NCBI GenBank assembly: GCA_035493515.1
Contig: DATJID010000026.1
Location: 173-64,172 of the forward strand
DNA from: Candidatus Binataceae bacterium
Lineage (GTDB): Bacteria > Desulfobacterota > Binatia > Binatales > Binataceae
Direction of reading: 5' to 3'
Length of the DNA stretch: 64,000 nt
Part shown: piece after piece, positions 1-64,000 of the stretch
Layout of the letters: every line of letters starts with the position of its first letter
Position numbering within the stretch: the stretch's first letter is position 1
Notes under the pieces: model-generated
What the model was told of the DNA's origin: nothing
The model's database searches: none
What the model saw: only the letters and a program-made list of their open reading frames with translations
Made by a program: the position numbers and the translations under genes

Positions 1-273
1 CTCCGACGCCACGATGATGTTCATCGCCCAACTCAGGCCGTAAATGAGGTAAACGTAGGCGTAGCCAGGTGGCCCGAACATCACCGCGGTTCGCCTGGTG
101 CGCAGTCCGCGCGCGCTGTGCGCAGCGAGGTCACGTGGCCCGCGATATGCCTCGGCTTCCACGATGCGTCCGGCCGCTTCGCCCTCGGGCGTGCGATGCA
201 CCAGCAGCTTCCCGATACATTCGCGAGCCACCACCAGCACCGAACGGGCATAGAAACCGCGGGCCAGCTTCAT
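1..273 (-). CDS. mpg: DNA-3-methyladenine glycosylase (AAG/Mpg family), first 91 codons only; C-terminus lies beyond the window edge
   Basis: Own translation from ATG at 273-271: [91 protein letters not shown]. The EAY.G..D.A.H and MFGPPG.AYVY.IYG strings are typical of this family. Absent from the ORF track because there is no stop in the window. Its ATG overlaps the pgi stop (ATGA at 270-273). Confidence 0.8.
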
Positions 274-1913
274 CCGGTCTTTTTTCGATGCCTCCGGTAG
301 CGCCCGATCAGCGCGTTGGTCGAGCTGTCGTGCTTGAGCTGCGGCTCCGCGGCGGCCTCAAGCTCGGAGATGATTCGCTGGGCCAGCACCTTGCCCAACT
401 CCACTCCCCACTGGTCAAACGAATCGATGCCCCATAGTGCGCCTTGCGTAAACACGCTGTGCTCATAGAGCGCCACCAGTTTACCCAGCGTCTCGGGTGT
501 CAATTGCCCGGCAAGAATCGTGGTCGACGGGCGATTACCCTCGAACACGCGATGCGGCACTAGCCAGTCCGGCGTACCTTCGGCCTTCACCTGCTCCGGA
601 GTCTTGCCGAATGCGAGCGCTTCGCCCTGGGCGAAGACGTTGGCGAGCAGCATATCGTGATGGCGGCCGAGCGGATTGAGGGCCTGGTAAAATGCGATGA
701 AGTCGCAGGGTATAAGTTTCGTGCCTTGATGAATCAACTGGTAGAACGAATGCTGCCCATTGGTTCCGGGCTCGCCCCAGAAAATCGGACCGGTCTGGTA
801 ATCCACTGCCGTTCCGGCGAGCGTTACATGCTTGCCATTGGATTCCATCGTGAGCTGCTGAAGATAGGCGGGAAAGCGCTTCAGATATTGCTCGTAGGGA
901 AAAACGCCGACCGTCTGTGCACCGAAGAAATCGTTGTACCAGATCGAAAGCAGCCCCATGATAACCGGAAGGTTGCTCTCGAACGGCGCGGTGCGGAAGT
1001 GCTCGTCGATGGCATGGAAACCGGCAAGCATCGCGCGAAAGTGCTCGGGGCCAATCGCTATCATGGTCGACAGTCCGATCGCGGAGTCCATCGAATAGCG
1101 CCCGCCGACCCAGTCCCAGAACCCGAACATGTTGTGCGTGTCGATTCCGAACTTGCTCACCTCGGCGGCGTTGGTCGAGACCGCGACGAAATGTTTGGCA
1201 ATAGCCTTCTCGTCGCCGAGGGCGTCGAGGCTCCACTTACGCGCGCTCTGCGCATTGGTCATGGTCTCGAGCGTGGTGAAGGTCTTCGACGAAATAATGA
1301 ACAGAGTCTCCGCCGGGTCCAGGTCGCGCGTCGCCTCGGCGAAGTCGGTGCCATCCACGTTGGAGACGAAGCGCAAGGTGAGATTGCGATCGCTGTAGTG
1401 GCGCAGCGCCTCGTAGGCCATCACCGGCCCCAGATCCGAGCCGCCGATTCCGACGTTGATGACATTGCGGATCCGTTTGCCGGTATAACCTTTCCACGAA
1501 CCGTCGCGCACGCCGGTGCTGAACGCCGCCATCCGATCGAGCACCGCGTGCACCTCGGGCACCACGTTTTTGCCGTCGGCCATGATCGCCGCGCCGCGCG
1601 GCGCGCGCAGCGCCACGTGCAACACGGCACGCCCCTCAGTGACATTGATCTTCTCGCCCGCGAACATCGCGTCGATCCGCCCGCGCAGGCCCGTCTCGTC
1701 GGCCAGTGCCAGCAGCAGGCGCATCGTGTCGCCATTGATCCGATGCTTGGAGTAATCGAGGTAGAGACCCGCCGCTTCGGCCGCGAAACGCTCGCCGCGT
1801 TTCGGATCTTCGCTAAAGAGCGTTCGCAGATGAACGTCGCGAATCTTGCGGTAATGTTCGCCCAGCGCCTTCCACGCCGGCCGCGCGGTGAGCGGCGCCG
1901 CTTTGGTCTCCAT
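270..1913 (-). CDS. pgi: glucose-6-phosphate isomerase
   Basis: 547-aa ORF, full-length PGI-like translation (WKALGEHY..., [36 protein letters not shown]). Confidence 0.95.
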
Positions 1914-1955
1914 TGGTCCGTTCCCCTTTTCCGCCAGTCAGGTTCTGCCGGTGAA

Positions 1956-3041
1956 TCAACTCGCCTTCTTGAGGGCCGCGCTCTTGTCAACGATGCAGGC
2001 CAGGAGGTCGTCCCACGATTTGACGAACGCTTCGGCGCCCTCGCGCTGAAGCTGCCTCGCCAGCGCGTCGATATCCACTCCCGCCCTGATGAACTCGGCC
2101 AGTTCCGCCTCCGCATTGCCGCCATCGTGCGGCAGCATCGCACCAATCTCGCCATGGTCGGCGAGCGCCTTGAGCGTATTCTCAGGCATCGTGTTGACGG
2201 TGTGCGGCGACGCCAGCGACTTCACATAGAGCACGTCGGAAGCCTTGGGATCCTTGGTGCCGGTGCTGGCCCACAGCAGCCGCTGCGAGCGCGCGCCGAA
2301 GTTGAGGAGCCTCAGCCAGCGGTCGGAGCCGAGCACCTCGCGGTAGGCTTTGTAGATGCGTTTGGACATCGCGATGCCGAGGCGATCGTGCAGCGCTGGC
2401 GGCACTTTCTTCGCCGCCGCGACGTCCCATCGGCTGACGAACACGGAGGCGACCGAGCCGACGTGCGGGTTGAGGCCGGCCGCCACGCGGCGCTCGATAC
2501 CGCGAATGTAGGCCTCAGCCGCCGCGAGATACTGCTCGCGCGAGAACAACAGCGTCACGTTGATCGGCACGCCCGCGAAGATCGCCTCTTCGATCGCCGG
2601 CACGCCCTCGCGAGTTCCGGGAATCTTCATGAAGAGGTTCGGACGCGCGCCGCGCGCGGAGAGTTGTTTCGCCGCATTGATGCTGCCGGCCGTGTCGTAC
2701 GCGAGCTTGGGCGAAATTTCCAGCGAGACCCATCCGTCGACTCCGTTGGTCCGGTCGTGCACGGGGCGAAAGAGGTCGGCGGCGCGCGTCAGGTCTTCGA
2801 GCGCGAGTTCGAAGAACAGCGCCTCGCCCTCCTTGCGAGCGGCGGTTTTTTCCCGAATCGCCGCGTCGTAGTCGTTGCTGTTCTTGATCGCCTGGTCGAA
2901 GATGCTCGGATTGGAGGTCAGGCCGGTGATCGACAACTCATCGATGTAGCGCTTGAGCCCGCCGCCGGTAAGCAGCGCCCGCGTGATGTTATCCAGCCAG
3001 AGACTCTGGCCAGCCTCGTGCAGTTTTTGTGTCGCTTTCAT
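1956..3041 (-). CDS. tal: transaldolase (long, actinobacterial-type form)
   Basis: 361-aa ORF starting MKATQKLHEAGQSLWLDNITR...LTGLTSNPSIF with a FMKIPGT lysine motif. Confidence 0.93.
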   Translation of the reverse strand: MKATQKLHEAGQSLWLDNITRALLTGGGLKRYIDELSITGLTSNPSIFDQAIKNSNDYDAAIREKTAARKEGEALFFELALEDLTRAADLFRPVHDRTNGVDGWVSLEISPKLAYDTAGSINAAKQLSARGARPNLFMKIPGTREGVPAIEEAIFAGVPINVTLLFSREQYLAAAEAYIRGIERRVAAGLNPHVGSVASVFVSRWDVAAAKKVPPALHDRLGIAMSKRIYKAYREVLGSDRWLRLLNFGARSQRLLWASTGTKDPKASDVLYVKSLASPHTVNTMPENTLKALADHGEIGAMLPHDGGNAEAELAEFIRAGVDIDALARQLQREGAEAFVKSWDDLLACIVDKSAALKKAS

Positions 3042-3136
3042 AATTCCTCCCGCTCCTGGTCCGGCGCGCGACGCGCTGGAACAGGGCGAACTGAGTCGCT
3101 CAAGTTTGGGTCGGCTTGACCCGAACGGTTCATAAC

Positions 3137-3183
3137 TTCATTTTCAACTTACGCGTCTTCATTTCAACTCACGTCAACTCACG
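3137..3183. repeat. AT-rich imperfect tandem repeat in the zwf-tal spacer (2.5 units)
   Basis: ttcattttcaacttacg (3137-3153), ttcatttcaactcacg (3158-3173), tcaactcacg (3174-3183). The last unit contains the zwf stop codon (3179-3181). Confidence 0.7.
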
Positions 3184-4555
3184 CGGGCGGGTTGTGCCAG
3201 CCGCCGACTTCCGCGGTCAGCTGCGCGGCTTTGGCCGGACCCCAGGTGCCCGGCTGATATTCCAGCACCGCAGTGGCGTCGCCCAAAATCGGCTGCACGA
3301 TCGCCCACTGCGCCTCGACTGCGTCCTGGCGCGTGAACAACAGATGGTCACCCGCCATAGCGTCACCCAGCAGCCGCTCGTAGGCTTCCATCTCTTCGCC
3401 TTCGGGCCGTTGCACGAGTTTGAGTTCCGTGGCTTCGGAATCCATGTGCTCACCGGGACGCTTGACCTGTGCGCCGACGGCGATTATCACGTCGGGGCCC
3501 AGGCGGAAACGAAAGTAGTTCGCATCCTCCGGACTAAGCTTGCGCAGCGGCGGCCGCTTGAGCGTCACCCTCACCTCGGTGGCGGTCACCGGCATACACT
3601 TGCCGGCACGGATGAAGAACGGCACGCCTTCCCATCGCCATGAATCGATATGCAGGCGCACGGCCGCGAAGGTCTCGACCGTCGAGCCCGATTTGACGCC
3701 TGGCTCCTTGAGATAGCCACTGAACTGTCCGCGCACGAGGTCATCGGGATCCAGCGGCAGGATCGAACGGAAGACCTTGACCTTCTCGTCCTGGATCGAC
3801 TCGGGATACGTGGTCAGCGGCGGTTCCATCGCCAGGTATGCCACGACCTGGAGCAGATGATTCTGCACCACGTCGCGGATCGCGCCGTTGGCGTCATAGA
3901 AAGCGCCGCGGCCCTGTACGCCAAAACTCTCGGCCATCGTGATCTGCACGCTCTCAACGTAGCGCCGATTCCAGATCGGCTCGAGAAAGGAATTGGCAAA
4001 ACGGAACAGTACCAGGTTCTGTACCGGCTCCTGGCCGAGATAGTGATCGATACGAAACACGGCGGACTCGTCAAAGACCTTGTGCAGCGTTACGTTGAGG
4101 GCCTGCGCCGAGGGCAGATCGTGCCCGAATGGCTTTTCGAGGATCACTCGTCCATCGCGCGCGCACCCGGAAGAGCCAAGATTCTCGACCACGGTCGCAA
4201 ACAGACTCGGGGGAATCGCCAGGTAGTGCGTCGGATGCTTCGCGCCGCCCATTGCCTTGAGCAGCGCCGTATACGTCGATGCGTCCTGGTAGTCGCTATC
4301 GATATAGCCCAAGCGCGCGACGAGCCTCCTGAAGGCCTGATCGTCGACGCCGCCGCCATGCTTCTCGATACTCTCTTTGGCGCGGGCGCGCAGTTGATCG
4401 AGATTCCAGCCCGACTTCGCCACCCCGATCACTGGAAATTCCAGATGGCCGCGCCGCGCCATCGCGTGCAACGCCGGGAAAATCTTCTTGTAGGCGAGGT
4501 CGCCGCTGGCGCCAAAAAACGCCAGTGCATCGGAGTGCGGGGCCCCGGTGTTCAT
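3179..4555 (-). CDS. zwf: glucose-6-phosphate 1-dehydrogenase
   Basis: 458-aa ORF with [16 protein letters not shown] (NADP site) and RIDHYLGQE (active-site motif). Its ATG overlaps the gnd stop (ATGA at 4552-4555). Confidence 0.95.
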
Positions 4556-5568
4556 GACTTCTTCTCCACGTGGCCGCCGAACTCGTAGCGCATCGCCGAC
4601 AGCATCTTATCGGCGAAGTCGGCCGCGCCTCGCGAGCTGAAGCGCTCGTACAGCGCCGCCGTCAGCACCGGCGCCGGCACTCCTTCATCGATCGCCGCAT
4701 CGACGGTCCATCGCCCCTCGCCCGAATCCGAGACCCGGCCGGCAAACTTCGCCAATTCGGGATCGCCCGCCAGCGCATCGGCCGTCAGGTCGAGCAGCCA
4801 CGAGGCGATCACACTGCCGCGGCGCCAAACCTCGGCAATGTCGGTGAGGTTGAAATCGTACTGGTAGAGTTCCGGATCGCGCAGTGGCGTGGTCTCGGCG
4901 TCAGCCACGTGCTGCTGCTTGCCGACGTTGGCATGACGCAGGATGTTCATTCCTTCCGCGTACGCGGCCATCAAACCGTACTCGATTCCGTTGTGCACCA
5001 TCTTGACGAAATGACCGGCGCCGTTGGGCCCGCAATGCAGGTAGCCGTGCTCGGCGGTGGTCGGGGCGGCTTTCTCGCGTGCGGCGGTGCGTGGCGCCGA
5101 GTCGAGCGGCGGTGCGAGCGTGGCGAAAATCGGATCGAGATGTTTCACGATTTCGGGCTCGCCGCCAATCATCTGGCAAAACCCGCGCTCGAGCCCCCAT
5201 ACGCCGCCGCTGGTGCCGGAATCGACGTAGTGGAGGCCCTTAGCACGCAATGCTTTGGCGCGGCGAAGATCATCCACATAGTAAGAGTTGCCGCCGTCGA
5301 CAAGGATGTCGCCCGGCTCGAACCTGCCCGAAAGGTCAGCAAGCGTTTTCTCGACCACCGCCGCCGGCACCATCATCCACGCCACCCGCGGCTTCTTGAG
5401 CTTCGCTTTGAAATCATCCAACGAAGACGCGCCGATCGCACCCTCCTTGGCCAGTGCCTTTACCGCATCGGCACTGACGTCGAAGACCACGCACTCATGA
5501 CCACCGCGCAGGAGACGGCGCACCATGTTGGCGCCCATCCTGCCCAGACCGACCATACCCATCTGCAT
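4552..5568 (-). CDS. gnd: 6-phosphogluconate dehydrogenase, decarboxylating (short ~340-aa form)
   Basis: [19 protein letters not shown] Rossmann N-terminus and DGGNSYY motif. AAGGAG lies 8 nt before the ATG at 5568. The track start at 5589 is an alternative. Confidence 0.9.
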
Positions 5569-5962
5569 TGCTATCGCTCCTTGGATCATAGTTCGCTCGC
5601 CGGCGAAGCGTTGGAATGAAAGTCCTTTGGCGAGCCATTAACGCGAAGATGTGCTGCAACTAACAGTATGCACTGCCTCGGCTCTCATAAAGAACACGGC
5701 CGCACCTTTTCGCGGGCAGGGTTCCAGCCGCCGAAGGCATTATGGTGGACCGACCCGCGCGGCCGCGTTGGTGGGGAATTGCGCGAACGATACCGCCTAT
5801 GGGCTCGCACTCAGAAAATCGTGAATCGTGTTATCTCGACGACCACCCTAGCCATACATACATGCTGGTTCTTCTATTTTGGGATTGCCCGCCCCTCAAA
5901 ACACGTCACAGATTCCCCTTCTTCTACCTCGACACAAAATTATTGCGTAATTTAGGCTAAAT

Positions 5963-5992
5963 TTGCCAAATTAAAGCGATTTATGCTAATCT
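5963..5992 (+). promoter_or_regulatory. candidate sigma70-type promoter for flp (TTGCCA-18 nt-TAATCT)
   Basis: Hexamers read directly in a 30% G+C stretch about 80 nt upstream of the flp ATG. Spacing is slightly long. Confidence 0.3.
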
Positions 5993-6071
5993 ACTCTCTA
6001 TGAGGTCGTTGTCGTGCAAGTGGTGGCAAAGGTCACTTTTGTGGCCCTAGAGGAGAGAGGAGGTTATTGGC

Positions 6072-6263
6072 ATGAACTTGAAATGTGGAATTTTGGCAAA
6101 GGCGCGAAAATCCAACCTGGGCCAGACGTTCACGGAATATTCGATCATCCTTTTGTTAGTCGCCGTCGCAGCTTATTCTGCCTACGCGGGATTGGGTTTC
6201 GGCGTCAAAAGCTTTGCGGGCAACGTCGTTACGTTCATCGCCACGGCAGTGGCTGCTCTTTAG
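6072..6263 (+). CDS. flp: Flp/Fap-family type IVb pilin precursor
   Basis: 63 aa. Charged leader, then G/QTFTEYSIILLLVAVAA, which fits the Flp processing motif G/xxxxEY followed by a hydrophobic helix. GAGAGGAGG RBS upstream. Confidence 0.75.
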   Translation: MNLKCGILAKARKSNLGQTFTEYSIILLLVAVAAYSAYAGLGFGVKSFAGNVVTFIATAVAAL

Positions 6264-6382
6264 GGGGGCGCGTAGCGATCGAGCGCCGGGGTCCGCTTCA
6301 CGACTCTATATGGCATCCGGCAGCTTCACGGGGACAGTAGCTGGGTAGCGATAAGAGAAGAGATGGCGGACCGAATGTTGGA

Positions 6383-6414
6383 GGCCGGAGTTTTTCTCCG
6401 GCCTTTTTTCTTTT
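6383..6414 (+). terminator. Rho-independent terminator
   Basis: GGCCGGAG-ttttt-CTCCGGCC perfect 8-bp stem (6383-6403) followed by TTTTTTCTTTT. Confidence 0.7.
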
Positions 6415-6826
6415 GGCTCAAAGAGTCTTTCGAAAAAGCGCTTTTCGTAAGTCCGTCCAGCTGCATGAAGATCCGGTCGGCGATGCATCTGAATAATTCC
6501 GCGGGGTCATCGTCGAATATTTCAGGCGCGGATTTTTTTGGCGGTCATCGCCGCCGCGCCGCGGTTGCTTACTCCTCCCGGCAGCCGAAGTGAGGTACGC
6601 CGCAAGGCGGACCACGAACAGGCGGGCATCGGGGAGCCTCCCCCCTCCCACGATGCCCGCCGTTCCTTTGTCCGGCGGCAGCAATCAACTGTTCTTAGTT
6701 TCGAAATTCACCCGGTGCCTTTTTTATAGCGCGCCGTCTGTTTTCCAGCCCGGCGCGATCAAGTTTGTTTGGTTTTCGCGCGACGCTTCTTGACAGCGCG
6801 GGAGCCGCCACGGCATAGCTGGATGC

Positions 6827-7300
6827 TTGATGTGGCAGAAAAGATGTTTGGTGATCGCTCCGTTTTTGGCTTTCGTGATAACGACGCTGTTGCTCAGTTG
6901 CGGGGGAAGCTCCAACAATACGGCGCCAATTGCCACGTCGACGCCGATAACCATCATAGCGGTGCGGGTTTGCGCCCAAGCTCCATCGACTGGCGCCGCG
7001 TGCACGCAGGCGACATCTGCCGAGGTCGCTCTCAGTACATCGAAATTCCAACTCTACGCTCAGGGTGAATTCAGCTCCAACGGGGTCAGCTCTTTCAACG
7101 ATATCTCGCCCTCGGCGAGTTGGTTCGTGAACAACAGTCTTCTCTTGAGCAACGGCTTGGGTTTTTTCACCTCGGGACCGGTCAAGGGATGTTCGTGCAT
7201 AACGGCGGCCTCCGGGACGGTCGTTAGCCCGCCGGTGCTGATTGGGATTGGTCAATCTCCCTCGCTGTGCAGCCCCTGCCCTGCGTCTCCTCCTTCTTGA
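6827..7300 (+). CDS. lipoprotein with bacterial Ig-like (Big_2-like) domain
   Basis: Signal peptide with lipobox LLLSC. The core FQLYAQGEFSSNGVSSFNDISPSASWFVNNS...GCSCITAASG resembles Big_2 repeats. Confidence 0.55.
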   Translation: MMWQKRCLVIAPFLAFVITTLLLSCGGSSNNTAPIATSTPITIIAVRVCAQAPSTGAACTQATSAEVALSTSKFQLYAQGEFSSNGVSSFNDISPSASWFVNNSLLLSNGLGFFTSGPVKGCSCITAASGTVVSPPVLIGIGQSPSLCSPCPASPPS

Positions 7301-7406
7301 AAGCCTCACAGGGCATCGCGCCGACCTCGGAGCATCGCCGCGACGACATTGAGGAGCTGGGGCCCAGAGTTGAAAAGTTATCCACTATGAGGCGTTTGGG
7401 GGAGAT

Positions 7407-7435
7407 TTGACACCGCTCGGACGGGCCGATAGGGT
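7407..7435 (+). promoter_or_regulatory. candidate sigma70-type promoter of the TetR-led cluster (TTGACA-17 nt-TAGGGT)
   Basis: Perfect -35 hexamer at 7407-7412, 17-nt spacer, TAnnnT -10 at 7430-7435, about 27 nt before the TetR ATG. Confidence 0.45.
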
Positions 7436-7461
7436 CTAATTCTCCTGAGGATTTTGCGGTA

Positions 7462-8112
7462 ATGGAACGACAGGCCCGGCGCGCTCAAGTGTTGCGCCAC
7501 GCCAAGCGGATATTCGCGCGCAAAGGCTATCATCGGACCAATGTCGCTGATATCATCGCCCGCGCTCGCATCGCGCGAGGCACCTTCTACCTCTACTTTC
7601 AAAACAAGAAGGTTCTTTTCGAGGAACTTCTCGCCCAAGTGCTAACCGAGCTTTCACGCCGCATCCAGCGTCTGCGTCCGGACGAGCCCGACCCGGTCAA
7701 TCAACTCCGCGACAACCTCAAGCGGGTGATGAATTTCGTGCTGGCGGAACGCGAATTGACCGACATCCTGCTCAACCATTCAGTTGGTTTTGATCGCGAC
7801 CTCGACTTAAGGATTCTGGAATTCTATCAGCGTATCGCCGACGCCATTCAGCGCTCCCTGGACCTGGGAGTGCAGATGAATATGGTACGTCCCTGCGACA
7901 CGCGGATTGCGGCCTTTTGCATCCTGGGAGGAATCAAGGAAGTGGTCGGCCAGATCGCACGGCGGCGTCCGCGTGAGATCGATTCGCTGGTCGAGGAGAT
8001 TCTGGCCTTTGGACTGGGCGGCGTCGGGCGCCCGGAGTTGCTCGAAGAGGCCCGCCGGCGCGGCGAATTGCAGGTCCCGGCGCGCACTATTTCTGGCTCT
8101 AAAGTAGAATGA
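7462..8112 (+). CDS. TetR/AcrR-family transcriptional regulator
   Basis: N-terminal HTH RKGYHRTNVADIIARARIARGTFYLYFQNKKVLFEELL is a textbook TetR_N signature. Confidence 0.9.
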   Translation: MERQARRAQVLRHAKRIFARKGYHRTNVADIIARARIARGTFYLYFQNKKVLFEELLAQVLTELSRRIQRLRPDEPDPVNQLRDNLKRVMNFVLAERELTDILLNHSVGFDRDLDLRILEFYQRIADAIQRSLDLGVQMNMVRPCDTRIAAFCILGGIKEVVGQIARRRPREIDSLVEEILAFGLGGVGRPELLEEARRRGELQVPARTISGSKVE

Positions 8113-8113
8113 C

Positions 8114-8911
8114 ATGTCAGTTTACGTAACCAGAGCGGGACGCCCCTCCCGCGGCAAAGCCAAGGCCTGCGCCTTCTACGATCTGGACGGCACGCTGGCC
8201 GGGCTCAACCTGCTCCACGCCACCGCCTTCTTCATGACCAACCTGGGTGAGTGGAGTGGCCGCGCCGGCTATCTCGCCCGGCTTGCGCTCAGCCTTCCGT
8301 TGCTCTACATGGCCGAGCGTGACGACCGCCGCCTGCTCAACATGAAGCTGTTCGAGGCCTATAAGGGCGTCTCGCGCGATCGCCTGTGGGAACTCGGCGG
8401 CGAGTACTGCGAACGCGTGCTGATCCGCCATCTCTACCCGCACGCGATCGAAATGCTGGAGGCTAATCGCGCCGTGGGCATCGAGCCGGTGCTAGTGACC
8501 GGGTCACCCGATTTCCTGGTGGAACCGCTTGCGCGCCACCTCAAGATTAAACACTTCGCCGCCAATCGCCTGGTCTACAGCCGCGGACTCGCGACGGGCA
8601 GGATGCTGGAGCCGGTGATGGCGGGTTCAGAGAAATCGGCGTGGTGCGAAAGCTTCGCTGCGCAGCAGCGAATCAATATGGCCGCGTGCTGGGGGTACGC
8701 CGATTCATATTACGACCTGCCTTTTCTCTGCGCGCTGGGGCATCCGGTGGCCGTGAATCCCGACCGCCGCCTGCTCGCAGCCGCGCACAACCGCAAGTGG
8801 CCAATTGTTCGTTTCAGCCATGACGCCGGGTCGGGCCGCGAAGACGCGGCGGACGGCGGGTGGCTGCTGGACTGGCTGGGGAGAGCTACGGATGGCGCGA
8901 CCGGAAGGTAA
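8114..8911 (+). CDS. HAD-superfamily subfamily IB hydrolase (phosphatase-like)
   Basis: FYDLDGTL (DxDxT motif I), VTGSPDF (motif II) and GYADSYYDLPFL (motif IV region). Starts 1 nt after the TetR stop. Confidence 0.8.
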   Translation: MSVYVTRAGRPSRGKAKACAFYDLDGTLAGLNLLHATAFFMTNLGEWSGRAGYLARLALSLPLLYMAERDDRRLLNMKLFEAYKGVSRDRLWELGGEYCERVLIRHLYPHAIEMLEANRAVGIEPVLVTGSPDFLVEPLARHLKIKHFAANRLVYSRGLATGRMLEPVMAGSEKSAWCESFAAQQRINMAACWGYADSYYDLPFLCALGHPVAVNPDRRLLAAAHNRKWPIVRFSHDAGSGREDAADGGWLLDWLGRATDGATGR

Positions 8912-10532
8912 GCTCAAAGAGCTGAAGACCGCCGAACTCAGGCACGAGCCCGGCGCGCGCCGTGACCTGGTGGTCACGCTCAACCGGCGCTCGGCGCCGC
9001 GCCTCATCGCCTATGGCGACGACTTCTGGTACGAGAAGCTGCCCGCCGGCACGCGCGTGATCTATCCGCCGCCGCCGCTGGAGCCGCTGGCCGATCCCGA
9101 TGCCGCGATTCGCTACGCGCTTCTGCGCCCCGAAAACGCCGACCCGCTGTTCGCCCAGCTCAATCCCAACATGCGCGTCACCATCGCGATCGACGACATC
9201 AGCCTGCCGTTGCCCCAGATGCGCCGGCCCGATATCCGCGAGCGCGCGCTCAACATCGTGCTGCAGACGCTGGCCGACTATGGGGTCGACGACGTTCATC
9301 TAATCGTCGCGACCTCGCTGCATCGCCGAATGACCGAGGCCGAGATTCGGCGCATGGTGGGTGAGCGCGCGTTCAAGCAATTCTGGCCCGAGCGGCTGTA
9401 CAACTTCGACGCCGAGAATCGTGCCGAAATCGCGATGCTCGGCAAGACCGATCATGGCGAAGAGGTCTGGCTCTCGCGGCGCGCGGCCGAGTCCGACCTG
9501 TTGCTCTATCTCAATATCAATCTGGTTCCGATGGACGGCGGCCACAAATCGGTCGCGGTCGGCCTCGCTCCCTATCAGAGCCTGCGCCACCATCACAATC
9601 CCGCAACGCTGCGACAGTGCAACTCATACATGGACCCGACCCGCTCGGCGCTGCACAACTCGGCCAACCGGATGGGCCGGCTGGTCAACGAGCACGTCAA
9701 CGTCTTCACCATCGAGACCGCAATCAACAACCAGATGTACGGCGGGATGCTCGATTTCCTGCAAAAGAACGAAGACCGCTTTTCGGATTGGGACCGGATG
9801 CGCCTGAAGGGTTTTCGCTGGACGCTCGGCAACATGTCGGATTCGATGCGCCGCCAGGTGCTCAACCAATACGCCGCGCCCTATTCGATGACCGGTGTAT
9901 GGGCCGGCGAGACCGACGCGGTGCATCGCAAGGCGCTGGCCCGCGTGTTCCAGCAGTATGCGGTGCCGGTCAAGGGCCAGTCCGACGTGCTGATCGTCGG
10001 CGTCCCTTACGTCTGTCCGTACAACGTGAACTCGGTGATGAATCCAGTGCTGGTGCAGTGCACCGGCCTCGGCTACCTGTTCAACATGTTCCGCGGCAAG
10101 CCGCTGGTACGCGAAGGCGGCACCGTGATCATCTGCCATCCGCTGCGCGATCAGTTCCATCCCGAGCATCATCCAAGTTACATCGAGTTCTTCCATCGCT
10201 GCCTGCGCGAGACCACCGACGCCACTGAACTGGAGCGCAACTTCGAGGCCGAGTTCGCGCGCAATCCGACCTACGTTCACATGTACCGCTACGGCCATGC
10301 CTACCACGGCGTGCATCCGTTCTACATGTGGTACTGGGGCGAGCCGGCCCGTCAGCACGTCGGACGGGTGATCGCGGCTGGATGCGAGGAGCCGGAAGTC
10401 GCAACGCGCATGGGATGGGAATCCGCCGACACGCTGGACGAGGCGATCGCGATGGCGACGTCGGATCTGGGGCGCTCGGCCAGTATCACCTATCTCCACT
10501 TACCGCCGCTGGTGATAGCCGATGTCGAATAG
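8892..10532 (+). CDS. LarA-like (lactate racemase N-terminal domain / DUF2088) protein, 546 aa
   Basis: RVTIAIDDISLPLP...VHLIVATSLHRRMTEAEI...LLLYLNINLVPMDGGHKSVAVGL resembles the Lar_N fold motifs. ATG at 8892 chosen (MARPEGK...). The track start at 8805 lies inside the HAD gene. Confidence 0.7.
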   Translation: MARPEGKLKELKTAELRHEPGARRDLVVTLNRRSAPRLIAYGDDFWYEKLPAGTRVIYPPPPLEPLADPDAAIRYALLRPENADPLFAQLNPNMRVTIAIDDISLPLPQMRRPDIRERALNIVLQTLADYGVDDVHLIVATSLHRRMTEAEIRRMVGERAFKQFWPERLYNFDAENRAEIAMLGKTDHGEEVWLSRRAAESDLLLYLNINLVPMDGGHKSVAVGLAPYQSLRHHHNPATLRQCNSYMDPTRSALHNSANRMGRLVNEHVNVFTIETAINNQMYGGMLDFLQKNEDRFSDWDRMRLKGFRWTLGNMSDSMRRQVLNQYAAPYSMTGVWAGETDAVHRKALARVFQQYAVPVKGQSDVLIVGVPYVCPYNVNSVMNPVLVQCTGLGYLFNMFRGKPLVREGGTVIICHPLRDQFHPEHHPSYIEFFHRCLRETTDATELERNFEAEFARNPTYVHMYRYGHAYHGVHPFYMWYWGEPARQHVGRVIAAGCEEPEVATRMGWESADTLDEAIAMATSDLGRSASITYLHLPPLVIADVE

Positions 10533-13500
10533 CAATGGAACTAACGGCAACGCCGCACGCACCGCGATGGCGCCGCTCGAACAGACCCTGCGCCGCCGCC
10601 GCATCCTGCTCACCGGCGCGACCGGCTTTCTCGGCAAGGTCTTCCTCTCGCTGCTCCTGCGCTGGCATCCGGAGGTCGAGCGCGTCTATCTGCTCATCCG
10701 CGGCGACCGGCGCCTCGCGCTTAGTCGTTTGCGCCGCGAAATTCTCGATTCGCCCGTCTTCGGTCCGTTGCGCGAACATCTGGGCGACCGCTTCGACCGC
10801 TACGTCGAAGAAAAACTCACCGTGCTCTGCGGCGACATTACGGAGGAGGATCTGGTTTCCGAAGGCGACGCGCCCGGCCGCGGCGAGATCGACGCCGTGG
10901 TGCATTGCGCCGGGCTGGTCAATTTCGAGGCCTCGCTGGAAAAATCGCTCTCGGTCAACACCACGGGGGTCGCCCATGTGATCGAGTTCTGCCGCAAGCG
11001 CGGCGCAGCCCTGCTTCACGTTTCTACCTGCTACGCCGCGGGCAATGCCGACGGTCATCGTTTCGAGGACGACACGCCGGTCGACTGGTGCCCCAACGGC
11101 CGGCGCAACTTCACGCTGCGGCGCGAGATTCGCGACGCGCTCGCCGCCGTCGCCCGCGTGGAAGCTGAATCCCACGACCAGGTGCGCCAGGCCGACGAGC
11201 TTCACGTGGTCAACGCCGACCCCGACGGCGGTGACGCCCATGAAGCCGCGGCTCAGCGCTGGCGCAAGCGATGGGTCGAGGAGCGGCTGAAGGAGATCGG
11301 CCTGGAGCGCGCGCGTCGATGGGGATGGCCCAACACCTACAGCTACAGCAAGAGCCTCGGCGAACAGTTGGTGTTCGCCGCGCAGGACTCGATCGCGGCG
11401 ACCGTTGCGCGTCCCTCAATTATCGAGAGCGCCCTTCGCGATCCGTTCCCGGGATGGAACCAGGGCGTCAACACCAGCGCGCCGCTGACTTATCTTTCAG
11501 GCCGCGGCTATCGCTTCTACCCGGCCAAAGGCGAACTGGTGCTCGACATCATACCGGTCGATCTGGCGGCGCACGCGATGATTCCGATTCTTGCGGCGCT
11601 GCTCGCCGGGCGCCACAAACCTATCTACCAGCTCTGCACCTCGGACGTGAATCCGCTGCCGATGCGCCGGCTGGTCGAGCTCACCGGGCTCAGCAACCGC
11701 CGCGAGCATCGCCGGGTCGGCGGCCCGATGGGCCGCTTCGCGCCACATCTTGAGGCGGTAGTCGTTTCGCAAAGTACCTACGAACTCGCGAGCCAGACGC
11801 TGCCCGAGTTGCTCAAGAAAGGCGCCGGAGCCGCGCGCACCCTGCTTGGCGAGGATTCCGAACGGGCGAAAAAATTTGAACAAGGGGTCGAGAAGTTTGG
11901 CGCCAATACCGCGATGGCGCGCGAGCTGGTCGAAGTCTATCGACCGTATATCCAGGAGCTGGTTTACACCTTCCACGGCACCAACATTCGCGCGCTCTAC
12001 AAGTCGCTCGCGGCGGCCGACGCCGAACATCATCCCTACGCGCCCGAGCGCGTCGATTGGGCGGATTACTGGATCAACGTGCATTTGCCGGGGCTGCGCC
12101 GGCACATCTTCAGCTCGCTCGATCTTCACACGCGCGGCCGCCCCACGGCTCCGGCGCGTCATCGTACGCTGACCGAGATGCTGGACCGCGCCGCCGAGCG
12201 TTACGGCTCGCGGCCGGCGCTGGTCGCGCGCCCGCCCTCGGGCGAGCGTGTCACGACGACCTACCGCGAGTTGCGCGACAGCTCGCATCGCGCCGGACTG
12301 CTGCTCGGGATGCGTGGGGTCAAGACCGGCGACCGGGTGCTGCTCATCGGCGAAAACTCCCCCGAGTGGGTGCTCGCGTACTTCGCGATTCTCGCCGCCG
12401 GCGCCGTCGCGGTGCCGCTGGACCATCTGATTTCGCCCGAGGAGCTCGCGCCGATCTGCCGCATCGCCACGCCTGCGGCGGCGCTGTGCTCGGCGGACGT
12501 AGCAAAACGCCTGGGCAATGCACTGGCCGAGATGGACGGCGACATCGTCGAGCTCGAGTTTACGGAACTAAGCCGTCCGTTCGTCCTCAAGGGACGGCCT
12601 GACGCGCGGCCCGCCCCCGAGCGCAAGACGCTCGCTTCCATCGTCTTCACCTCGGGCACCACCGGTGCGCCCAAGGGCGTGATGCTGACGCACGGGAATT
12701 TCGCCGCCGAAGTGGCGATGCTCGCACGGGTCTTTACGCTCGATTCGTCTGACGTGGTACTCTCGCTGCTTCCGCTCCATCACACCTTCGAATTTACCTG
12801 CGGGATGCTGTTGCCGCTCGCGCTCGGCGCGACCGTGGTCTATCCGCTCGGCGTGGACGCCGCTAGCCTCGCGCGTACACTGGCCGACGTGCGGCCGACG
12901 GCGGTGGTCGGAGTGCCCGCGCTGTGGGAAGCGGTTCATCGCCGCATCGTTGATGGTGTCGAAGCGCAGGGGCCGTTCCTCCACGCGCTGTTCGATCGGC
13001 TGCGCGATCTCAACCGCAGGTTCGATCGCGAATGGGGTCTCAACGCCGGCGCGATGCTTTTTCGCCAGGCCCATACCGCGCTTGGCGGACGGCTGCGGCT
13101 CGCCGTGAGCGGTGGGGCCGCGCTACCTCAGCGCGTCGCCAGCTTTTTCAATGACCTGGGCATCCGGCTGCTTGAAGGATACGGCCTGACCGAGGCGGCG
13201 CCCGTGCTGAGCGTCGCGCGTCCGGACGAGCCGATGGCTCCCGGGTCGGTCGGCAAGCCGCTCAACGGGGTCGAGATAAAGCTCGCCTCCAGCGGCGACG
13301 GCGCGGTGGGCGAAATCCTGGCGCGCGGGCCGAACGTGATGGCGGGGTACTACCACAACAAGGCCGCCACCGACGAGGTGCTGCACGACGGATGGCTGCG
13401 CACGGGCGATCTCGGCCGCCTCGACGAAGACGGACGGCTCTATATCGTGGGCCGCGCCAAGGACGTGATCGTCGATTCCGGCGGCAACAATATTTACATC

Positions 13501-14943
13501 GACGAACTCGAAGAGGTTTATGGCCATTCCTCGTATATCAAGGAACTTGCGATCGTAGGCTTGAAAGTTGGCCAAGGTGAGCAGGCCGCCGCGTTAGTCG
13601 TGCCCGCCTACGCGCGCGGAGAAAGCCGCCGCGCCGTCGAAGATAACCTGCGCACCCATTTTGAGAAAGTCGGCGCCGGACTCAGCCCGCACAAACGTAT
13701 CCGCATCCTGCGCTTCACCGACGCCGAGCTTCCGCGCACTCGCACGCGCAAGGTCATACGCCTCGAGGTCGCAAAAACGCTGGAGCGGATGCTCGAAACC
13801 CACGCCCAGGAGCGCGCGGCAGTCAGCTCCGAGGTCGAACCGTGGCTCGCCCAGGCGCTGGCGCAGGTCTCCAGCGGCATCGAGAGCATCACGCCCGCGA
13901 CCCGGCTCATCGAGGACCTCGGCCTCGACTCGCTGGCGATGGCCGAGCTGGCCGAGCATATCGCAGCGCATGCCGAACGCGAGCTGAGCCCTGCGCAGCT
14001 CGGCGATCTCCGCACCGTCGATGATCTGCAACGCGCCGTGGGCCAGGGACAGAACCGCCCTCGCCTGCCGTCGTACGCGCGCTTTGCGGAGCCGTTCACT
14101 CCGGCCCTGCCCGGCGCGCTCAAGCGCCTGGGCGAAGCGGCGTTTCGTGGCGCCCAGCGCCTCGCGTTCGACGGATGGTTGCGGCCGCGCGTACTGGGGC
14201 GCGGCAACGTTCCCGCCAACCGCAATTTCCTGGTGGTGGCCAATCACGCCAGCCATCTCGACTTCGCGCTCGCCAGCTATGCGCTGGGCGCGCCGGGCCG
14301 CGAACTGGTCGTGCTCGCCGCCAAGGATTATTTCTTCAATACCAATGCGCGCCGTTTCGTGGTCAGCAACTTCACCCGCCTCATTCCGTTCGATCGCGAG
14401 CGCGCCCAGCTCGACTCGCTCGACGACGCCATAGACGAACTCGAAGCCGGCCGCAGTGTGCTGATGTTTCCCGAGGGCACGCGCTCACCCGACGGCGCAA
14501 TCCATGAATTCAAAAGCGGCGCCGGCTACCTGGCGCTGCGCGGCGGATGTGACGTGCTCCCGGTCCGCATCAGCGGAACTTATGAGGTTCTGGGCAAAGG
14601 CAGCATCATCCCCCATCGCCGCCCGGTCGAGGTCCGAATCGGTCGCGTCATTACCAATGCCGAGTTGCGCGCGCTCGCTGACAATGCCGAGGGCACCGGC
14701 GCCTATCGCAAGCTCGCCGACGCGATGCGCGCCGCGGTGCTGGAACTGGGAGAGCGGATACTTTCCTCAGGCACAGCCAAGCGCACACGGCGCACGCACG
14801 CCGCGCCCGGCGGCGATGGCGGCGGCGCCGCCGAAGCCCCGGCCGAAACCGCTCCGCCGGCGGACGCGGCGCCCGAGGAGCCGCGGACCGCAAGTCGGCC
14901 GCGCCGGAACTCCGCACGCGCCAATCGGCGAGCCAAGGGCTGA
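10522..14943 (+). CDS. multidomain lipid enzyme: fatty-acyl reductase + acyl-AMP/CoA ligase + carrier protein + PlsC-type acyltransferase (ElbD-like)
   Basis: 1473 aa. Motifs TGATGFLGK and YSYSK (reductase), TSGTTGAPKG and GYGLTE (adenylation), GLDSL (phosphopantetheine Ser), NHASHLD and FPEGTRS (acyltransferase). ATG overlaps the preceding gene by 11 nt. Confidence 0.9.
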   Translation: MSNSNGTNGNAARTAMAPLEQTLRRRRILLTGATGFLGKVFLSLLLRWHPEVERVYLLIRGDRRLALSRLRREILDSPVFGPLREHLGDRFDRYVEEKLTVLCGDITEEDLVSEGDAPGRGEIDAVVHCAGLVNFEASLEKSLSVNTTGVAHVIEFCRKRGAALLHVSTCYAAGNADGHRFEDDTPVDWCPNGRRNFTLRREIRDALAAVARVEAESHDQVRQADELHVVNADPDGGDAHEAAAQRWRKRWVEERLKEIGLERARRWGWPNTYSYSKSLGEQLVFAAQDSIAATVARPSIIESALRDPFPGWNQGVNTSAPLTYLSGRGYRFYPAKGELVLDIIPVDLAAHAMIPILAALLAGRHKPIYQLCTSDVNPLPMRRLVELTGLSNRREHRRVGGPMGRFAPHLEAVVVSQSTYELASQTLPELLKKGAGAARTLLGEDSERAKKFEQGVEKFGANTAMARELVEVYRPYIQELVYTFHGTNIRALYKSLAAADAEHHPYAPERVDWADYWINVHLPGLRRHIFSSLDLHTRGRPTAPARHRTLTEMLDRAAERYGSRPALVARPPSGERVTTTYRELRDSSHRAGLLLGMRGVKTGDRVLLIGENSPEWVLAYFAILAAGAVAVPLDHLISPEELAPICRIATPAAALCSADVAKRLGNALAEMDGDIVELEFTELSRPFVLKGRPDARPAPERKTLASIVFTSGTTGAPKGVMLTHGNFAAEVAMLARVFTLDSSDVVLSLLPLHHTFEFTCGMLLPLALGATVVYPLGVDAASLARTLADVRPTAVVGVPALWEAVHRRIVDGVEAQGPFLHALFDRLRDLNRRFDREWGLNAGAMLFRQAHTALGGRLRLAVSGGAALPQRVASFFNDLGIRLLEGYGLTEAAPVLSVARPDEPMAPGSVGKPLNGVEIKLASSGDGAVGEILARGPNVMAGYYHNKAATDEVLHDGWLRTGDLGRLDEDGRLYIVGRAKDVIVDSGGNNIYIDELEEVYGHSSYIKELAIVGLKVGQGEQAAALVVPAYARGESRRAVEDNLRTHFEKVGAGLSPHKRIRILRFTDAELPRTRTRKVIRLEVAKTLERMLETHAQERAAVSSEVEPWLAQALAQVSSGIESITPATRLIEDLGLDSLAMAELAEHIAAHAERELSPAQLGDLRTVDDLQRAVGQGQNRPRLPSYARFAEPFTPALPGALKRLGEAAFRGAQRLAFDGWLRPRVLGRGNVPANRNFLVVANHASHLDFALASYALGAPGRELVVLAAKDYFFNTNARRFVVSNFTRLIPFDRERAQLDSLDDAIDELEAGRSVLMFPEGTRSPDGAIHEFKSGAGYLALRGGCDVLPVRISGTYEVLGKGSIIPHRRPVEVRIGRVITNAELRALADNAEGTGAYRKLADAMRAAVLELGERILSSGTAKRTRRTHAAPGGDGGGAAEAPAETAPPADAAPEEPRTASRPRRNSARANRRAKG
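10600..11631 (+). other. domain: NAD(P)-binding fatty-acyl reductase (NAD_binding_4-like)
   Basis: GxxGxxG at 10612-10635; YxxxK (YSYSK) at 11338-11352. Confidence 0.8.
12163..13761 (+). other. domain: AMP-dependent synthetase/ligase
   Basis: TSGTTGAPKG at 12649-12678; later EGYGLTE, TGDLG and a PRTRTRKV C-terminal lysine motif. Confidence 0.85.
13834..14037 (+). other. domain: acyl/peptidyl carrier (PP-binding)
   Basis: LIEDLGLDSLAMAEL; the predicted phosphopantetheinyl Ser codon is tcg at 13930-13932. Confidence 0.75.
14194..14601 (+). other. domain: PlsC/AGPAT-type acyltransferase
   Basis: HxxxxD box NHASHLD at 14242-14262; FPEGTRS block downstream. Followed by an Ala/Pro/Arg-rich tail. 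Confidence 0.8.
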
Positions 14944-15102
14944 GCGCGCGCGTCATCAGCCCAGGCGCCGGCGCCCCTGTGGACCGCTGCATTTTCAGCG
15001 GTTAGCAGGTTCGCGCCGATGAGCTAAGCTGAGAGTCGACGGACGCACGAGGGTGCCGCGGCGACCGCGCATCGTCACCGGAGCGCGCACCTTCGTCAAA
15101 CG

Positions 15103-15636
15103 ATGGATTGGTTCAGCAAACGCCCCGATCATCAGAGCCACGTGGCGCGAAACCGAGGCCGTCCCTCAGTCACCGAAATTTCTCCTGGCCTGCTGGTTGG
15201 CGAATTTCCTCGTCCTGAGGACATCGCCTGGCTCAAGTCGGAGTTCGGCGTGACCGCCATCCACAATCTCCAGGATGACGAAGACTTGACGCTCAACGGA
15301 CTGCGCGAGCGCGAGCTTGCGGAGGCGTGCCGCTTGAGCGAGATGAAATTCGTCCGCACACAGATCCAGGATGGCAGTGCGGACGCGATGGCCGAGCGGC
15401 TCGACGATACGTTGGAGGCTCTTGCCAGCCTCATCGGCGATGGCGAGCGGGTTTACCTGCACTGCAATGCGGGTCTCAATCGCGCGCCGACGCTGGCGAT
15501 CGCGTACTTGCGCGCGCATGGCAAAATGTCACTCGACGAGGCCTGCGCCCACGTCAAGGCGCGTCGCACCTGCGGCCCATTCATGACGATTTTGGAGGAC
15601 TACTTCGGACCGCGCCATCACAAGCCCGGCCAATGA
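15103..15636 (+). CDS. dual-specificity (Cys-based) phosphatase-family protein
   Basis: 177 aa. ISPGLLVGEFP entry motif, an upstream acid (IQDGSAD) and the catalytic loop VYLHCNAGLNRAPT (HCxxGxxR). Confidence 0.8.
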   Translation: MDWFSKRPDHQSHVARNRGRPSVTEISPGLLVGEFPRPEDIAWLKSEFGVTAIHNLQDDEDLTLNGLRERELAEACRLSEMKFVRTQIQDGSADAMAERLDDTLEALASLIGDGERVYLHCNAGLNRAPTLAIAYLRAHGKMSLDEACAHVKARRTCGPFMTILEDYFGPRHHKPGQ

Positions 15637-15709
15637 GCCGGTTGCGCGGACGAGCCGCGACGCAGCGACGCGCGCGCGCGAGCGCTGGCTGCGGCTTTGC
15701 GCCTGGGGC

Positions 15710-16414
15710 GTGCATCTATACACCGCGCTCGGCGCGATCGCCGGCCTGGTTTCAATCGATTGCGCCGCGCGCGGCGATTTTCGCGCGAGCTTCATCGCGA
15801 TGGCGGTCGCCACCGCGATTGATTCCAGCGACGGTCCGCTCGCGCGCCTGCTCGAAGTGCGCCGGCGCATCCCGCACTTCGACGGCGCATTGCTCGACAA
15901 CATCGTCGACTACCTGACCTACGTGCTCGCTCCGGTCTTCTTGATGCTGCGCGCGGGAATTCTCGAGCCTGGGCTCGGCGGATTTCTCGTCGGCGGCTTT
16001 GCGATGCTGGCAAGCGGCTACGGCTTTTGCCATGTCGAGGCCAAGACCGACGATCATTACTTCCGCGGTTTTCCTTCGTACTGGAACCTGGTCGCGTTTT
16101 ACCTCTATTGTCTTGGCGTCGGCACGCTCGCCGGCACGATCGTCGTTGCGGTGTTCGCGGTGATGGTGTTCGTGCCGATCAAATACATCTATCCGAACCG
16201 TACTGGGCCGCTGCGTGCCGTTACTCTAACGCTGGCGATCGCCTGGGGGATAGTCACGCTCGCGCTGCTGGCCGAGTTGCCCGCTAATCATCCCGTATTA
16301 CTCTTCGCATCGCTGTCGTTCATCACTTATTACCTGGTCGCCTCGTTCATCCTGCACGCGCGCGCGGCGCTGAAACTTCGGCGTTACCGGTCCGGCGGCG
16401 CGGGGCAACATTGA
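15710..16414 (+). CDS. pcs: phosphatidylcholine synthase family (CDP-alcohol phosphatidyltransferase)
   Basis: DSSDGPLARLLEVRRRIPHFDGALLDNIVDYLTYV fits D(x)2DG(x)2AR...G(x)3D(x)3D. VHLYTALG, KTDDHYFRGFPSYWN and FVPIKYIYP match my memory of rhizobial Pcs. The true N-terminus may lie upstream (see findings). Confidence 0.8.
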   Translation: MHLYTALGAIAGLVSIDCAARGDFRASFIAMAVATAIDSSDGPLARLLEVRRRIPHFDGALLDNIVDYLTYVLAPVFLMLRAGILEPGLGGFLVGGFAMLASGYGFCHVEAKTDDHYFRGFPSYWNLVAFYLYCLGVGTLAGTIVVAVFAVMVFVPIKYIYPNRTGPLRAVTLTLAIAWGIVTLALLAELPANHPVLLFASLSFITYYLVASFILHARAALKLRRYRSGGAGQH

Positions 16415-18324
16415 TGACTGGGTCGAGGGGCGGGCCGCATGGTTTCGACCAAGCCGCGGCGCCGAAAAGCGCACGATGGCTCCAGGCGGCCGACGGCGAC
16501 GCGCCGGTATTGCTGATTGCTCCCCACGGCGGCCAGGCCGGCCCGGCCACGCGAGCGCTGCTCAATCCCAAGGTCAACGATCTCTACACCGCCGACATAA
16601 CGCACGAGTTGGCGCAGCGCCTCGGCGCAGGCGCGTTCATCAATTCCGGAATGGATCGCAACCGGCTCGACCTCAACCGTCTAAGCCAGGTGATGAGCGA
16701 GGCGCCGTGGATGCTCGAACTTATCGCCGCGCGCCTGGAGCGAATCGTCGCGCAGCACGGCCGCGCCGTGGTCTTGTTGATTCACGGATGGAACGTTATC
16801 GAGCCGCGCGTCGACGTCGGCATCGGAGTCAAATCGGCCAACGGGGCGCTGCTGCCCGCATGCGGCGCGCACGTATCCGCCAGTGATGGTTTCGTAAACG
16901 GGCCGCTGGTCGACTTTTTCGAAGTGCTCGGCCGTAGCGGTATCGAGCCCACCTTCGGCCTGCGCTATCCGGGAGCCGGTGCCAACAATCTGCTGCAGGC
17001 GTTCACTCAGCGTCATGCGTCGAGCTCGATCGGTACGCTGCGGCGTCTATCCACACTCAACGCGCGCGGCGTACTGGAGGCCGTACAACTGGAACTTTCA
17101 GTGGCGCTGCGGATGCCCGGCCGCTTCCGCACCAAAACCATCGCCGCAATCGCCGAGTCGTTCGCGCGATGCGATCTCGTGGCCGCCGCGTCGACAACCA
17201 ACGGCGCCAAGGCCACGAGCCGCATCGAGATCGTGCGCATGGCTGAGTTTCCCGCGCCGCCGCCTCCTCGAAGCGTGCCGCAAACGTCCGCCGGACCATT
17301 GCGCGTCGGACTGGAGTTTTACGATTCGTCGACGCACATCGGCGCGATGGCGAGTTTCGATCTTGGCTCGGGCGCCGCCGGCGCGCGCGTGATGGTGATG
17401 CTGGGCCGCGAGCGCATCGCGCTCTTCACGGCCGAGGGGCGCGTCGAGCGTACCGCCGAGAGCCTGACGCTGGGTCCGCTGGCTTTGCGAATTCGCGAGG
17501 GGCGCCTGCATTTCGAGTTTGCCGGACCGGCGGTGGTGGTTGATGACGGACGAGCCTATCTAAGCGTCGAACACGCCCTCGCCAAGGCTGCGCTATATGA
17601 GTCGATGGCGCTTCAGGCGGAGTTCGACACCTTGTCGGCGAAGAGCGCGCAGTCAGAATTGCAGACCGAAACGCTCATCGAATCAATAACTCGTCCGGAG
17701 GATGCCGGCCAGGGTGTCTTCGGCCGCGTCACCGGCCATTTCTCAATCACCGGAGAAAAACGTCGGATTCAGGCCGTTGCCCGAGTCGGGCGCTCGCTCA
17801 TCGGAATCGGCAGCGGCGCCTTTAAAGAGCGTCGAATGATGTGGGCCGTGCTGCCCGACGAAGCGTCGCCGCACGCCGTAGAAGCGCGCACGCTAATCGA
17901 CCATGAAGCCGTGGCGCGGGCAAGTTCGCGGGTGCTCGATCGCGGGCGATGGGGCGTCGCCAGCCTCGAGCGGCTTAAGTTCACTGCCGCCGCGCCCAGA
18001 CGCCCGCCGCAGCGAATCAGCGCCATACTGCGGCGGATCGATGACGGCCACGCGCTTGCGCCCCAAATCATGATTGACGGCAGGGTCCACAGCTTCGTGA
18101 TGCTGTCGCGGCCGGGGCCCGCGCAGAGCCGAATCTTGACCTCACTTGGTTTCGCCACATTTCGCGTCGGAAATCATAGCGGAGGTCATAGCGGAAACCT
18201 TCCCGGAGATCTTCACGGCGCCGGGATGTTCGAATACTCGCACCGTATCTCGCTTGCACCGGCTGCGGGGGTGGATCTTCCCGACGCGGTAGATCTAGCC
18301 GACGCTGATAACGGCGAAAGCTAG
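16414..18324 (+). CDS. hypothetical 636-aa protein; N-terminal ~250 aa reminiscent of N-formylglutamate-amidohydrolase-like fold
   Basis: LLIAPHGGQ, DRNRLDLNR and VVLLIHGWN resemble FGase-family blocks (weak, from memory). I do not recognise the C-terminal ~380 aa. ATG shares one base with the pcs stop (TGATG). Confidence 0.5.
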   Translation: MTGSRGGPHGFDQAAAPKSARWLQAADGDAPVLLIAPHGGQAGPATRALLNPKVNDLYTADITHELAQRLGAGAFINSGMDRNRLDLNRLSQVMSEAPWMLELIAARLERIVAQHGRAVVLLIHGWNVIEPRVDVGIGVKSANGALLPACGAHVSASDGFVNGPLVDFFEVLGRSGIEPTFGLRYPGAGANNLLQAFTQRHASSSIGTLRRLSTLNARGVLEAVQLELSVALRMPGRFRTKTIAAIAESFARCDLVAAASTTNGAKATSRIEIVRMAEFPAPPPPRSVPQTSAGPLRVGLEFYDSSTHIGAMASFDLGSGAAGARVMVMLGRERIALFTAEGRVERTAESLTLGPLALRIREGRLHFEFAGPAVVVDDGRAYLSVEHALAKAALYESMALQAEFDTLSAKSAQSELQTETLIESITRPEDAGQGVFGRVTGHFSITGEKRRIQAVARVGRSLIGIGSGAFKERRMMWAVLPDEASPHAVEARTLIDHEAVARASSRVLDRGRWGVASLERLKFTAAAPRRPPQRISAILRRIDDGHALAPQIMIDGRVHSFVMLSRPGPAQSRILTSLGFATFRVGNHSGGHSGNLPGDLHGAGMFEYSHRISLAPAAGVDLPDAVDLADADNGES

Positions 18325-18329
18325 CGGCC

Positions 18330-19289
18330 TCAGGCGGGCTCTTCGGTAACGAGCGGCGGCGGTGAAGGTGCCGCCGCGGCGACGGCGGTGCGCCGTGTGA
18401 TCTCCTGTTCCAGTGTGGTGGCAATCGCCGCGAACTGCTTGGTCAGCGGCGCTTCGGGATATTCCCGCAGGAATAGCGCGCCGCGTTCGGCGCAATCCGC
18501 CAGCCGCGGATCGAATGGAAGCCGTCCGAGAATCGGCGCCCCGACCGTTTGCGCCAGGCCCGGGAAGTTGCCTTGCGGAAAGAGCGGCCGTACGGTGTGG
18601 CAACTGTCGCAGTTGAAGCCGAGCATGTTTTCGATAAGCCCGAGCACCGCGATCTTGTCGTGTGCGATGATCTTGAGCGCGTCGTGAGTCGCACGCACGC
18701 AGGCTTCGGATGGGCGCGTAACCATTACAATGCCGGTGAGTTCGATCACTTCGGCCAAGCAATGCAACGACGAGAGGCCCGAGGCAAGGTCGATAAGCAT
18801 CAGATCGAGCGGCCCGAAGCGCGCTTCGATCAGGCGGCGCAGCGCGCCACGATGGTCGATCTCGAGCGAGCCGGCGCCGTTTTGCGCTACTGCCGGCGCC
18901 GGCGTCTCATCGCCCTCGACGAAACTGAACGCCGCCGGCTCGCCGTCGGCCAACTGGCTCGAGGCAACCACGCGGATTCCCAGCGGACCCGAAGCGGGAT
19001 CGATCTCCTCGCCGGGCGCGAACCGCCGAAGCGGCTTCAGCCCGAGCATCCCCAGCAGACAGGGCGAGTTCAGGTCGGCATCGACAATCGCCACCTTGCG
19101 CCCGGCCAGCGCCAGCGCGGCCGCGACATTGACGCAGATTCCGCTCTTGCCGACCCCGCCCCTGGCGCTGGCAAAAGCGACAACCGCACGCACGCCGGGC
19201 GGCTTTAGGATTGCCGCCGCTCCATTGTCTGTCGTAATGCCGGCGGGCGCCCTGTCAGAGGACGCCTCGCGAAAGATTCTTGTCCTCAA
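18330..19289 (-). CDS. mrp: Mrp/NBP35/ApbC-family P-loop ATPase (Fe-S cluster carrier-like)
   Basis: VVAFASARGGVGKSGICVNVAAALALAGRKVAIVDADLNSP plus a CDSC pair and LGRLPFDPRL in the C-terminal half. Confidence 0.8.
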   Translation of the reverse strand: MRTRIFREASSDRAPAGITTDNGAAAILKPPGVRAVVAFASARGGVGKSGICVNVAAALALAGRKVAIVDADLNSPCLLGMLGLKPLRRFAPGEEIDPASGPLGIRVVASSQLADGEPAAFSFVEGDETPAPAVAQNGAGSLEIDHRGALRRLIEARFGPLDLMLIDLASGLSSLHCLAEVIELTGIVMVTRPSEACVRATHDALKIIAHDKIAVLGLIENMLGFNCDSCHTVRPLFPQGNFPGLAQTVGAPILGRLPFDPRLADCAERGALFLREYPEAPLTKQFAAIATTLEQEITRRTAVAAAAPSPPPLVTEEPA

Positions 19290-19575
19290 TTATACCTTCC
19301 CAGGTAGATACCGGCCGGGCCTACATTCTGCCCGGCACACACATCCCGCCAAGCGGCACGCTGAAGGATCGCACACTCCCGTGCCAACCATCCGGCCCGT
19401 GCCCCTACAGAACTAGAATGCCCGTCGATCGAGCGGGGGTAAAGATGCTTTGCCAAGGCTCATCTATCGATGCGCGTTTTGGCTCATTGCGGTTCCACCC
19501 GCCAGGCATAGTCAACGTCAGGCCTGCCTGCAGGCCTTCGTAGTTTTGTGTTACCTGCGTGACGCGATCGGGGTT

Positions 19576-20028
19576 CTAGGGAGTCTCTTCGTCCGCGTCG
19601 GTCGACCCGAGCTTGCGATAGGTGTTGCGCTCGTCGTCGAAGCGGCGCTGCGACTTGGCCTCTTTTTCCTGATCCTGCTGACAGTCGCGGCATAACCGCG
19701 TAAACGGCAGCGCCAGCAGGCGCTCCTCTGCGATCTCGAGTCCGCACGACTCGCAAACGCCGTAAGAGCCGTCGTCGAGCCGGCCGAGCGCGTCGTCGAC
19801 CTGCTTGATTTTCACCCGCTCGCGATCCGACAGGATGAAATTGATTTCCCGGTCGCGCTCTTCGGAGGCCAGGTCATAGGTATCCATGCCCTCGTCCTTG
19901 TTGGCCTCGCGCCCGGCGCGCAATTCGGAATCCAGTTCGCTGAGCAGCTTGGTCTTCATCTCTCCCAGTTGCTCGCGCATCTTCGCCAGAAACTTTTTCC
20001 TGTTCGTGGCTGCTGCTTTTTTCGGCAT
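19576..20028 (-). CDS. dksA: RNA polymerase-binding transcription factor DksA
   Basis: 150 aa, coiled-coil tip DTYDLA (DxxDxA) and C4 zinc finger CESCG...CRDCQ. Confidence 0.88.
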   Translation of the reverse strand: MPKKAAATNRKKFLAKMREQLGEMKTKLLSELDSELRAGREANKDEGMDTYDLASEERDREINFILSDRERVKIKQVDDALGRLDDGSYGVCESCGLEIAEERLLALPFTRLCRDCQQDQEKEAKSQRRFDDERNTYRKLGSTDADEETP

Positions 20029-20041
20029 CGTTAGCCGCCCC

Positions 20042-21388
20042 TTATAATTGCGCCACCGCGCCTATGATCCGTCCGTGAAGGTCGTAGGTCGTCGCACGCT
20101 CGATACGCGCGCGGACGATCTCGCCCGGCTCGGCTTCGCCGCTGAGCAGGACCATACCGTCGATTTCGGGCGCCTGGGCTGAGGTCCGCGCGCGTAACCG
20201 CGTCGCGCGCCCCGGTGCCGCCCCTTCGACCATGACTTCAATTTCGCGGCCTACCAGGCCGCGGTTCTTTTCCAGAGAAATTTGCGCCGCCACCTCCATC
20301 AGTTCTGCCCGCCGGCGCCGCTTGACGCCTTCGGCAACCTGGTCCGCCAAACCGTGGGCCGCGGTATTTTCCTCGCGCGAATAAGTGAAGACTCCGACCC
20401 GGTCGAATTTCTGCTCGCGCACGAAATCGACCAGGGCTGCGAATGCCGCGTCGGTCTCGCCCGGGAATCCAACGATAAACGAGGTGCGCAGCGCCACGCC
20501 CGGGATCGCGGCGCGGACCCGCTCCAGCAGGCGGCGCAGCGCGTCAGCGGAGCGTTCGCGCTTCATCGCGCGCAGCATCGCGTCGTCGGCGTGCTGGAGC
20601 GGCATATCTATATAGTTAACCACCTTTTCGAGACTCGCGATCGCCGCGAGCAACTCATCGGTGACGAAATTCGGATAACAGTAGAGCAGCCGGATCCATC
20701 GGATACCGTCGATCGGCGCGAGGCGGCGGAGCAGCCCTGCCAGTGACGCGCGCGGCCTCAAGTCGCGGCCGTAAGCGGTAAGGTCTTGCGCGATCAGATT
20801 GATCTCGCGCACCCCGCTCGCCGCCAGCCGCTCGGACTCCTGCACCACGTCGTCGAGTGGGCGGCTCTCGTGGCGACCGCGAATGCGGGGAATGATACAG
20901 AAGGCGCATCGATGGTCGCAGCCCTCCGAAACTTTCAGGTAGGCGCTGAACGGGTCGCCGGTCCTGATTCGTGGCGCCTCGGCCGAGGGCAGCAGATGGG
21001 CGGCGCCGGTGTAAGGAATCGGCCGCAACTCGGGCCGTTCGCTGCGGCGCAGGAGTTCGGGAAGGTCGAGAAAATTGCCGGTGCCGACGAAGATGTCGAC
21101 CTCGGGGAACTGTTCGCGCAGCTCGCTCCCGTAGCGCTGCGAGAGGCATCCTGCCACTACCAGCCGCTTGCCCGCTCCATTCTTCTTGACCTCGGCGGCC
21201 CCGAGAATGGCGTCGATCGATTCCTTCTTGGCCGGCTCGATAAACGCGCACGTGTTGACCAGCAGCACCTGCGCCTGCTGCGGGTCCATCGTGACTTCGA
21301 ATCCCGCGCGCACGAGCGCCCCCAACATCAGCTCGCTATCGGCTGTGTTTTTGGGACATCCCAGGCTGATCAGGTGAACGCTTTCCAT
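20042..21388 (-). CDS. rimO: ribosomal protein S12 methylthiotransferase
   Basis: 448 aa. N-terminus LISLGCPKNTADSE, radical-SAM CDHRCAFC, C-terminal TRAM-like domain. Confidence 0.9.
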   Translation of the reverse strand: MESVHLISLGCPKNTADSELMLGALVRAGFEVTMDPQQAQVLLVNTCAFIEPAKKESIDAILGAAEVKKNGAGKRLVVAGCLSQRYGSELREQFPEVDIFVGTGNFLDLPELLRRSERPELRPIPYTGAAHLLPSAEAPRIRTGDPFSAYLKVSEGCDHRCAFCIIPRIRGRHESRPLDDVVQESERLAASGVREINLIAQDLTAYGRDLRPRASLAGLLRRLAPIDGIRWIRLLYCYPNFVTDELLAAIASLEKVVNYIDMPLQHADDAMLRAMKRERSADALRRLLERVRAAIPGVALRTSFIVGFPGETDAAFAALVDFVREQKFDRVGVFTYSREENTAAHGLADQVAEGVKRRRRAELMEVAAQISLEKNRGLVGREIEVMVEGAAPGRATRLRARTSAQAPEIDGMVLLSGEAEPGEIVRARIERATTYDLHGRIIGAVAQL

Positions 21389-21466
21389 ACTGGATAAAAA
21401 TAGGGCTTATATGCATACTCTCCCCCGGCAACCGGCGCAATCGGGGTCCCGCGCAAGCACAGGGTT

Positions 21467-22246
21467 TCAGTTCTTTTGGGGACGAACGACGTCCGCGCCT
21501 TCGGGGACTGTGAACGCGAACAACGAGTCATCAAGTGCTACGTTGGTCCGAATATCGCTGAACCTTAGCTCGGTAACTCCGCCGATCTGGTTTGTCAGCT
21601 TAAACTTAACAATGTCGTAACTCTTCGGGTCGAGTCCCAGTTCCATCGTGTCGCCGCCGCTTTTGGGCACCAGAATCACATAAATCAATCCGTCGATGGA
21701 CGATTCAGGCGGCAATGACACCTTGAAATCGCGGCGAATATTGCCCAAGCCGAGCAAGAAAGCGGTGGCGCTGCTCTTTAGCGCCTTGCTCACCGGCAAC
21801 TCGACCACCTGGTTGAGGTCCTTTTCGTAGTCGTAGACGGTCGTGCCGTCGCTCACGACGGTTCCTTCAGACGGCGCGGCAAACTCCCAGCGCATCCGTC
21901 CCACCTTTCTGAAATAGACGGTTCCCTTGCGAGTCCGCGCCATGCCGCCGGGGCTGCTCAGCTGCTCGTCAAAATTAGCCTGCAGCGAGCGCGAGCAATC
22001 GTAACGCTGCTGCAAACGCGTAAGCGTCGTCTCCAGGCTGGGCGCCGAATCAGCGGCAGTGCTCGCCGGAATCGGTTTGCAGTGAGCAGCGGCCGTCACA
22101 ACCGAACCAACTGACACGGCGGCGACGATAGCGGCCGCCGCCGCGGACAGCGCGAAGCGCAAAACCTTGTGCGGGCGGCGACCCGACCGTTGCAGTCTTT
22201 GCATTATGGGCATCTGACTCCAGTCTATAGGACGCAGCCGCGCCAT
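21467..22246 (-). CDS. lolA: outer-membrane lipoprotein carrier LolA-family protein
   Basis: Signal sequence, then LQQRYD...LQANFDEQL...GTVYFRKVGRMRWEF...VVSDGTTVYDYEKDLNQV, typical LolA. The start may be an internal Met (22213 or 22204). Confidence 0.8.
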   Translation of the reverse strand: MARLRPIDWSQMPIMQRLQRSGRRPHKVLRFALSAAAAAIVAAVSVGSVVTAAAHCKPIPASTAADSAPSLETTLTRLQQRYDCSRSLQANFDEQLSSPGGMARTRKGTVYFRKVGRMRWEFAAPSEGTVVSDGTTVYDYEKDLNQVVELPVSKALKSSATAFLLGLGNIRRDFKVSLPPESSIDGLIYVILVPKSGGDTMELGLDPKSYDIVKFKLTNQIGGVTELRFSDIRTNVALDDSLFAFTVPEGADVVRPQKN

Positions 22247-22292
22247 CGAAGTTTCGTTGGGGCGATCGCGAAACTGTTATTGAATTTGCGGG

Positions 22293-24461
22293 CTAGTTGG
22301 CGTTACGCGATCGGACTTCGCGCGGGCGCATCCCGTCGCCCGGCGTCACCAGCCCCTCGCGTTCCATCTGCTCGACCATCCGGGCCGCCCGATTGTAGCC
22401 GATTCGCAGGCGCCGCTGGATCATCGAGACCGACGCCTGGTTGGTTTCGAGCACGATTCGCACCGCCTCGTCGTAGAGGTCGTCATGCTCGCCGCCGCCA
22501 CCGTCCAGGCCGTCCTCCGACGGCGCCTTGGTCTCCAGAATTTCCATCTGGTAGTCCGGAGCGCCTTGGGCGCGGAGAAAATCGACCACCCGGCGAATCT
22601 CGGTCTCCGAAACGAACGGTCCGTGCAGGCGGCGCAATTTCGCGCTGCCCGGCGGCATGAACAGCATGTCGCCCGCGCCGAGCAGTCGTTCGGCGCCGAT
22701 CGAATCGAGGATGGTGCGCGAGTCCACGCGCGAGGTCACCTGCAGCGAAATGCGGGCGGGCAGATTCGCCTTGATCAGCCCCGTCAGAACATCGACCGAC
22801 GGGCGCTGCGTGGCGAGAATCAAATGAATTCCCGACGCGCGCGCCTTTTGCGCAAGCCGCGTGATGTCGCGTTCGACGGTCTTGCCCTCGCTCAGCAGCA
22901 GGTCGGCCAATTCGTCGATGACGATAACTATCTTGGGCAGCCGGCGATGCTTAATCGGCTCGCCGTCATCCGTTCTGGCTCGGCCCGCCCCTTCCTCGAT
23001 CAGGTTTACCGGCTTGAGCTCGACCACCTTGCCAGCCGCGCCCAGGGCGCGGTTGTAGCCGTCGATATTGCGCACGCCCATCTCGCGCATCATCCGGTAG
23101 CGCGTCTCCATCTCCTGCGTAGCCCACAAAAGCGCCGCCGCAGCCTTCTCCGGGTCGACCACCACCGGAACCAGCAGATGCGGGATGTTCTCGTAGACCG
23201 ACAGCTCGAGCATTTTGGGATCGATCAGGATGAAACGCACGTCGTCGGCGGTCGCGTTGAAGAGAATCGATCCGATCATCGTATGGATCGACACCGACTT
23301 CCCGGTGCCGGTCGCGCCCGCGATCAGCAGATGCGGCATCAGGGCAAGGTCGGCCGCCATCGGACGTCCCGAGATATCCTTGCCGAGCGCAATCGTGAGC
23401 TGGCTGCGGGCGGCCGCAAACTCCTCGGCCTCCATGATCTCGCGCAGATAGACCTTCTCGCGCTTGCGGTTGGGCACTTCGATTCCGACCACCGCTTCGC
23501 CCGGCACCGGGGCCTGGATTCGCACGGTCGCCGCCCGCAACGCCATCGAGAGATCGTCGGCCAGGTTGACGATCTGGCTGACTTTGATTCCCGAGCCCGG
23601 CTCGAACTTGTACATCGTGACCACCGGCCCCGGCTGGACCTCGACCACGCGTCCCTCGACTCCAAAGTCGGCGAGCTTCTGCTCCAATACGCGGGCACTG
23701 CGCTCGAGCGCGCTCTCGTCAACCTGCGCATGCTCGGCGGGCGGCATGTCGAGCAGCGAAAGCGCCGGCAATTCGTAGCCGCCTTTGGCGCGGCCGGGGC
23801 GCATCGATTTATTGTCGCGCGTGCGCAGCTCGGTGGGCTCGAGACGGCGGACCTTGAGTGGACGAACATCGGCGCCGGTTTGCGCATTCGATTGCGCGCT
23901 CGCCGTCCCGCTCGCGGCGGCTCTGGCGGAAATGTCGGCATCGCCAGCCGACCAATCACCATCGTCGTCGATAGGCAGGCTTCGCGGTTCGCGCCGCCTC
24001 CAGCGTACGCTGGAGGCGAGCCCCGCCATCAACTCGGTCGGCGAGCGCCGCAGCATCATCACCAGCGCCGCGATAACCGCTAGCATGACGCAGAGATAGC
24101 CGCCGCCCAGGTTTAGGTAACTGCCGAGCGTGGCCGCGAGCGCGCCGCCAATCGCGCCGCCCGCTTCTCCACCCGCCGATTGCGCGCCACCGGCAAACAG
24201 TCCTGCGCCGGTGCTGAGCGCGACCAGCAGAACCGCGCCGCCTAAGCTCTCGCGCACCAGCGTGCGCCCCGGAGCACCGCTCCACACTCTTACCGCGAGC
24301 ACAGCCACCATGATCGCCAGCAGGTAAGCCTGGACCCCGAAAAGATCGTCCGCGATCGCGGCGGCCGCGCCGCCCAGGATGCCGCACAGGTTGGGATTCT
24401 GGCCGGCCGCGGCCGAGACCAGGCTCAACACCCCGAAGACGGCCAGTGCGAGTAGCGCCAA
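22293..24461 (-). CDS. ftsK: DNA translocase FtsK
   Basis: N-terminal TM helices, Pro/Ala linker, motor domain with LIAGATGTGKS Walker A and VIVIDELADL, C-terminal gamma winged helix (SVSMIQRRLRIGYNRAARMVEQME). The N-terminus is possibly longer (see findings). Confidence 0.93.
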   Translation of the reverse strand: MALLALAVFGVLSLVSAAAGQNPNLCGILGGAAAAIADDLFGVQAYLLAIMVAVLAVRVWSGAPGRTLVRESLGGAVLLVALSTGAGLFAGGAQSAGGEAGGAIGGALAATLGSYLNLGGGYLCVMLAVIAALVMMLRRSPTELMAGLASSVRWRRREPRSLPIDDDGDWSAGDADISARAAASGTASAQSNAQTGADVRPLKVRRLEPTELRTRDNKSMRPGRAKGGYELPALSLLDMPPAEHAQVDESALERSARVLEQKLADFGVEGRVVEVQPGPVVTMYKFEPGSGIKVSQIVNLADDLSMALRAATVRIQAPVPGEAVVGIEVPNRKREKVYLREIMEAEEFAAARSQLTIALGKDISGRPMAADLALMPHLLIAGATGTGKSVSIHTMIGSILFNATADDVRFILIDPKMLELSVYENIPHLLVPVVVDPEKAAAALLWATQEMETRYRMMREMGVRNIDGYNRALGAAGKVVELKPVNLIEEGAGRARTDDGEPIKHRRLPKIVIVIDELADLLLSEGKTVERDITRLAQKARASGIHLILATQRPSVDVLTGLIKANLPARISLQVTSRVDSRTILDSIGAERLLGAGDMLFMPPGSAKLRRLHGPFVSETEIRRVVDFLRAQGAPDYQMEILETKAPSEDGLDGGGGEHDDLYDEAVRIVLETNQASVSMIQRRLRIGYNRAARMVEQMEREGLVTPGDGMRPREVRSRNAN

Positions 24462-24574
24462 TGCCGTCAGTTCGCGCGCGACGCGGTTTTGAGCCGGCGC
24501 TACGGGCGGAATTTCGACCGCCGCGGCCGCCGGTTCGAGCTCGATCGGCGCTTTGGGCTGACGTGCGATGGCGC

Positions 24575-26245
24575 TCAGACCTCCATAACGTGCGGCACGA
24601 TAAGCGGCCGCTTGCCGAGTGCGTGGCTGAAGTAGTTGCGCAACGTATGCACGATTTCCGCACGGAGCATCGTGCCCTCCGCGCTGAACGGTCCCGCCGC
24701 GCGGTTGAGGCGCTCGGCCAGTTGTGCGCTTGCGCGCCGGATATGCGCCGAGGCGCCGTCGCCGATCAAAAGCCCGCGTGAGGTGAGTTCCGGACCGGCG
24801 ACGATCGCCCCGGTCTTCGACGAAACCGCGACCACGGCGAACACGGTACCGTCGCGTCCCAGCGTGCGCCGTTCGCTCAACAGGCCAGGGTCGCCGAATT
24901 CGCCGTCCTCGAGCAGGATGCGTCCGGCCTCGACCGCGCGCGCGCGACTGGCTGTCGGGCCCGCGCTCAAGGTCAGCGGCTCGCCGTCTTCGAGCAGAAA
25001 GCAGTGCGCCTCGGCGATGCCGGAAGCGGCGGCGAGCGCGACGTGGCGGCGCAGATGGCGATACTCGCCATGAATCGGCACGAAGTATTTCGGCCTGGTC
25101 AGCGCGATCAGTTCGGCGAGCTCGTCCTGGTTGGCGTGGCCGGAGACGTGCACCGGCGCCACCGATTCGTAGAAAACTTCGGCCCCGCGCTTGTACAACT
25201 GATTGACCAGCGTGTTGATGGTGCGTTCATTGCCGGGAATGAAGCGCGAGGAGAGCACTACCGTGTCGCCCGGTTCCACCCGCGCCCGCGGATGCGCGTC
25301 CGCGGCGATTCGCACCAGCGCCGAAAGCGGCTCGCCCTGGCTGCCACTGGCGAGAAAAGTCAATTTGCGCGATTCGAGGAATTCCGCCTCGGCCGGGTCG
25401 ATGTAGGTGCCGGGCGCAAACGGCAACTGGCCGAGTTCTAGACCCAGTCGCACGCTTTCGGCCATCCGGCGCCCCAGCGGAACAACCCGCCGCCCCATCT
25501 CGCGCGAGACCTCGGTCGCCTGGCGCATGCGATGCAGATGGGAAGAAAACACCGAGAGAAAAAACTTACCGCGGCCGCGCGAAACGATCTCGCGCAACAC
25601 GGGCTTAATCGAACTCTCCGCGCCCGAGCGGCCGGTACGCTCGACGTTGGTGGAATCCGACATCAGAAGTGCGACGCCTTGAGTACCCAATTCGGCGAAG
25701 CGCTCGTGGTCGAAGAATTCGCCGTCGATCGGCGTCGGGTCGATCTTGAAATCCCCGCTGTGCACGATTAGCCCGGCCGGAGTCGCGATCGCGAGCGCCA
25801 CCGCATCGGGTGTCGAATGGGTGACGCGGATCGGTTCGACGCCAAATGGACCGAGCTCGAAGCGGCGGCGAGGCTCGATCGTGTTCATGCGCGCGCCGAT
25901 CAAACCCTCCTGGTCGAGGCGGCGGCGCGCAAAGGCCAGCGTCACCTCCGTACCATAGACCGGCACGTTGAAGCGGCGCAGCAGATGCGGCAGCGCGCCG
26001 ACGTGGTCCTCATGAGCGTGGGTCAGAACGACGCCGAGAATTTCGAGGTGACTCTCCTGGAGGTAGGCGAGATCGGGCGCCAGCACGCCGAGTCCGAGCG
26101 TGCGCTCTTCGGGGAACATTACCCCGGCGTCGATTACGATCGCACGTCCGGCGCATTCGAGCACCGTCAGATTGAGCCCGATTTCGCCGAGCCCACCTAA
26201 AGGTACGATCCTGACCGACGAAGATGTCAATTCGTGGGATGCCAT
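24575..26245 (-). CDS. rnj: ribonuclease J (metallo-beta-lactamase / beta-CASP)
   Basis: VRIVPLGGLGEIG, HAHEDHVGALP (HxHxDH), VHVSGHA. ATG at 26245 preferred over the track start at 26302. Confidence 0.9.
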   Translation of the reverse strand: MASHELTSSSVRIVPLGGLGEIGLNLTVLECAGRAIVIDAGVMFPEERTLGLGVLAPDLAYLQESHLEILGVVLTHAHEDHVGALPHLLRRFNVPVYGTEVTLAFARRRLDQEGLIGARMNTIEPRRRFELGPFGVEPIRVTHSTPDAVALAIATPAGLIVHSGDFKIDPTPIDGEFFDHERFAELGTQGVALLMSDSTNVERTGRSGAESSIKPVLREIVSRGRGKFFLSVFSSHLHRMRQATEVSREMGRRVVPLGRRMAESVRLGLELGQLPFAPGTYIDPAEAEFLESRKLTFLASGSQGEPLSALVRIAADAHPRARVEPGDTVVLSSRFIPGNERTINTLVNQLYKRGAEVFYESVAPVHVSGHANQDELAELIALTRPKYFVPIHGEYRHLRRHVALAAASGIAEAHCFLLEDGEPLTLSAGPTASRARAVEAGRILLEDGEFGDPGLLSERRTLGRDGTVFAVVAVSSKTGAIVAGPELTSRGLLIGDGASAHIRRASAQLAERLNRAAGPFSAEGTMLRAEIVHTLRNYFSHALGKRPLIVPHVMEV

Positions 26246-26502
26246 CACCCTGAACCCCACCTCATCCGACCACCGCTGGCGATTATATAAAGCCCCCGGC
26301 AATGGCGAAAGCGGTATCGGGAGCGGCCCGAAGCGCCAATCGGAGGCTTCCAGAGCTAGGTTACTGTATCAACAGTCGGTGGATTCGCCTCAGTCCGGGC
26401 GGTTGCGCCGGATGCGCGCCGGCGTTAGGTTCCCAACATAGGGAAGATTAAAGATTCCACCAAAGGTGCATGCGAGTCGGAGAGCTTCTCGCCTAAACCA
26501 CG

Positions 26503-26949
26503 ATGTCAGTAAACAAAGTCATCCTGCTCGGCAATCTCGGACGCGATCCCGAAGTGCGCTACCTGCCCTCGGGGCAGCCGGTCGCCAATTTTTCGGTGGC
26601 AACCAGCGAGCGCTTCAAGGGACGCGATGGCACCAACAAAGAATCCACCGAGTGGCATAACATCGTCGTCTACGGCAAACAGGCCGAGTTGTGCAGCCAG
26701 TACCTGAAGAAGGGGCGGCAGGTTTATATCGAAGGGCGCCTGACCACGCGGCAATGGGAAGCCAAGGACGGGACCGGTAAGCGCACGCGCACCGAGGTTG
26801 TCGCGCAGCGCGTGCAATTCCTGGGCGGCCGCGGCGAGGGTGCGGGCGGTGGCGCGGGAGGAGTGCGCGGCGGCGCAATGGATGAACCGGAAGATTTCAG
26901 TAACGACATGCCGCCGGCCGGCCCCGACGACGACGATATCCCTTTTTAG
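26503..26949 (+). CDS. ssb: single-stranded DNA-binding protein
   Basis: [22 protein letters not shown]-fold N-terminus, Gly-rich linker, acidic tip DDDIPF. Confidence 0.95.
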
Positions 26950-27016
26950 ATAGTCCGCTCTACAATCGCAGCCTCGCATTACGTCGCATACCGTTCGCGC
27001 CGCGAACGCGCCCCGC

Positions 27017-27044
27017 TTGACAGACAACAGAGCGTACTTAACTT
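27017..27044 (+). promoter_or_regulatory. candidate sigma70-type promoter of the hsp20 pair (TTGACA-16 nt-TAACTT)
   Basis: Perfect -35 at 27017-27022 and a TAnnnT -10 at 27039-27044, about 50 nt before the ATG at 27095. The TTG of the -35 is the track's spurious ORF start. Confidence 0.45.
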
Positions 27045-27094
27045 TCCACTCGAATGATGCTGCTCAACAGCTTTTTTCGATAGGAGGATTATTT

Positions 27095-27538
27095 ATGGCT
27101 CTGATACGTTTTCAGGAGCTGGATCCGGTCAGACACCTCCTGGCGCTGCAGCAGGAGCTGGACCGGTTCCAACGCAATCCCGGCTTCAGTCTCGGCCCGT
27201 CCGGCCACGGCGCCTTCCCATCGGTCAACCTGTTTGAAGATCGTGACGGGATGGTTGTGATCGCCGAACTGCCGGGAGTCGAGCCGGAAACGCTCAAGGT
27301 GGCCGGACAGGGCAGAACACTGACGATCAGCGGCGAACGGCGACGCGAGACTCCGACCGACTCCGTGGGATACCATCGCCGCGAACGTCCCTTCGGCGAA
27401 TTCTCCCGCTCCATTCAATTGCCCGAGAGTTTCGATCTAGCCAACGCCACGGCCTCGTGCGCAGCGGGCGTTCTGACGGTTCGCGTGTCCAAGTCGGAGT
27501 CGGCCAGGCTGCGCCAAATCCAAGTTCAGAGTAATTGA
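27095..27538 (+). CDS. Hsp20/alpha-crystallin family small heat-shock protein
   Basis: FPSVNLFEDRDGMVVIAELPGV...GVLTVRVSK alpha-crystallin core. TAGGAGGA RBS lies 6 nt before the ATG. Confidence 0.9.
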   Translation: MALIRFQELDPVRHLLALQQELDRFQRNPGFSLGPSGHGAFPSVNLFEDRDGMVVIAELPGVEPETLKVAGQGRTLTISGERRRETPTDSVGYHRRERPFGEFSRSIQLPESFDLANATASCAAGVLTVRVSKSESARLRQIQVQSN

Positions 27539-27580
27539 GCAGGAGGGCCGAGCAGGAATATCGAGGAGGATGTAATTGCG

Positions 27581-27982
27581 ATGATACCCGAGCAGGAAAT
27601 CGTTACCAAAGAAAAACAACCGGTCGAGGGAACCGAAAAAACCCGTCCGGGGCGCTACTTCGTGCCCGACGTCGATATCTGCGAGAACGACGAAATGCTG
27701 CGGCTGTGGGCCGACATGCCTGGCGTGACGGAGAAGGAAGTCGAGGTCATCCTGAAGGATGGGATGCTGACGATCACCGGGATGGTGGACGCTTCGATCT
27801 ACAACCAGCTCTCGCCGCTGTATACCGAATACAACGTCGGCAATTTCTATCGCCAGTTCGCGCTCAACGAAGAAATAGACGATTCGCGGATCAAAGCCCG
27901 GATGCGCAACGGCGTGCTGGAAGTCGAGCTACCCAAGCGCGAGCACGCGAAGCCCCGCAAAATCGAAGTGCAAAGCGCCTAG
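27581..27982 (+). CDS. Hsp20/alpha-crystallin family small heat-shock protein (second copy)
   Basis: PDVDICENDEMLRLWADMPGV...RNGVLEVELPK; GAGGAGGA RBS upstream. Confidence 0.9.
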   Translation: MIPEQEIVTKEKQPVEGTEKTRPGRYFVPDVDICENDEMLRLWADMPGVTEKEVEVILKDGMLTITGMVDASIYNQLSPLYTEYNVGNFYRQFALNEEIDDSRIKARMRNGVLEVELPKREHAKPRKIEVQSA

Positions 27983-27995
27983 ACGCTCTGCAGAG

Positions 27996-28352
27996 TCAGA
28001 GACGAACGATCTTCGGCGGCGGCGCGGACCGAGCATCGCTCCGCGCCACCGCCACGAACGCGTCGACCGCGTCGCGTAATTTATCGAGCGCGATTCCCAT
28101 GTGCTCCGCCGGCAGCGAATCTAGCTTCGCACGCGCCTTTTCCCATGTCGATCGCGCGCCGCGCGGATTGCCGCGCTCAGCGTGCAGGATCGCCACCGCC
28201 GACTGTATCATCCCCTGATAGAAGAGCCTCTCGGCGCCGCTCGCTTGCTTCCAGAGATCCTCCCAGACTTCGTGGCAATCGAAGAAGCGACCTGCGTTGA
28301 AAAGCTCGATCCCCTCGATCCACAAATCGCGCGCGTCCTTGGAGGGCATCAC
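27996..28352 (-). CDS. DUF309-domain protein
   Basis: GIELFNAGRFFDCHEVWEDLWK...LFYQGMIQSAVAILHAERGNPRGA is the DUF309 signature as I remember it. Confidence 0.7.
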   Translation of the reverse strand: MMPSKDARDLWIEGIELFNAGRFFDCHEVWEDLWKQASGAERLFYQGMIQSAVAILHAERGNPRGARSTWEKARAKLDSLPAEHMGIALDKLRDAVDAFVAVARSDARSAPPPKIVRL

Positions 28353-28492
28353 TTTACATTAGCTCTACAGCGATAATGCGATATTGGCGCGACCGGCGAT
28401 GATGGCGTCACTGGCCGCCTGCGCGCGGACTGGTACAAACTGACTTCAAGTAACACTTGAAGTCGCCCGTTCGGCGGCGCCTCAGGCCAAAC

Positions 28493-28533
28493 GGCAACGG
28501 CCGCGGGCGCGAATCGCGCCGGCGGCCGTTGCC
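28493..28533 (-). terminator. long GC-rich hairpin 37 nt downstream of the amidohydrolase stop (possible terminator)
   Basis: 19-nt arms, 28493-28511 against 28515-28533, with 18 pairs, 1 mismatch and a 3-nt loop. Only a weak U tract (GUUUGG) follows on the minus strand. Confidence 0.35.
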
Positions 28534-28569
28534 CATTATTCCGACCTTCGTTTTCTTTCGCGCGCGCCG

Positions 28570-30279
28570 CTATGCGGCCACTCCGTGGCGCAGCAACTTG
28601 CCCGGCGTAGCGCCCGTGCAATCGCCCTCGGTGAAAGTGATCGCGCCATTGACCAGGATATGGCGATAACCTTCCGCCCGCTGAACGCGGCGCCATTCGT
28701 TGCCCGGCAAATCATGCACGATCTCGACCGGCCCGACGCCGAGCTTTTCGAAATCGTAGATCACGATGTCGGCCGGCGCGCCCTCGCGCAGGAAGCCGCG
28801 GTCCTTGAAGCCCGCGCAAAACGCCGGCAGCGCGCTGAGCCGCCAGTGAATTTCCTCCAGCGTGAGCCATCCGCGCTCGCGCACGAAGCTCGCGATGCCT
28901 TCGGTCGGGTAACGGCCCGCGGTGAGGAACTTGGTATGCGCGCCGCCGTCCGAAACGCCGAACGTGATGTACGGGTAGTCGATTATCTCCTTCATCAGCG
29001 CGGGATCGCGATTGATCGCCGGCGCGAAGAATTCGGTCTTAAGGTTATCGGCCACAGCCAGGTCGCACATCACGTCAACCGGATCCTTGCCGTCGCGCTC
29101 ACCCGCCTTGCGCAGCGTCATCCCTTCGAGATGACGCAGCTTGTCGTCGATCACCTGCGTGATGACGATCTGATCGAAGAAGCTCGTGATCAGTCCCTCA
29201 CGCGGCAGATTGGTCTTGAGCCCGTGGCGGCGCGAGGGATCGGCGAGCTTCTCCTTGCGCTCCTCGAGCGTGCCGGTCGTGACTTCGCGCCACGAATCGG
29301 AGTCGTCGAACAGGTTCCAGTCCTCGAAGGTGAAGGTCAGGCCGGCCTCGGTGGTGATGCCCTGGCCGTAGACCGGAATGCCATTGATGCGGCACCGATC
29401 GAGCCATCGAATCATGTTGCGATGGCGATGTGGAAAGCGGTCCTGCGACTGCACGGCCTCGAACATGATCGGGCGGCCACTGATTTTCGCCAGTTCCTCG
29501 TAATGGCGCGCGTCCTCTTTCGGATTCCAGCTCGCCAGGGTCATTTCCTGGAAGCCCTCGCCGCGCTCACCGAGCACTTTCGCGAAAACCTTGCAGGTCT
29601 CATCGTGCATCACGTCGGTGTTCATCGGCGAGCCGTCCCAGTCGCGCTGCACCGCTGAAGGTCCGTCGGGCTTGAGCCGCTGCGCCGACCATCCGTAGGC
29701 GCCGGCGTCCATCGCTTCGTTGAGCAGATGGGCCATCATGCGATGCTCGTCGTCGGTCGGCATGCGGCCGGTCTTGGACTGCTCGATCCCCATCACGTAG
29801 CCCATCAACGGGTTCACTGGCACGTAGGGCAGCACGTTTACGCCCTTGGGCAGGCGCTCGATGCGGTCGAGGAACTCGGGATAGGTGTGCCAGTCCCACG
29901 GCATCGCGGCCTTCATCGCGGCCAGCGGAATAGCCTCGGTGCGCGTCATCGTCAGCATCGCACGCTCTTCGTCGCCCGGCTTGACCGGCGCGAAACCGAA
30001 GCCGCAGTTGCCGATGACCACCGAGGTCACGCCGTGCCATCCGGAAATGGTGAGCCAGGGATCCCAGAACAGTTGCGCATCGTAGTGCGTGTGGAGGTCG
30101 ATGAAGCCCGGGGCCACGATGAGGCCGCGCGCGTCGATCACCTCTTTGGCTTCGCTGGACGCGATACGTCCGATCCTGGCGATGCGTCCGTTTTTGATTC
30201 CGATGTCGCCGCGGATGCGCGGTGCGCGGGTCCCATCGATGATCATTCCGTCTTTGATGACAATGTCGAATTCTGGCAT
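28570..30279 (-). CDS. N-acyl-D-amino-acid deacylase-family amidohydrolase
   Basis: MPEFDIVIKDGMIIDGTRAPRIRGDIGIKNGRIARIG...GFIDLHTHYD, typical D-aminoacylase N-terminus. ATG at 30279 preferred. Confidence 0.8.
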   Translation of the reverse strand: MPEFDIVIKDGMIIDGTRAPRIRGDIGIKNGRIARIGRIASSEAKEVIDARGLIVAPGFIDLHTHYDAQLFWDPWLTISGWHGVTSVVIGNCGFGFAPVKPGDEERAMLTMTRTEAIPLAAMKAAMPWDWHTYPEFLDRIERLPKGVNVLPYVPVNPLMGYVMGIEQSKTGRMPTDDEHRMMAHLLNEAMDAGAYGWSAQRLKPDGPSAVQRDWDGSPMNTDVMHDETCKVFAKVLGERGEGFQEMTLASWNPKEDARHYEELAKISGRPIMFEAVQSQDRFPHRHRNMIRWLDRCRINGIPVYGQGITTEAGLTFTFEDWNLFDDSDSWREVTTGTLEERKEKLADPSRRHGLKTNLPREGLITSFFDQIVITQVIDDKLRHLEGMTLRKAGERDGKDPVDVMCDLAVADNLKTEFFAPAINRDPALMKEIIDYPYITFGVSDGGAHTKFLTAGRYPTEGIASFVRERGWLTLEEIHWRLSALPAFCAGFKDRGFLREGAPADIVIYDFEKLGVGPVEIVHDLPGNEWRRVQRAEGYRHILVNGAITFTEGDCTGATPGKLLRHGVAA

Positions 30280-30455
30280 CAGGCAGATCTCCGCATTGGT
30301 TAGAGTTGCGTACCTCTCATGCTTCGCATTAATCGGAACGCGACGCAAGAAAAGGCGCGCTTATCAAGCAAGCGTTTGGCGAGTGGATGCGGCCAGTGGG
30401 TAAGATATCGACGCGCGTTCATTTGGCGAACGCCGTTTGGCAGGCGCGAGTGGAG

Positions 30456-30998
30456 TCAGTTCTTATGGGAGCCGGGCTCGAGCTCGACGCCGATCGGCAC
30501 GATAATCCGCACCACCGCATTGTAGAACGCGACGCTCATCGCGAGCTCCATAATACGGCGATTGTCGAGAAAGCTGCGCAGCGCGTCGAAAGTCTTGTCG
30601 CTCACCTTGATATTGGTGGTCGCTTCGGCCGCGTAGCGCATCACGGCGCGCTCGTGTTCGTTGAAGAGCGGCGAGCGCTCGAACTCGGCCAGTTGCTCGA
30701 GCTGTTCGCGGCTGACGCCGGCGCCCAGCGCGATATTCCAGTGATGGACGAATTCATACTCGGCGCCCGCGATGCGTCCGACGGTCATCAGCGCCAGTTC
30801 GCGCAGCCGCGGGTCGAGCTTGGTGTGATTGCGCAGTTCGAGCGCCATCGCCGAGAACCGCCGCAGCAGATTGGGCGCGTTGGCGATCACGCGATGGATG
30901 TGCATGGGCGGCGCGCCGCGGTCGCGCTCGTGCTCGTCGAAAACCTCGTTTCCTTCGGCATCCAGATCTTCGCGGCTAACGTACGGCAATCGCGCCAT
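30456..30998 (-). CDS. carboxymuconolactone decarboxylase (AhpD-like) family protein
   Basis: 180 aa. MARLPYVSREDLD...NAPNLLRRF...RELALMTVGRIAGAEYEFVHH matches CMD-family features. Confidence 0.7.
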   Translation of the reverse strand: MARLPYVSREDLDAEGNEVFDEHERDRGAPPMHIHRVIANAPNLLRRFSAMALELRNHTKLDPRLRELALMTVGRIAGAEYEFVHHWNIALGAGVSREQLEQLAEFERSPLFNEHERAVMRYAAEATTNIKVSDKTFDALRSFLDNRRIMELAMSVAFYNAVVRIIVPIGVELEPGSHKN

Positions 30999-31034
30999 CG
31001 GAAATTTCCTTCTATATGATGAGGAACTGGACGC

Positions 31035-32750
31035 TCAGGCGAACAGCATCTCCGACATCGCGCCGCCCGGCGGAATCATCGGCATCACCGCCTCTTCCTT
31101 GGGGATCACGACGTCGATCAGCACCGGTCCGGGCGTGCTGAAAGCCTCTTTCATGGTGCGCGCGAGCTCGCTCTGCTTCTCGATTCGAAAGCCGCGCGCT
31201 CCATAAGCCTCGGCCAGCTTGACGAAGTTCGGCACCGACATGGCGGAGTACGAGTAGCGCTCCTGGTAGAACTTCTCCTGCCACTGCCGCACCATCCCGA
31301 GGAAGTAGTTGTTCAGGATGATGACCTTGACGTCGACGTTGTACTGAACCGCGGTGCCGAGTTCCTGGATGTTCATCTGGATCGAACCGTCGCCCGAGAC
31401 CACCACGACTTTGCGGTCAGGCGCCGCGAACTTGGCGCCAATTCCGGCCGGCAAGCCGTAACCCATCGTGCCCAGCCCGCCCGAAGTCAGGAACGAGCGC
31501 GGCTTCTCGAACGGGAAAAGTTGCGCGACCCACATCTGATGCTGGCCGACGTCGGTGGCGACGATGCAGTCGCCCTTGGTCAGCCCGTGCATCTCCTCGA
31601 GCACGTGGATGGGCGAGACGGCGTCGCCCTGGCGCGGTCCGTTGCCGTTTTCGTAGAGCGGCTTCTCGCGCTTCCACTGGAGAATCTGCTGATGCCATTT
31701 CGTCCAGGCCGCGCGGCGCTTGGCGATCGACTCGCGTCCTTTGACCACCGTCAGCATGTCGGCCAGCACCGATTTGATATCGCCAACGATTGGAATGTCG
31801 ACCTTTACGTTTTTGGAAATCGACGACGGATCGATATCGATATGAACGATGGCCTTGGCGTGGGGCGCGAAGTCCGCGATGCGGCCGGTGACGCGATCGT
31901 CGAAGCGCGCGCCGATCGACACCAGGCAATCCGTGTTGCATACGGCCGTGTTGGTGCCGTACGAGCCGTGCATCCCGAGCATCCCCAGGCATAGCGGGTC
32001 GGAGGCTGGCACCGAGCCGAGGCCCATCAGAGTTTCGGTCACCGGGATGCCCATCCCGCGCGCAAGCTGAGTAAGTTCGGGCGCCGCGCCCGACCATTGC
32101 ACCCCGCCGCCGACGTAGAAAAGCGGCTTGTCGCTTTTTTCGAGCGCCTCGATAGCGCGTTCGATCTGGCGCGGATTACCCTTGAGGTTCGGCTTGTAGC
32201 CGCGCAATTCGACGCGCTCGGGATATTTGAAAACGTGCTCGGCCTGCTGCACGTCCTTGGGCACGTCGACCACCACCGGACCGGGACGGCCGGTGCTTGA
32301 GATATAGAACGCCTCTTTGATAATGCGCGCCACGTCGCGCACGTCCTTGATCAGGTAGTTGTGCTTGGTGCAGGGGCGCGTGATGCCGACGAAATCAGCC
32401 TCTTGGAAAGCGTCATTGCCGATCATCGTGGTCGGCACCTGGCCCGAAATGACCACCATCGGAGTCGAGTCCATATTGGCGTCGGCGATGCCGGTGACCG
32501 TATTGGTCGCGCCGGGCCCCGAGGTAACCATCACCACGCCGGGGCGTCCGCTGACACGCGCGTAGCCTTCGGCCATGTGCGCGGCACCCTGCTCGTGGCG
32601 GACCAGGACGTGCTTGATTTTGGAATCGAGCAGGGCGTCGTAGGTGGGCAGAATCGCGCCGCCCGGATAACCGAAGATTACGTCGACGCCTTCGGCGATC
32701 AGGCTTTCGATGATGATTTGCGCTCCGCTAAGTTTCTTCATCGGCGACAC
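31035..32750 (-). CDS. ilvB: acetolactate synthase large (catalytic) subunit, biosynthetic type
   Basis: 571 aa. GAQIIIESLIAEGVDVIFGYPGGAILPTYDAL, GPGATN, and the ThDP motif GLGTMGYGLPAGIGA...SGDGSIQMNIQEL. Confidence 0.9.
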   Translation of the reverse strand: MSPMKKLSGAQIIIESLIAEGVDVIFGYPGGAILPTYDALLDSKIKHVLVRHEQGAAHMAEGYARVSGRPGVVMVTSGPGATNTVTGIADANMDSTPMVVISGQVPTTMIGNDAFQEADFVGITRPCTKHNYLIKDVRDVARIIKEAFYISSTGRPGPVVVDVPKDVQQAEHVFKYPERVELRGYKPNLKGNPRQIERAIEALEKSDKPLFYVGGGVQWSGAAPELTQLARGMGIPVTETLMGLGSVPASDPLCLGMLGMHGSYGTNTAVCNTDCLVSIGARFDDRVTGRIADFAPHAKAIVHIDIDPSSISKNVKVDIPIVGDIKSVLADMLTVVKGRESIAKRRAAWTKWHQQILQWKREKPLYENGNGPRQGDAVSPIHVLEEMHGLTKGDCIVATDVGQHQMWVAQLFPFEKPRSFLTSGGLGTMGYGLPAGIGAKFAAPDRKVVVVSGDGSIQMNIQELGTAVQYNVDVKVIILNNYFLGMVRQWQEKFYQERYSYSAMSVPNFVKLAEAYGARGFRIEKQSELARTMKEAFSTPGPVLIDVVIPKEEAVMPMIPPGGAMSEMLFA

Positions 32751-32870
32751 TGCTGCACGAACAGACCTCCCTGGAGTTAGACCGCACAGGGTACACCAAA
32801 CGAAGGGAACGGCTCAACGCGCCCCGCCGGCGCGGGCTTTGAAGAGCTGGCCTACATGCCCCGGCGCCGT

Positions 32871-34517
32871 TCAGTAGCGCAGAACGAACCGCACGTCGCC
32901 CAAGCGAACCTGGTTGCCGCTTATGACCTGCACCGAGCCATGCACCGGCTGCTCGTTGACGTAGCTGCCGTTGGTCGAGTTGAGGTCGGTCAGCTCGAAA
33001 ACCCCGTTGCGGCGCATCAGGCGGGCGTGCGCGCGCGAGACGCTCGCGTGGGGAATCACCAGGTCGTTGTCCTCGCCGCGGCCCAGTGTGACCTCGTCCT
33101 TGAACAGGCTGTATTCGGCAGGCACGGGATCGATCGCCTCGAGCAGACTGAGCCGCGCCTCATGCGCCGCCATCGGGCCCGACGGAGTTGCCGGCGTCGA
33201 AGAAACGGTGCGCGCCGGGGCGGCGGGCCGCGCGGTCACCGGAGCGCGCACGGCGGCGCGCGGCGGCGCGGGCTGGTTCTGGGCCTCGACGATCGCCTTG
33301 AGCTCGTCGGCCGAAAGGCCGAAGCGCATCCGCGAGAGACCGAACAACCCCATGATCGCAATCAACGGCACCGCCAGGTTCCACCAGTTGAAGGACAACT
33401 GCTGAAGACCCGTGCCGCCCAGGTTCGCGCCCGCGTCCGCACCTTCTCCTTCGGGCACGTTGATGGTTGCGCCGCCGACCCCGTGGACCTGGTAGGAGGT
33501 GGTGGCGGAGGCGGTCTGGCCGTTGTAGGTGATTTTGAGCTCGACCGTGCGATTGGTGCCGTCCTCGATCGGCCGCGGTGTGCGATAGGTCAGCGAGTAT
33601 TCGGTCGCGATTGAATGGCCGATCTCGCGCACCAGCGAAGCGAAGCGGCCTTCCTCGGTCACGATGTTGTACGAGCGTCCGTGCGTGGCCTGCACGATCT
33701 CGGCGTACTCGGGCGCGATGAACGGCGGCGGCACCACGGCGTATAGCGTCAGCCCATTGCGCTTCATCATGGTCGCGACGTCGCTGCCGGTCAGGTCGGT
33801 CACATCCTGGCCTTTCTGATGGTGATCCCAGAAGCCCTGGTCGTGCTGGGTGTTGGCGGAGCCGTCGCCCTTATGATGCGGCGGGGCGTCGGTGATGATG
33901 ATGATGATGCCCTGGGCCTGCGGACGGAAGGGAAAGCTAGAAGCGTAGGCGAGCGCGTCGAGCTGGTCTTCGGGAATATCGCCGCCGCCCGAAGCGTGCA
34001 GCGTGCCGACCCACTTGATGAACTGGTTAACGTCCGAGGTCATGGTCTTCTGATAGGGGCAATTGCAGTCGGGATATTTCGAGACCACGTAGTCCTCGAA
34101 CGTGACCAGGCCCAGGCGGTAGTCGCGATTGTTGGAAGCGAGGTCGTGGGCGAAATTCACCATGTTCTGTTTGATCGCGTCGATGTAAGGCTGCATCGAT
34201 TCGGTCACGTCCATCACGAACACGAGGTCGACCGGACGGCCCTGCCCCACCCCGCGAAAATCCAGAATCTTGGCCAGCTTGCCATCCTCGAAAACCTGCA
34301 AATTGTCGGGGCGCAGATTACCCACCGGCTGGCCGTCCTGATCGGTCAATCCGAAATCGAGTTCGACGCCGCCATCGGAATCGAAATGCTGCAGGCCGGG
34401 ATTGCCGACCACCACGTGCATCGCGGCCAGCGCATCCGATGCCGCGCACAGCTGGAGTCCGAGCAGCGCGGCCATGACCAGCGCCATCGTGCTCACCGCT
34501 AACGGAATACGCTTCAT
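32871..34517 (-). CDS. membrane protein: periplasmic von Willebrand A domain - TM helix - cytoplasmic FHA domain
   Basis: Signal peptide. VWA with MIDAS-like DLVFVMDVTES (about 34232-33594). TM WWNLAVPLIAIMGLFGL (33389-33327). Pro/Ala linker. FHA VTLGRGEDNDLVIPHASVSRAHARL...LNSTNGSYVN (33113-32880). Confidence 0.85.
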   Translation of the reverse strand: MKRIPLAVSTMALVMAALLGLQLCAASDALAAMHVVVGNPGLQHFDSDGGVELDFGLTDQDGQPVGNLRPDNLQVFEDGKLAKILDFRGVGQGRPVDLVFVMDVTESMQPYIDAIKQNMVNFAHDLASNNRDYRLGLVTFEDYVVSKYPDCNCPYQKTMTSDVNQFIKWVGTLHASGGGDIPEDQLDALAYASSFPFRPQAQGIIIIITDAPPHHKGDGSANTQHDQGFWDHHQKGQDVTDLTGSDVATMMKRNGLTLYAVVPPPFIAPEYAEIVQATHGRSYNIVTEEGRFASLVREIGHSIATEYSLTYRTPRPIEDGTNRTVELKITYNGQTASATTSYQVHGVGGATINVPEGEGADAGANLGGTGLQQLSFNWWNLAVPLIAIMGLFGLSRMRFGLSADELKAIVEAQNQPAPPRAAVRAPVTARPAAPARTVSSTPATPSGPMAAHEARLSLLEAIDPVPAEYSLFKDEVTLGRGEDNDLVIPHASVSRAHARLMRRNGVFELTDLNSTNGSYVNEQPVHGSVQVISGNQVRLGDVRFVLRY

Positions 34518-34721
34518 GTCAAACCGGAACTCTCTCAAGCTTGCCTCAACATTGTGCCGGAATATTTCTTATCGGCAACCCTCGCACTCTGGCCCGCATC
34601 GGTCACGGTATCAAGCTTCATCGGTTCTGATTACGCCGCACGAGCGACATGGTTGCTTGCCTTCGCTCCTAGGTTAGGTTATCCCAAGCGGGAACCGAAA
34701 TCTTTGTTGCAGGCTTGGTGA

Positions 34722-36773
34722 GTGAAACAGCTATTGTCATGGCGAGCCGGAATCGCCCTGCTCGTACCGGTGTTAGTGCTTTTTGTAGCGGTGTTGGTTT
34801 CGACCGGCACCGGACAGGGCCAGGTATCGGGCTCCGCCGGCACCCTGGTAATCGCTTTGACCGGAGCGCCTCCGGCGCCGAATGCGCCATTTACCCCTGG
34901 CTTCCAGAGCCTCGCCTTCAACGTCCTGGCGGTGAAGCTTAACCCGAGCACCGACCCCGACATCTTCCAGAACCAGGGCGACCCCAACTGGACCACGATT
35001 CCCGTGGCTCAGGGTGTCGGCCTTAACGACACCGGCACGGTGGACATATTCACCCAGCTCGGGACGCTGTTCAATCTTAACCCCAACGGGCCCAATCCAG
35101 CCGGCGCCGGCACCGGCCCGAGCGAATTGCAGGTCGATCTCAACCATATCCAGACGGTGCCGCAACTGTTTAACAGCCAGTTGGTGCCGGCCACTACCTA
35201 CCATGCGATCGAGTTGGTGCTCGACGGGAGCAACGCAGGCACCGCCGTTCCGACCTGCCTGGAGAACCCGTCAAGCCTGCTCGAGGGATGTATCGCCTCG
35301 CAGATATCGTTGGTCAATCCCTCGCAATTCCTGACGGTCTCAAGCAATGAGGGCGTAAGCGTACCGCTTAACGGTTTGGCCACCCTGGTGATCAACATTA
35401 ATCCGGTGACTTCGCCGACGCAGGCGTTTCCTGGACGCCCGGGCTTTAGCGGCGGGCTCTACCAGTTCTCACCGTCCATCTCGATTCCGTCCGCACCCAA
35501 TCCGCTCGGCCTGGTGACCGGCGCGGCGTTTGGTGCGAGCAAGGTTGCGGCGGAACTGTCCGGCACCGGCCAGGTGGTCGAAACCACGACCATCGGCGGC
35601 GGGCAATACCAGCTGCCCCTGCCCGCGAGCCCCGACGGAACGCTGTACGACCTGGTAGCTTCGGGGCCGGGCTTCGCGTATGCATTCGCGCACAACGTCC
35701 TGGTCCGGCGGGGCAAGGTCCAGACGGTGCAACTCGACGCCGCGCCAGCCGGCCAGATTGCGCTTACCGGCAAAGTGACCGACGCCTGCTCAGGGATGTC
35801 GCTGCAGGGCGCCACGGTCGAGGTGGTGGCGCCAGCGGCCGGCAGCACTTCCGACTGCACCCAGGTTCCAACCCCTTCGGACTGCGTCGTCCTGGCCAGC
35901 GCCAATACCGACGACACGGGAACCTACCCGATGCCGGCGAGCAATTTTGTGGTGCAGAGTTTCAATCAAGTGCCTAATGGCAAGTACACGATGGTGGTCA
36001 CCGACGCCGGCTATGACACGGTGGCCTCGAGCATGTCGGTGAACGGCGGAGCCACCTGTTCGTTGGGTACGGGCGGCCTGTGCAATTTCGCCCTGGGACG
36101 ATCGACGATCGAAGGCCTGGTCACGATCAGCCCGCCGGTGCCCAGTCCGCGCGCGCTCAACGTGCTGGTCACCGCGGAAGATCACGGCACCCATAGAATC
36201 GAAAACGTCGCGCTGGCCATGGTGCCGATCGGATCGAGTGCGGCGCCGTTCACGATGTTCGTGCCCGACCAGGCCGGCGTGGCCTCGCTCGACATGTACG
36301 CGACGGTCAGCGACTATTTCAATGGGTTACCGGAAAAGGCGAGCGGCCATACCATCGGGGTGCTGAGCGCACTCGCCCCGGCCTCGCGATGCGGAACCGC
36401 CTCGCCCCATCCGATTCTCTCGATGCAATGTGCGGGGCATGGATCGATCATGGGTTCAACCACTCCGTTCGACGACGGCACCTCGATCGTGCTGTCCAAA
36501 AATGGAGTGCAGTTGATGTCGACCGGCGTCGGCCCACGGGGAGGTTCGGCACCGGGCCAATTTTCGCTATGCGCGCCGGCCGACCCGACGGCTTACCAGT
36601 TGCAACGCTTCGAGGCGATTCCACCGTCCAGCGAACCGACGCCGGTGGGCACTCCGGTTGCGCAGCTGATGGCGCCGCCGCTGCAAGTCGCGCAGCCCTG
36701 TAACAGCATCTGCGGGACCGGCAGCGGGCAATGCCTGGTATGCGTCAACAATGCCGGCGTAACGGTTCCCTAG
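34722..36773 (+). CDS. large secreted protein, DUF4382-like N-terminus plus carboxypeptidase-regulatory-like (Ig-like) domain(s), Cys-rich C-terminus
   Basis: 683 aa, GTG start, N-terminal TM/signal. GTLVIALTGAPP...AFNVLAVKL and TTYHAIELVLDG resemble DUF4382. TGKVTDACSGMSLQGATVEVV...TDDTGTYPMP...GKYTMVVTDAGYD resembles CarboxypepD_reg. Confidence 0.55.
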   Translation: MKQLLSWRAGIALLVPVLVLFVAVLVSTGTGQGQVSGSAGTLVIALTGAPPAPNAPFTPGFQSLAFNVLAVKLNPSTDPDIFQNQGDPNWTTIPVAQGVGLNDTGTVDIFTQLGTLFNLNPNGPNPAGAGTGPSELQVDLNHIQTVPQLFNSQLVPATTYHAIELVLDGSNAGTAVPTCLENPSSLLEGCIASQISLVNPSQFLTVSSNEGVSVPLNGLATLVININPVTSPTQAFPGRPGFSGGLYQFSPSISIPSAPNPLGLVTGAAFGASKVAAELSGTGQVVETTTIGGGQYQLPLPASPDGTLYDLVASGPGFAYAFAHNVLVRRGKVQTVQLDAAPAGQIALTGKVTDACSGMSLQGATVEVVAPAAGSTSDCTQVPTPSDCVVLASANTDDTGTYPMPASNFVVQSFNQVPNGKYTMVVTDAGYDTVASSMSVNGGATCSLGTGGLCNFALGRSTIEGLVTISPPVPSPRALNVLVTAEDHGTHRIENVALAMVPIGSSAAPFTMFVPDQAGVASLDMYATVSDYFNGLPEKASGHTIGVLSALAPASRCGTASPHPILSMQCAGHGSIMGSTTPFDDGTSIVLSKNGVQLMSTGVGPRGGSAPGQFSLCAPADPTAYQLQRFEAIPPSSEPTPVGTPVAQLMAPPLQVAQPCNSICGTGSGQCLVCVNNAGVTVP

Positions 36774-36793
36774 CCTCGGCCGAGCATTCAGTC

Positions 36794-37480
36794 ATGCAAG
36801 CAAATTCCAAATTGAACTTGTCGGCATTAGTGCAACGCGGCGCGCTCGCGATACTGGCCTTCGCCTGCGCGGCCTGCGGCGGCGCCTTCGGCACCGCCAA
36901 TCCGACCTCGCCCGGCCAGACCTCGTCAATCCCGGCGCAGAACAGCCTATGGGTGCTGGGGACGCCGGGCACGCCCTTTCAGGCGCTGGTCACTGACGCC
37001 TCGCAGTCGTGGACATTTCGCGGAGTGATTCCGCAATCGGTGGTGATCATCAACAACTCGCCGGGCGTGCAGATGACCGTCACCAAACTGACCAATAATT
37101 CGGCCCTGATGACCACCGAATTGATCAACGGTACAAACCTGGTGGCCGAGGCCTCGACCAATGATCCGTTCGGCACCACGGTGGTGCAGAGCTCCGGTGG
37201 CCTGGCCGCGGTCGCGCCACGCGCGAATCCCGACATCCGGTTTTTCATCAAGGGGCCGTCGAACGGACTGGTCAACGGGCTGATCGAGGATTTGACGCTG
37301 AGTTTCGTGTTCGAGGCGCGTTCGCCGGCCCTGTTCCTGTTCGAGCATCCTGACGCGCGGGTGGACGCGGTCATAAATTCGGTCGACTTTGCGGGAACCA
37401 TTTTTGCCGATGTCCTTTCCAACGGCGTGCCGGTGGTGGAATCGACCGGGGGCCCGCGTCTGTTGATCAAATTCCCCTAA
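36794..37480 (+). CDS. hypothetical secreted protein / possible lipoprotein
   Basis: MQANSKLNLSALVQRGALAILAFACAACGG signal with Cys residues (non-canonical lipobox). I recognise no family. Confidence 0.5.
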   Translation: MQANSKLNLSALVQRGALAILAFACAACGGAFGTANPTSPGQTSSIPAQNSLWVLGTPGTPFQALVTDASQSWTFRGVIPQSVVIINNSPGVQMTVTKLTNNSALMTTELINGTNLVAEASTNDPFGTTVVQSSGGLAAVAPRANPDIRFFIKGPSNGLVNGLIEDLTLSFVFEARSPALFLFEHPDARVDAVINSVDFAGTIFADVLSNGVPVVESTGGPRLLIKFP

Positions 37481-37663
37481 GCGTATGGCTATAGCGGTTC
37501 CGGCCCCGCCGCGCATAGTGGACGGCACGGAGCGGACAGGCTAGATTTGCCAAGCCGCTTTTTTGCTTATGATTTGTAGGTTAATTATGAGGGCTGGACT
37601 CTGTACCGCGTGGACCCGACTCGTTGGCGCCGACGGCGACTCGAGGCGAGCCGCGACCGCAAA

Positions 37664-38893
37664 ATGAAATCGATCTGGTTTCGTCGGATCCTGCTCGCCG
37701 CCGTGGTGATTCTTTTGTTGGCCGCCATTTTCCCGGCCATCAGGTACTACCGCTATTTCAGTTCCCACGTTTCCACTGACGACGCCTACGTCGACGGTTC
37801 GATTGGGCTCATCTCCTCACGCATCACCGGCACCGTGATCAAGGTCTTCGTCTCGGACAACTGGCGGGTCAAAGCTGGCGACATATTGCTCGAGCTCGAC
37901 CCCAGCGATTATCAGGTCCAGGTCAACGGCGCCGAGGCCCAGCTTCAGCGCGCGCACCAGACTGTCGACCAGCTCTTCGCACAGGTCGAGGCCGCGCGCT
38001 CGGGCCTCAAACTCGCCGAATCGCAGTTGCATCAGGCCCGCATCGATTACGACCGGGCCAAGCAACTGAAGGCACAGGGCGTCGTCTCCAGCGAATTTTA
38101 CGACCAGGCCGCCACGGCGATGCGCGTAGCGATGGCGACCCAGGGGCTGGCCAACCATCAATTGGTTCAGGCCGAAGCGGCACTGGGCGTCAATGGCGAG
38201 GACCATACGCATTACGACCGGCCTGTGGTCCAGCAGGCAAGCGCCGCCTTGGAGGCTGCGCGGCTCAACCTGAGCTACACGGTCATCCGGGCGCCGTTCG
38301 ACGGAATCGTGACCCGCAAGAGCGTCCACGTCGGGCATCGGGTCGAGGTCGGGCAGCCGTTGATGGCCCTGGTTCCGATCCGCGGGCTCTACATAACGGC
38401 CAACTACAAAGAAACCCAGCTCACCGACGTGCGGGTCGGACAACCCGCCGACGTCGAAGCCGACATCTATCCCGGCTACGTCTACCGCGCCCATGTCGAC
38501 TCAATCAGCATCGGCACTGGCTCGGCCTTCGCCCTCCTGCCACCGGAAAACGCCACTGGCAACTGGGTCAAGGTTGTCCAGCGCATCCCGGTCAAGATCG
38601 TGCTCGACAATCCCGAGCCGGCGGACAAGCCGCTCCGCATGGGCCTCTCGGTGGAAGTCACCATCGACATCTCCGACACTCACGGCCCGCTGCTCACGTC
38701 CACGCTCCAGCATCAGTACCAGGAACGCGGGACCATTCCGGAAACGCTGCGACGCATCCCGCCGCCCGAAGAAGGCACGCAGCAACATCATGTATTTCCG
38801 CCCACCGGACAGGCGCCATCCACCTCGCAACCGAACCTGGTGCCCGGCTTGCCCAGTCCCCCGCCGCCACCCTCCGGCGCCCAGTCGAAGTAA
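37664..38893 (+). CDS. HlyD/EmrA-type membrane-fusion (periplasmic adaptor) protein
   Basis: N-terminal TM, VSTDDAYVDG..., long coiled coil, IRAPFDGIVT, ANYKETQL, and the C-terminal barrel GNWVKVVQRIPVKI typical of EmrA. Pro-rich tail. Confidence 0.85.
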   Translation: MKSIWFRRILLAAVVILLLAAIFPAIRYYRYFSSHVSTDDAYVDGSIGLISSRITGTVIKVFVSDNWRVKAGDILLELDPSDYQVQVNGAEAQLQRAHQTVDQLFAQVEAARSGLKLAESQLHQARIDYDRAKQLKAQGVVSSEFYDQAATAMRVAMATQGLANHQLVQAEAALGVNGEDHTHYDRPVVQQASAALEAARLNLSYTVIRAPFDGIVTRKSVHVGHRVEVGQPLMALVPIRGLYITANYKETQLTDVRVGQPADVEADIYPGYVYRAHVDSISIGTGSAFALLPPENATGNWVKVVQRIPVKIVLDNPEPADKPLRMGLSVEVTIDISDTHGPLLTSTLQHQYQERGTIPETLRRIPPPEEGTQQHHVFPPTGQAPSTSQPNLVPGLPSPPPPPSGAQSK

Positions 38894-38900
38894 CGGGCTC

Positions 38901-40433
38901 TCAGCACCCTGGATCTGATCCGCTAGGCCCCGGCGCCAGGCTGGGCGGGACATTGGCGTTGGTCGAAGGCGAATTATCGAAATCGAACATATCCTCGAGA
39001 TCGTTCGCGTTCGCGTCGCGCGCGGTCAGATGCGCATTGGCCGTGAACCGCTTCTCGATAAGGGCAAGAATCGAAGTATGGTCGCCAATCGTATGCGAGA
39101 CATAGGCGGGCTTTGCAAACGGCGAGATGACGACCAAGGGTACTCGCAGACCATACTGATCGAAGCTGTTGATACAGCTTTCGCCGGACAGCACCTCGCT
39201 GCATAGCAACTTCTCCTGGTTGGCACTGTCTGAGCACTGCGCGCCGTTGCCCGGAGTTTCCGAGCTAGGCGGATTGGAAAGGTCAGCGCATTTCCCCGGC
39301 GGGATGCCGTCCGGCGCCGTCGCGGAGGGCGGCGTGACATGGTCGTAAGAACCGCCCGCTTCGTCGTAGGTCCAGATAATTATCGAGTCCTTCCAGTTCG
39401 GCCCGCTGCGAACGGCGTTGATCACGCTCGACACTTCGGCTTCGCCAGCCCTGATGTCAGCCGGAGGATGTTCGCTCTTTTCCAGGCTGAAATCCACGAA
39501 TGATACCGACGGCAACTTGCCCGATGAGGCCTGCGACATGAAGTCGTCGAGTGTCTGAAAATGCGGCGGCACCGGATTATGTACCAGGCCTCCGTAGGGA
39601 ATACCCAGTTCAGTACTACCGCCGATATCCACGTACTCGCCCCAGGTCACGTTGTTCTTATCTAGAAGATCGAAAATCGTCCCATTGATCGGCTGAAAGC
39701 CGCCGCTCGGCGGAAGCGGTATCTCACCTACCGTGGTCACCAGGTGACCGAAAGATGTGCCGGCGAACTCGTAGAGCCGGTTGGGCACCGTTTGAGTCGG
39801 CACGGAGGAGTAGTAATTATCGTCAATCGCGAAAGTAGTGGCCAGAGCGTAGTAGTACGGAAGATCGGATTGCGTATAGAAACCCATCGTGTCGTCTTCC
39901 TTGGCAGACTCGCCGACGTCGATTTGTTCGGTCAAGTCGTTTTGCGACACGAAGCCGTCGTTGGTCCCGTGAAGGCTGCCATTCGGATCGGCGAAATTGA
40001 TCTCGTGATGGGTTCCGACCCAGGTATGGTCAAGATCGGGAAATACGCACAAACGATGGTCATGGAACGATACCACCGCCGGCGAACCATCAGACTCGGG
40101 GTTTGAATTGGTGCAGGTCAACGTCCCCGACGCATCGGCAGTACAACTCAAGCCATTCACACAGGTGTGATCGCCGGAAGAACAGGGACCGGCGTGATAT
40201 GGAGATGCCGGTGCATAGGGCAGCGCGCCGAGATAGTTATCGAAAGAATGATTTTCCTGCATCATCACGACGATGTGATTGACGCGCGCCAACCCGCTCG
40301 CGCCGGGCTGCGGCGGTGGCGTACCCGACCCGCCACCACCACCACCGCAGCCGCCTAAAATAAGGACCAGCAACGTCAAGGGAACGGAACCTTTGGCGAA
40401 GCCGCGACTGACTGTGGGTTTGGAAAAATTCAC
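38901..40433 (-). CDS. phosphoesterase-family lipoprotein (phospholipase C / acid phosphatase AcpA family)
   Basis: Lipobox LILGGC followed by GGGGGGSG. VNHIVVMMQENHSFDNYLG is the family's N-terminal signature. Confidence 0.8.
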   Translation of the reverse strand: MNFSKPTVSRGFAKGSVPLTLLVLILGGCGGGGGGSGTPPPQPGASGLARVNHIVVMMQENHSFDNYLGALPYAPASPYHAGPCSSGDHTCVNGLSCTADASGTLTCTNSNPESDGSPAVVSFHDHRLCVFPDLDHTWVGTHHEINFADPNGSLHGTNDGFVSQNDLTEQIDVGESAKEDDTMGFYTQSDLPYYYALATTFAIDDNYYSSVPTQTVPNRLYEFAGTSFGHLVTTVGEIPLPPSGGFQPINGTIFDLLDKNNVTWGEYVDIGGSTELGIPYGGLVHNPVPPHFQTLDDFMSQASSGKLPSVSFVDFSLEKSEHPPADIRAGEAEVSSVINAVRSGPNWKDSIIIWTYDEAGGSYDHVTPPSATAPDGIPPGKCADLSNPPSSETPGNGAQCSDSANQEKLLCSEVLSGESCINSFDQYGLRVPLVVISPFAKPAYVSHTIGDHTSILALIEKRFTANAHLTARDANANDLEDMFDFDNSPSTNANVPPSLAPGPSGSDPGC

Positions 40434-40658
40434 AATGACAACAGAGCGAGCAAAGGACGTGCCCGTGTGGGCGAGGGATTATTCGAGATAGAGCCTGCGT
40501 TTGAGGGTTTTTCTTCTCCACAAATCTGTCAGAAACGTTACCTTTTCAGCATTTTATTACACACGTTCTTTACCGGAAACTCCTCCATGCAAAATTCTCC
40601 GTTCGCATCATCCGGCCAATTGCACCGCACGCGATACCCATACTAGGCTCGCTTCGCC

Positions 40659-41741
40659 GTGCCGCACGCCTCGCCTCACCTATTCACCGAACCCGAAACG
40701 CTCTCGGCCGCGCTTTCTGTTTATCTTGGCGCCGGCGTCGATCGTCTGCGGGTGCTGGCGAGCGGGTGGGAAACGACGCTTTATGAGTTCGAGTTGCGCG
40801 ACCCAAGCGCGCGCCTGTCCGGCGTCGAAGCTCGCGCGCCGCTGGTGCTGCGTTCCTATCCAAACGTTGAGGCGGCCGACAAGGGTGCGCTGGAATACCG
40901 GACCATCAGTCATTTGGCGAACGCCGGCTATCCGGTGCCGCAGCCTTATCTGTTCGAGCCCGGCGTGGCGGCAATCGGCGCGCCCTTCCTGGTGATGTCG
41001 CGGCTCCGCGGCGGACCGCTATTCGCGATTCGCTCCTTTCCGCGCGCCTTCAAGACCTTCTCAATGGGGTTTCTGGGATTCGTGCGGGCGCAGGTGCGGC
41101 TACATCGGATGGCGCTTTTACCGTCCGAGCTCGAGGCGCCGGGAACTGAGACGGCTGCGAATGATGGCGCGGCGGCGCGCCTGCTCGACCGCATCCTGGA
41201 CACGGTTGCGGCCCGCATCGAGCAGGGCCCGCTGCCGGGACTGGCGGCGGCGCTTACTCGCTTGCGCGATGGTGCGTCCGAGTTCAGAAACGGCCCGCCT
41301 TCGTTTCTTCACCTGGACTACCATCCGCAAAACGTCCTGGTTAAGGGCCTGCGCGTGACCGGAGTTATCGATTGGGCCAACGCGGCGATCGGCGACCGCC
41401 ACTTCGATGCCGCCACGACGGCGGTGATCTTGTCGACCAGCGCGATGGAACATCCGCGCTGGATGCGCGACAACGCGGCGGGGAACAACCTGCGGCGCAC
41501 TTTCAATGCGCTCTATCTGGCGCTCTACCAGGCCTGCGCGCCGATGGAATTGCGGCGTTTGCACTACTATCAGGGCCTGGCGGGGGCGTTGCGGCTCTCG
41601 ACGCTGGGGATGATGCGCGTTCGCGGGCCGCAAAGCGTCGGCTTTCGAGCGGGCGCGATACGCGAGGTCACGCCGTCAGTGCTGCGGCTGCTGAGCCGCT
41701 ACGTCGCGCGCAAAACCGGCACGACGGTGACGCTCGCGTAA
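40659..41741 (+). CDS. aminoglycoside-phosphotransferase-like (APH/ChoK fold) kinase
   Basis: FLHLDYHPQNVLV (HxDxxxxN catalytic loop) and GVIDWANAAIGDRHFD (DxD metal loop). Confidence 0.75.
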   Translation: MPHASPHLFTEPETLSAALSVYLGAGVDRLRVLASGWETTLYEFELRDPSARLSGVEARAPLVLRSYPNVEAADKGALEYRTISHLANAGYPVPQPYLFEPGVAAIGAPFLVMSRLRGGPLFAIRSFPRAFKTFSMGFLGFVRAQVRLHRMALLPSELEAPGTETAANDGAAARLLDRILDTVAARIEQGPLPGLAAALTRLRDGASEFRNGPPSFLHLDYHPQNVLVKGLRVTGVIDWANAAIGDRHFDAATTAVILSTSAMEHPRWMRDNAAGNNLRRTFNALYLALYQACAPMELRRLHYYQGLAGALRLSTLGMMRVRGPQSVGFRAGAIREVTPSVLRLLSRYVARKTGTTVTLA

Positions 41742-41927
41742 GCGCACCTACTTCGCCTGTCTCCATGCCGGGTTCATTGCCGGCGAGCCCGCACTCGGAA
41801 AACTTGGCCTTCGGGACAAGGCGCGATTCGATGTAATTCGCGTGGCAGAATTGTAACCCAGGGCGCGCGCTTTCGTCTCTATTACCGCGGCCCAAGTCAC
41901 GGGCACTAAACAGCGAGGTAGAAGTAA

Positions 41928-42431
41928 ATGATTGGGAAGCGGAAGGTTTCACGAGTGGCGGCGGCGGTCGGAGCGGTTCTGGCGGCGACGTGCGGGTTGG
42001 CGTTGGCGCAGGGATGGCATGGACATGGCGGCGGCGGACCGGGCGGTGACGGAAAGCTGTTCATGCTCGCCAAAGTAGCCGGCGTTGACCACTCCAAGAT
42101 GCATACGGCGTTCAAAGGCGACCCGAGCCTGAAGACCGATTTCGGTAACGTCAAGACCACGCATCAGGCGCTCATCGAATGTCTTGCCTCCGGTGGCTCC
42201 TGCGACAGCCAGATTTCATCCTTTGCCGCCGCGCAGCAGGCGCTGACGGTCGAAAAGTACAAGGTATGGGAGGGGCTGTTTAAGGGCGCTCCCAATACCG
42301 GCAAGGCGACCGCGATGTTGGGTCAGATGCAGCAGCTCGAGCAACAGCGGCATGCGATGTTCCAGCAGGCTTTCGGTTCACAGGCTGGAAGCGACACCCC
42401 GGCCGGCTCTCCGCCGCCCTCGGTGGAATAG
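41928..42431 (+). CDS. hypothetical periplasmic helical protein with His/Gly-rich mature N-terminus
   Basis: Signal peptide ending ALAQG, then WHGHGGGGPGGDG. The rest is Gln/Ala-rich and predicted helical. No family recognised. Confidence 0.45.
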   Translation: MIGKRKVSRVAAAVGAVLAATCGLALAQGWHGHGGGGPGGDGKLFMLAKVAGVDHSKMHTAFKGDPSLKTDFGNVKTTHQALIECLASGGSCDSQISSFAAAQQALTVEKYKVWEGLFKGAPNTGKATAMLGQMQQLEQQRHAMFQQAFGSQAGSDTPAGSPPPSVE

Positions 42432-42556
42432 CACGCGCGACGGCACCGCGTTGAGGCCTGGGTACGCAACGGGCTATCAACGCGGTGCGCACTCAGGATG
42501 CGCGACGATGAGCGCGCAGCTACTGCAGTTACTGATAGACTGAGCACGGGGCCAAC

Positions 42557-43753
42557 TTGAGCAAATACATTTTGCACTGGGGCTGGCTGGTCGCGGTCTT
42601 CGCCATAGCGGCAGCCCTGCTATGGTTCGAGCACGCTCCTACGCCGGTCCGCTACGTCACGGTTGCGGCCGAACGTGGCGACCTGGTCCGCGCGGTAACC
42701 GCAACCGGCACGGTCAATCCTGTCGTGACCGTACAGGTCGGAACCTATGTCTCCGGGCCGATCGTGAAGCTCTATTGCGACTTCAACACCGAGGTCAAAA
42801 AAGGCCAGATCTGCGCCAAGATCGACCCGCGGCCCTACGAGGTCACGGTCGAACAGGCGAGCGCGAGTCTCGCCAACGCGCAGGCGCAGTTGAAGAAGGA
42901 TCAGGCGGGCCTCGATTACGCCCGGATCACCTACCAACGCGATCAATCGCTGGCCAAAGCAAACATTGTGACCAAAGACGCTCTCGATAGCGCCCGCAGC
43001 ACAGCCGACCAGGCAGCGGCGCAGGTCGAGCTCGACCGCGCCAATATCCGCCAGCAGGAAGCGTCGCTCCACGCGGCCCAGGTCAACCTCGGCTTCACCG
43101 ACATCATCTCGCCGGTGGACGGCACCGTGGTCTCGCGCAACGTCGACGTGGGCCAGACCGTGGCCGCGAGCTTTCAGACACCGACCCTGTTCCTGATCGC
43201 GCAGGACCTGACGCGGATGCAGGTCGACGCGAGCGTCAGCGAATCGGACGTCGGCCCGGTGCGCGTTGGCCAAAGCGCAGAGTTCACTGTCGACGCGTTT
43301 CCGCATCATCCGTTCCCCGCCACGGTGACCCAGGTCCGGCAGGCGCCGGTGACCGTCCAGAACGTCGTCACCTACGATGTCGTGCTGGGCGTCTCCAACC
43401 CCGAACTGCTGCTCAAGCCTGGGATGACCGCCAACGCCAGGATCATAACGGCCGAGCAAAAAAACGTGCTGCAGGTGCCGCTGCAGGCGCTCCGCTTTTC
43501 GCCCAATGGCAGCGACGAAAGCGATAAGGGGGAGCCTCGGCACGCGGACCATACCGCCAGCCTCTGGGTCCTCCACGGCGGGGCGCTGCGCGAGATCCAG
43601 GTGGTCAGAGGAATCGACGACGGAACTTCGGTCGAAATACTCGGCGGCGATCTGAAGCCCGGCGATCAAATCGTAATCGACGAACGCGCCGACGCGACCG
43701 GCAGCGGGAAACCGCGGCTGGCAAAGCCGCAGATGGGCATGCATCATTTCTGA
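42557..43753 (+). CDS. macA: MacA-type periplasmic adaptor subunit
   Basis: TM anchor, lipoyl/hairpin motifs (VGTYVSGPIVKLY, ISPVDGTVVSRNVDVGQTV) and AFPHHPFPATVTQVRQAPVTVQNVVTY typical of MacA. Confidence 0.85.
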   Translation: MSKYILHWGWLVAVFAIAAALLWFEHAPTPVRYVTVAAERGDLVRAVTATGTVNPVVTVQVGTYVSGPIVKLYCDFNTEVKKGQICAKIDPRPYEVTVEQASASLANAQAQLKKDQAGLDYARITYQRDQSLAKANIVTKDALDSARSTADQAAAQVELDRANIRQQEASLHAAQVNLGFTDIISPVDGTVVSRNVDVGQTVAASFQTPTLFLIAQDLTRMQVDASVSESDVGPVRVGQSAEFTVDAFPHHPFPATVTQVRQAPVTVQNVVTYDVVLGVSNPELLLKPGMTANARIITAEQKNVLQVPLQALRFSPNGSDESDKGEPRHADHTASLWVLHGGALREIQVVRGIDDGTSVEILGGDLKPGDQIVIDERADATGSGKPRLAKPQMGMHHF

Positions 43754-43801
43754 TCCGCCTATCCGCTCCGCCGAACTCCTCAGGTTCTGAACGCGATAGC
43801 C

Positions 43802-45979
43802 ATGGCAGACATCGTCATAAGCGTTTCCGATCTCCATAAGACTTACCAGCTGGGCGACCTCGAGGTGCGAGCGCTGCGTGGCGTCAGCTTGACGATCGAG
43901 TGCGGCGAATTCGTCGCGATCATGGGCGCGTCGGGCTCGGGCAAATCCACTTTGATGAACATCCTCGGATGTCTGGACCGGCCCACCGCCGGCCGTTACC
44001 TGCTTGAAGGAGTCGACGTCGCTTCGCTCAACGAACCTGACCTCGCGCGCATCCGCAGCCGGCGAATCGGTTTTGTCTTCCAGAGCTTCAATCTGCTCTC
44101 GCGCACCAGCGCGCTCGAGAACGTAGAGCTACCGCTCTTTTATTCGGGTGATCTGGCCCAGGGAGCGGTGCGCGCCCGCGAAGTGCTGGCGCTGCTGGGA
44201 CTTGCGGGACGCGAGCGGAGCCATCCCAATCAGCTCTCGGGCGGCCAGCAGCAACGGGTCGCGATCGCACGCGCGCTCATCAACAACCCTGCGATCCTGA
44301 TGGCCGACGAGCCAACCGGAAACCTCGACTCGCAGACCTCGCTCGAAATCATGGCCACCCTGCAAAAGCTTAACCGTCAGGGCTTGACGATCGTGCTGGT
44401 CACCCATGACGCCGAGCTTGCCGCGTTCGCGGCCCGGGTCGTCATGCTGCGCGACGGGCTCATAATTTCGGACCAGCGACAGTCGGCGCGGCAGGCGGCT
44501 GCGGGCACCGTGGATTCGACGACGGCCGGGTTGAGCGCGCCGCCCTTGTCCGGCTACGCAGCGTCGCGAGCGCCGCAAGCCCCTCAGGCGATCCCGGAAT
44601 CCGAGGCGGCGCCGCTGACGTTTGCGGCAATGGCGCTGCGCGCGGCAGCCCGCGCTCTTGCCCGCAACAAACTGCGATCGATTCTAACGATGCTCGGTAT
44701 CTTCATCGGCGTCGCCGCGCTGATCGCGATGGTAGCGGTCGGGCAAGGCGCCAACGCGGCCGTTGAGCAACAGATCGCGAGCTTGGGCACCAATCTGCTG
44801 ATCGTGATTCCTGGCGCGACTACGGCCAACGGCGTGCGCGCCGGATTCGGCAGCGTCTCGACCCTGACCGTGGGCGACGCCGAGGAAATCATGAAACACG
44901 ATTGGCCGGTCGCCCGCGTCAGCTATCTCAATCGCCAACTTGCCCAGGTCGAGTACAATCGCCAGAACTGGAGCACCAACGTCCAGGGCGTTACACCCAG
45001 CTACCTGCCGATTCGGAACTGGACGGTGGTCGAGGGACGTCCGCTTGACGAAGAGGACGAACGCTCGGCGGCCCGGGTATGCCTGCTCGGGCAGACCGTG
45101 GTCGGCAACCTGTTCGGCGAGCACACCAACCCGGTCGGCGCCATGGTCAGAGTGAAGAGCGTCGACATGCAGGTGGTCGGCGTGCTCGCAGCCAAGGGCC
45201 AATCAGGATGGGGCCAGGATCAGGACGACGTGGTGATGATTCCGTTCAGCACGGCCGAGCACAAGGTTCTGGGCGTGGCGGCGCCACCCGCAACCAGCCC
45301 CTCGGGCACAGCGACGCCCAGCGTCGCAAATCCTTATGCCGGAGTGCCGACGGCGGGCTCGATCTACAGCTCCGACGCGGCACAGACCAGTCCCTTCGGC
45401 AGCCCGCCCAAGTTGACGGGCGTGGTGCACAATATCTTCGTCCAGGCCAAGAGCGAGGCGCTCATCCCGCAGGCAATGGATCAGGTAGTCCAGACCTTGC
45501 ACAACCGCCACCACATCCAGCCCGGCCAGGATAACGACTTCGACGTGCGCAACCTGAGCGAAGTGGCGCAGGCGGCGGAGGGCAGCAGCCGGATCATGGC
45601 GCTGCTGCTCGCCACGGTGGCGTCAATCTCGCTGCTGGTCGGCGGCATCGGGATCATGAACATTCTGCTGGTCTCGGTCACCGAGCGCACGCGCGAAATC
45701 GGCATCCGGATGGCAATTGGTGCGCGCCGCGTGCACATCCTACTGCAGTTCCTGGTCGAAGCAATTCTGCTCGGGATGGTCGGCGGCGCAGGCGGAATCA
45801 TCGCCGGCATCGGAGCGTCGCAGGCGATTTCGTCGTTCGCCGGATGGCCGACGCTGCTTTCGCCCGCCGCGATCGTCGGCGGCTTCCTGTTTTCCGCGGC
45901 GGTCGGAATATTCTTCGGCTACTATCCGGCGCGCAAGGCTTCGCTGCTCAATCCGATCGACGCCCTGCGTTACGAATAG
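43802..45979 (+). CDS. macB: MacB-type ABC transporter, fused ATPase + permease
   Basis: GASGSGKST Walker [16 protein letters not shown] signature, [11 protein letters not shown] Walker B, FtsX-type permease ending [10 protein letters not shown]. Confidence 0.9.
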
Positions 45980-46055
45980 ATGGCCGCTTCTCCGACGCCG
46001 GCGCGGCGCGGACCTCTCGCGCCGCTAGGAGTCTCGGGTGCCGCGTCGCGCGCGC

Positions 46056-48827
<2,772 letters not shown>

Positions 48828-48971
48828 GGTTCAGGCCGAATCCTTTCCGGAGAATCGCGCGTCCGCAGCCGCATGCGGCTCGAGCGCGGGTTGTGTGTTC
48901 GAGTCAACATAGCGTGGCGCCTTGATCTTCGCCAAGGCGCGCCACGCGCGTACCAACAGGGCGGTTTTCCG

Positions 48972-49469
48972 CTAGGGCAATTCGCGCAGCACTTTTCCGT
49001 CCGGGGCGTAAAAGTCGAGTCCTCCCTCGCCTTCGGCATCGACCCCGAGCAGTGCTCGCGGATGACCGCCATTGTCCGTCAGGCGCACGGTCGGAATTCC
49101 ATCGGTGCCGACTTCGACCGAGATTCTGAGTTTGTTGGAAGTGTCATAGAGCCGAACGCTCGGAGCCCCCTGGTTATCGATAACGATCTGGGCGCGGGGA
49201 TGGTTATCGCGGTCGTACATCGCGAAGCCCGCCTGCCCGTCTTCATTCACGTCGATTTTCGCGCGCTCCTTGCCGGCCGCGTCGAGCACCACGAATTCCG
49301 ACGCGGTCACGGTTCGTCGCAGAGCCGCACTCTCGGCCGTGTTCTGTTTCTGCGCGACCGCCGGTGTGGCGGCCACGGTCCGTGAGCGGCAAAGTGCGTT
49401 GCTGAGAGCGCCGCCAACTATGCCGCCCGCAAAAACCAGCGCGCCGTATAGCCAAAGCGTCTTTTTCAT
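48972..49469 (-). CDS. membrane-anchored/secreted protein made of ~4.5 tandem 23-aa beta-type repeats
   Basis: MKKTLWLYGALVFAGGIVGG anchor, then the repeats FVVLDAAGKERAKIDVNEDGQAG / FAMYDRDNHPRAQIVIDNQGAPS / VRLYDTSNKLRISVEVGTDGIPT / VRLTDNGGHPRALLGVDAEGEGG / LDFYAPDGKVLREL. Confidence 0.6.
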   Translation of the reverse strand: MKKTLWLYGALVFAGGIVGGALSNALCRSRTVAATPAVAQKQNTAESAALRRTVTASEFVVLDAAGKERAKIDVNEDGQAGFAMYDRDNHPRAQIVIDNQGAPSVRLYDTSNKLRISVEVGTDGIPTVRLTDNGGHPRALLGVDAEGEGGLDFYAPDGKVLRELP

Positions 49470-49526
49470 AGACCCGATCTGAGCCGCAGGCCGGGCGGTA
49501 ATGCAAGCTCCGCGAGCGCGCACGGA

Positions 49527-50006
49527 TTATGGCGAACGATCGGGCGGGCGCATCGCATAGACCCGCGTCAGGTTGACCTCGAGCTCAACCACCTGACGTG
49601 GCTTTCCGCTGACCGACGCGCGCGCGGCGCGCAGGCTGCCCTCGACTTCGCGCGCGACGCCGTAAACGATCGCGGCCGCGCCGTCGGCGCGCCAAGTCGT
49701 GAACGCGACCCGCGGATTGGCCGCGATATCGCGTCTGCGCAGCGTATTGTCGTAAATCACCAGCCGCAACCGGACCCCGTCGAGGCGTGTGTGCACCGGC
49801 GCGATATGCGGGCCACCCTGCTCGCCCGTCGTCGCCATCGCGACCAGCCGCACGCTCTGCCAAAACTCGACGAACTCGGCCGCGCTCATCTGGCGCGCCG
49901 GGTAGGCGAGCGAATCGGACGCGGCCGGGCCGGCCGACGCGGCGCTGCGGTCGATTAGCTCTTGCAGCGCCCGCAGGTTTTTCGAACTTTTGTCGTCAGA
50001 AATCAT
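49527..50006 (-). CDS. pyridoxamine 5'-phosphate oxidase-like (split-barrel flavin/deazaflavin-binding) protein
   Basis: ATG at 50006 (MISDDKSS...). VAMATTGEQGGPHIAPV...RLVIYDNTLRRRDIAANPRVAF resembles the PNPOx-like family. Confidence 0.6.
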   Translation of the reverse strand: MISDDKSSKNLRALQELIDRSAASAGPAASDSLAYPARQMSAAEFVEFWQSVRLVAMATTGEQGGPHIAPVHTRLDGVRLRLVIYDNTLRRRDIAANPRVAFTTWRADGAAAIVYGVAREVEGSLRAARASVSGKPRQVVELEVNLTRVYAMRPPDRSP

Positions 50007-50016
50007 CAAGCGCTCG

Positions 50017-53000
50017 TCATTTCGCCTGGCGGCGAACCGGCGCGTGTGACGGCGCCGGTCCGTGCAATCCGTCGTAAACCAGCGCGCGTCCGTCCGAATG
50101 GAAACCCATCGCGGCCATCGCGCCGACTCGCACCGAGCCAAGCGCCACCGCCCCGTCGATGGTTTCGACCACCACCTTGCGCCTGAGATCGGTAAGCGCT
50201 CCCACTGCGGCCGAGAAGGCTTCGTCGTCGAGGGCGTCGAGGCTGACCAGCGCGCGCCCCGCGAGCCCGATCATCGGGCGTCCGCCCCGCACCACGACGA
50301 AGTTGCCAACCTCGCGCGCGACGCCGCATCCCGGCAGCACTGCGCCGTAAGGATTGGCCGGATCGGCGGCGCTGAGCGCCAGCGGATGCTCGCGCGCGGG
50401 GTTGAGCTTGCGCGACGCGGCAAGCATCTCGAGCGCGGCGGGCAGTGCGTACTGCTCGCCCGACAGCGCGCGAACGAAGTAGCCGCGCCGGATCGCTCCG
50501 GCGTACTCCATCCGGCGAAGCGCGAATGAAATTTCGTGCCACGCCATCGGCGCGCTTTCGAGCCCGAGCATCTCGCGCGTCACGATACCGTTGCGCTTGA
50601 GCAGCGTCTCGGCGCGCTCGCGCGCCAAATCCCTGGACAGCTCGCGCGCCGCATCGCGTTGCGGCGCGTGCGCGCCGGAGCGCGACTGACCCCCGCCGGG
50701 CGGCGTGACGACAGCCACAGCAGGCGGCGGCGCTGCCGTTTGGATGGCGGCCTCGATACCCAGCGCCGACCAGCGTCCGCTGACGCTCGAGCGCAAACGC
50801 GCGCGCAGCGCCGCGTCGTGGCGGGCGCGGCGATGGGGCCCCGACGCCATCGCGCGCATCGCCTCGGGCGCGGCCCACAGCAGCCGCAGCGGCGCGAAGC
50901 TATCGTTGGAGACGCGGCCGGCGGCGGCGAGCCGCCATAACGCGGCGAGCGCCGTGCGCTCCGCGAGGCCGGCACGCTCGGCGAGTTGGTCGAGATACTG
51001 AGCGCCGCCTGCGGCGAGGGCGAGAAAAACGCGGCGCTCGTCGCCGTCAGTAAAGTCCGCTGCCGCGGCGTCCGCCGCCGCCGCGGGGTTCTCCGCGCCC
51101 ACGCGTGCGGCGCCGGCGCGTCGGCGCTGCAGGAACGTGATTCGCGCCGGCACTTCGTCTTCGCTCTCCGCTTGCGTCGGAACCGCCGCCCACACCACTT
51201 CGCCGCCAAGACAAAGGAGGTCGAGCCATTCGGGGCGGTAGCCTGGAATTCGCGCCGGCAGGATCGCGCGCTCCCACAACTCCGGGCTTAGCGCGACGCC
51301 GGAAAGCTGCTCCAGCACGGCGGCGACGCCGGACTGGTCGGCGGCGATTCCCGCGCCGCCCAGGTGACTCCATCGCAGGCGAAACGCCGCGTATTCGTGA
51401 TCGGCGGCGGGCTCGGTTTCCGAGCGCAAGCGGCTGAGGGTCAATCGATGGATTTTCTCCAGGTTGTAGCGGTCGCACCATTGCTCGGGGCTCGCTGCAA
51501 CGCCACCGCCTCGCTTAGCGCGCTCGCGTGGCGCGCCTAGCGCCGGGCGGCGCGGCGTGAAATGGCCGCGAAAGATCAGCCCTTTGGCTTCGAGCGCGAG
51601 CAGATGCCTCTCCAGGGTCGCCGATGCCATTTTCACGCGCTCGGCGAGGTCCGTGATTTCAACCGGCCCTGACGTCGCCATGGCGCGCCGGACAATCTCG
51701 CGCTCGGCGTCGTCCACTTCGGGTGCCGGCGCGCCAGAGACCGCGAGGGGCGGCGACGAGGCGGCGCATTCGAAAACCGCCTCGGGATATGCCGCGGCAA
51801 ATATCGCGGCGTCCTCGCTCGCGATCAGCATTTCAGGCGCGTCCGAGGAAAGATGCGCACTCGTCACGCGTCCCTCGCGTTGCAGTGCGTCCAGCATCTT
51901 ATGAGCCTCACCGGCCACGCGTTCGTCCAGCGCGCCGCTCGCCAGCGCTCCGTGCGCTCGGATCAATTCATAAAGTTCGTCGCGATCGCGCGCCCGGCGC
52001 GCCATCGCGCGGCCGCTTACCTCGGCCTCGACGCTCTCGACCGCATCGGCGGCGAGCATCGCGGACAGGTCTTCGGTGCGCAGCACGTCCTCGGCCATCG
52101 CGCGGTTAAGCGAGACCGTGCGGCTGCGGCGGTTGGCGCGCTCCCCATCGTCGAGGAATGAATAGTCCCAGGCGAGTAGGACGCGATGGGCGAAAACCGA
52201 GGGCGCAATAGCGTCGACTGTCACCACCCGTGTGGTGCCTTGCTCGATCGCGCGGAGCAGTTCTTCTATCCGTCCTATGTCGGCCGATTCGGTCAGGCAC
52301 TCATGCATGGTCTCGGTGGCGATGAAGTGGTCGGGCAATTCGACCTCGGGCGGCCGGTTTTCAAGGCACGCCTCGCGTCCGGGAAAGATCGCCGCCGCGA
52401 TTTCCTGCGCGCGCAGGCGCTGGATCCATGCCGGGACCTTGCGACCGCGCGCCGAACGCATCACCGCCAGCGCTCGCGTCGCGACGTGACGCATTCGGAC
52501 CTCGAACATCGGCGCGGCCAGCAACGCCTGCTCGAGCACGCCGCGCACCGTGCGCGCGGAAATCATCGCCATCAGCGACTCGAGCGGAAAGCTGTGGCGA
52601 GCGTTCAGCGCGAGCAGCACCGCGTCGTCGATCGCGGAAGCCTGGATTTCGAAATCGAATGACTGGCAAAGGCGTTTGCGCAGCGCCAGGCCCAGCCCGC
52701 GATTGACGCGCATTCCGAACGGCGAGTGAATTACCACCTGGGTGCCGCCGAGACCGTCGAAGAAACGCTCGACCACGATCGTGCGCTCATCGGGAATCGC
52801 GCCGAGCGCGCCGTGACCGCGGCGCACGTAATCGATCGTCTGGCGCGCGGCGCGTTCGTCCATCGCGCAGTCAACGGCAAGGAACGCCACCGCCGCGGCG
52901 TCGTCGCCGCGTGCGATATGCTCGAAGATTTTGCCGCGCAATTCCGACACTTCAGAGGAAAGAGCGGGCGAGCGGCCCGCCGCCTCGGTCTGCCAGAACG

Positions 53001-54774
53001 GCAGCGACGGCGCCATCCCGGGCGCCGGCTCGACCAGGAAGCGGTTGCGTGAGATTCCGAGCACCCGCCAGGGCATCGAGCCGAGGGCGAATATGTCGCC
53101 GCGCGAAGATTCCTGGGCGAAGTCTTCCTCGACGTCGCCGATTTTGCGGCTCTGCGATTCGATCACCACGTCGAGATTGCCGTTCTCGGGAATCGTGCCG
53201 CCCGAGGTGATGGCCGCAAGCCGCGCGCCGCGGCGCGCCCGCACACGCGCGCCGACCCGGTCGTAAAAGATTTTCGGCGCCGCGCCCTGGATTCGCGCCG
53301 GCAATTCGGCCGCCATCTGTTCGAGCAGATGGTCGAGCGCGCCGTGGTCGAGATCGGCGAAGTTGTACGCGCCGCGCAGGAGCCGCAGCAGGTCGGCCTT
53401 GCCAATCTCCTCGTCTTCGGCGGCGATCGCGACGATCTGCTGCGCCGCGACGTCGAGGCATCCGCCAGGGACTTCAACCTCGTCGAGCCGGCCATGGCGA
53501 ATTGCGCGCACCGCGGCGGCACATTCGAGGAGGTCGTCGAGCGTGAGCGCGAACAGTCGTCCCTTGGGCGTCGCGTCGAGCCGATGGCCCGAGCGGCCGA
53601 TACGCTGAATCGCAGCCGAGATGCTTTTGGGCGTGTCGATCTGGCAGACGAGGTCGACCGCGCCGACGTCGATACCAAGCTCGAGCGAGGAGGTCGCAAC
53701 CAGCGCGCGCAGTTCCCCGCGCTTGAGACGCTGCTCGGCGGCCACACGCTCGGCGCGCGCCAGACTGCCATGATGGGCCAGCACGGCGTCGTGGCCGAGG
53801 CGCTTTTGCAGGTTGAGCGCGATCCGCTCGGCCCAGCGCCGGCTGAGCGTGAAGACCAGGGTCGTGCGATGCTCTCGCACCAGCGCGGCGACCGCGTCGT
53901 ACATCGCCTCCCAGTGCTGATGAGTCGCGAGCGCGCCCAGGTCGGGACCAGGCGCGATGACCTGCAAATCCATCGCGCGCGCGCGCTCGCCGGAGCCGTC
54001 GGTGCGCACGACTTTCACCGGGCGGGGTGTGCGCGCGCCGGCGCCATCGGTCTCAGCGCCGGCGAGAAATTCGGCCAGCCGCTCGATCGGATTGAGCGTC
54101 GCGGAAAGTCCGATTCGCGCCGGACGCGGACCGCCGCTCGCGCGTACCATCCGCTCCAGCCGTTCCAGCGTGAGCATCAGATGAGCGCCGCGCTTGTTCG
54201 GTGCGAGCGCGTGCAACTCGTCCACGATCACATAACGCACCCGGCGCAGGCTTTGACGAAAGCGCGGGGACGTCAGCAGGATGAACAGCGACTCCGGCGT
54301 AGTGACCAGGATGTGAGGCGGCCGCCGGAGCATCGCAGAGCGCTCGTGGGCCGGAGTGTCGCCGGTGCGAAGCCCCGCCCGCACTTCAAGTACTGGTTTA
54401 ATTTGTTCGCTAGGGCGAGGACCAGCGGCTGCGGCCAGTCCATCCGCCGTCTCGCGAATTCCGACGAGCGGTTCCTCAAGATTGACCCGGATATCGTTGG
54501 CGAGGGCTTTGAGCGGCGAAACGTACAGCACCGACACGCTATCCCCAAGTTCGCCGCGCTCGGCGTCGCGGAAGAGCCGGTCTATTGCCCACATGAACGC
54601 GGCGAGCGTCTTGCCGCTACCCGTGGGCGCGCACAAAAGCACGTCGTGGCCGGGCGCTGCGTCGCACTCGGCAATCACCGGCCATCCCTGGGTCTGCGCG
54701 GGCGAGGGGGCGCCGAAGCGTTCGGCGAACCAGGTCCGGACCGCGGGATGAAACGCGTCGAGCACTGAAATCAT
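50017..54774 (-). CDS. lhr: Lhr-family large ATP-dependent DEAH-box helicase
   Basis: About 1585 aa. LLCAPTGSGKT, YVIVDELHAL, SATL and QRIGRSGH helicase motifs, plus the long Lhr-type C-terminal extension. ATG at 54774 preferred. Confidence 0.9.
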   Translation of the reverse strand: MISVLDAFHPAVRTWFAERFGAPSPAQTQGWPVIAECDAAPGHDVLLCAPTGSGKTLAAFMWAIDRLFRDAERGELGDSVSVLYVSPLKALANDIRVNLEEPLVGIRETADGLAAAAGPRPSEQIKPVLEVRAGLRTGDTPAHERSAMLRRPPHILVTTPESLFILLTSPRFRQSLRRVRYVIVDELHALAPNKRGAHLMLTLERLERMVRASGGPRPARIGLSATLNPIERLAEFLAGAETDGAGARTPRPVKVVRTDGSGERARAMDLQVIAPGPDLGALATHQHWEAMYDAVAALVREHRTTLVFTLSRRWAERIALNLQKRLGHDAVLAHHGSLARAERVAAEQRLKRGELRALVATSSLELGIDVGAVDLVCQIDTPKSISAAIQRIGRSGHRLDATPKGRLFALTLDDLLECAAAVRAIRHGRLDEVEVPGGCLDVAAQQIVAIAAEDEEIGKADLLRLLRGAYNFADLDHGALDHLLEQMAAELPARIQGAAPKIFYDRVGARVRARRGARLAAITSGGTIPENGNLDVVIESQSRKIGDVEEDFAQESSRGDIFALGSMPWRVLGISRNRFLVEPAPGMAPSLPFWQTEAAGRSPALSSEVSELRGKIFEHIARGDDAAAVAFLAVDCAMDERAARQTIDYVRRGHGALGAIPDERTIVVERFFDGLGGTQVVIHSPFGMRVNRGLGLALRKRLCQSFDFEIQASAIDDAVLLALNARHSFPLESLMAMISARTVRGVLEQALLAAPMFEVRMRHVATRALAVMRSARGRKVPAWIQRLRAQEIAAAIFPGREACLENRPPEVELPDHFIATETMHECLTESADIGRIEELLRAIEQGTTRVVTVDAIAPSVFAHRVLLAWDYSFLDDGERANRRSRTVSLNRAMAEDVLRTEDLSAMLAADAVESVEAEVSGRAMARRARDRDELYELIRAHGALASGALDERVAGEAHKMLDALQREGRVTSAHLSSDAPEMLIASEDAAIFAAAYPEAVFECAASSPPLAVSGAPAPEVDDAEREIVRRAMATSGPVEITDLAERVKMASATLERHLLALEAKGLIFRGHFTPRRPALGAPRERAKRGGGVAASPEQWCDRYNLEKIHRLTLSRLRSETEPAADHEYAAFRLRWSHLGGAGIAADQSGVAAVLEQLSGVALSPELWERAILPARIPGYRPEWLDLLCLGGEVVWAAVPTQAESEDEVPARITFLQRRRAGAARVGAENPAAAADAAAADFTDGDERRVFLALAAGGAQYLDQLAERAGLAERTALAALWRLAAAGRVSNDSFAPLRLLWAAPEAMRAMASGPHRRARHDAALRARLRSSVSGRWSALGIEAAIQTAAPPPAVAVVTPPGGGQSRSGAHAPQRDAARELSRDLARERAETLLKRNGIVTREMLGLESAPMAWHEISFALRRMEYAGAIRRGYFVRALSGEQYALPAALEMLAASRKLNPAREHPLALSAADPANPYGAVLPGCGVAREVGNFVVVRGGRPMIGLAGRALVSLDALDDEAFSAAVGALTDLRRKVVVETIDGAVALGSVRVGAMAAMGFHSDGRALVYDGLHGPAPSHAPVRRQAK

Positions 54775-54847
54775 GGTCCGATACTTATAGCATCTGGATT
54801 GCTCGATCCGGCAGGCTGTTAAAGGCACAAGGAGGCGCGACGCGCAA

Positions 54848-55378
54848 ATGACCTTCCCCTATCCTCTTCCTGAACTGGATCTCAGCGCTCCATTGGATCG
54901 TTACCGCGCCGCCGTACTTCCCGAGTGGATCGATTCATACGGTCATATGAACATGGCAGTGTACGTGACGGTCTTCGACCAGGCCGCCGATGTCCTGTGC
55001 GCTATGCTCGGAGTCGGCCCGCTCTACACGCAACATGAGCTTGGCATGCTGTTCGTGCTTGAAACTCATCTTGCCTATGCGCGCGAGGTCCGCCTCGGCG
55101 CGCCCTTGCGAGTCACTTCACAGATCCTCGACCACGACGCGAAACGCCTGCATCTTTTTCATCACATGTATCACGGCGAAGAAGGATGGCCGGTGGCTAC
55201 CAACGAAGTGCTGATGATCAATGTCGAGTACAATTCGCGGCGCACCGTGCCGTGGCCGGACGCGACGATGCGCCGGCTCGGCCTGATGGCGGCCGCGCAC
55301 TCAGGTTTGCCCAGACCCGAAAATGCGGGCCGCATCATTCGTATCAAGGCCGGTCACAGCTCTGCGAGAAATCGATGA
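54848..55378 (+). CDS. hotdog-fold (4HBT-type) acyl-CoA thioesterase-family protein
   Basis: 176 aa. VLPEWIDSYGHMNMAVYVTVFDQA and LETHLAYAREVRLGAPLRV are typical 4HBT-like strings. Confidence 0.65.
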   Translation: MTFPYPLPELDLSAPLDRYRAAVLPEWIDSYGHMNMAVYVTVFDQAADVLCAMLGVGPLYTQHELGMLFVLETHLAYAREVRLGAPLRVTSQILDHDAKRLHLFHHMYHGEEGWPVATNEVLMINVEYNSRRTVPWPDATMRRLGLMAAAHSGLPRPENAGRIIRIKAGHSSARNR

Positions 55379-55550
55379 CTTCAAGCTTGTCTTTAGATTC
55401 CGTCTTTTTAGAGGAAATCAGGACGATTGAGAATGAGCATCGGATGCCGACCGGTGGACCTTGTCTGAGGTCTTTCAAACATCACAAAAGAAGCTTACAA
55501 TCACTAAGAGGCGTTAAAACGAAGAATCGATCCTATGTTTAATAGCAATT

Positions 55551-56126
55551 GTGATAACGTCTGCGGCAGCAGACCTGTATCGAACCACGGAGGCCCCAAC
55601 GGTGGACAAAGTTCATAGTCTGTATAACAACGTGCGAGTGACTCTTTTGCCGTTGGAAATAAAGAGGATTGCAGCTTCAGCGACGTTTGCGATTGCCTTC
55701 TTGATGTTTGCGACTCATGCCTGGGCGCAAGCAGTGGGCGCTTCGGTGGGAGTTGTCACTGGAACTTGCACGGTGGAGCGCGCTGGCAAGTCGATCCAGG
55801 CCGCCGACGGCAGCCGTCTGATGGTCGGCGACAAGCTCACGACTGGACCGAACAGCCGCATGACGATCGGTCTCGGCGATGGCAGCCAGCTGGAACTGAA
55901 CGAATCGAGCACGCTTGTGCTAACGGAAAACATTCTTAATCCCGATGGCTCACGTGCGAGCACAAAGATCACGCTGCTGGGCGGCCTGGTGCGAAGCCTC
56001 GTTCATACCAGCCCTGGAGGCGCGCCTAATTTCGAGGTTCATACTCCCAACGCCGTTGCTTCCGCTCGCGGCACGATGTTCGACGTCTCGTATCACGAGG
56101 GACAGCCGCCGCCCGCGACGCCCTGA
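55551..56126 (+). CDS. FecR-domain protein (start uncertain; possibly C-terminally truncated)
   Basis: Signal-like IAASATFAIAFLMFATHAWA, then GDKLTTGPNSRMTIGLGDGSQLELNESSTLVL...ARGTMFDVSY (FecR domain). The ORF ends in a run, QPPPATP, that is antisense to a gene remnant. Confidence 0.6.
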   Translation: MITSAAADLYRTTEAPTVDKVHSLYNNVRVTLLPLEIKRIAASATFAIAFLMFATHAWAQAVGASVGVVTGTCTVERAGKSIQAADGSRLMVGDKLTTGPNSRMTIGLGDGSQLELNESSTLVLTENILNPDGSRASTKITLLGGLVRSLVHTSPGGAPNFEVHTPNAVASARGTMFDVSYHEGQPPPATP

Positions 56127-56129
56127 ACC

Positions 56130-56296
56130 GCCCCCGAAAAGCGCCGCTCCCGATAGTGCGAAGAGCGCTATCGCCAGCGCAACCAACGCCGGATGGGAAA
56201 AAAGGCTGCGAGGCCGCCCCGGGCGATCACGGCCAGCGCAAAATAGGCGGCAGTGCCCACCAGGATTAACGTCCATCTGACGGTCGACTTCATCAT
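56130..56296 (-). pseudogene. 5' remnant of a polytopic membrane protein gene (possibly ICMT/phospholipid-methyltransferase-like), frameshifted and truncated
   Basis: MMKSTVRWTLILVGTAAYFALAVIARGGLAAFF continues as SHPALVALAIALFALSGAALFGGG only after a 1-nt frame change in the A6 run at 56198-56203. Beyond about 56130 the frame is merely antisense to the FecR ORF. Confidence 0.5.
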
Positions 56297-56690
56297 CGCG
56301 GACTCGCCGGCCGCGCTCCTTGGCGACATCCCCCGGACGATCGAGGGAAGGCGCGCGGCGCTTACGACTTGAGCAGGTCGGGCTACTGCTGAGTGCGCCA
56401 CTCGGCCCGAGGTCTGGGGGCACTAGGTGCGCAATATCACAGCCCCTTACCTTGGCCTTGAAAAACTGCAGACACTGCAAGACCTCTGGCCTGAGCCCCC
56501 CGCTCTGGTGGCCCCGCCTCCGCCCGGACGACGCCCCTGAGACTCCTCGGCTTTCGCCCTCGACGAGCAATAGCGTCCCGACACGACGAGGCCCGTCCTG
56601 CCTTCGGACGGCGGCCTCAGCCCTCTGCGCTCGTCCTCGGGCACGGAATGTCCAGACTAGGAGATGGCGACGATAGCCCTTTAGAGATCT

Positions 56691-56984
56691 TCACCGTGGG
56701 ATTGTGGTCAGCAAAGTAGTCTGTGTATCAGGGGGCTGGCGGTTTGCGTGAAAATACAGCACCTCTGACGAGATGCCGACAATCTTCGCCATCTGCTGGA
56801 TCAGGTAGTCCTCGGGCGGATAGCGGTGATCGCGCTCGACCGCATCAAGATACGGAGGGTCCACTGGGCGCCCGTCCTCGCGCTTCAAGCGCGCGGCAAG
56901 CTCCCTCTGCGTAAGACCCGGCCTTCTTACGAGAGTCCCTTAAGTAACGAGAGTCGGGCCGTCGCCAGTAGGACCAAAGTCCAA
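56691..56984 (-). pseudogene. XRE-family helix-turn-helix gene interrupted by an in-frame TAA created within an 18-bp duplication
   Basis: Frame reads (TTG)DFGPTGDGPTLVT*GTLVRRPGLTQRELAARLKREDGRPVDPPYLDAVERDHRYPPEDYLIQQMAKIVGISSEVLYF. The stop is at 56940-56942. There is no canonical start between the stop and the HTH. Confidence 0.55.
56929..56955. repeat. 9-bp direct repeat acgagagtc spaced 18 bp (footprint of a small tandem duplication)
   Basis: acgagagtc at 56929-56937 and at 56947-56955. Removing one 18-nt unit restores ...GPTLVRRPGLTQ... Confidence 0.7.
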
Positions 56985-57054
56985 CTTACTGAAAGACCGT
57001 GGTTGTGAATTTAATGGCGCTGCGGTTGACAACAATGCCCGGCATTTCAGTCAA

Positions 57055-58191
57055 ATGAGTGGTGCTATCGAAAGAGTATCGGCGGCGAGCCAAGCGGCGG
57101 TAATTCTCGCAATCACGCTGATTGCGGGATGCGGCGTGCCGTCGGTTACCAATGTCACACCCGAGCGAGTCATGACGGGCGAGGCTTCTGCTGCTGCCGG
57201 GACTCAATTTCCGGCCGGCGGCGAGCCAGTCGCGGTCGCAATAACGCCTAGCGGAGACAATCTTTACGCGGCGAACCTGCTTGACGGCACCATCTCGGCT
57301 TTCACGGTTCAATCGAACGGCAGCCTTGCACCGGTCAATGGAAGTCCTTTCCAGACCGGGCTTCATCCCGTTGCGCTCGACGTCACGAGCAACGGCCGCT
57401 TTCTGTACGTAGCAAGTTCCGGTGGACAGAATGTCTCGGGGTTTGCGATTTCCGCCGGCGGTACGCTGACTCAAGCTGGAACTCCAAGTCCCGCAGGGTT
57501 CAGCCCGCTCAGCGTCAGCGCGGATGCGACAGGCAATTTCCTCTATGTTACGAGCGGAGTGGACAATAGCCTTTCTGCCTTTCGCATCGACCAGTCGACT
57601 GGCATGCTGAGCCGAATTGCAGGTTTTCCGCTTACCGTCGGCAGCGCACCGGTCGCGATCGCCGCCAATCCGCGCGGCAGATACGTTCACGTTTTGAGCG
57701 CGGCCAATTCAACTCTGACGACCTACGTTGTCGGGGCACAGACCGGTCAGCTCACCCAAATTGGCCAGAGCCAGACCGGTTTTCAGCCGAGCGCCCTGGC
57801 GATCGCGCCGAGCGGAGGGTTCATCTATACGGTCAATGCCGGCGACGGCACGATTTCGGAATTTGGGCTAGACCAACAAACCGGCGCAACGCGCGCGCTC
57901 GCGGGATCGCCGGTGGCAACGGGTCTGAACCCCCTCGGGATCGCGATTGATTCACGCGGAAGTTTTGCCTACGTGGCGAACTTCAACAGCAATGAAATAT
58001 GGGGCTACAGCATCGGCGCGGACGGAACCCTTCGAGCGCTGCCAGGCCCGAAAACGCTGGTGGCACCACGGCCGAAAGCTATCGCGGTAGCTCCGAACCG
58101 CGGCGTTCTCTATGTGACCAACGTCGACACGAATGCGGTGAGCGCCTACGCGATCGGGGACGACGGCCTATTAGGTCCGCTGTCTCAATAA
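57055..58191 (+). CDS. seven-bladed beta-propeller lipoprotein (lactonase / YVTN-repeat family)
   Basis: Lipobox LIAGC. Seven repeats of the type P.A.A..P.G.FLYVAN...N.VS.F.I...G.L (e.g. PLGIAIDSRGSFAYVANFNSNEIWGYSIGADGTLRAL). Confidence 0.75.
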   Translation: MSGAIERVSAASQAAVILAITLIAGCGVPSVTNVTPERVMTGEASAAAGTQFPAGGEPVAVAITPSGDNLYAANLLDGTISAFTVQSNGSLAPVNGSPFQTGLHPVALDVTSNGRFLYVASSGGQNVSGFAISAGGTLTQAGTPSPAGFSPLSVSADATGNFLYVTSGVDNSLSAFRIDQSTGMLSRIAGFPLTVGSAPVAIAANPRGRYVHVLSAANSTLTTYVVGAQTGQLTQIGQSQTGFQPSALAIAPSGGFIYTVNAGDGTISEFGLDQQTGATRALAGSPVATGLNPLGIAIDSRGSFAYVANFNSNEIWGYSIGADGTLRALPGPKTLVAPRPKAIAVAPNRGVLYVTNVDTNAVSAYAIGDDGLLGPLSQ

Positions 58192-58261
58192 CGGAATCAA
58201 AAGAAGATCCATCCAGCGTTTCCGGTGCGCGAAGCCCATCGATTGAGCGCAAGATGCACAA

Positions 58262-58732
58262 ATGAATGCAGTCGATATAGCCCCTTGGATCGGCGACTGG
58301 GCCTGGAGCCTGCCCTTGATAGTGCTGACCGTAGTGATTCACGTATGCGGTCTTGCCCTCATCGGTGGAAAATTCGTCGCCGTTCTTGGCGAGTCCTTGG
58401 ATGCTCGCAACTTCATTCCCAAATTTGCCCTGGTGATTGGTAGTACAGCCTTGTTGGCCACTGTGCTGCACGGAATCGAGAGTGCGATTTGGGCCGCAGC
58501 CTATCGCGTTCTAGGTGCCTTGCCAGACAACAGGTTAGCGATGCTTTATTCACTCAGTGCGATGACGACCTACGGCCATGCGGACCTATATCTGAAAGAT
58601 CAATGGCAGTTGATGGGAGCTTTGGAAGCACTAAACGGGATGTTGCTCTTCGGGCTAACGACGGCATTTCTGTTCGCCATGATCCAAAGGGTTTGGCCGC
58701 TCGGTAGTAGGGAACGGCATAGAAAACCCTAG
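58262..58732 (+). CDS. small ion-channel protein (Ion_trans_2-like pore) with non-canonical filter TTYGHAD
   Basis: 156 aa. TM helices, pore-helix-like AMLYSLSAMTTYGHAD, final TM ALNGMLLFGLTTAFLFAMI. Confidence 0.6.
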   Translation: MNAVDIAPWIGDWAWSLPLIVLTVVIHVCGLALIGGKFVAVLGESLDARNFIPKFALVIGSTALLATVLHGIESAIWAAAYRVLGALPDNRLAMLYSLSAMTTYGHADLYLKDQWQLMGALEALNGMLLFGLTTAFLFAMIQRVWPLGSRERHRKP

Positions 58733-59348
58733 CTGCGCAATTCTCGCCACAGAAAAGTCGTATGGTGTATGTGCTAATACTCTGTGAATCACCCCGGTCG
58801 TGCTCGGCAAAAGGGGCTCACGCCACCGGCTGGGGCATGGATCAGGACGGCGGGGCGCGCCGATGAAACAAGCACGTGGCCGTTCAGCCACGGGGCGCGC
58901 GGCGCAGTCGGATGATCACGGGTCCCCATTGCCCGAATCCGACGGGCCTATGCTGCCGAAGCGAACAGAAATTTGACTGTTTAGCGAAAACAGATTTGGC
59001 TCCATTGTCGGCGACGTCATAGCGCAGCTCTCGGGTCACTTTCATTCACAAGAGGTATCTTACGTGGGGCGGCGGTTTCGATTTCCGCGAGTGGCGAACC
59101 CGCGCCCAGGAAGTGCTATTGAATATTTAACAAATCACAAATTCCCTTCTGGCACTCTGCATACGCTGCATTAATCGACGCGCTATGCGCGGCCGATCAC
59201 ATACGTTTGTTTGGAAGGAGTCTTCGCGCGTCAAGCGCGGGGAATTTCGCCCCACCGAATACAAGCCCTGTAGCAAAATCGGCCTCGCTCGAAGGTGGCT
59301 GGGGTCCAGTCTAAAGAGCCATATCAACGGACATTGAGCATTGTTGTC

Positions 59349-59363
59349 TGGTACGAATTGTGC
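59349..59363 (+). promoter_or_regulatory. candidate sigma54 (-24/-12) promoter upstream of czcC
   Basis: TGGTACGAATTGTGC against consensus TGGCACG-N4-TTGC. GG and GC have the correct spacing, and the element ends 60 nt before the czcC ATG. Confidence 0.4.
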
Positions 59364-59422
59364 GTTTAAAGCCAAGACATCCGTGCCCTATAATAATTTT
59401 TGAATACGGAACCGAATCGAGA

Positions 59423-60658
59423 ATGCTCAAATGCTTATGGGTCTTAGCGTGGGCGATTGCCATCTTCATCTGGGATCAGCCGAACTCGGTCGCGGCAGAA
59501 GTAACGCTCGATCAAGCCGTAGCGATAGCACTCGAAAAGAATCCGGATCTCGCGGCAGCGGCGAACGAACTATTAGTTGCACGTGGCGAAATTCAACGCG
59601 CCGAATATTTCAGCCAGTTCAATCCACAAGCTCTGAGCGGTTTCGACTATCGGACTCGGTCCGCAAAATCGAATTCGCAGGATTGGCGTGCCGGTCTTTC
59701 TCAGGAACTGGAAATCTTCGGACAGCGCGCTCTCAGGCAGCAGGCGGCAAAGCTCGGTTATCAACGAACACAGGCCGAGGTTCGGAATCAAGTCAGGCTG
59801 CTCGCCGCCGCTGTCAAGATGACCTTTTACGAAGCGCTCCGCGCGCGTAAGCGAAGCAGCCTTCTCACCGAGCTCGAGGCACTGAACCACAAGTTGGCCG
59901 ACGCGGCGCGCGCTCGTTTCGATGCGGGCGAAATCGGACAGATCGACTTCAACCTCGCGCGCGTCCGATATGGCGAAAGCCGGAGGGCTCTGATCGACGG
60001 CGCCGAGACATACCAGCTCGAATGCTCCAGCCTCGGGCGCCTACTGGGCAATGCGGTTGGCGCTGAACCAGAGCCGGCCGGCGATCTTAGGCCCGAGCCC
60101 TTGCACACCGATATAGAGAAGTTGTTAGACCAAGCCAAAGCAAATCGAGCCGATCTTAAAGCCGCGCAGACGGAAATTAGGAGAGTCCAGGCCGAACTGA
60201 AATTGAATAGTAAGCTGGCGCTGCCAAATCCAACAATCGGGGTTTTTGGCGGACATGAGCAAAATACCGAGCGATTTGTTGGTATTGCTGTAGAGATTCC
60301 GTTGCCGATCTTTAATCGCCGACAGGGAGAAGCCACCGCGCTCGCCGGGCGCCTGGCTCGGGCGCGACAGAAGGTGCGCGCCACCGAATTGAATGTCGAA
60401 CACGAAGTGCGCGATGCCTACGGCAAGTACACCGCCGCGCTGCGTGCGTTGAGGGTCAGCCAGGAAGACGTGGTTGCCCCAGCCCGGGAGAGCTTTGGTT
60501 TGCTCGAGGCCGCGTTCAACGCCGGAAAGCTGGATCTGCTTAGTCTTTCGGTCGCCGAACGACAGTCCTTCGATGCGCAAATGGGATATCTCGACGCGTG
60601 GTTCAATTTTACAGCGGCGAAAACCTCGCTCGATCTCGCAGTTGGAGATTCCGCGTGA
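59423..60658 (+). CDS. czcC: TolC-family outer-membrane efflux protein (CzcC-like)
   Basis: Signal peptide, then LDQAVAIALEKNPDLAAAANELLVARGEIQRAE and a repeated OEP architecture. ATG at 59423. Confidence 0.85.
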   Translation: MLKCLWVLAWAIAIFIWDQPNSVAAEVTLDQAVAIALEKNPDLAAAANELLVARGEIQRAEYFSQFNPQALSGFDYRTRSAKSNSQDWRAGLSQELEIFGQRALRQQAAKLGYQRTQAEVRNQVRLLAAAVKMTFYEALRARKRSSLLTELEALNHKLADAARARFDAGEIGQIDFNLARVRYGESRRALIDGAETYQLECSSLGRLLGNAVGAEPEPAGDLRPEPLHTDIEKLLDQAKANRADLKAAQTEIRRVQAELKLNSKLALPNPTIGVFGGHEQNTERFVGIAVEIPLPIFNRRQGEATALAGRLARARQKVRATELNVEHEVRDAYGKYTAALRALRVSQEDVVAPARESFGLLEAAFNAGKLDLLSLSVAERQSFDAQMGYLDAWFNFTAAKTSLDLAVGDSA

Positions 60659-61788
60659 AGCGGCGAAATTTGCTGGTCATTGCGACCATCATCGGCTTCG
60701 TTCCGTCGCTCGTAGTAGCGCAAACGACCACGCCGGTATTGCTCAAGGTCTCGCCGTCATCGCAGGCCGGCCGTGAACTCGTGCTTGCTACGGTCACACG
60801 CAAGTCGATGCATCAGCATATCAGCGCCACAGCCACGATCGAACCCGACGCTGGCGCAATAGCCGATGTTTCCAGCGTCATCCCGGCGCGCGTCATGAAA
60901 CTAATCGCTCAGCCCGGACAATACGTCCGCGCGGGCGAACCGCTCGCGATACTGAGCAGCGTGGAGCTGGGTGAGGCGAAAACCGAGTACCTCAAGGCGC
61001 GCTCGCTCGAAACGATCACTGCGCAGAACCTCAAACGCGAGCAGGACCTCTACGCGAAAAAAATTACATCTATGAAGGACCTCCTGGAGGCGCGTGCGCG
61101 CCACGACGCCGCGTTGGCCGAATATAAGGCGGATCGCGAGAAACTTCGCCTCCTGATAGCTCCGGCCGATTTGAACACCGTTCAATGGTCCGATAACGGC
61201 CATCCTCTATCGGAATTTCCCTTGGTCTCGCCGATCGCAGGAACCCTGGTAAGGCGCGATTTAAAAATCGGAGGGATGCTTGATCGAAATGAGCCTGCTC
61301 CAATTACGGTGATCAACCTCGAACGGGTATGGGTGGTCGCTAATATCTTCGAGCACGATCTGGCGGGTCTAAAGACCGGCGACTTGGCGGAGATTGCGGT
61401 CGACGCTCATCCGAACCGTACCTTTACCGGCTACGTCACCTATATCGGTGACGAAATTAATCGTAGTACGCGCGCTGTACTGGCAAGAATCGAGGTTCCC
61501 AATCCTGACCACGTCTTGAAACCAGGGATGTTCGCCCACGCTTCAATAGAGACGGGCAGCGCGAGCGAGGTTGTCGTCGCACCGGAATCCGCCATCTACG
61601 AGGTCGACGGCCAACAAGTGGTTTTCGTGCCGTCCGGCAAAGGAGGGTACACGGCGCGCCCGGTAAAACTTGGCAGTCGTGGGGCTAAAGCCGTCGAGGT
61701 CATCGCGGGGCTCAAGCCGGGCGATCAGGTCGTAGCTAAAGGTGGGCTCGCGCTAAAGACCCTCATTGCGAATAAGGCCGCCGAATAG
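60655..61788 (+). CDS. czcB: RND efflux periplasmic adaptor (CzcB-like)
   Basis: GTG overlaps the czcC stop (GTGA). PGQYVRAGEPLAILSS, SPIAGTLVRRDLKIGGML, and C-terminal GLKPGDQVVAKG. Confidence 0.85.
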   Translation: MKRRNLLVIATIIGFVPSLVVAQTTTPVLLKVSPSSQAGRELVLATVTRKSMHQHISATATIEPDAGAIADVSSVIPARVMKLIAQPGQYVRAGEPLAILSSVELGEAKTEYLKARSLETITAQNLKREQDLYAKKITSMKDLLEARARHDAALAEYKADREKLRLLIAPADLNTVQWSDNGHPLSEFPLVSPIAGTLVRRDLKIGGMLDRNEPAPITVINLERVWVVANIFEHDLAGLKTGDLAEIAVDAHPNRTFTGYVTYIGDEINRSTRAVLARIEVPNPDHVLKPGMFAHASIETGSASEVVVAPESAIYEVDGQQVVFVPSGKGGYTARPVKLGSRGAKAVEVIAGLKPGDQVVAKGGLALKTLIANKAAE

Positions 61789-61806
61789 CCGCGAGACGGG
61801 TAAGCG

Positions 61807-64000
61807 ATGTCGAGCAGAATTTTTGAAGCGGCGCTCGGGAACCGTCTCATGACGATCATCCTGATTGTCGTCTTCGTCGCGATCGGACTTCGTGCGATGG
61901 TTCTCCTGCCAATCGACGCCTCGCCCGATGTCACGCCCAATGTCGTCCAGATCGTGACCGATGCGCCAGGACTCGGTGCAGCCGAGGTCGAAAATCTGAT
62001 CACTTTTCCAGTCGAATTGTCCATGCGAGGCCTGCCGGGCATTACGGAGATCCGGTCGGTTTCCCGTTTTGGTCTGTCGTCCGTCCAAGTTTTCTTCAAC
62101 GAGAATCTCGACACGTATTTCGTCAGGCGGCTCGTGATGGAACGCCTGGGCGACGCTGCGGCAACGATTCCCGGCGGGTACGGGCCCCCCGAGATGACTC
62201 CAGTATCGACCAGCCTCGGCGAGATCTATCAATTCGAAGTCAGCGATGCTTCCCGATCTCCGATGGAGTTGCGCTCCATACTTGATTGGAAAATCGCGCC
62301 ACGGCTTAAGGAAGTCCCTGGCGTAGTTGAGGTCAACAGTTTCGGGGGCGAACTCAAAACCTATGAGGTTCAGCTTCGGCCAGATTCGCTCGTCGCCTAC
62401 AAGATCACACTCGCGGACGTTTTTCATGCGCTAGACAAGAACAATCTAAGCGCCGGCGGCGGATACATCATCCATAACGGCGAGCAACAGGTTATTCGGG
62501 GAGCAAGCCTCATCGCGAACCTCGACGATGTTGGCAATATCGTAGTGGGCAGCCGCGAGGGCGTCCCGATTTACGTCAGGAATCTGGGCCGTGTCGCCTT
62601 TGCTCCGATGTTGCGGCAGGGCGCGGTCACTCGAGATGGAAGAGGAGAGACTGTCGCCGGAGTGGTGATGCTGCTGATCGGTGAGAATTCCCGGACCGTG
62701 GTGGATCGCGTGAAGGCCAAGATCAAAGAGATTCGGCCGACTCTGCCGAGAGGCGTCGAGATACGCGCTTATTATGATCGTGCGGAACTGATCCGCCGAA
62801 CGATCAATACCGTTGCCCACAATCTCGCCGAAGGCGCAATCCTCGTTACCGTGCTGCTCTTTCTGTTTCTCGGTGATGTACGCGCGAGCCTCATCGTCGC
62901 GTCGGTGATACCGCTTTCGATGCTCGCCGCCTTCATCGGCATGAACTGGATGGGCGTGTCGGGCAACCTGATGAGCCTTGGGGCCATCGACTTTGGCCTT
63001 ATCGTTGATGGCTCCGTCGTGATGATCGAGAACATATTCCATCGGTTTGCCAAGGAACCCAATGCGCAAGGGTCGATGGCGCATCGCATCTTTGAGGCGG
63101 GTCGCGAGGTCCTGCGGCCGATCGTTTTCGCGATCGGGATCATCATTGTGGTTTACCTTCCGATCCTCAGCTTCCAGGAAGTTGAGGGCAAAATGTTCCG
63201 TCCGATGGCCCTGACGGTAATCTTCGCCCTGGCGGGATCGCTGATTTTCGCGCTGACGTACGTCCCCGTTATGGCGTCGCTCTTTCTCAAGAGCATCGTC
63301 GCACGCGAGCCTTGGCTCACACGCCAATCCAATCGGATTCATGAACGCTTGCGGCAGCTTAGCTTAAAAAACCCACGAACCGTTGTGTGGACGACTCTGG
63401 CCGTGCTTGGCGCGAGCTTCGTTGTCGCTCCGTTTCTGGGCACCGAATTCATTCCTACCCTTGACGAAAATGTGATCAACCTGGACGTTTTGCAGGTCCC
63501 GAGCATCTCGCTCGAACAAGCGGTCAGAAACTCGACTGAGGCCGAAAAGGCTCTGCTCGAATTACCCGAAGTGAATCGCGTTGTGAGCCGGATAGGACGG
63601 CCCGAAATCGCGACTGACACCACCGGGCCTGACGAAAGCGACGTATACATTTTCCTCAAACCCAGACAACAGTGGCGTGCGGGCAGCAAGGACGAATTAC
63701 TCGAAACTATTGAGCGCAAGCTCAATGAGCGCGTTCCTGGAATGCGGTTCGGATTCTCGCAGCCGATAGAAGAGCGCGTGAACGATATGATCTCCGGGGT
63801 GAAAGGAGACGTCGCGATCCACATCTACGGCGATAGCATGGAGCGAATGATGGACGTCGGCGAGAAGATGATGAGCGTGCTAGCCGGTATTCCAGGAGCG
63901 GTCGACATCAAAATGATCCCTCGGACAGGGCTCCCTTCAGTAAATATCGCAATTGATCGAAGCGCCGTGGCGCGCTATGGAATCAACGCGTCTGACGTAC
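61807..64000 (+). CDS. czcA: CusA/CzcA-family heavy-metal RND efflux pump, N-terminal ~731 codons (continues past the window)
   Basis: Own translation: MSSRIFEAALGNRLMTIILIVVFVAIGLRAMVLLPIDASPDVTPNVVQIVTDAPGLGAAEVENLITFPVE... The frame is open to the last base (…SAVARYGINASDV). Not in the ORF track because there is no stop. Confidence 0.9.
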   Translation, partial: MSSRIFEAALGNRLMTIILIVVFVAIGLRAMVLLPIDASPDVTPNVVQIVTDAPGLGAAEVENLITFPVELSMRGLPGITEIRSVSRFGLSSVQVFFNENLDTYFVRRLVMERLGDAAATIPGGYGPPEMTPVSTSLGEIYQFEVSDASRSPMELRSILDWKIAPRLKEVPGVVEVNSFGGELKTYEVQLRPDSLVAYKITLADVFHALDKNNLSAGGGYIIHNGEQQVIRGASLIANLDDVGNIVVGSREGVPIYVRNLGRVAFAPMLRQGAVTRDGRGETVAGVVMLLIGENSRTVVDRVKAKIKEIRPTLPRGVEIRAYYDRAELIRRTINTVAHNLAEGAILVTVLLFLFLGDVRASLIVASVIPLSMLAAFIGMNWMGVSGNLMSLGAIDFGLIVDGSVVMIENIFHRFAKEPNAQGSMAHRIFEAGREVLRPIVFAIGIIIVVYLPILSFQEVEGKMFRPMALTVIFALAGSLIFALTYVPVMASLFLKSIVAREPWLTRQSNRIHERLRQLSLKNPRTVVWTTLAVLGASFVVAPFLGTEFIPTLDENVINLDVLQVPSISLEQAVRNSTEAEKALLELPEVNRVVSRIGRPEIATDTTGPDESDVYIFLKPRQQWRAGSKDELLETIERKLNERVPGMRFGFSQPIEERVNDMISGVKGDVAIHIYGDSMERMMDVGEKMMSVLAGIPGAVDIKMIPRTGLPSVNIAIDRSAVARYGINASDV

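Follow-up and report, generated by a model that had tools for sequence, protein, structure and literature searches.

Seven genes on the plus strand occupy positions 7462 to 18324 of the window (the whole 64,000-nucleotide stretch of DNA analyzed), which comes from an uncultured soil bacterium of the family Binataceae. The ORF listing agrees with the original prediction both in these seven genes, with a TetR-family regulator gene first and the gene for a 636-aa protein last, and in four tight junctions. A 1-nt gap (8113) separates the TetR gene from a HAD-IB phosphatase gene, the HAD-IB and LarA-like genes overlap by 20 nt (8892 to 8911), the LarA-like gene and a large fusion gene overlap by 11 nt (10522 to 10532), and the last two genes, for a Pcs-like transferase and the 636-aa protein, share one nucleotide in a TGATG at 16412 to 16416. 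Two wider gaps had gone unmentioned, one of 159 nt between the fusion gene and a gene for a dual-specificity-type (DSP) Cys-phosphatase and one of 73 nt between the latter and the Pcs-like gene. Searches of all seven proteins against Pfam and NCBIfam profiles bore out the predicted domain assignments, with the 636-aa protein giving no match to either at default thresholds.

The TetR gene (7462 to 8112, plus strand; TetR_N, E = 6.6e-15) is preceded on the same strand by the expected promoter-like element TTGACA-17-TAGGGT, which direct reading places at 7407 to 7435 (TTGACA at 7407 to 7412, a 17-nt spacer and TAGGGT at 7430 to 7435). A consensus promoter scan reported no promoter at this position, because TAGGGT fits TATAAT at only three of six positions. 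In an alignment of six Binataceae loci, the TTTGAC core was identical throughout and the -10-like box was kept in five, with single substitutions in two loci. Further upstream, the box GTTATCCAC (7377 to 7385, plus strand), conserved in five of the six aligned promoter regions, looks like a DnaA box and may serve as an operator. The best model for the regulator was NF053878, the Bacillus-type fatty-acid regulator FadR, at 58.7 bits and thus below the cutoff of 200, and a TetR gene holds the same position in five other loci (L038, L039, L042, L001 and L002). This FadR-like protein would probably repress the operon until it binds an acyl-CoA or lipid.

The next three genes, all on the plus strand, resemble genes for ether lipid biosynthesis (elb). 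The first (8114 to 8911) encodes an ElbB homolog, a HAD-IB phosphatase (PF12710, E = 6.7e-30; TIGR01490 at 100.2 bits, cutoff 98.3) whose DxDGT motif (FYDLDGTL) is intact. The second (8892 to 10532) encodes an ElbC homolog of LarA-superfamily groups 14/15/16 (Lar_N; NF052592 at 840 bits, cutoff 740); its start is the ATG at 8892, and the ORF could begin at a TTG at 8805. The third (10522 to 14943) encodes a 1473-aa ElbD homolog with fatty-acyl reductase, adenylating, carrier and PlsC-type acyltransferase domains (Pfam order NAD_binding_4, AMP-binding, PP-binding, Acyltransferase), whose catalytic motifs, as read from the translation, are all intact (GATGFLG, YSYSK, TSGTTGAPKG, GYGLTE, LGLDSL, NHASHLD and FPEGTR). 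The predicted likeness to ElbD was confirmed by a full-length alignment of 1476 columns with ElbD of Corallococcus (Myxococcaceae), at 39% identity and with the same domain order.

The view that this combination of genes matches no characterized pathway did not hold, since the HAD and LarA-like genes correspond to elbB and elbC of the published M. xanthus operon elbABCDE (PMC9131029, PMC13012113). We verified this on the Corallococcus locus L093, where epimerase, HAD, Lar_N, reductase-ligase-carrier-acyltransferase and epimerase genes reproduce the published order. Gene-by-gene comparison with that locus found elbB, elbC and elbD collinear (36%, 54% and 39% identity, respectively), whereas elbA and elbE were missing and the three last genes were extra. 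ElbC is likewise 52 to 59% identical to its counterparts in Myxococcota, Acidobacteriota, Planctomycetota and Gemmatimonadota, which are encoded between HAD and elbD genes. Homology and collinearity thus identify the genes at 8114 to 14943 as elbB, elbC and elbD. The known part of the region is this core of the M. xanthus operon (MXAN_1531-1527; MIBiG BGC0000871), with the same order, strand and overlapping junctions; what differs is the leading FadR-like TetR gene, the lack of the epimerase/dehydratase genes elbA and elbE, and the downstream genes for DSP, the Pcs-like transferase and the 636-aa fusion protein (the trio).

No elbA was found in the cluster, and no elbE in the cluster or among the scanned genes of the window. 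The cluster's genes also include no AGPS-type enzyme, as predicted. The FAR-GNPAT-AGPS route of eukaryotes and myxobacteria (MXAN_1676-1674) has fatty-acyl reductase and glycerolipid acyltransferase domains in common with ElbD (as FAR1 and GNPAT/AGPAT), but the Binataceae cluster contains neither its FAD-dependent AGPS nor an acyl/alkyl-DHAP reductase. In M. xanthus, deletion of elbD blocks the formation of both alkyl and alkenyl ether lipids (PMC9131029) and elbE is required, so that the missing elbE counts against an ether-lipid function here, as does the fact that only adenylation and carrier loading have ever been demonstrated for ElbD in vitro. We consider it quite improbable that ElbD makes no ether lipids in this lineage and, lacking elbE, instead provides wax-ester synthesis with fatty aldehydes or alcohols or re-acylates lysolipids, with ElbC acting on a soluble hydroxy acid or a triose phosphate. 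Such a reading would suit the presence of elbD homologs in Pontiella, where ether lipids were not detected (a finding that also weighs against our preferred reading), and the triose-phosphate and glycolysis gene neighbors of those solved LarA homologs with a single histidine that are closest to ElbC. It fits less well with the full collinearity and translational overlaps of elbB, elbC and elbD, as in myxobacteria, with the intact ElbD motifs, and with sponge-symbiont clusters containing only elbD and elbB that are also read as ether-lipid clusters (bioRxiv 10.64898/2026.06.23.733905).

ElbC keeps equivalents of Asp72, His108, Lys184 and His200, among them the Lys and His that bind the cofactor, has Val at the position of His174 and so only one catalytic histidine, and presumably depends on the nickel-pincer cofactor. 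It passes the family cutoff of LarAH14/15/16, orphan groups missing one catalytic histidine, and shares their residue pattern and recorded neighbors (PMC7583248). For single-histidine homologs, the LarA authors propose another hydride-mediated reaction (Desguin et al. 2020, PMC7583248). LarAH14 had no activity on seven hydroxy-acid substrates (PMC7583248), and no NPN-synthesis gene (larB, larC or larE) turned up within the window; both observations weigh against our preferred reading. The association of a LarA-like gene with lipid genes is not new, as the neighbors listed for LarAH14-16 (COG0204, COG0560, COG1022 and COG3320) are acyltransferase, HAD-phosphatase and acyl-CoA-synthetase genes (PMC7583248). 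No link of these groups to ether lipids was found in the LarA literature searched.

Of the trio, the DSP gene (15103 to 15636, plus strand; DSPc, E = 4.6e-16) encodes an intact HCNAGLNR loop, and the closest solved relatives of its product are the plant glucan phosphatases LSF2 and SEX4 (E = 3e-17). The following gene (15710 to 16414, plus strand) encodes a CDP-alcohol phosphatidyltransferase of the predicted Pcs type, for which five NCBIfam Pcs models lead (E = 2e-54 to 1e-36), all at 123 to 185 bits and below their curated cutoffs of 300 to 440. The models fit over the full length to a protein similar in size to the bacterial Pcs enzymes of Sinorhizobium, Legionella, Pseudomonas and Borrelia, though about 18 N-terminal profile positions are missing and, unlike those enzymes, the Binataceae protein is always paired with the Cys-phosphatase and the 636-aa protein. 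In all Binataceae loci whose flanks extend far enough, its gene immediately precedes the 636-aa gene, and in nearly all Binataceae loci the DSP gene lies upstream of the Pcs-like gene.

A true Pcs reaction needs no phosphatase partner, which, together with the subthreshold scores, counts against a choline head group. It is unlikely, though worth weighing, that the two enzymes work as a pair of synthase and phosphatase, in the manner of PgsA and PGP phosphatase or of PIP synthase and PIP phosphatase, coupling a phosphorylated alcohol other than choline to a CDP-lipid and then trimming it. The near-constant position of the DSP gene would suit such a pair, as would its solved relatives, which dephosphorylate carbohydrates rather than proteins. 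Nevertheless, no other CDP-alcohol transferase family comes within about 48 orders of magnitude of the Pcs models in E-value (the next family reaching only 1.8e-6), and the 60 top-ranking solved relatives of DSP include no PTPMT1-type PGP phosphatase. The motif read from the translation, DGx2ARx12Gx3Dx3D, has a 12-residue spacing that we take, from work on S. meliloti, to be of the Pcs type.

The last gene (16414 to 18324, plus strand) encodes a Binatia-restricted two-domain protein. Its AF2 model (pLDDT 80, pTM 0.84) suggests an N-formylglutamate-amidohydrolase (FGase)/amidase-like domain at about residues 20 to 255 and an AttH/CrtC-like lipid-binding double barrel at about residues 295 to 615, with Foldseek matches to Fsa2 (6e-9), AttH (5e-7), kievitone hydratase (6e-7), 25-phosphosteroid lyase (1e-6) and N-formylglutamate amidohydrolase (1.6e-4). 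The folds fit the respective domains, but identity to these enzymes is only 9 to 13% and no catalytic residues could be mapped from them. Within the family, 28 of 35 members have weak FGase matches and 25 of 35 match DUF7064; the fusion of the two folds was seen only in Binatia. The AttH/CrtC/25-phosphosteroid-lyase fold binds hydrophobic substrates, which gives this gene, too, a lipid theme.

The genes are syntenic across the Binataceae. At least 26 of 29 loci have the trio adjoining elbBCD (25 of the 29 full-flank loci show an ElbC motif upstream of the 636-aa gene, and ORF reading added L019), and L038, L039 and L040 all retain the order TetR-HAD-LarA-ElbD-(PLC)-DSP-Pcs-unknown. It is possible, if less probable than a single pathway, that these are two independent units, TetR-elbBCD making an ether or fatty-alcohol-derived lipid core and the trio being a separate Binataceae head-group operon that also serves diacyl lipids, adjacent through shared ancestry of gene order. 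The 159-nt gap between them would fit, as would the genome MFD04434.bin.1.44, in which TetR-elbBCD (L042) and the trio (L005) lie about 50 kb apart and the trio remains beside a ParA/Mrp-like gene block. The trio is also absent next to elbC in about 58 loci of other phyla, and these three observations count against our preferred reading. In other Binatia, moreover, 636-aa homologs adjoin a gene resembling ketopantoate reductase, and no Pcs motif was found within 8 kb of them. Against such independence, the same-strand adjacency persists among 636-aa proteins of 41 to 90% identity, deeper branches have just one additional gene between the units, itself for a secreted Zn-phospholipase-C-like protein, and the gap yielded no terminator-like site.

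Neither the combination of elb genes with transferases and phosphatases nor ether choline lipids are new. Elb-like families of sponge symbionts (Acidobacteriota, Poribacteria) have an elbD/elbB core, often without elbE, and variable neighbors including CDP-alcohol phosphatidyltransferases and phosphatases; they belong to other phyla, and the preprint names no LarA/ElbC link, Pcs-type enzyme or FGase-AttH fusion (bioRxiv 10.64898/2026.06.23.733905). Phosphocholine ether lipids have been reported in Acidobacteria carrying elbD homologs.

The analysis shows the gene identities and the synteny, whereas the following chemistry is inferred in every step. ElbD would adenylate a fatty acid and load its own carrier domain, its N-terminal reductase would turn part of the acyl pool into aldehyde or alcohol, and its C-terminal PlsC-type domain would acylate a glycerol-phosphate backbone. 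ElbC, as a nickel-pincer-type LarA homolog with one catalytic histidine, may borrow a hydride at the C2 hydroxyl of glycerol, perhaps interconverting acyl-G3P and acyl-DHAP transiently, so that alkyl could replace acyl without AGPS or a separate reductase. ElbB would remove phosphate from an intermediate, and the trio would most likely attach or remodel the polar head group on a CDP-activated lipid, choline being the simplest guess and alkyl-acyl phosphatidylcholine the corresponding product.

We thus favor, at somewhat better than even odds (roughly 55%), the reading that this region represents the elb cluster in its Binataceae form, with the core, the TetR regulator and the head-group trio acting as proposed. 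The trio is a lineage-specific module of the Binataceae, and an ether-linked choline phospholipid is a plausible candidate product, given the acidobacterial precedent.

Seven genes on the plus strand occupy positions 7462-18324 of the window, as originally predicted, and Pfam and NCBIfam profile searches confirmed each of the domain calls made for them. The gene of a TetR-type regulator (7462-8112, TetR_N) is followed by those of a HAD-IB hydrolase (8114-8911, TIGR01490), a LarA-like protein (8892-10532, Lar_N), and a 1473-aa fusion protein (10522-14943) that combines NAD_binding_4, AMP-binding, PP-binding, and Acyltransferase domains. The remaining three genes, referred to here as the accessory trio, encode a phosphatase (15103-15636, DSPc), a Pcs-type transferase (15710-16414), and a 636-aa protein (16414-18324) that had no match in Pfam or NCBIfam. 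The four tight junctions were present as described, with 1 nt separating the TetR gene from the HAD gene, overlaps of 20 nt (HAD/LarA-like) and 11 nt (LarA-like/fusion), and a TGATG shared by the Pcs-like gene and the last gene. Two gaps that had not been mentioned, of 159 nt and 73 nt, lie 5' and 3' of the phosphatase gene, respectively.

The prediction had further held that this combination of genes matches no described pathway. This part did not stand, since the HAD, LarA-like, and fusion genes are collinear with and homologous to a locus of Corallococcus terminator (L093) that has the published elb layout. There, the gene of the LarA-like match has a HAD gene on one side and a four-domain gene on the other, with two Epimerase genes flanking, which is exactly the arrangement of the Myxococcus xanthus elbABCDE operon. 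The window HAD protein shares 36% identity with the HAD protein of this locus, and the window fusion protein shares 39% with Corallococcus ElbD over a full-length alignment. In the window, in L093, and in the Binataceae relatives, elbD is directly preceded by the HAD and LarA-like genes, all on one strand. With the window LarA-like protein as the query, a scan yielded at least 598 related stretches, and the best 80 loci, which were kept, contained matches of 52 to 59% identity in Myxococcota, Acidobacteriota, Planctomycetota, and Gemmatimonadota. The cluster is thus real and, as shown below, syntenic, with an elbB-elbC-elbD core that is already known rather than a novel combination.

In M. xanthus, elbA and elbE each encode an NAD epimerase/dehydratase and elbB a HAD-like phosphohydrolase, elbC has no assigned function, and elbD encodes FAR-like, acyl-CoA-synthetase, carrier, and AGPAT-like domains (PMC9131029, PMC13012113). 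Adenylation and carrier function are the sole activities demonstrated for M. xanthus ElbD (PMC9131029). The window ElbD contains NAD_binding_4 (residues 30-353), AMP-binding (554-944), PP-binding (1108-1169), and Acyltransferase (1223-1351) domains, and its translation retains the motifs required for activity in the reductase (GATGFLG, YSYSK), the adenylating domain (TSGTTGAPKG, GYGLTE), the carrier (DSL), and the acyltransferase (HASHLD, FPEGTR). The DLDGT motif of the HAD protein, ElbB, is likewise intact.

Unlike the M. xanthus operon, the window cluster has neither elbA nor elbE. The gene that follows elbD is that of the phosphatase and not elbE, and no Epimerase-family gene was present among the scanned window genes. 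ElbE is required in M. xanthus (PMC9131029) and is also missing from some published elb-like clusters (bioRxiv 10.64898/2026.06.23.733905). Such clusters are widespread, having been reported in >150 organisms, mostly Acidobacteriota and Proteobacteria, and their neighbours vary, including CDP-alcohol phosphatidyltransferases and a phosphatase (bioRxiv 10.64898/2026.06.23.733905). Alkyl ether lipids with phosphocholine head groups have been reported for Acidobacteria subdivision 4; in Pontiella, elbD homologs are present and ether lipids were not detected.

ElbC is a member of the LarA superfamily, since the LarA-like match in L093 occupies the elbC position between the HAD gene and elbD. Against NF052592, titled "NPN-dependent hydroxyacid isomerase, LarAH14/15/16 family", it scored 840.1 bits (cutoff, 740), and the match spans the profile from position 2 to its last position, 520. 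When ElbC was aligned to 9q2u, a solved homolog with a single histidine, the His of SLHRR, the Lys of GGHK, and the His of RHHH correspond to His108, Lys184, and His200, which are kept, and Val stands at the position of His174. Groups 14 and 15 of the superfamily are described as missing the equivalent of the catalytic His174, and their rows in Dataset S2 of the LarA study keep Asp72, His108, Lys184, and His200 and not His174 or Lys298 (Desguin et al. 2020, PMC7583248). The residue pattern of ElbC agrees with these rows, and the same data set includes Anaeromyxobacter proteins plainly similar in sequence to the window ElbC.

Frankia LarAH14 was inactive with all seven substrates tried, and the LarA authors suggested that such proteins may perform another hydride-mediated reaction (PMC7583248). 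Their Table S1 lists COG0204 (1-acyl-G3P acyltransferase), COG0560 (phosphoserine-phosphatase-like), and COG3320 (thioester reductase) among the neighbours of groups 14 to 16, so that the gene association of elbC is already on record. Among the ether-lipid papers that we found, however, none identifies elbC as a LarA homolog, lipids go unmentioned in the LarA papers, and literature searches linking the nickel-pincer cofactor to lipids returned nothing relevant. None of the NPN synthesis genes larB, larC, and larE was present among the scanned window ORFs.

The phosphatase of the accessory trio matched DSPc (PF00782; 59.3 bits; cutoff, 33.5), and its HCx5R loop is intact (HCNAGLNR), aligning with the active site of LSF2. 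Among solved structures, it is closest to the plant glucan phosphatases LSF2 and SEX4, and an assignment as a PTPMT1-type PGP phosphatase is for this reason without specific support. The transferase matched five Pcs models with E values of 2e-54 to 1e-36, the next family following at 1.8e-6, with all five scores below the model cutoffs (best, NF045886, 184.7 bits versus 440). Its CDP-alcohol motif DGx2ARx12Gx3Dx3D reads DGPLAR-LLEVRRRIPHFD-GALLDNIVD, with a 12-residue spacing that we take to be a mark of Pcs enzymes. A PDB sequence search with this protein gave no significant match. Most simply, the trio would put choline onto a CDP-activated lipid. In a rival reading, suggested by its invariant phosphatase partner, the transferase may instead take a phosphorylated alcohol.

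Relatives of the 636-aa protein with 41 to 90% identity were found only in MAGs from soil, peat, and groundwater that are named Candidatus Binataceae or "delta proteobacterium", which places the window in a Binataceae genome. PDB sequence searches with the family gave no significant match. An AlphaFold model built from 35 homologs (pLDDT, 80; pTM, 0.84) was compared by Foldseek, in which the C-terminal half resembled an AttH/CrtC-like double barrel (E = 6e-9 to 1e-6), with matches to Fsa2, AttH, kievitone hydratase, and 25-phosphosteroid lyase. The N-terminal half resembled N-formylglutamate amidohydrolase and an amidase-3 enzyme. Weak Pfam matches within the family agree with this picture (FGase in 28 of 35 members, DUF7064 in 25 of 35), and its invariant residues include PHGG, DRN, DLNR, HGWN, and E227.

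An exhaustive profile search with this family retrieved just 340 clusters among 1.84 billion representatives. Genome loci of the distant relatives were not recovered with a single relative as the query and were retrieved with an alignment; evident mislabels aside, all of them were from Binatia. As far as these searches reach, the FGase-AttH fusion protein thus appears to be restricted to this class. Homologs of ∼520 to 575 aa occur across Binatia outside the Binataceae (L122 to L170; for example, 6960-9677 in L127), where the gene adjoins a ketopantoate-reductase-like gene and no Pcs-type motif is found within 8 kb.

The order TetR-HAD-LarA-ElbD-DSP-Pcs-unknown recurred in relatives at 47% and 58% identity, as read from gene tables, in line with the expected synteny. 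In back-translated motif searches over the retrieved loci, which diverged copies can escape, 25 of 29 full-flank loci had the ElbC motif upstream of the 636-aa gene, and ORF reading added a 26th, L019, that the searches had missed. A Pcs-type motif lay directly 5' of the 636-aa gene in all Binataceae loci in which the flank sufficed, and a DSP motif lay upstream of it in most. By the same approach, none of the three trio motifs was found within 10 kb of elbC in ∼58 loci from other phyla. A horizontally acquired island was rejected because the GC content of the cluster (64 to 67%) is much like that of the remaining window sequence and the gene order is conserved in the family.

Several loci depart from this layout. 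The deeper relatives L038 (7801-8655) and L039 (7670-8611) carry, between elbD and the phosphatase gene, an extra gene resembling Zn-dependent phospholipase C and S1-P1 nuclease, whose secreted product carries a signal peptide and, once mature, begins with Trp. This gene is absent from the window (14944-15102) and from its closer relatives L001 and L002, which have the 159-nt gap instead. In one Binataceae MAG (MFD04434.bin.1.44, contig CAVWLM010000002.1), the cluster is split into units ∼50 kb apart: TetR-elbBCD (L042) lies at ∼850 kb with unrelated genes after it, and the trio (L005) lies at ∼793 kb, where it follows a thioredoxin/DsbA-like gene and, like the window trio, adjoins a ParA/Mrp-like gene. 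In the relative L006 (1294-5706), the elbD frame stops after 915 aa and ∼2.8 kb of additional sequence follows, containing a minus-strand ORF of 346 aa; disruption of elbD or a misassembly could account for this.

A TetR gene heads the cluster in every Binataceae locus examined; the best model for the window protein was the Bacillus fatty-acid regulator FadR, with a score below the cutoff. The proposed promoter element TTGACA-17-TAGGGT is present at 7407-7435, and a consensus scan reported no promoter because the -10 box agrees with the consensus at just 3 of 6 positions. When six Binataceae upstream regions were aligned, the TTTGAC core was invariant and a -10-like box was kept in five, with single substitutions in two loci. 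The box GTTATCCAC (7377-7385), ∼22 nt upstream of the -35 element, was conserved in five of the six loci. It may be a TetR operator or the site of another protein, and 8 of its 9 positions equal the DnaA-box consensus. No operator-type inverted repeat was found in 7310-7465, terminator-like sites occurred only at chance-level frequency in the regulatory scan, and Rfam had no match anywhere in the window.

The ∼1.1 kb 5' of the TetR gene (6340-7461) has a lower GC content (57% in 6001-8000) and contains only Arg-rich, unconvincing ORFs. Directly upstream of the cluster region, a pentose-phosphate block on the minus strand (270-5589) encodes phosphoglucose isomerase, transaldolase, glucose-6-phosphate dehydrogenase, and a 6-phosphogluconate-dehydrogenase-like protein. 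About 20 kb from the cluster, a PF04185 "Phosphoesterase" gene of the non-haemolytic phospholipase C/acid phosphatase family (38901-40433, minus strand; E = 2e-67) and a divergent APH-family kinase gene (40659-41741, plus strand) form a second phospholipid head-group theme.

The analysis shows gene identities, intact motifs, and conserved gene order, from which a course of the chemistry can be inferred. ElbD would activate and carry a fatty acid, reduce part of the pool, and acylate glycerol phosphate. As a hypothesis, ElbC, which has a single catalytic histidine and retains the cofactor ligands, might then borrow the hydride of the C2 hydroxyl, which would leave a transient, acyl-DHAP-like ketone beside the ester, and subsequently give the hydride back. 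An acyl-DHAP-type ketone is the state in which AGPS swaps acyl for alkyl, and such hydride borrowing would explain the absence of AGPS and of an alkyl-DHAP reductase. ElbB would take off a phosphate. In a more far-reaching reading, which we consider unlikely as it stands, at odds of a little under one in five, ElbC could be the enzyme that is missing from the AGPS-independent ElbD pathway, either forming the ether or oxidising C2 in a redox-neutral manner, and the Binataceae trio could constitute an undescribed head-group pathway acting on the ether-lipid core. Such a role of ElbC, a nickel-pincer LarA homolog, would provide the first substrate for the orphan LarA groups 14 to 16.

What is new here is the Binataceae lineage, the TetR regulator, and the accessory trio, which includes a fusion protein restricted to Binatia; no paper on ether lipids in Binatia was found. 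The weight of the finding rests mainly on the testable link between LarA groups 14 to 16 and the ether-forming step and on the unexplained trio. How the ether bond is formed in the ElbD route and what these LarA groups act on are two questions that meet in the conserved elbC-elbD pair, for which a compact operon with no elbA or elbE offers a test case. The fusion protein, encoded next to a Pcs-type enzyme, offers lipid enzymology a new target. The cluster also adds the Binataceae, an abundant uncultured lineage of soil and peat, to the lineages with a genomic capacity for ether lipids and thereby bears on tracing the sources of the bacterial ether lipids that serve as environmental proxies.

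Follow-up and report, generated by a model that had tools for sequence, protein, structure and literature searches.

ElbD of M. xanthus (MXAN_1528; UniProt Q1DC43; Lorenzen et al. 2014, as summarised in PMC9131029 and PMC13012113) is a multifunctional protein that begins with a FAR1-like reductase and continues through an acyl-CoA-synthetase domain, an ACP and an AGPAT-like acyltransferase (PMC9131029). The published operon reads elbB (HAD), elbC (‘unknown function’), elbD, elbE (NAD epimerase), and elbD/elbE can be unlinked from elbB/elbC (PMC9131029). Deletion of elbD abolishes both alkyl and alkenyl ether lipids, the route is independent of AGPS, and adenylation and ACP are the only activities shown in vitro (PMC9131029). 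The elbE gene is reported to be important in M. xanthus, too. A homologue of ElbD does not guarantee ether lipids: Pontiella carries one, yet no ether lipids were detected there.

An enzyme of this kind is encoded in the 64,000-nt stretch of Candidatus Binataceae DNA analysed here (the window), as a single ORF of 1473 aa with an ATG start at positions 10522–14943 of the + strand, the strand of all features below. The gene, part of a TetR/HAD/LarA-like cluster, very likely encodes the ElbD orthologue of Binatia, an enzyme that heads the AGPS-independent elb pathway for bacterial ether lipids, because domain order, intact motifs, residue conservation, an elb-type operon, a colinear alignment with a Polyangia ElbD (P0272) and a neighbor-joining tree all speak for it. 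The sequence-only reading had described the four-domain ORF, and every motif that it listed lies where it placed it. It left open whether the N-terminal reductase represents a permutation; the order FAR, adenylation, ACP, PlsC-type is that published for M. xanthus ElbD (PMC9131029), and there is therefore none.

The first module (aa 22–531; 10585–12114) is a full fatty acyl-CoA reductase (FAR), composed of a Rossmann part (Pfam NAD_binding_4, aa 30–353, E 6.7e-49; TGATGFLGK at aa 31–39, S168/T169, and Y273-x3-K277 within YSYSK, aa 273–277) and a C-terminal ‘Sterile’ part. A plant-type FAR of 532 residues and solved structure (PDB 7eoz) aligns with aa 22–179 and aa 253–531 (E 6e-52), and Pfam Sterile matches aa 466–530 with 27 bits, short of its 35.4-bit cut-off. 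Because 7eoz covers both halves and Sterile is matched, aa 360–531, once taken for a 170-aa spacer, form instead the C-terminal (Sterile) half of a full-length FAR. The module bears on whether the enzyme belongs to secondary metabolism, as an NRPS-like or carboxylic-acid-reductase (CAR)-like protein that releases an aldehyde reductively for tailoring and has nothing to do with membrane lipids. An adenylation–ACP pair plus an NAD_binding_4 reductase is part of that toolkit, too, the NCBIfam carboxylic acid reductase model matches at 170 bits (cut-off 1300), and elb clusters are counted among biosynthetic gene clusters by genome-mining tools. Only over the Rossmann part, however, do CAR and NRPS/PKS terminal reductases match, at E 4e-8 (5msp) to 3e-5, whereas the reductase here stands at the N-terminus and is a complete FAR, FAR_C included; the protein ends in a PlsC-type glycerolipid acyltransferase; and the neighbors in the window are of lipid head-group and housekeeping kinds, with no tailoring enzymes among them. 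We consider a secondary-metabolite role highly improbable. Kinship with polyketide/NRPS-like reductive-release enzymes, which the sequence-only reading had named as the case against itself, gives way on inspection to a reductase of the FAR type.

The adenylation domain that follows (ANL, long-chain fatty-acid ligase type; aa 546–1085; 12157–13776) matches Pfam AMP-binding (aa 554–944, E 2.9e-83), AMP-binding_C (aa 995–1077) and, at E 1e-45, fatty-acyl-CoA synthetases in the PDB; it carries TSGTTGAPKG (aa 710–719), EGYGLTE (aa 885–891), TGDLGR (aa 961–966), GRAKD, and PRTRTRK (aa 1071–1077), which ends in the A10 lysine, Lys1077. The acyl carrier domain (aa 1105–1172; 13834–14037; Pfam PP-binding, aa 1108–1169, E 6e-6) contains GLDSL (aa 1134–1138) with the phosphopantetheine serine, Ser1137, whose codon is the TCG at 13930–13932 and with which the DSL serine of AcpM aligns. 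The acyltransferase domain, of PlsC/AGPAT/GNPAT type (aa 1215–1400; 14164–14721; Pfam Acyltransferase, aa 1223–1351, E 6.6e-25), has the HX4D motif as NHASHLD (aa 1241–1247) along with FPEGTRS (aa 1316–1322), and T. maritima PlsC (5kym) matches it at E 1.2e-17 with both motifs aligned. Pfam scores like these are far beyond chance. The Ala/Pro/Arg-rich tail noted earlier is real: aa 1406–1473 hold 15 Ala, 11 Arg, 8 Gly and 7 Pro among 68 residues, within a low-complexity stretch at 14722–14940. At its end is a basic motif, NRPRR.SAR..RRAKG, which the closest relatives share; against non-Binatia homologues the tail does not align (mean identity 17%), and the BLASTP alignment stops at aa 1399.

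Conservation singles out the same residues. Among 35 divergent four-domain proteins, 29–68% identical to this one, G32, G35, F36, S168, T169, Y273 and K277 of the FAR module are invariant, as are G712, E891, T961-G962-D963 and R978 of the adenylation domain, S1137, and N1241, D1247, P1317, E1318 and R1321 of the acyltransferase; H1242 is kept in 34 and the A10 lysine, K1077, in 27. The ten motifs all persist in at least 112 of the 117 full-length homologues of Binatia type. Across both sets every catalytic residue is under purifying selection, and structure-matched alignments, together with the 35 proteins, leave none of them mis-assigned. The closest relatives (68–93% identity) are all Candidatus Binataceae/Binatus, the next nearest being at most 46% identical; myxobacterial ElbD proteins retrieved are 37–40% identical, and P0272 gives one colinear alignment at 38% identity over aa 19–1399. 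In a rough neighbor-joining tree the Binatia clade falls inside the LarAH-linked ElbD group. The gene turns up often in metagenomes of soil and rhizosphere, and two RNA-labelled root runs contain pieces of the whole cluster, the latter being weak evidence of expression.

Upstream, the cluster is tightly packed in the order TetR, HAD, LarA-like, ElbD. It opens, in Binatia, with a TetR-family regulator (7462–8112; Pfam TetR_N, E 6.6e-15; best NCBIfam match FadR-like, 58.7 bits, below cut-off), followed by an elbB-like HAD-IB hydrolase (8114–8911; Pfam HAD, E 6.7e-30; TIGR01490, 100.2 bits against a cut-off of 98.3). A relative whose locus, L001, encodes a 70% identical protein has the same cluster and flanks, with a gene at the regulator's position. 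At the elbC position stands a gene for 546 aa (8892–10532) that starts with the ATG at 8892 and overlaps the start of ElbD by 11 nt. Its product matches NCBIfam NF052592 (LarAH14/15/16 family) at 840 bits (cut-off 740) and PDB 9q2u and 9q3j at E 2e-30 and 1e-28; 13 orthologues all share H144, K219, H234/H235 and N208/N210. Judged by these matches, it belongs to the single-histidine type of nickel-pincer-nucleotide LarA homologues. In published work elbC is labelled as of unknown function (PMC9131029), and we found no link between a LarA-type enzyme and the ether-lipid pathway in the literature that could be searched.

The linkage reaches well beyond Binatia. In 11 of 14 full-length ElbD loci from other phyla (Myxococcota, Acidobacteriota and a Proteobacteria MAG) a LarAH gene, 50–57% identical, lies directly upstream of ElbD, and in nine loci a HAD gene precedes the LarAH–ElbD pair. 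In the Polyangia locus that encodes P0272 (L008), four genes overlap end to end: HAD (5709–6371), LarAH (6368–7993), ElbD (7983–12353) and NAD-epimerase (12350–13348). With HAD and LarA-type genes conserved directly upstream across phyla, the earlier picture of a ‘self-contained’ machine does not hold. The same linkage weighs against the idea that the protein merely salvages fatty acids and forms alcohols, and that no ether is made: its adenylation, ACP and acyltransferase domains would, in the manner of Aas, use exogenous fatty acids to re-acylate lysophospholipids or G3P, and its FAR part would supply wax-ester formation or signalling with fatty alcohols or aldehydes. NCBIfam Aas (acyl-[ACP]--phospholipid O-acyltransferase) models do match, at 188–211 bits, far below their cut-offs, and carriers of ElbD homologues without detectable ether lipids exist. 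But in Aas the acyltransferase is N-terminal, with neither ACP in cis nor FAR; the FAR fusion and the HAD/LarAH linkage are conserved jointly with proteins in the published elb operon arrangement; and in M. xanthus, as noted, the ether lipids vanish with elbD (PMC9131029). Salvage without ethers is, we think, improbable.

Downstream, the locus departs from the elb pattern. An elbE homologue was found neither in the window nor at locus L001, whereas one lies directly downstream of ElbD in all seven non-Binatia loci checked. Three other genes stand there instead. The first encodes a dual-specificity (CX5R) phosphatase (15103–15636; Pfam DSPc, E 4.6e-16; HCNAGLNR intact), 62% identical to its L001 counterpart and specific to the Binatia cluster; in the PDB it comes closest to the glucan phosphatases LSF2 (E 3e-17) and SEX4 (E 1.5e-10). 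The second (15710–16414) encodes a membrane protein resembling CDP-alcohol phosphatidyltransferases of the phosphatidylcholine-synthase (Pcs) kind: NCBIfam Pcs models match at 123–185 bits, all below cut-offs, and the protein has the motif DSSDGPLAR...GALLDNIVD and hydrophobic segments; the gene is conserved in L001. The third (16411–18324) encodes a 637-aa protein with no Pfam or NCBIfam match, modeled (AF2, pLDDT 77.6) as an N-terminal alpha/beta domain joined to a C-terminal beta domain like that of AttH/CrtC; Foldseek pairs the model with Fsa2, kievitone hydratase, 25-phosphosteroid lyase and AttH at E 5e-9 to 3e-6. Among the at least 120 homologues listed, every one with a named organism comes from Binataceae/Binatus.

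With no adjacent elbE, and with these three genes in its place, the product may differ from the myxobacterial alkyl-PE/plasmalogen precursor: the same enzyme family would then make a Binatia-specific lipid, which may be of alkyl/acyl glycerophosphocholine type or hydroxylated/alkenyl. The three genes are conserved in Binatia, none of the 14 other ElbD loci has them in its flanks, and the predicted fold of the 637-aa protein is common to lipid and terpenoid hydratases and lyases. Yet elbE may be encoded elsewhere in the genome, given the unlinked elbD/elbE reported (PMC9131029); a 160-nt gap separates ElbD from the downstream genes; and only conserved order in one clade ties them to it. A different end product is accordingly possible but somewhat doubtful.

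If the ElbD assignment is right, the chemistry that we infer is one of channeling. The adenylation domain would activate a free long-chain fatty acid with ATP and load it as a thioester onto the phosphopantetheine that Ser1137 bears in the carrier domain of the same polypeptide; the FAR module would reduce the tethered acyl chain with NAD(P)H to the fatty aldehyde, and perhaps further to the alcohol; and the PlsC/GNPAT-like domain would move an acyl chain onto a glycerol-phosphate-type acceptor, G3P or DHAP. Formation of the ether bond is beyond these four domains by themselves, and there is no AGPS in the window. Synteny suggests that this step would call on the conserved partners beside ElbD, above all the LarA-type enzyme. 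In Binatia the phosphatase, the Pcs-like transferase and the AttH-like protein would, speculatively, finish the backbone and head group.

Set beside M. xanthus ElbD, by published description, the Binatia protein has the same four modules in the same order, a similar size, and the same upstream neighbors—HAD (elbB) and a gene at the elbC position—and its homology with Myxococcota ElbD proteins is colinear over the full length. It differs in having no adjacent elbE or elbA, a TetR gene upstream and the phosphatase, Pcs-like and AttH-like genes downstream, a basic low-complexity C-terminal tail, and an uncultured soil bacterium for a host. Like LarA_Sp and LarA_Bw (PDB 9q2u, 9q3k, 9q3j; PMC12611868), the LarA homologue is about 500–550 aa long, retains the lysine that tethers NPN, the histidine that binds nickel and one of the catalytic histidines, and has an invariant asparagine in place of LarA's second catalytic histidine; those enzymes adjoin glycolytic and carbohydrate genes (PMC12611868), whereas the homologue here holds its place upstream of ElbD across at least three phyla. 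FARAT, or MXAN_1675-type FAR–GNPAT fusions, likewise join FAR to a GNPAT/AGPAT-type acyltransferase in one polypeptide, and with eukaryotic FAR1, GNPAT and AGPS they share a presumed logic, the supply of both a fatty chain in reduced form and a triose or glycerol phosphate that carries an acyl group; FARAT uses acyl-CoA, however, and lacks the adenylation and carrier domains that the Binatia protein has between its modules, and ether-bond formation in that pathway depends on AGPS, unlike in the M. xanthus ElbD route. CARs and NRPS-like A-T-R proteins also combine adenylation, phosphopantetheine tethering and NAD(P)H-dependent thioester reduction, but with the reductase at the C-terminus and with neither FAR_C nor acyltransferase. 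E. coli Aas (2-acylglycerophosphoethanolamine acyltransferase/acyl-ACP synthetase) fuses an adenylating fatty-acid ligase to a PlsC-type acyltransferase and hands the fatty acid on as acyl-ACP, as the Binatia enzyme would, but in reverse order, with its ACP in trans and no reductase at all.

The ElbD-type enzyme is encoded by a single ATG-initiated open reading frame of 1473 codons on the forward strand (window 10522-14943). Pfam divides its product into NAD_binding_4 (aa 30-353, E 6.7e-49), AMP-binding (aa 554-944, E 2.9e-83), AMP-binding_C (aa 995-1077), PP-binding (aa 1108-1169) and Acyltransferase (aa 1223-1351, E 6.6e-25) domains. The motifs that an earlier sequence-only reading had listed for these domains were all found where it had placed them, down to the carrier serine, Ser1137 (13930-13932), whose counterpart in an alignment with AcpM is the DSL serine. 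That reading had also set a spacer of about 170 aa behind the reductase. This stretch turns out to be the C-terminal part of a fatty acyl-CoA reductase (FAR), instead. The N-terminal module aligns with PDB 7eoz, a solved FAR of 532 residues, over aa 22-179 and 253-531 (E 6e-52), and Pfam Sterile, the FAR C-terminal family, matches aa 466-530 with 27 bits, slightly below its cut-off of 35.4. From these two alignments we conclude that the module is a complete FAR, rather than a Rossmann reductase alone with a linker behind it. All the hallmarks of the family are there: the Rossmann TGxTGFxG, the catalytic Ser/Thr, YxxxK, and the FAR C-terminal domain.

The second module has the motifs of ANL long-chain fatty-acid ligase-type enzymes—A3 (the P-loop), A5 (GYGxTE), A7 (TGD), A8 (GRxKD) and the A10 lysine. 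We leave its substrate unassigned, because the NCBIfam equivalog cut-offs are all unreached. The last domain carries both the HX4D and the (F/Y)PEGTR blocks of the PlsC/AGPAT/GNPAT acyltransferases; whether it acylates G3P, DHAP or a lyso-lipid is not decided by sequence. It matches Thermotoga PlsC (5kym) with E 1.2e-17; NHASHLD falls on NHQSLMD, the HX4D block, and FPEGTRS falls on FPEGTRS, which bears out the PlsC-type assignment made at first sight.

Relatives of the protein are numerous, and the close ones come from a single lineage. The best 120 in the databases are 67-98% identical to it, and almost all of them run the full length and share its Pfam domain layout; those that bear an organism's name are all Candidatus Binataceae, Binatus, Binatales or, under an older label, Deltaproteobacteria. 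Clustering at 50% identity reduces the full-length Binatia ElbD proteins to one representative in the library used, the other close entries being fragments; beyond them, no relative exceeds 46% identity. Representatives with all four domains and of full length, about 1400-1700 aa, follow by the dozen at 30-46% identity. Thirty-five of the four-domain representatives were aligned. Invariant among them are the Rossmann glycines G32 and G35, with F36, S168/T169, Y273 and K277, in the reductase; the P-loop glycine, E891, T961-G962-D963 and R978 in the adenylation domain; Ser1137 in the carrier; and N1241, D1247 and P1317/E1318/R1321 in the acyltransferase. H1242 is retained in 34 of the 35, and the A10 lysine in 27. 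Ten ElbD motifs were also followed through 117 Binatia-type homologues of full length, and each is retained in at least 112. By sequence, then, every one of the four modules has a complete, conserved active site and is under purifying selection.

The tail of the protein (14722-14940, forward strand) is of low complexity and variable in the middle. It ends in a basic motif, NRPRR.SAR..RRAKG, that is kept in the closest Binatia relatives and is absent from homologues in other phyla. The motif might serve as a contact with the membrane or with anionic lipids.

In Myxococcus xanthus, ElbD consists of an N-terminal FAR1-like domain, then an acyl-CoA-synthetase, an ACP and an AGPAT-like domain (PMC9131029). 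The window protein has its FAR, adenylation, ACP and AGPAT-like domains in this same order. There is therefore no permutation, and the question whether the N-terminal position of the reductase might reflect one, which the sequence-only reading had raised, is answered. Myxococcota proteins stood in for the M. xanthus protein itself (MXAN_1528) in our alignment and tree. Against one of these, a Polyangia ElbD at 38% identity, the window protein aligns as one colinear block from aa 19 to 1399.

The likeness extends to the neighborhood. [quoted passage not shown] Its upstream half is reproduced in the window: a HAD-IB hydrolase in the place of elbB (8114-8911) is followed by a 546-aa LarA-like gene in the place of elbC (8892-10532, forward strand) and then by ElbD, with overlapping ends, the LarA-like gene running 11 nt into the region of the ElbD start codon. 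The Polyangia ElbD comes from a locus (L008, in a metagenome-assembled genome titled Myxococcales, although its ElbD groups with Polyangia proteins) that shows the same tight packing: HAD (5709-6371), LarA-like gene (6368-7993), ElbD (7983-12353) and epimerase (12350-13348), the end of each overlapping the next.

We compared 14 full-length loci, from Polyangiaceae, Kofleriaceae, Myxococcales, Bradymonadaceae, Acidobacteriota (including Pyrinomonadaceae), Phycisphaerae, a Proteobacteria MAG and an unclassified MAG. A LarA-like gene stands immediately upstream of ElbD in 11 of them (Myxococcota, Acidobacteriota and the Proteobacteria MAG), preceded in nine by the HAD gene, and an NAD epimerase/dehydratase stands immediately downstream in all seven non-Binatia loci checked. 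Two distant loci are arranged differently. These are a pair, one from an Acidobacteriota MAG and one from a Phycisphaerae MAG (L010, 8001-12996, and L012, 8001-12940), with proteins of about 30% identity, the HAD gene downstream, and the LarA-like gene lacking. At least two operon types can therefore be told apart among ElbD-like proteins. In a rough neighbor-joining tree the Binatia proteins lie within the LarA-linked group, separate from the two distant loci.

What the Binatia cluster lacks is elbE. Searches (tblastn) with four ElbE proteins gave no match in the window or in the locus of a 70%-identical Binatia relative. Elsewhere elbD and elbE are sometimes unlinked from elbB and elbC (PMC9131029), and hence the ElbD family does not strictly require elbE. 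In its place, after a gap of 160 nt (14944-15102), come three genes that are kept in the 70% relative and missing from the flanks in other phyla. The first (15103-15636, forward strand) encodes a CX5R dual-specificity phosphatase with its active-site HCNAGLNR intact. Its best solved relatives are the plant glucan phosphatases LSF2 and SEX4, and a reading of it as a PTPMT1-like lipid phosphatase is unsupported. The second (15710-16414, forward strand) encodes a CDP-alcohol phosphatidyltransferase resembling phosphatidylcholine synthase, below all Pcs cut-offs. The third (16411-18324, forward strand), whose start overlaps the stop of the second, encodes a 637-aa protein that belongs to no Pfam or NCBIfam family and whose named homologues are all from Binatia. 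Its AF2 model (pLDDT 77.6) begins with an alpha/beta domain and ends with a double-beta domain; as modeled, the latter resembles Fsa2, kievitone hydratase and 25-phosphosteroid lyase, of the AttH/CrtC-like fold (Foldseek E 5e-9 to 3e-6). This is a fold used on hydrophobic substrates. It is speculation on our part, but the three genes suggest a clade-specific finishing of the backbone or head group. That elbE is missing, and that a phosphatase, a Pcs-like transferase and an AttH-like protein are there, may point to a finished lipid of another kind. In the relative, a further gene, of 281 aa, occupies the gap between ElbD and the phosphatase (L001, 14317-15162); its matches to Zn-phospholipase C and S1-P1 nuclease are weak, and the window does not have it. 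Upstream of the cluster lies a TetR regulator (7462-8112).

How might the enzyme work? In M. xanthus, adenylation and loading of the ACP were seen in vitro, deletion of elbD abolishes both alkyl and alkenyl ether lipids, and the route is independent of AGPS (PMC9131029). No AGPS is present in the 64-kb window, either. By analogy, the adenylation domain would load a long-chain fatty acid onto Ser1137. The acyl-S-ACP could then either be reduced by the FAR module, to aldehyde or alcohol, or pass its chain to G3P or DHAP through the PlsC/GNPAT-like domain, and the conserved partner proteins would go on to form and process an ether-linked backbone. The four domains cannot form the ether bond alone. 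The sequence-only reading had pictured a machine that activates, tethers, reduces and acylates, channeling a fatty acid to an alcohol or aldehyde and onto a glycerol or DHAP backbone, and this interpretation is supported. Synteny with conserved partners argues against the machine being 'self-contained', the sole part of that picture that it contradicts.

Of the partners, the LarA homologue deserves a closer look. With 840 bits it passes the cut-off (740) of NCBIfam NF052592, 'NPN-dependent hydroxyacid isomerase, LarAH14/15/16 family', and its closest solved relatives are LarA_Sp and LarA_Bw (9q2u and 9q3j; E 2e-30 and 1e-28). When aligned with Lactiplantibacillus LarA (5huq), its H144 corresponds to the catalytic His108, K219 to the cofactor-tethering Lys184, and H235 to the nickel ligand His200, and N208/N210 take the place of LarA His174. 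None of these residues varies among 13 orthologues, which come from three phyla. By its predicted active site, then, the gene at the elbC position encodes a LarA homologue of the single-catalytic-histidine type, of the nickel-pincer-nucleotide family. Its identity between phyla, 50-57%, exceeds that of ElbD, 35-45%. Neither larB, larC nor larE was found upstream of six elb loci or in the 64-kb window; the upstream genes of the six encode prolyl oligopeptidase, EF-G, Che proteins, KAS III, a radical SAM enzyme and an exonuclease.

A hidden-redox enzyme of the LarA type, fixed beside ElbD, is a candidate catalyst for the ether-forming or a backbone-isomerizing step. We offer the idea tentatively, and think it rather unlikely to prove right. 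Transient abstraction of a hydride from a carbinol, in the glycerol backbone or in a hemiacetal, might allow the aldehyde or alcohol made by ElbD to become ether-linked. In the literature that we searched, no report discusses elbD together with a racemase, and the papers that name ElbC along with ethers do not mention the nickel-pincer cofactor. The homologue offers a concrete handle on the AGPS-free ether bond of the ElbD route, a question since 2014. If the idea is true, the Myxococcota, Acidobacteriota and Binatia would need nickel, and the cofactor made by LarB, LarC and LarE, for their aerobic synthesis of ether lipids, and an orphan LarA subfamily would gain its first lipid substrate. 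The nickel-pincer link, if functional, would raise the weight of the locus beyond that of the ElbD protein itself.

Elsewhere the window carries ordinary chromosomal genes: pentose-phosphate genes, an Mrp/ParA-type ATPase, DksA, a MiaB-like enzyme, LolA, FtsK, RNase J, aconitase, an Lhr helicase and efflux systems, and the flanks of ElbD are the same in the 70%-identical relative. G+C falls to 0.56-0.60 at 54800-64000 and to 0.57 around 6-8 kb (5600-7400), versus about 0.64 elsewhere. The genes at the right end are ordinary as well and encode a thioesterase, a FecR-like protein, a lactonase-type beta-propeller and OEP/HlyD efflux components, along with three ORFs of no family. Scans of the window for tRNAs and Rfam families gave no match, and a scan of 5500-19500 for promoters and terminators gave counts at chance level, uninformative on operon limits. 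Near-identical fragments in two RNA-labeled root metagenomes (X16 and X17) span 7000-19500, covering the cluster throughout as well as its flanks, at a depth that is low and even. The runs come only as assembled contigs, in which depth is no measure of expression and DNA may be included, so that expression is indistinguishable in them from carried-over DNA.

ElbD-type clusters are the main genomic marker for the production of alkyl-ether lipids by bacteria, including candidate sources of environmental-proxy lipids. The ElbD gene is highly conserved over hundreds of Binatia protein clusters and is widespread in soil and rhizosphere metagenomes. Binatia, an abundant uncultured lineage of those habitats, can be added as a likely carrier of such clusters; the literature searched held no report linking Binatia or Binatota to ether lipids or their genes, nor lipid data for Binatia.

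Enzymes of other kinds combine some of the same parts, and each would offer a different identity for the protein. It might, as the sequence-only reading allowed, have clustered with the reductive-release enzymes of NRPS and PKS systems. It does not; its reductase is of the FAR type, and carboxylic acid reductase (CAR), MxaA and NRPS/PKS terminal reductases match it with E 4e-8 to 3e-5 only, over the Rossmann part alone. The CAR model gives 170 bits on the protein versus a cut-off of 1300. On domain order and reductase type this identity is rejected: CAR and NRPS-like A-T-R proteins have a thioester reductase at the C-terminus and no acyltransferase, whereas the window protein has a FAR-type reductase at the N-terminus and a glycerolipid acyltransferase at the C-terminus, instead. 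Aas, which also joins a ligase to an acyltransferase, is an unlikely identity, too, its models matching far below their cut-offs and through these common folds only. Aas has the two in the opposite order, and lacks both the ACP and the FAR, whereas the window protein has them all. The window protein is an ElbD-family enzyme—a known kind of protein, in a clade-specific variant of its operon.
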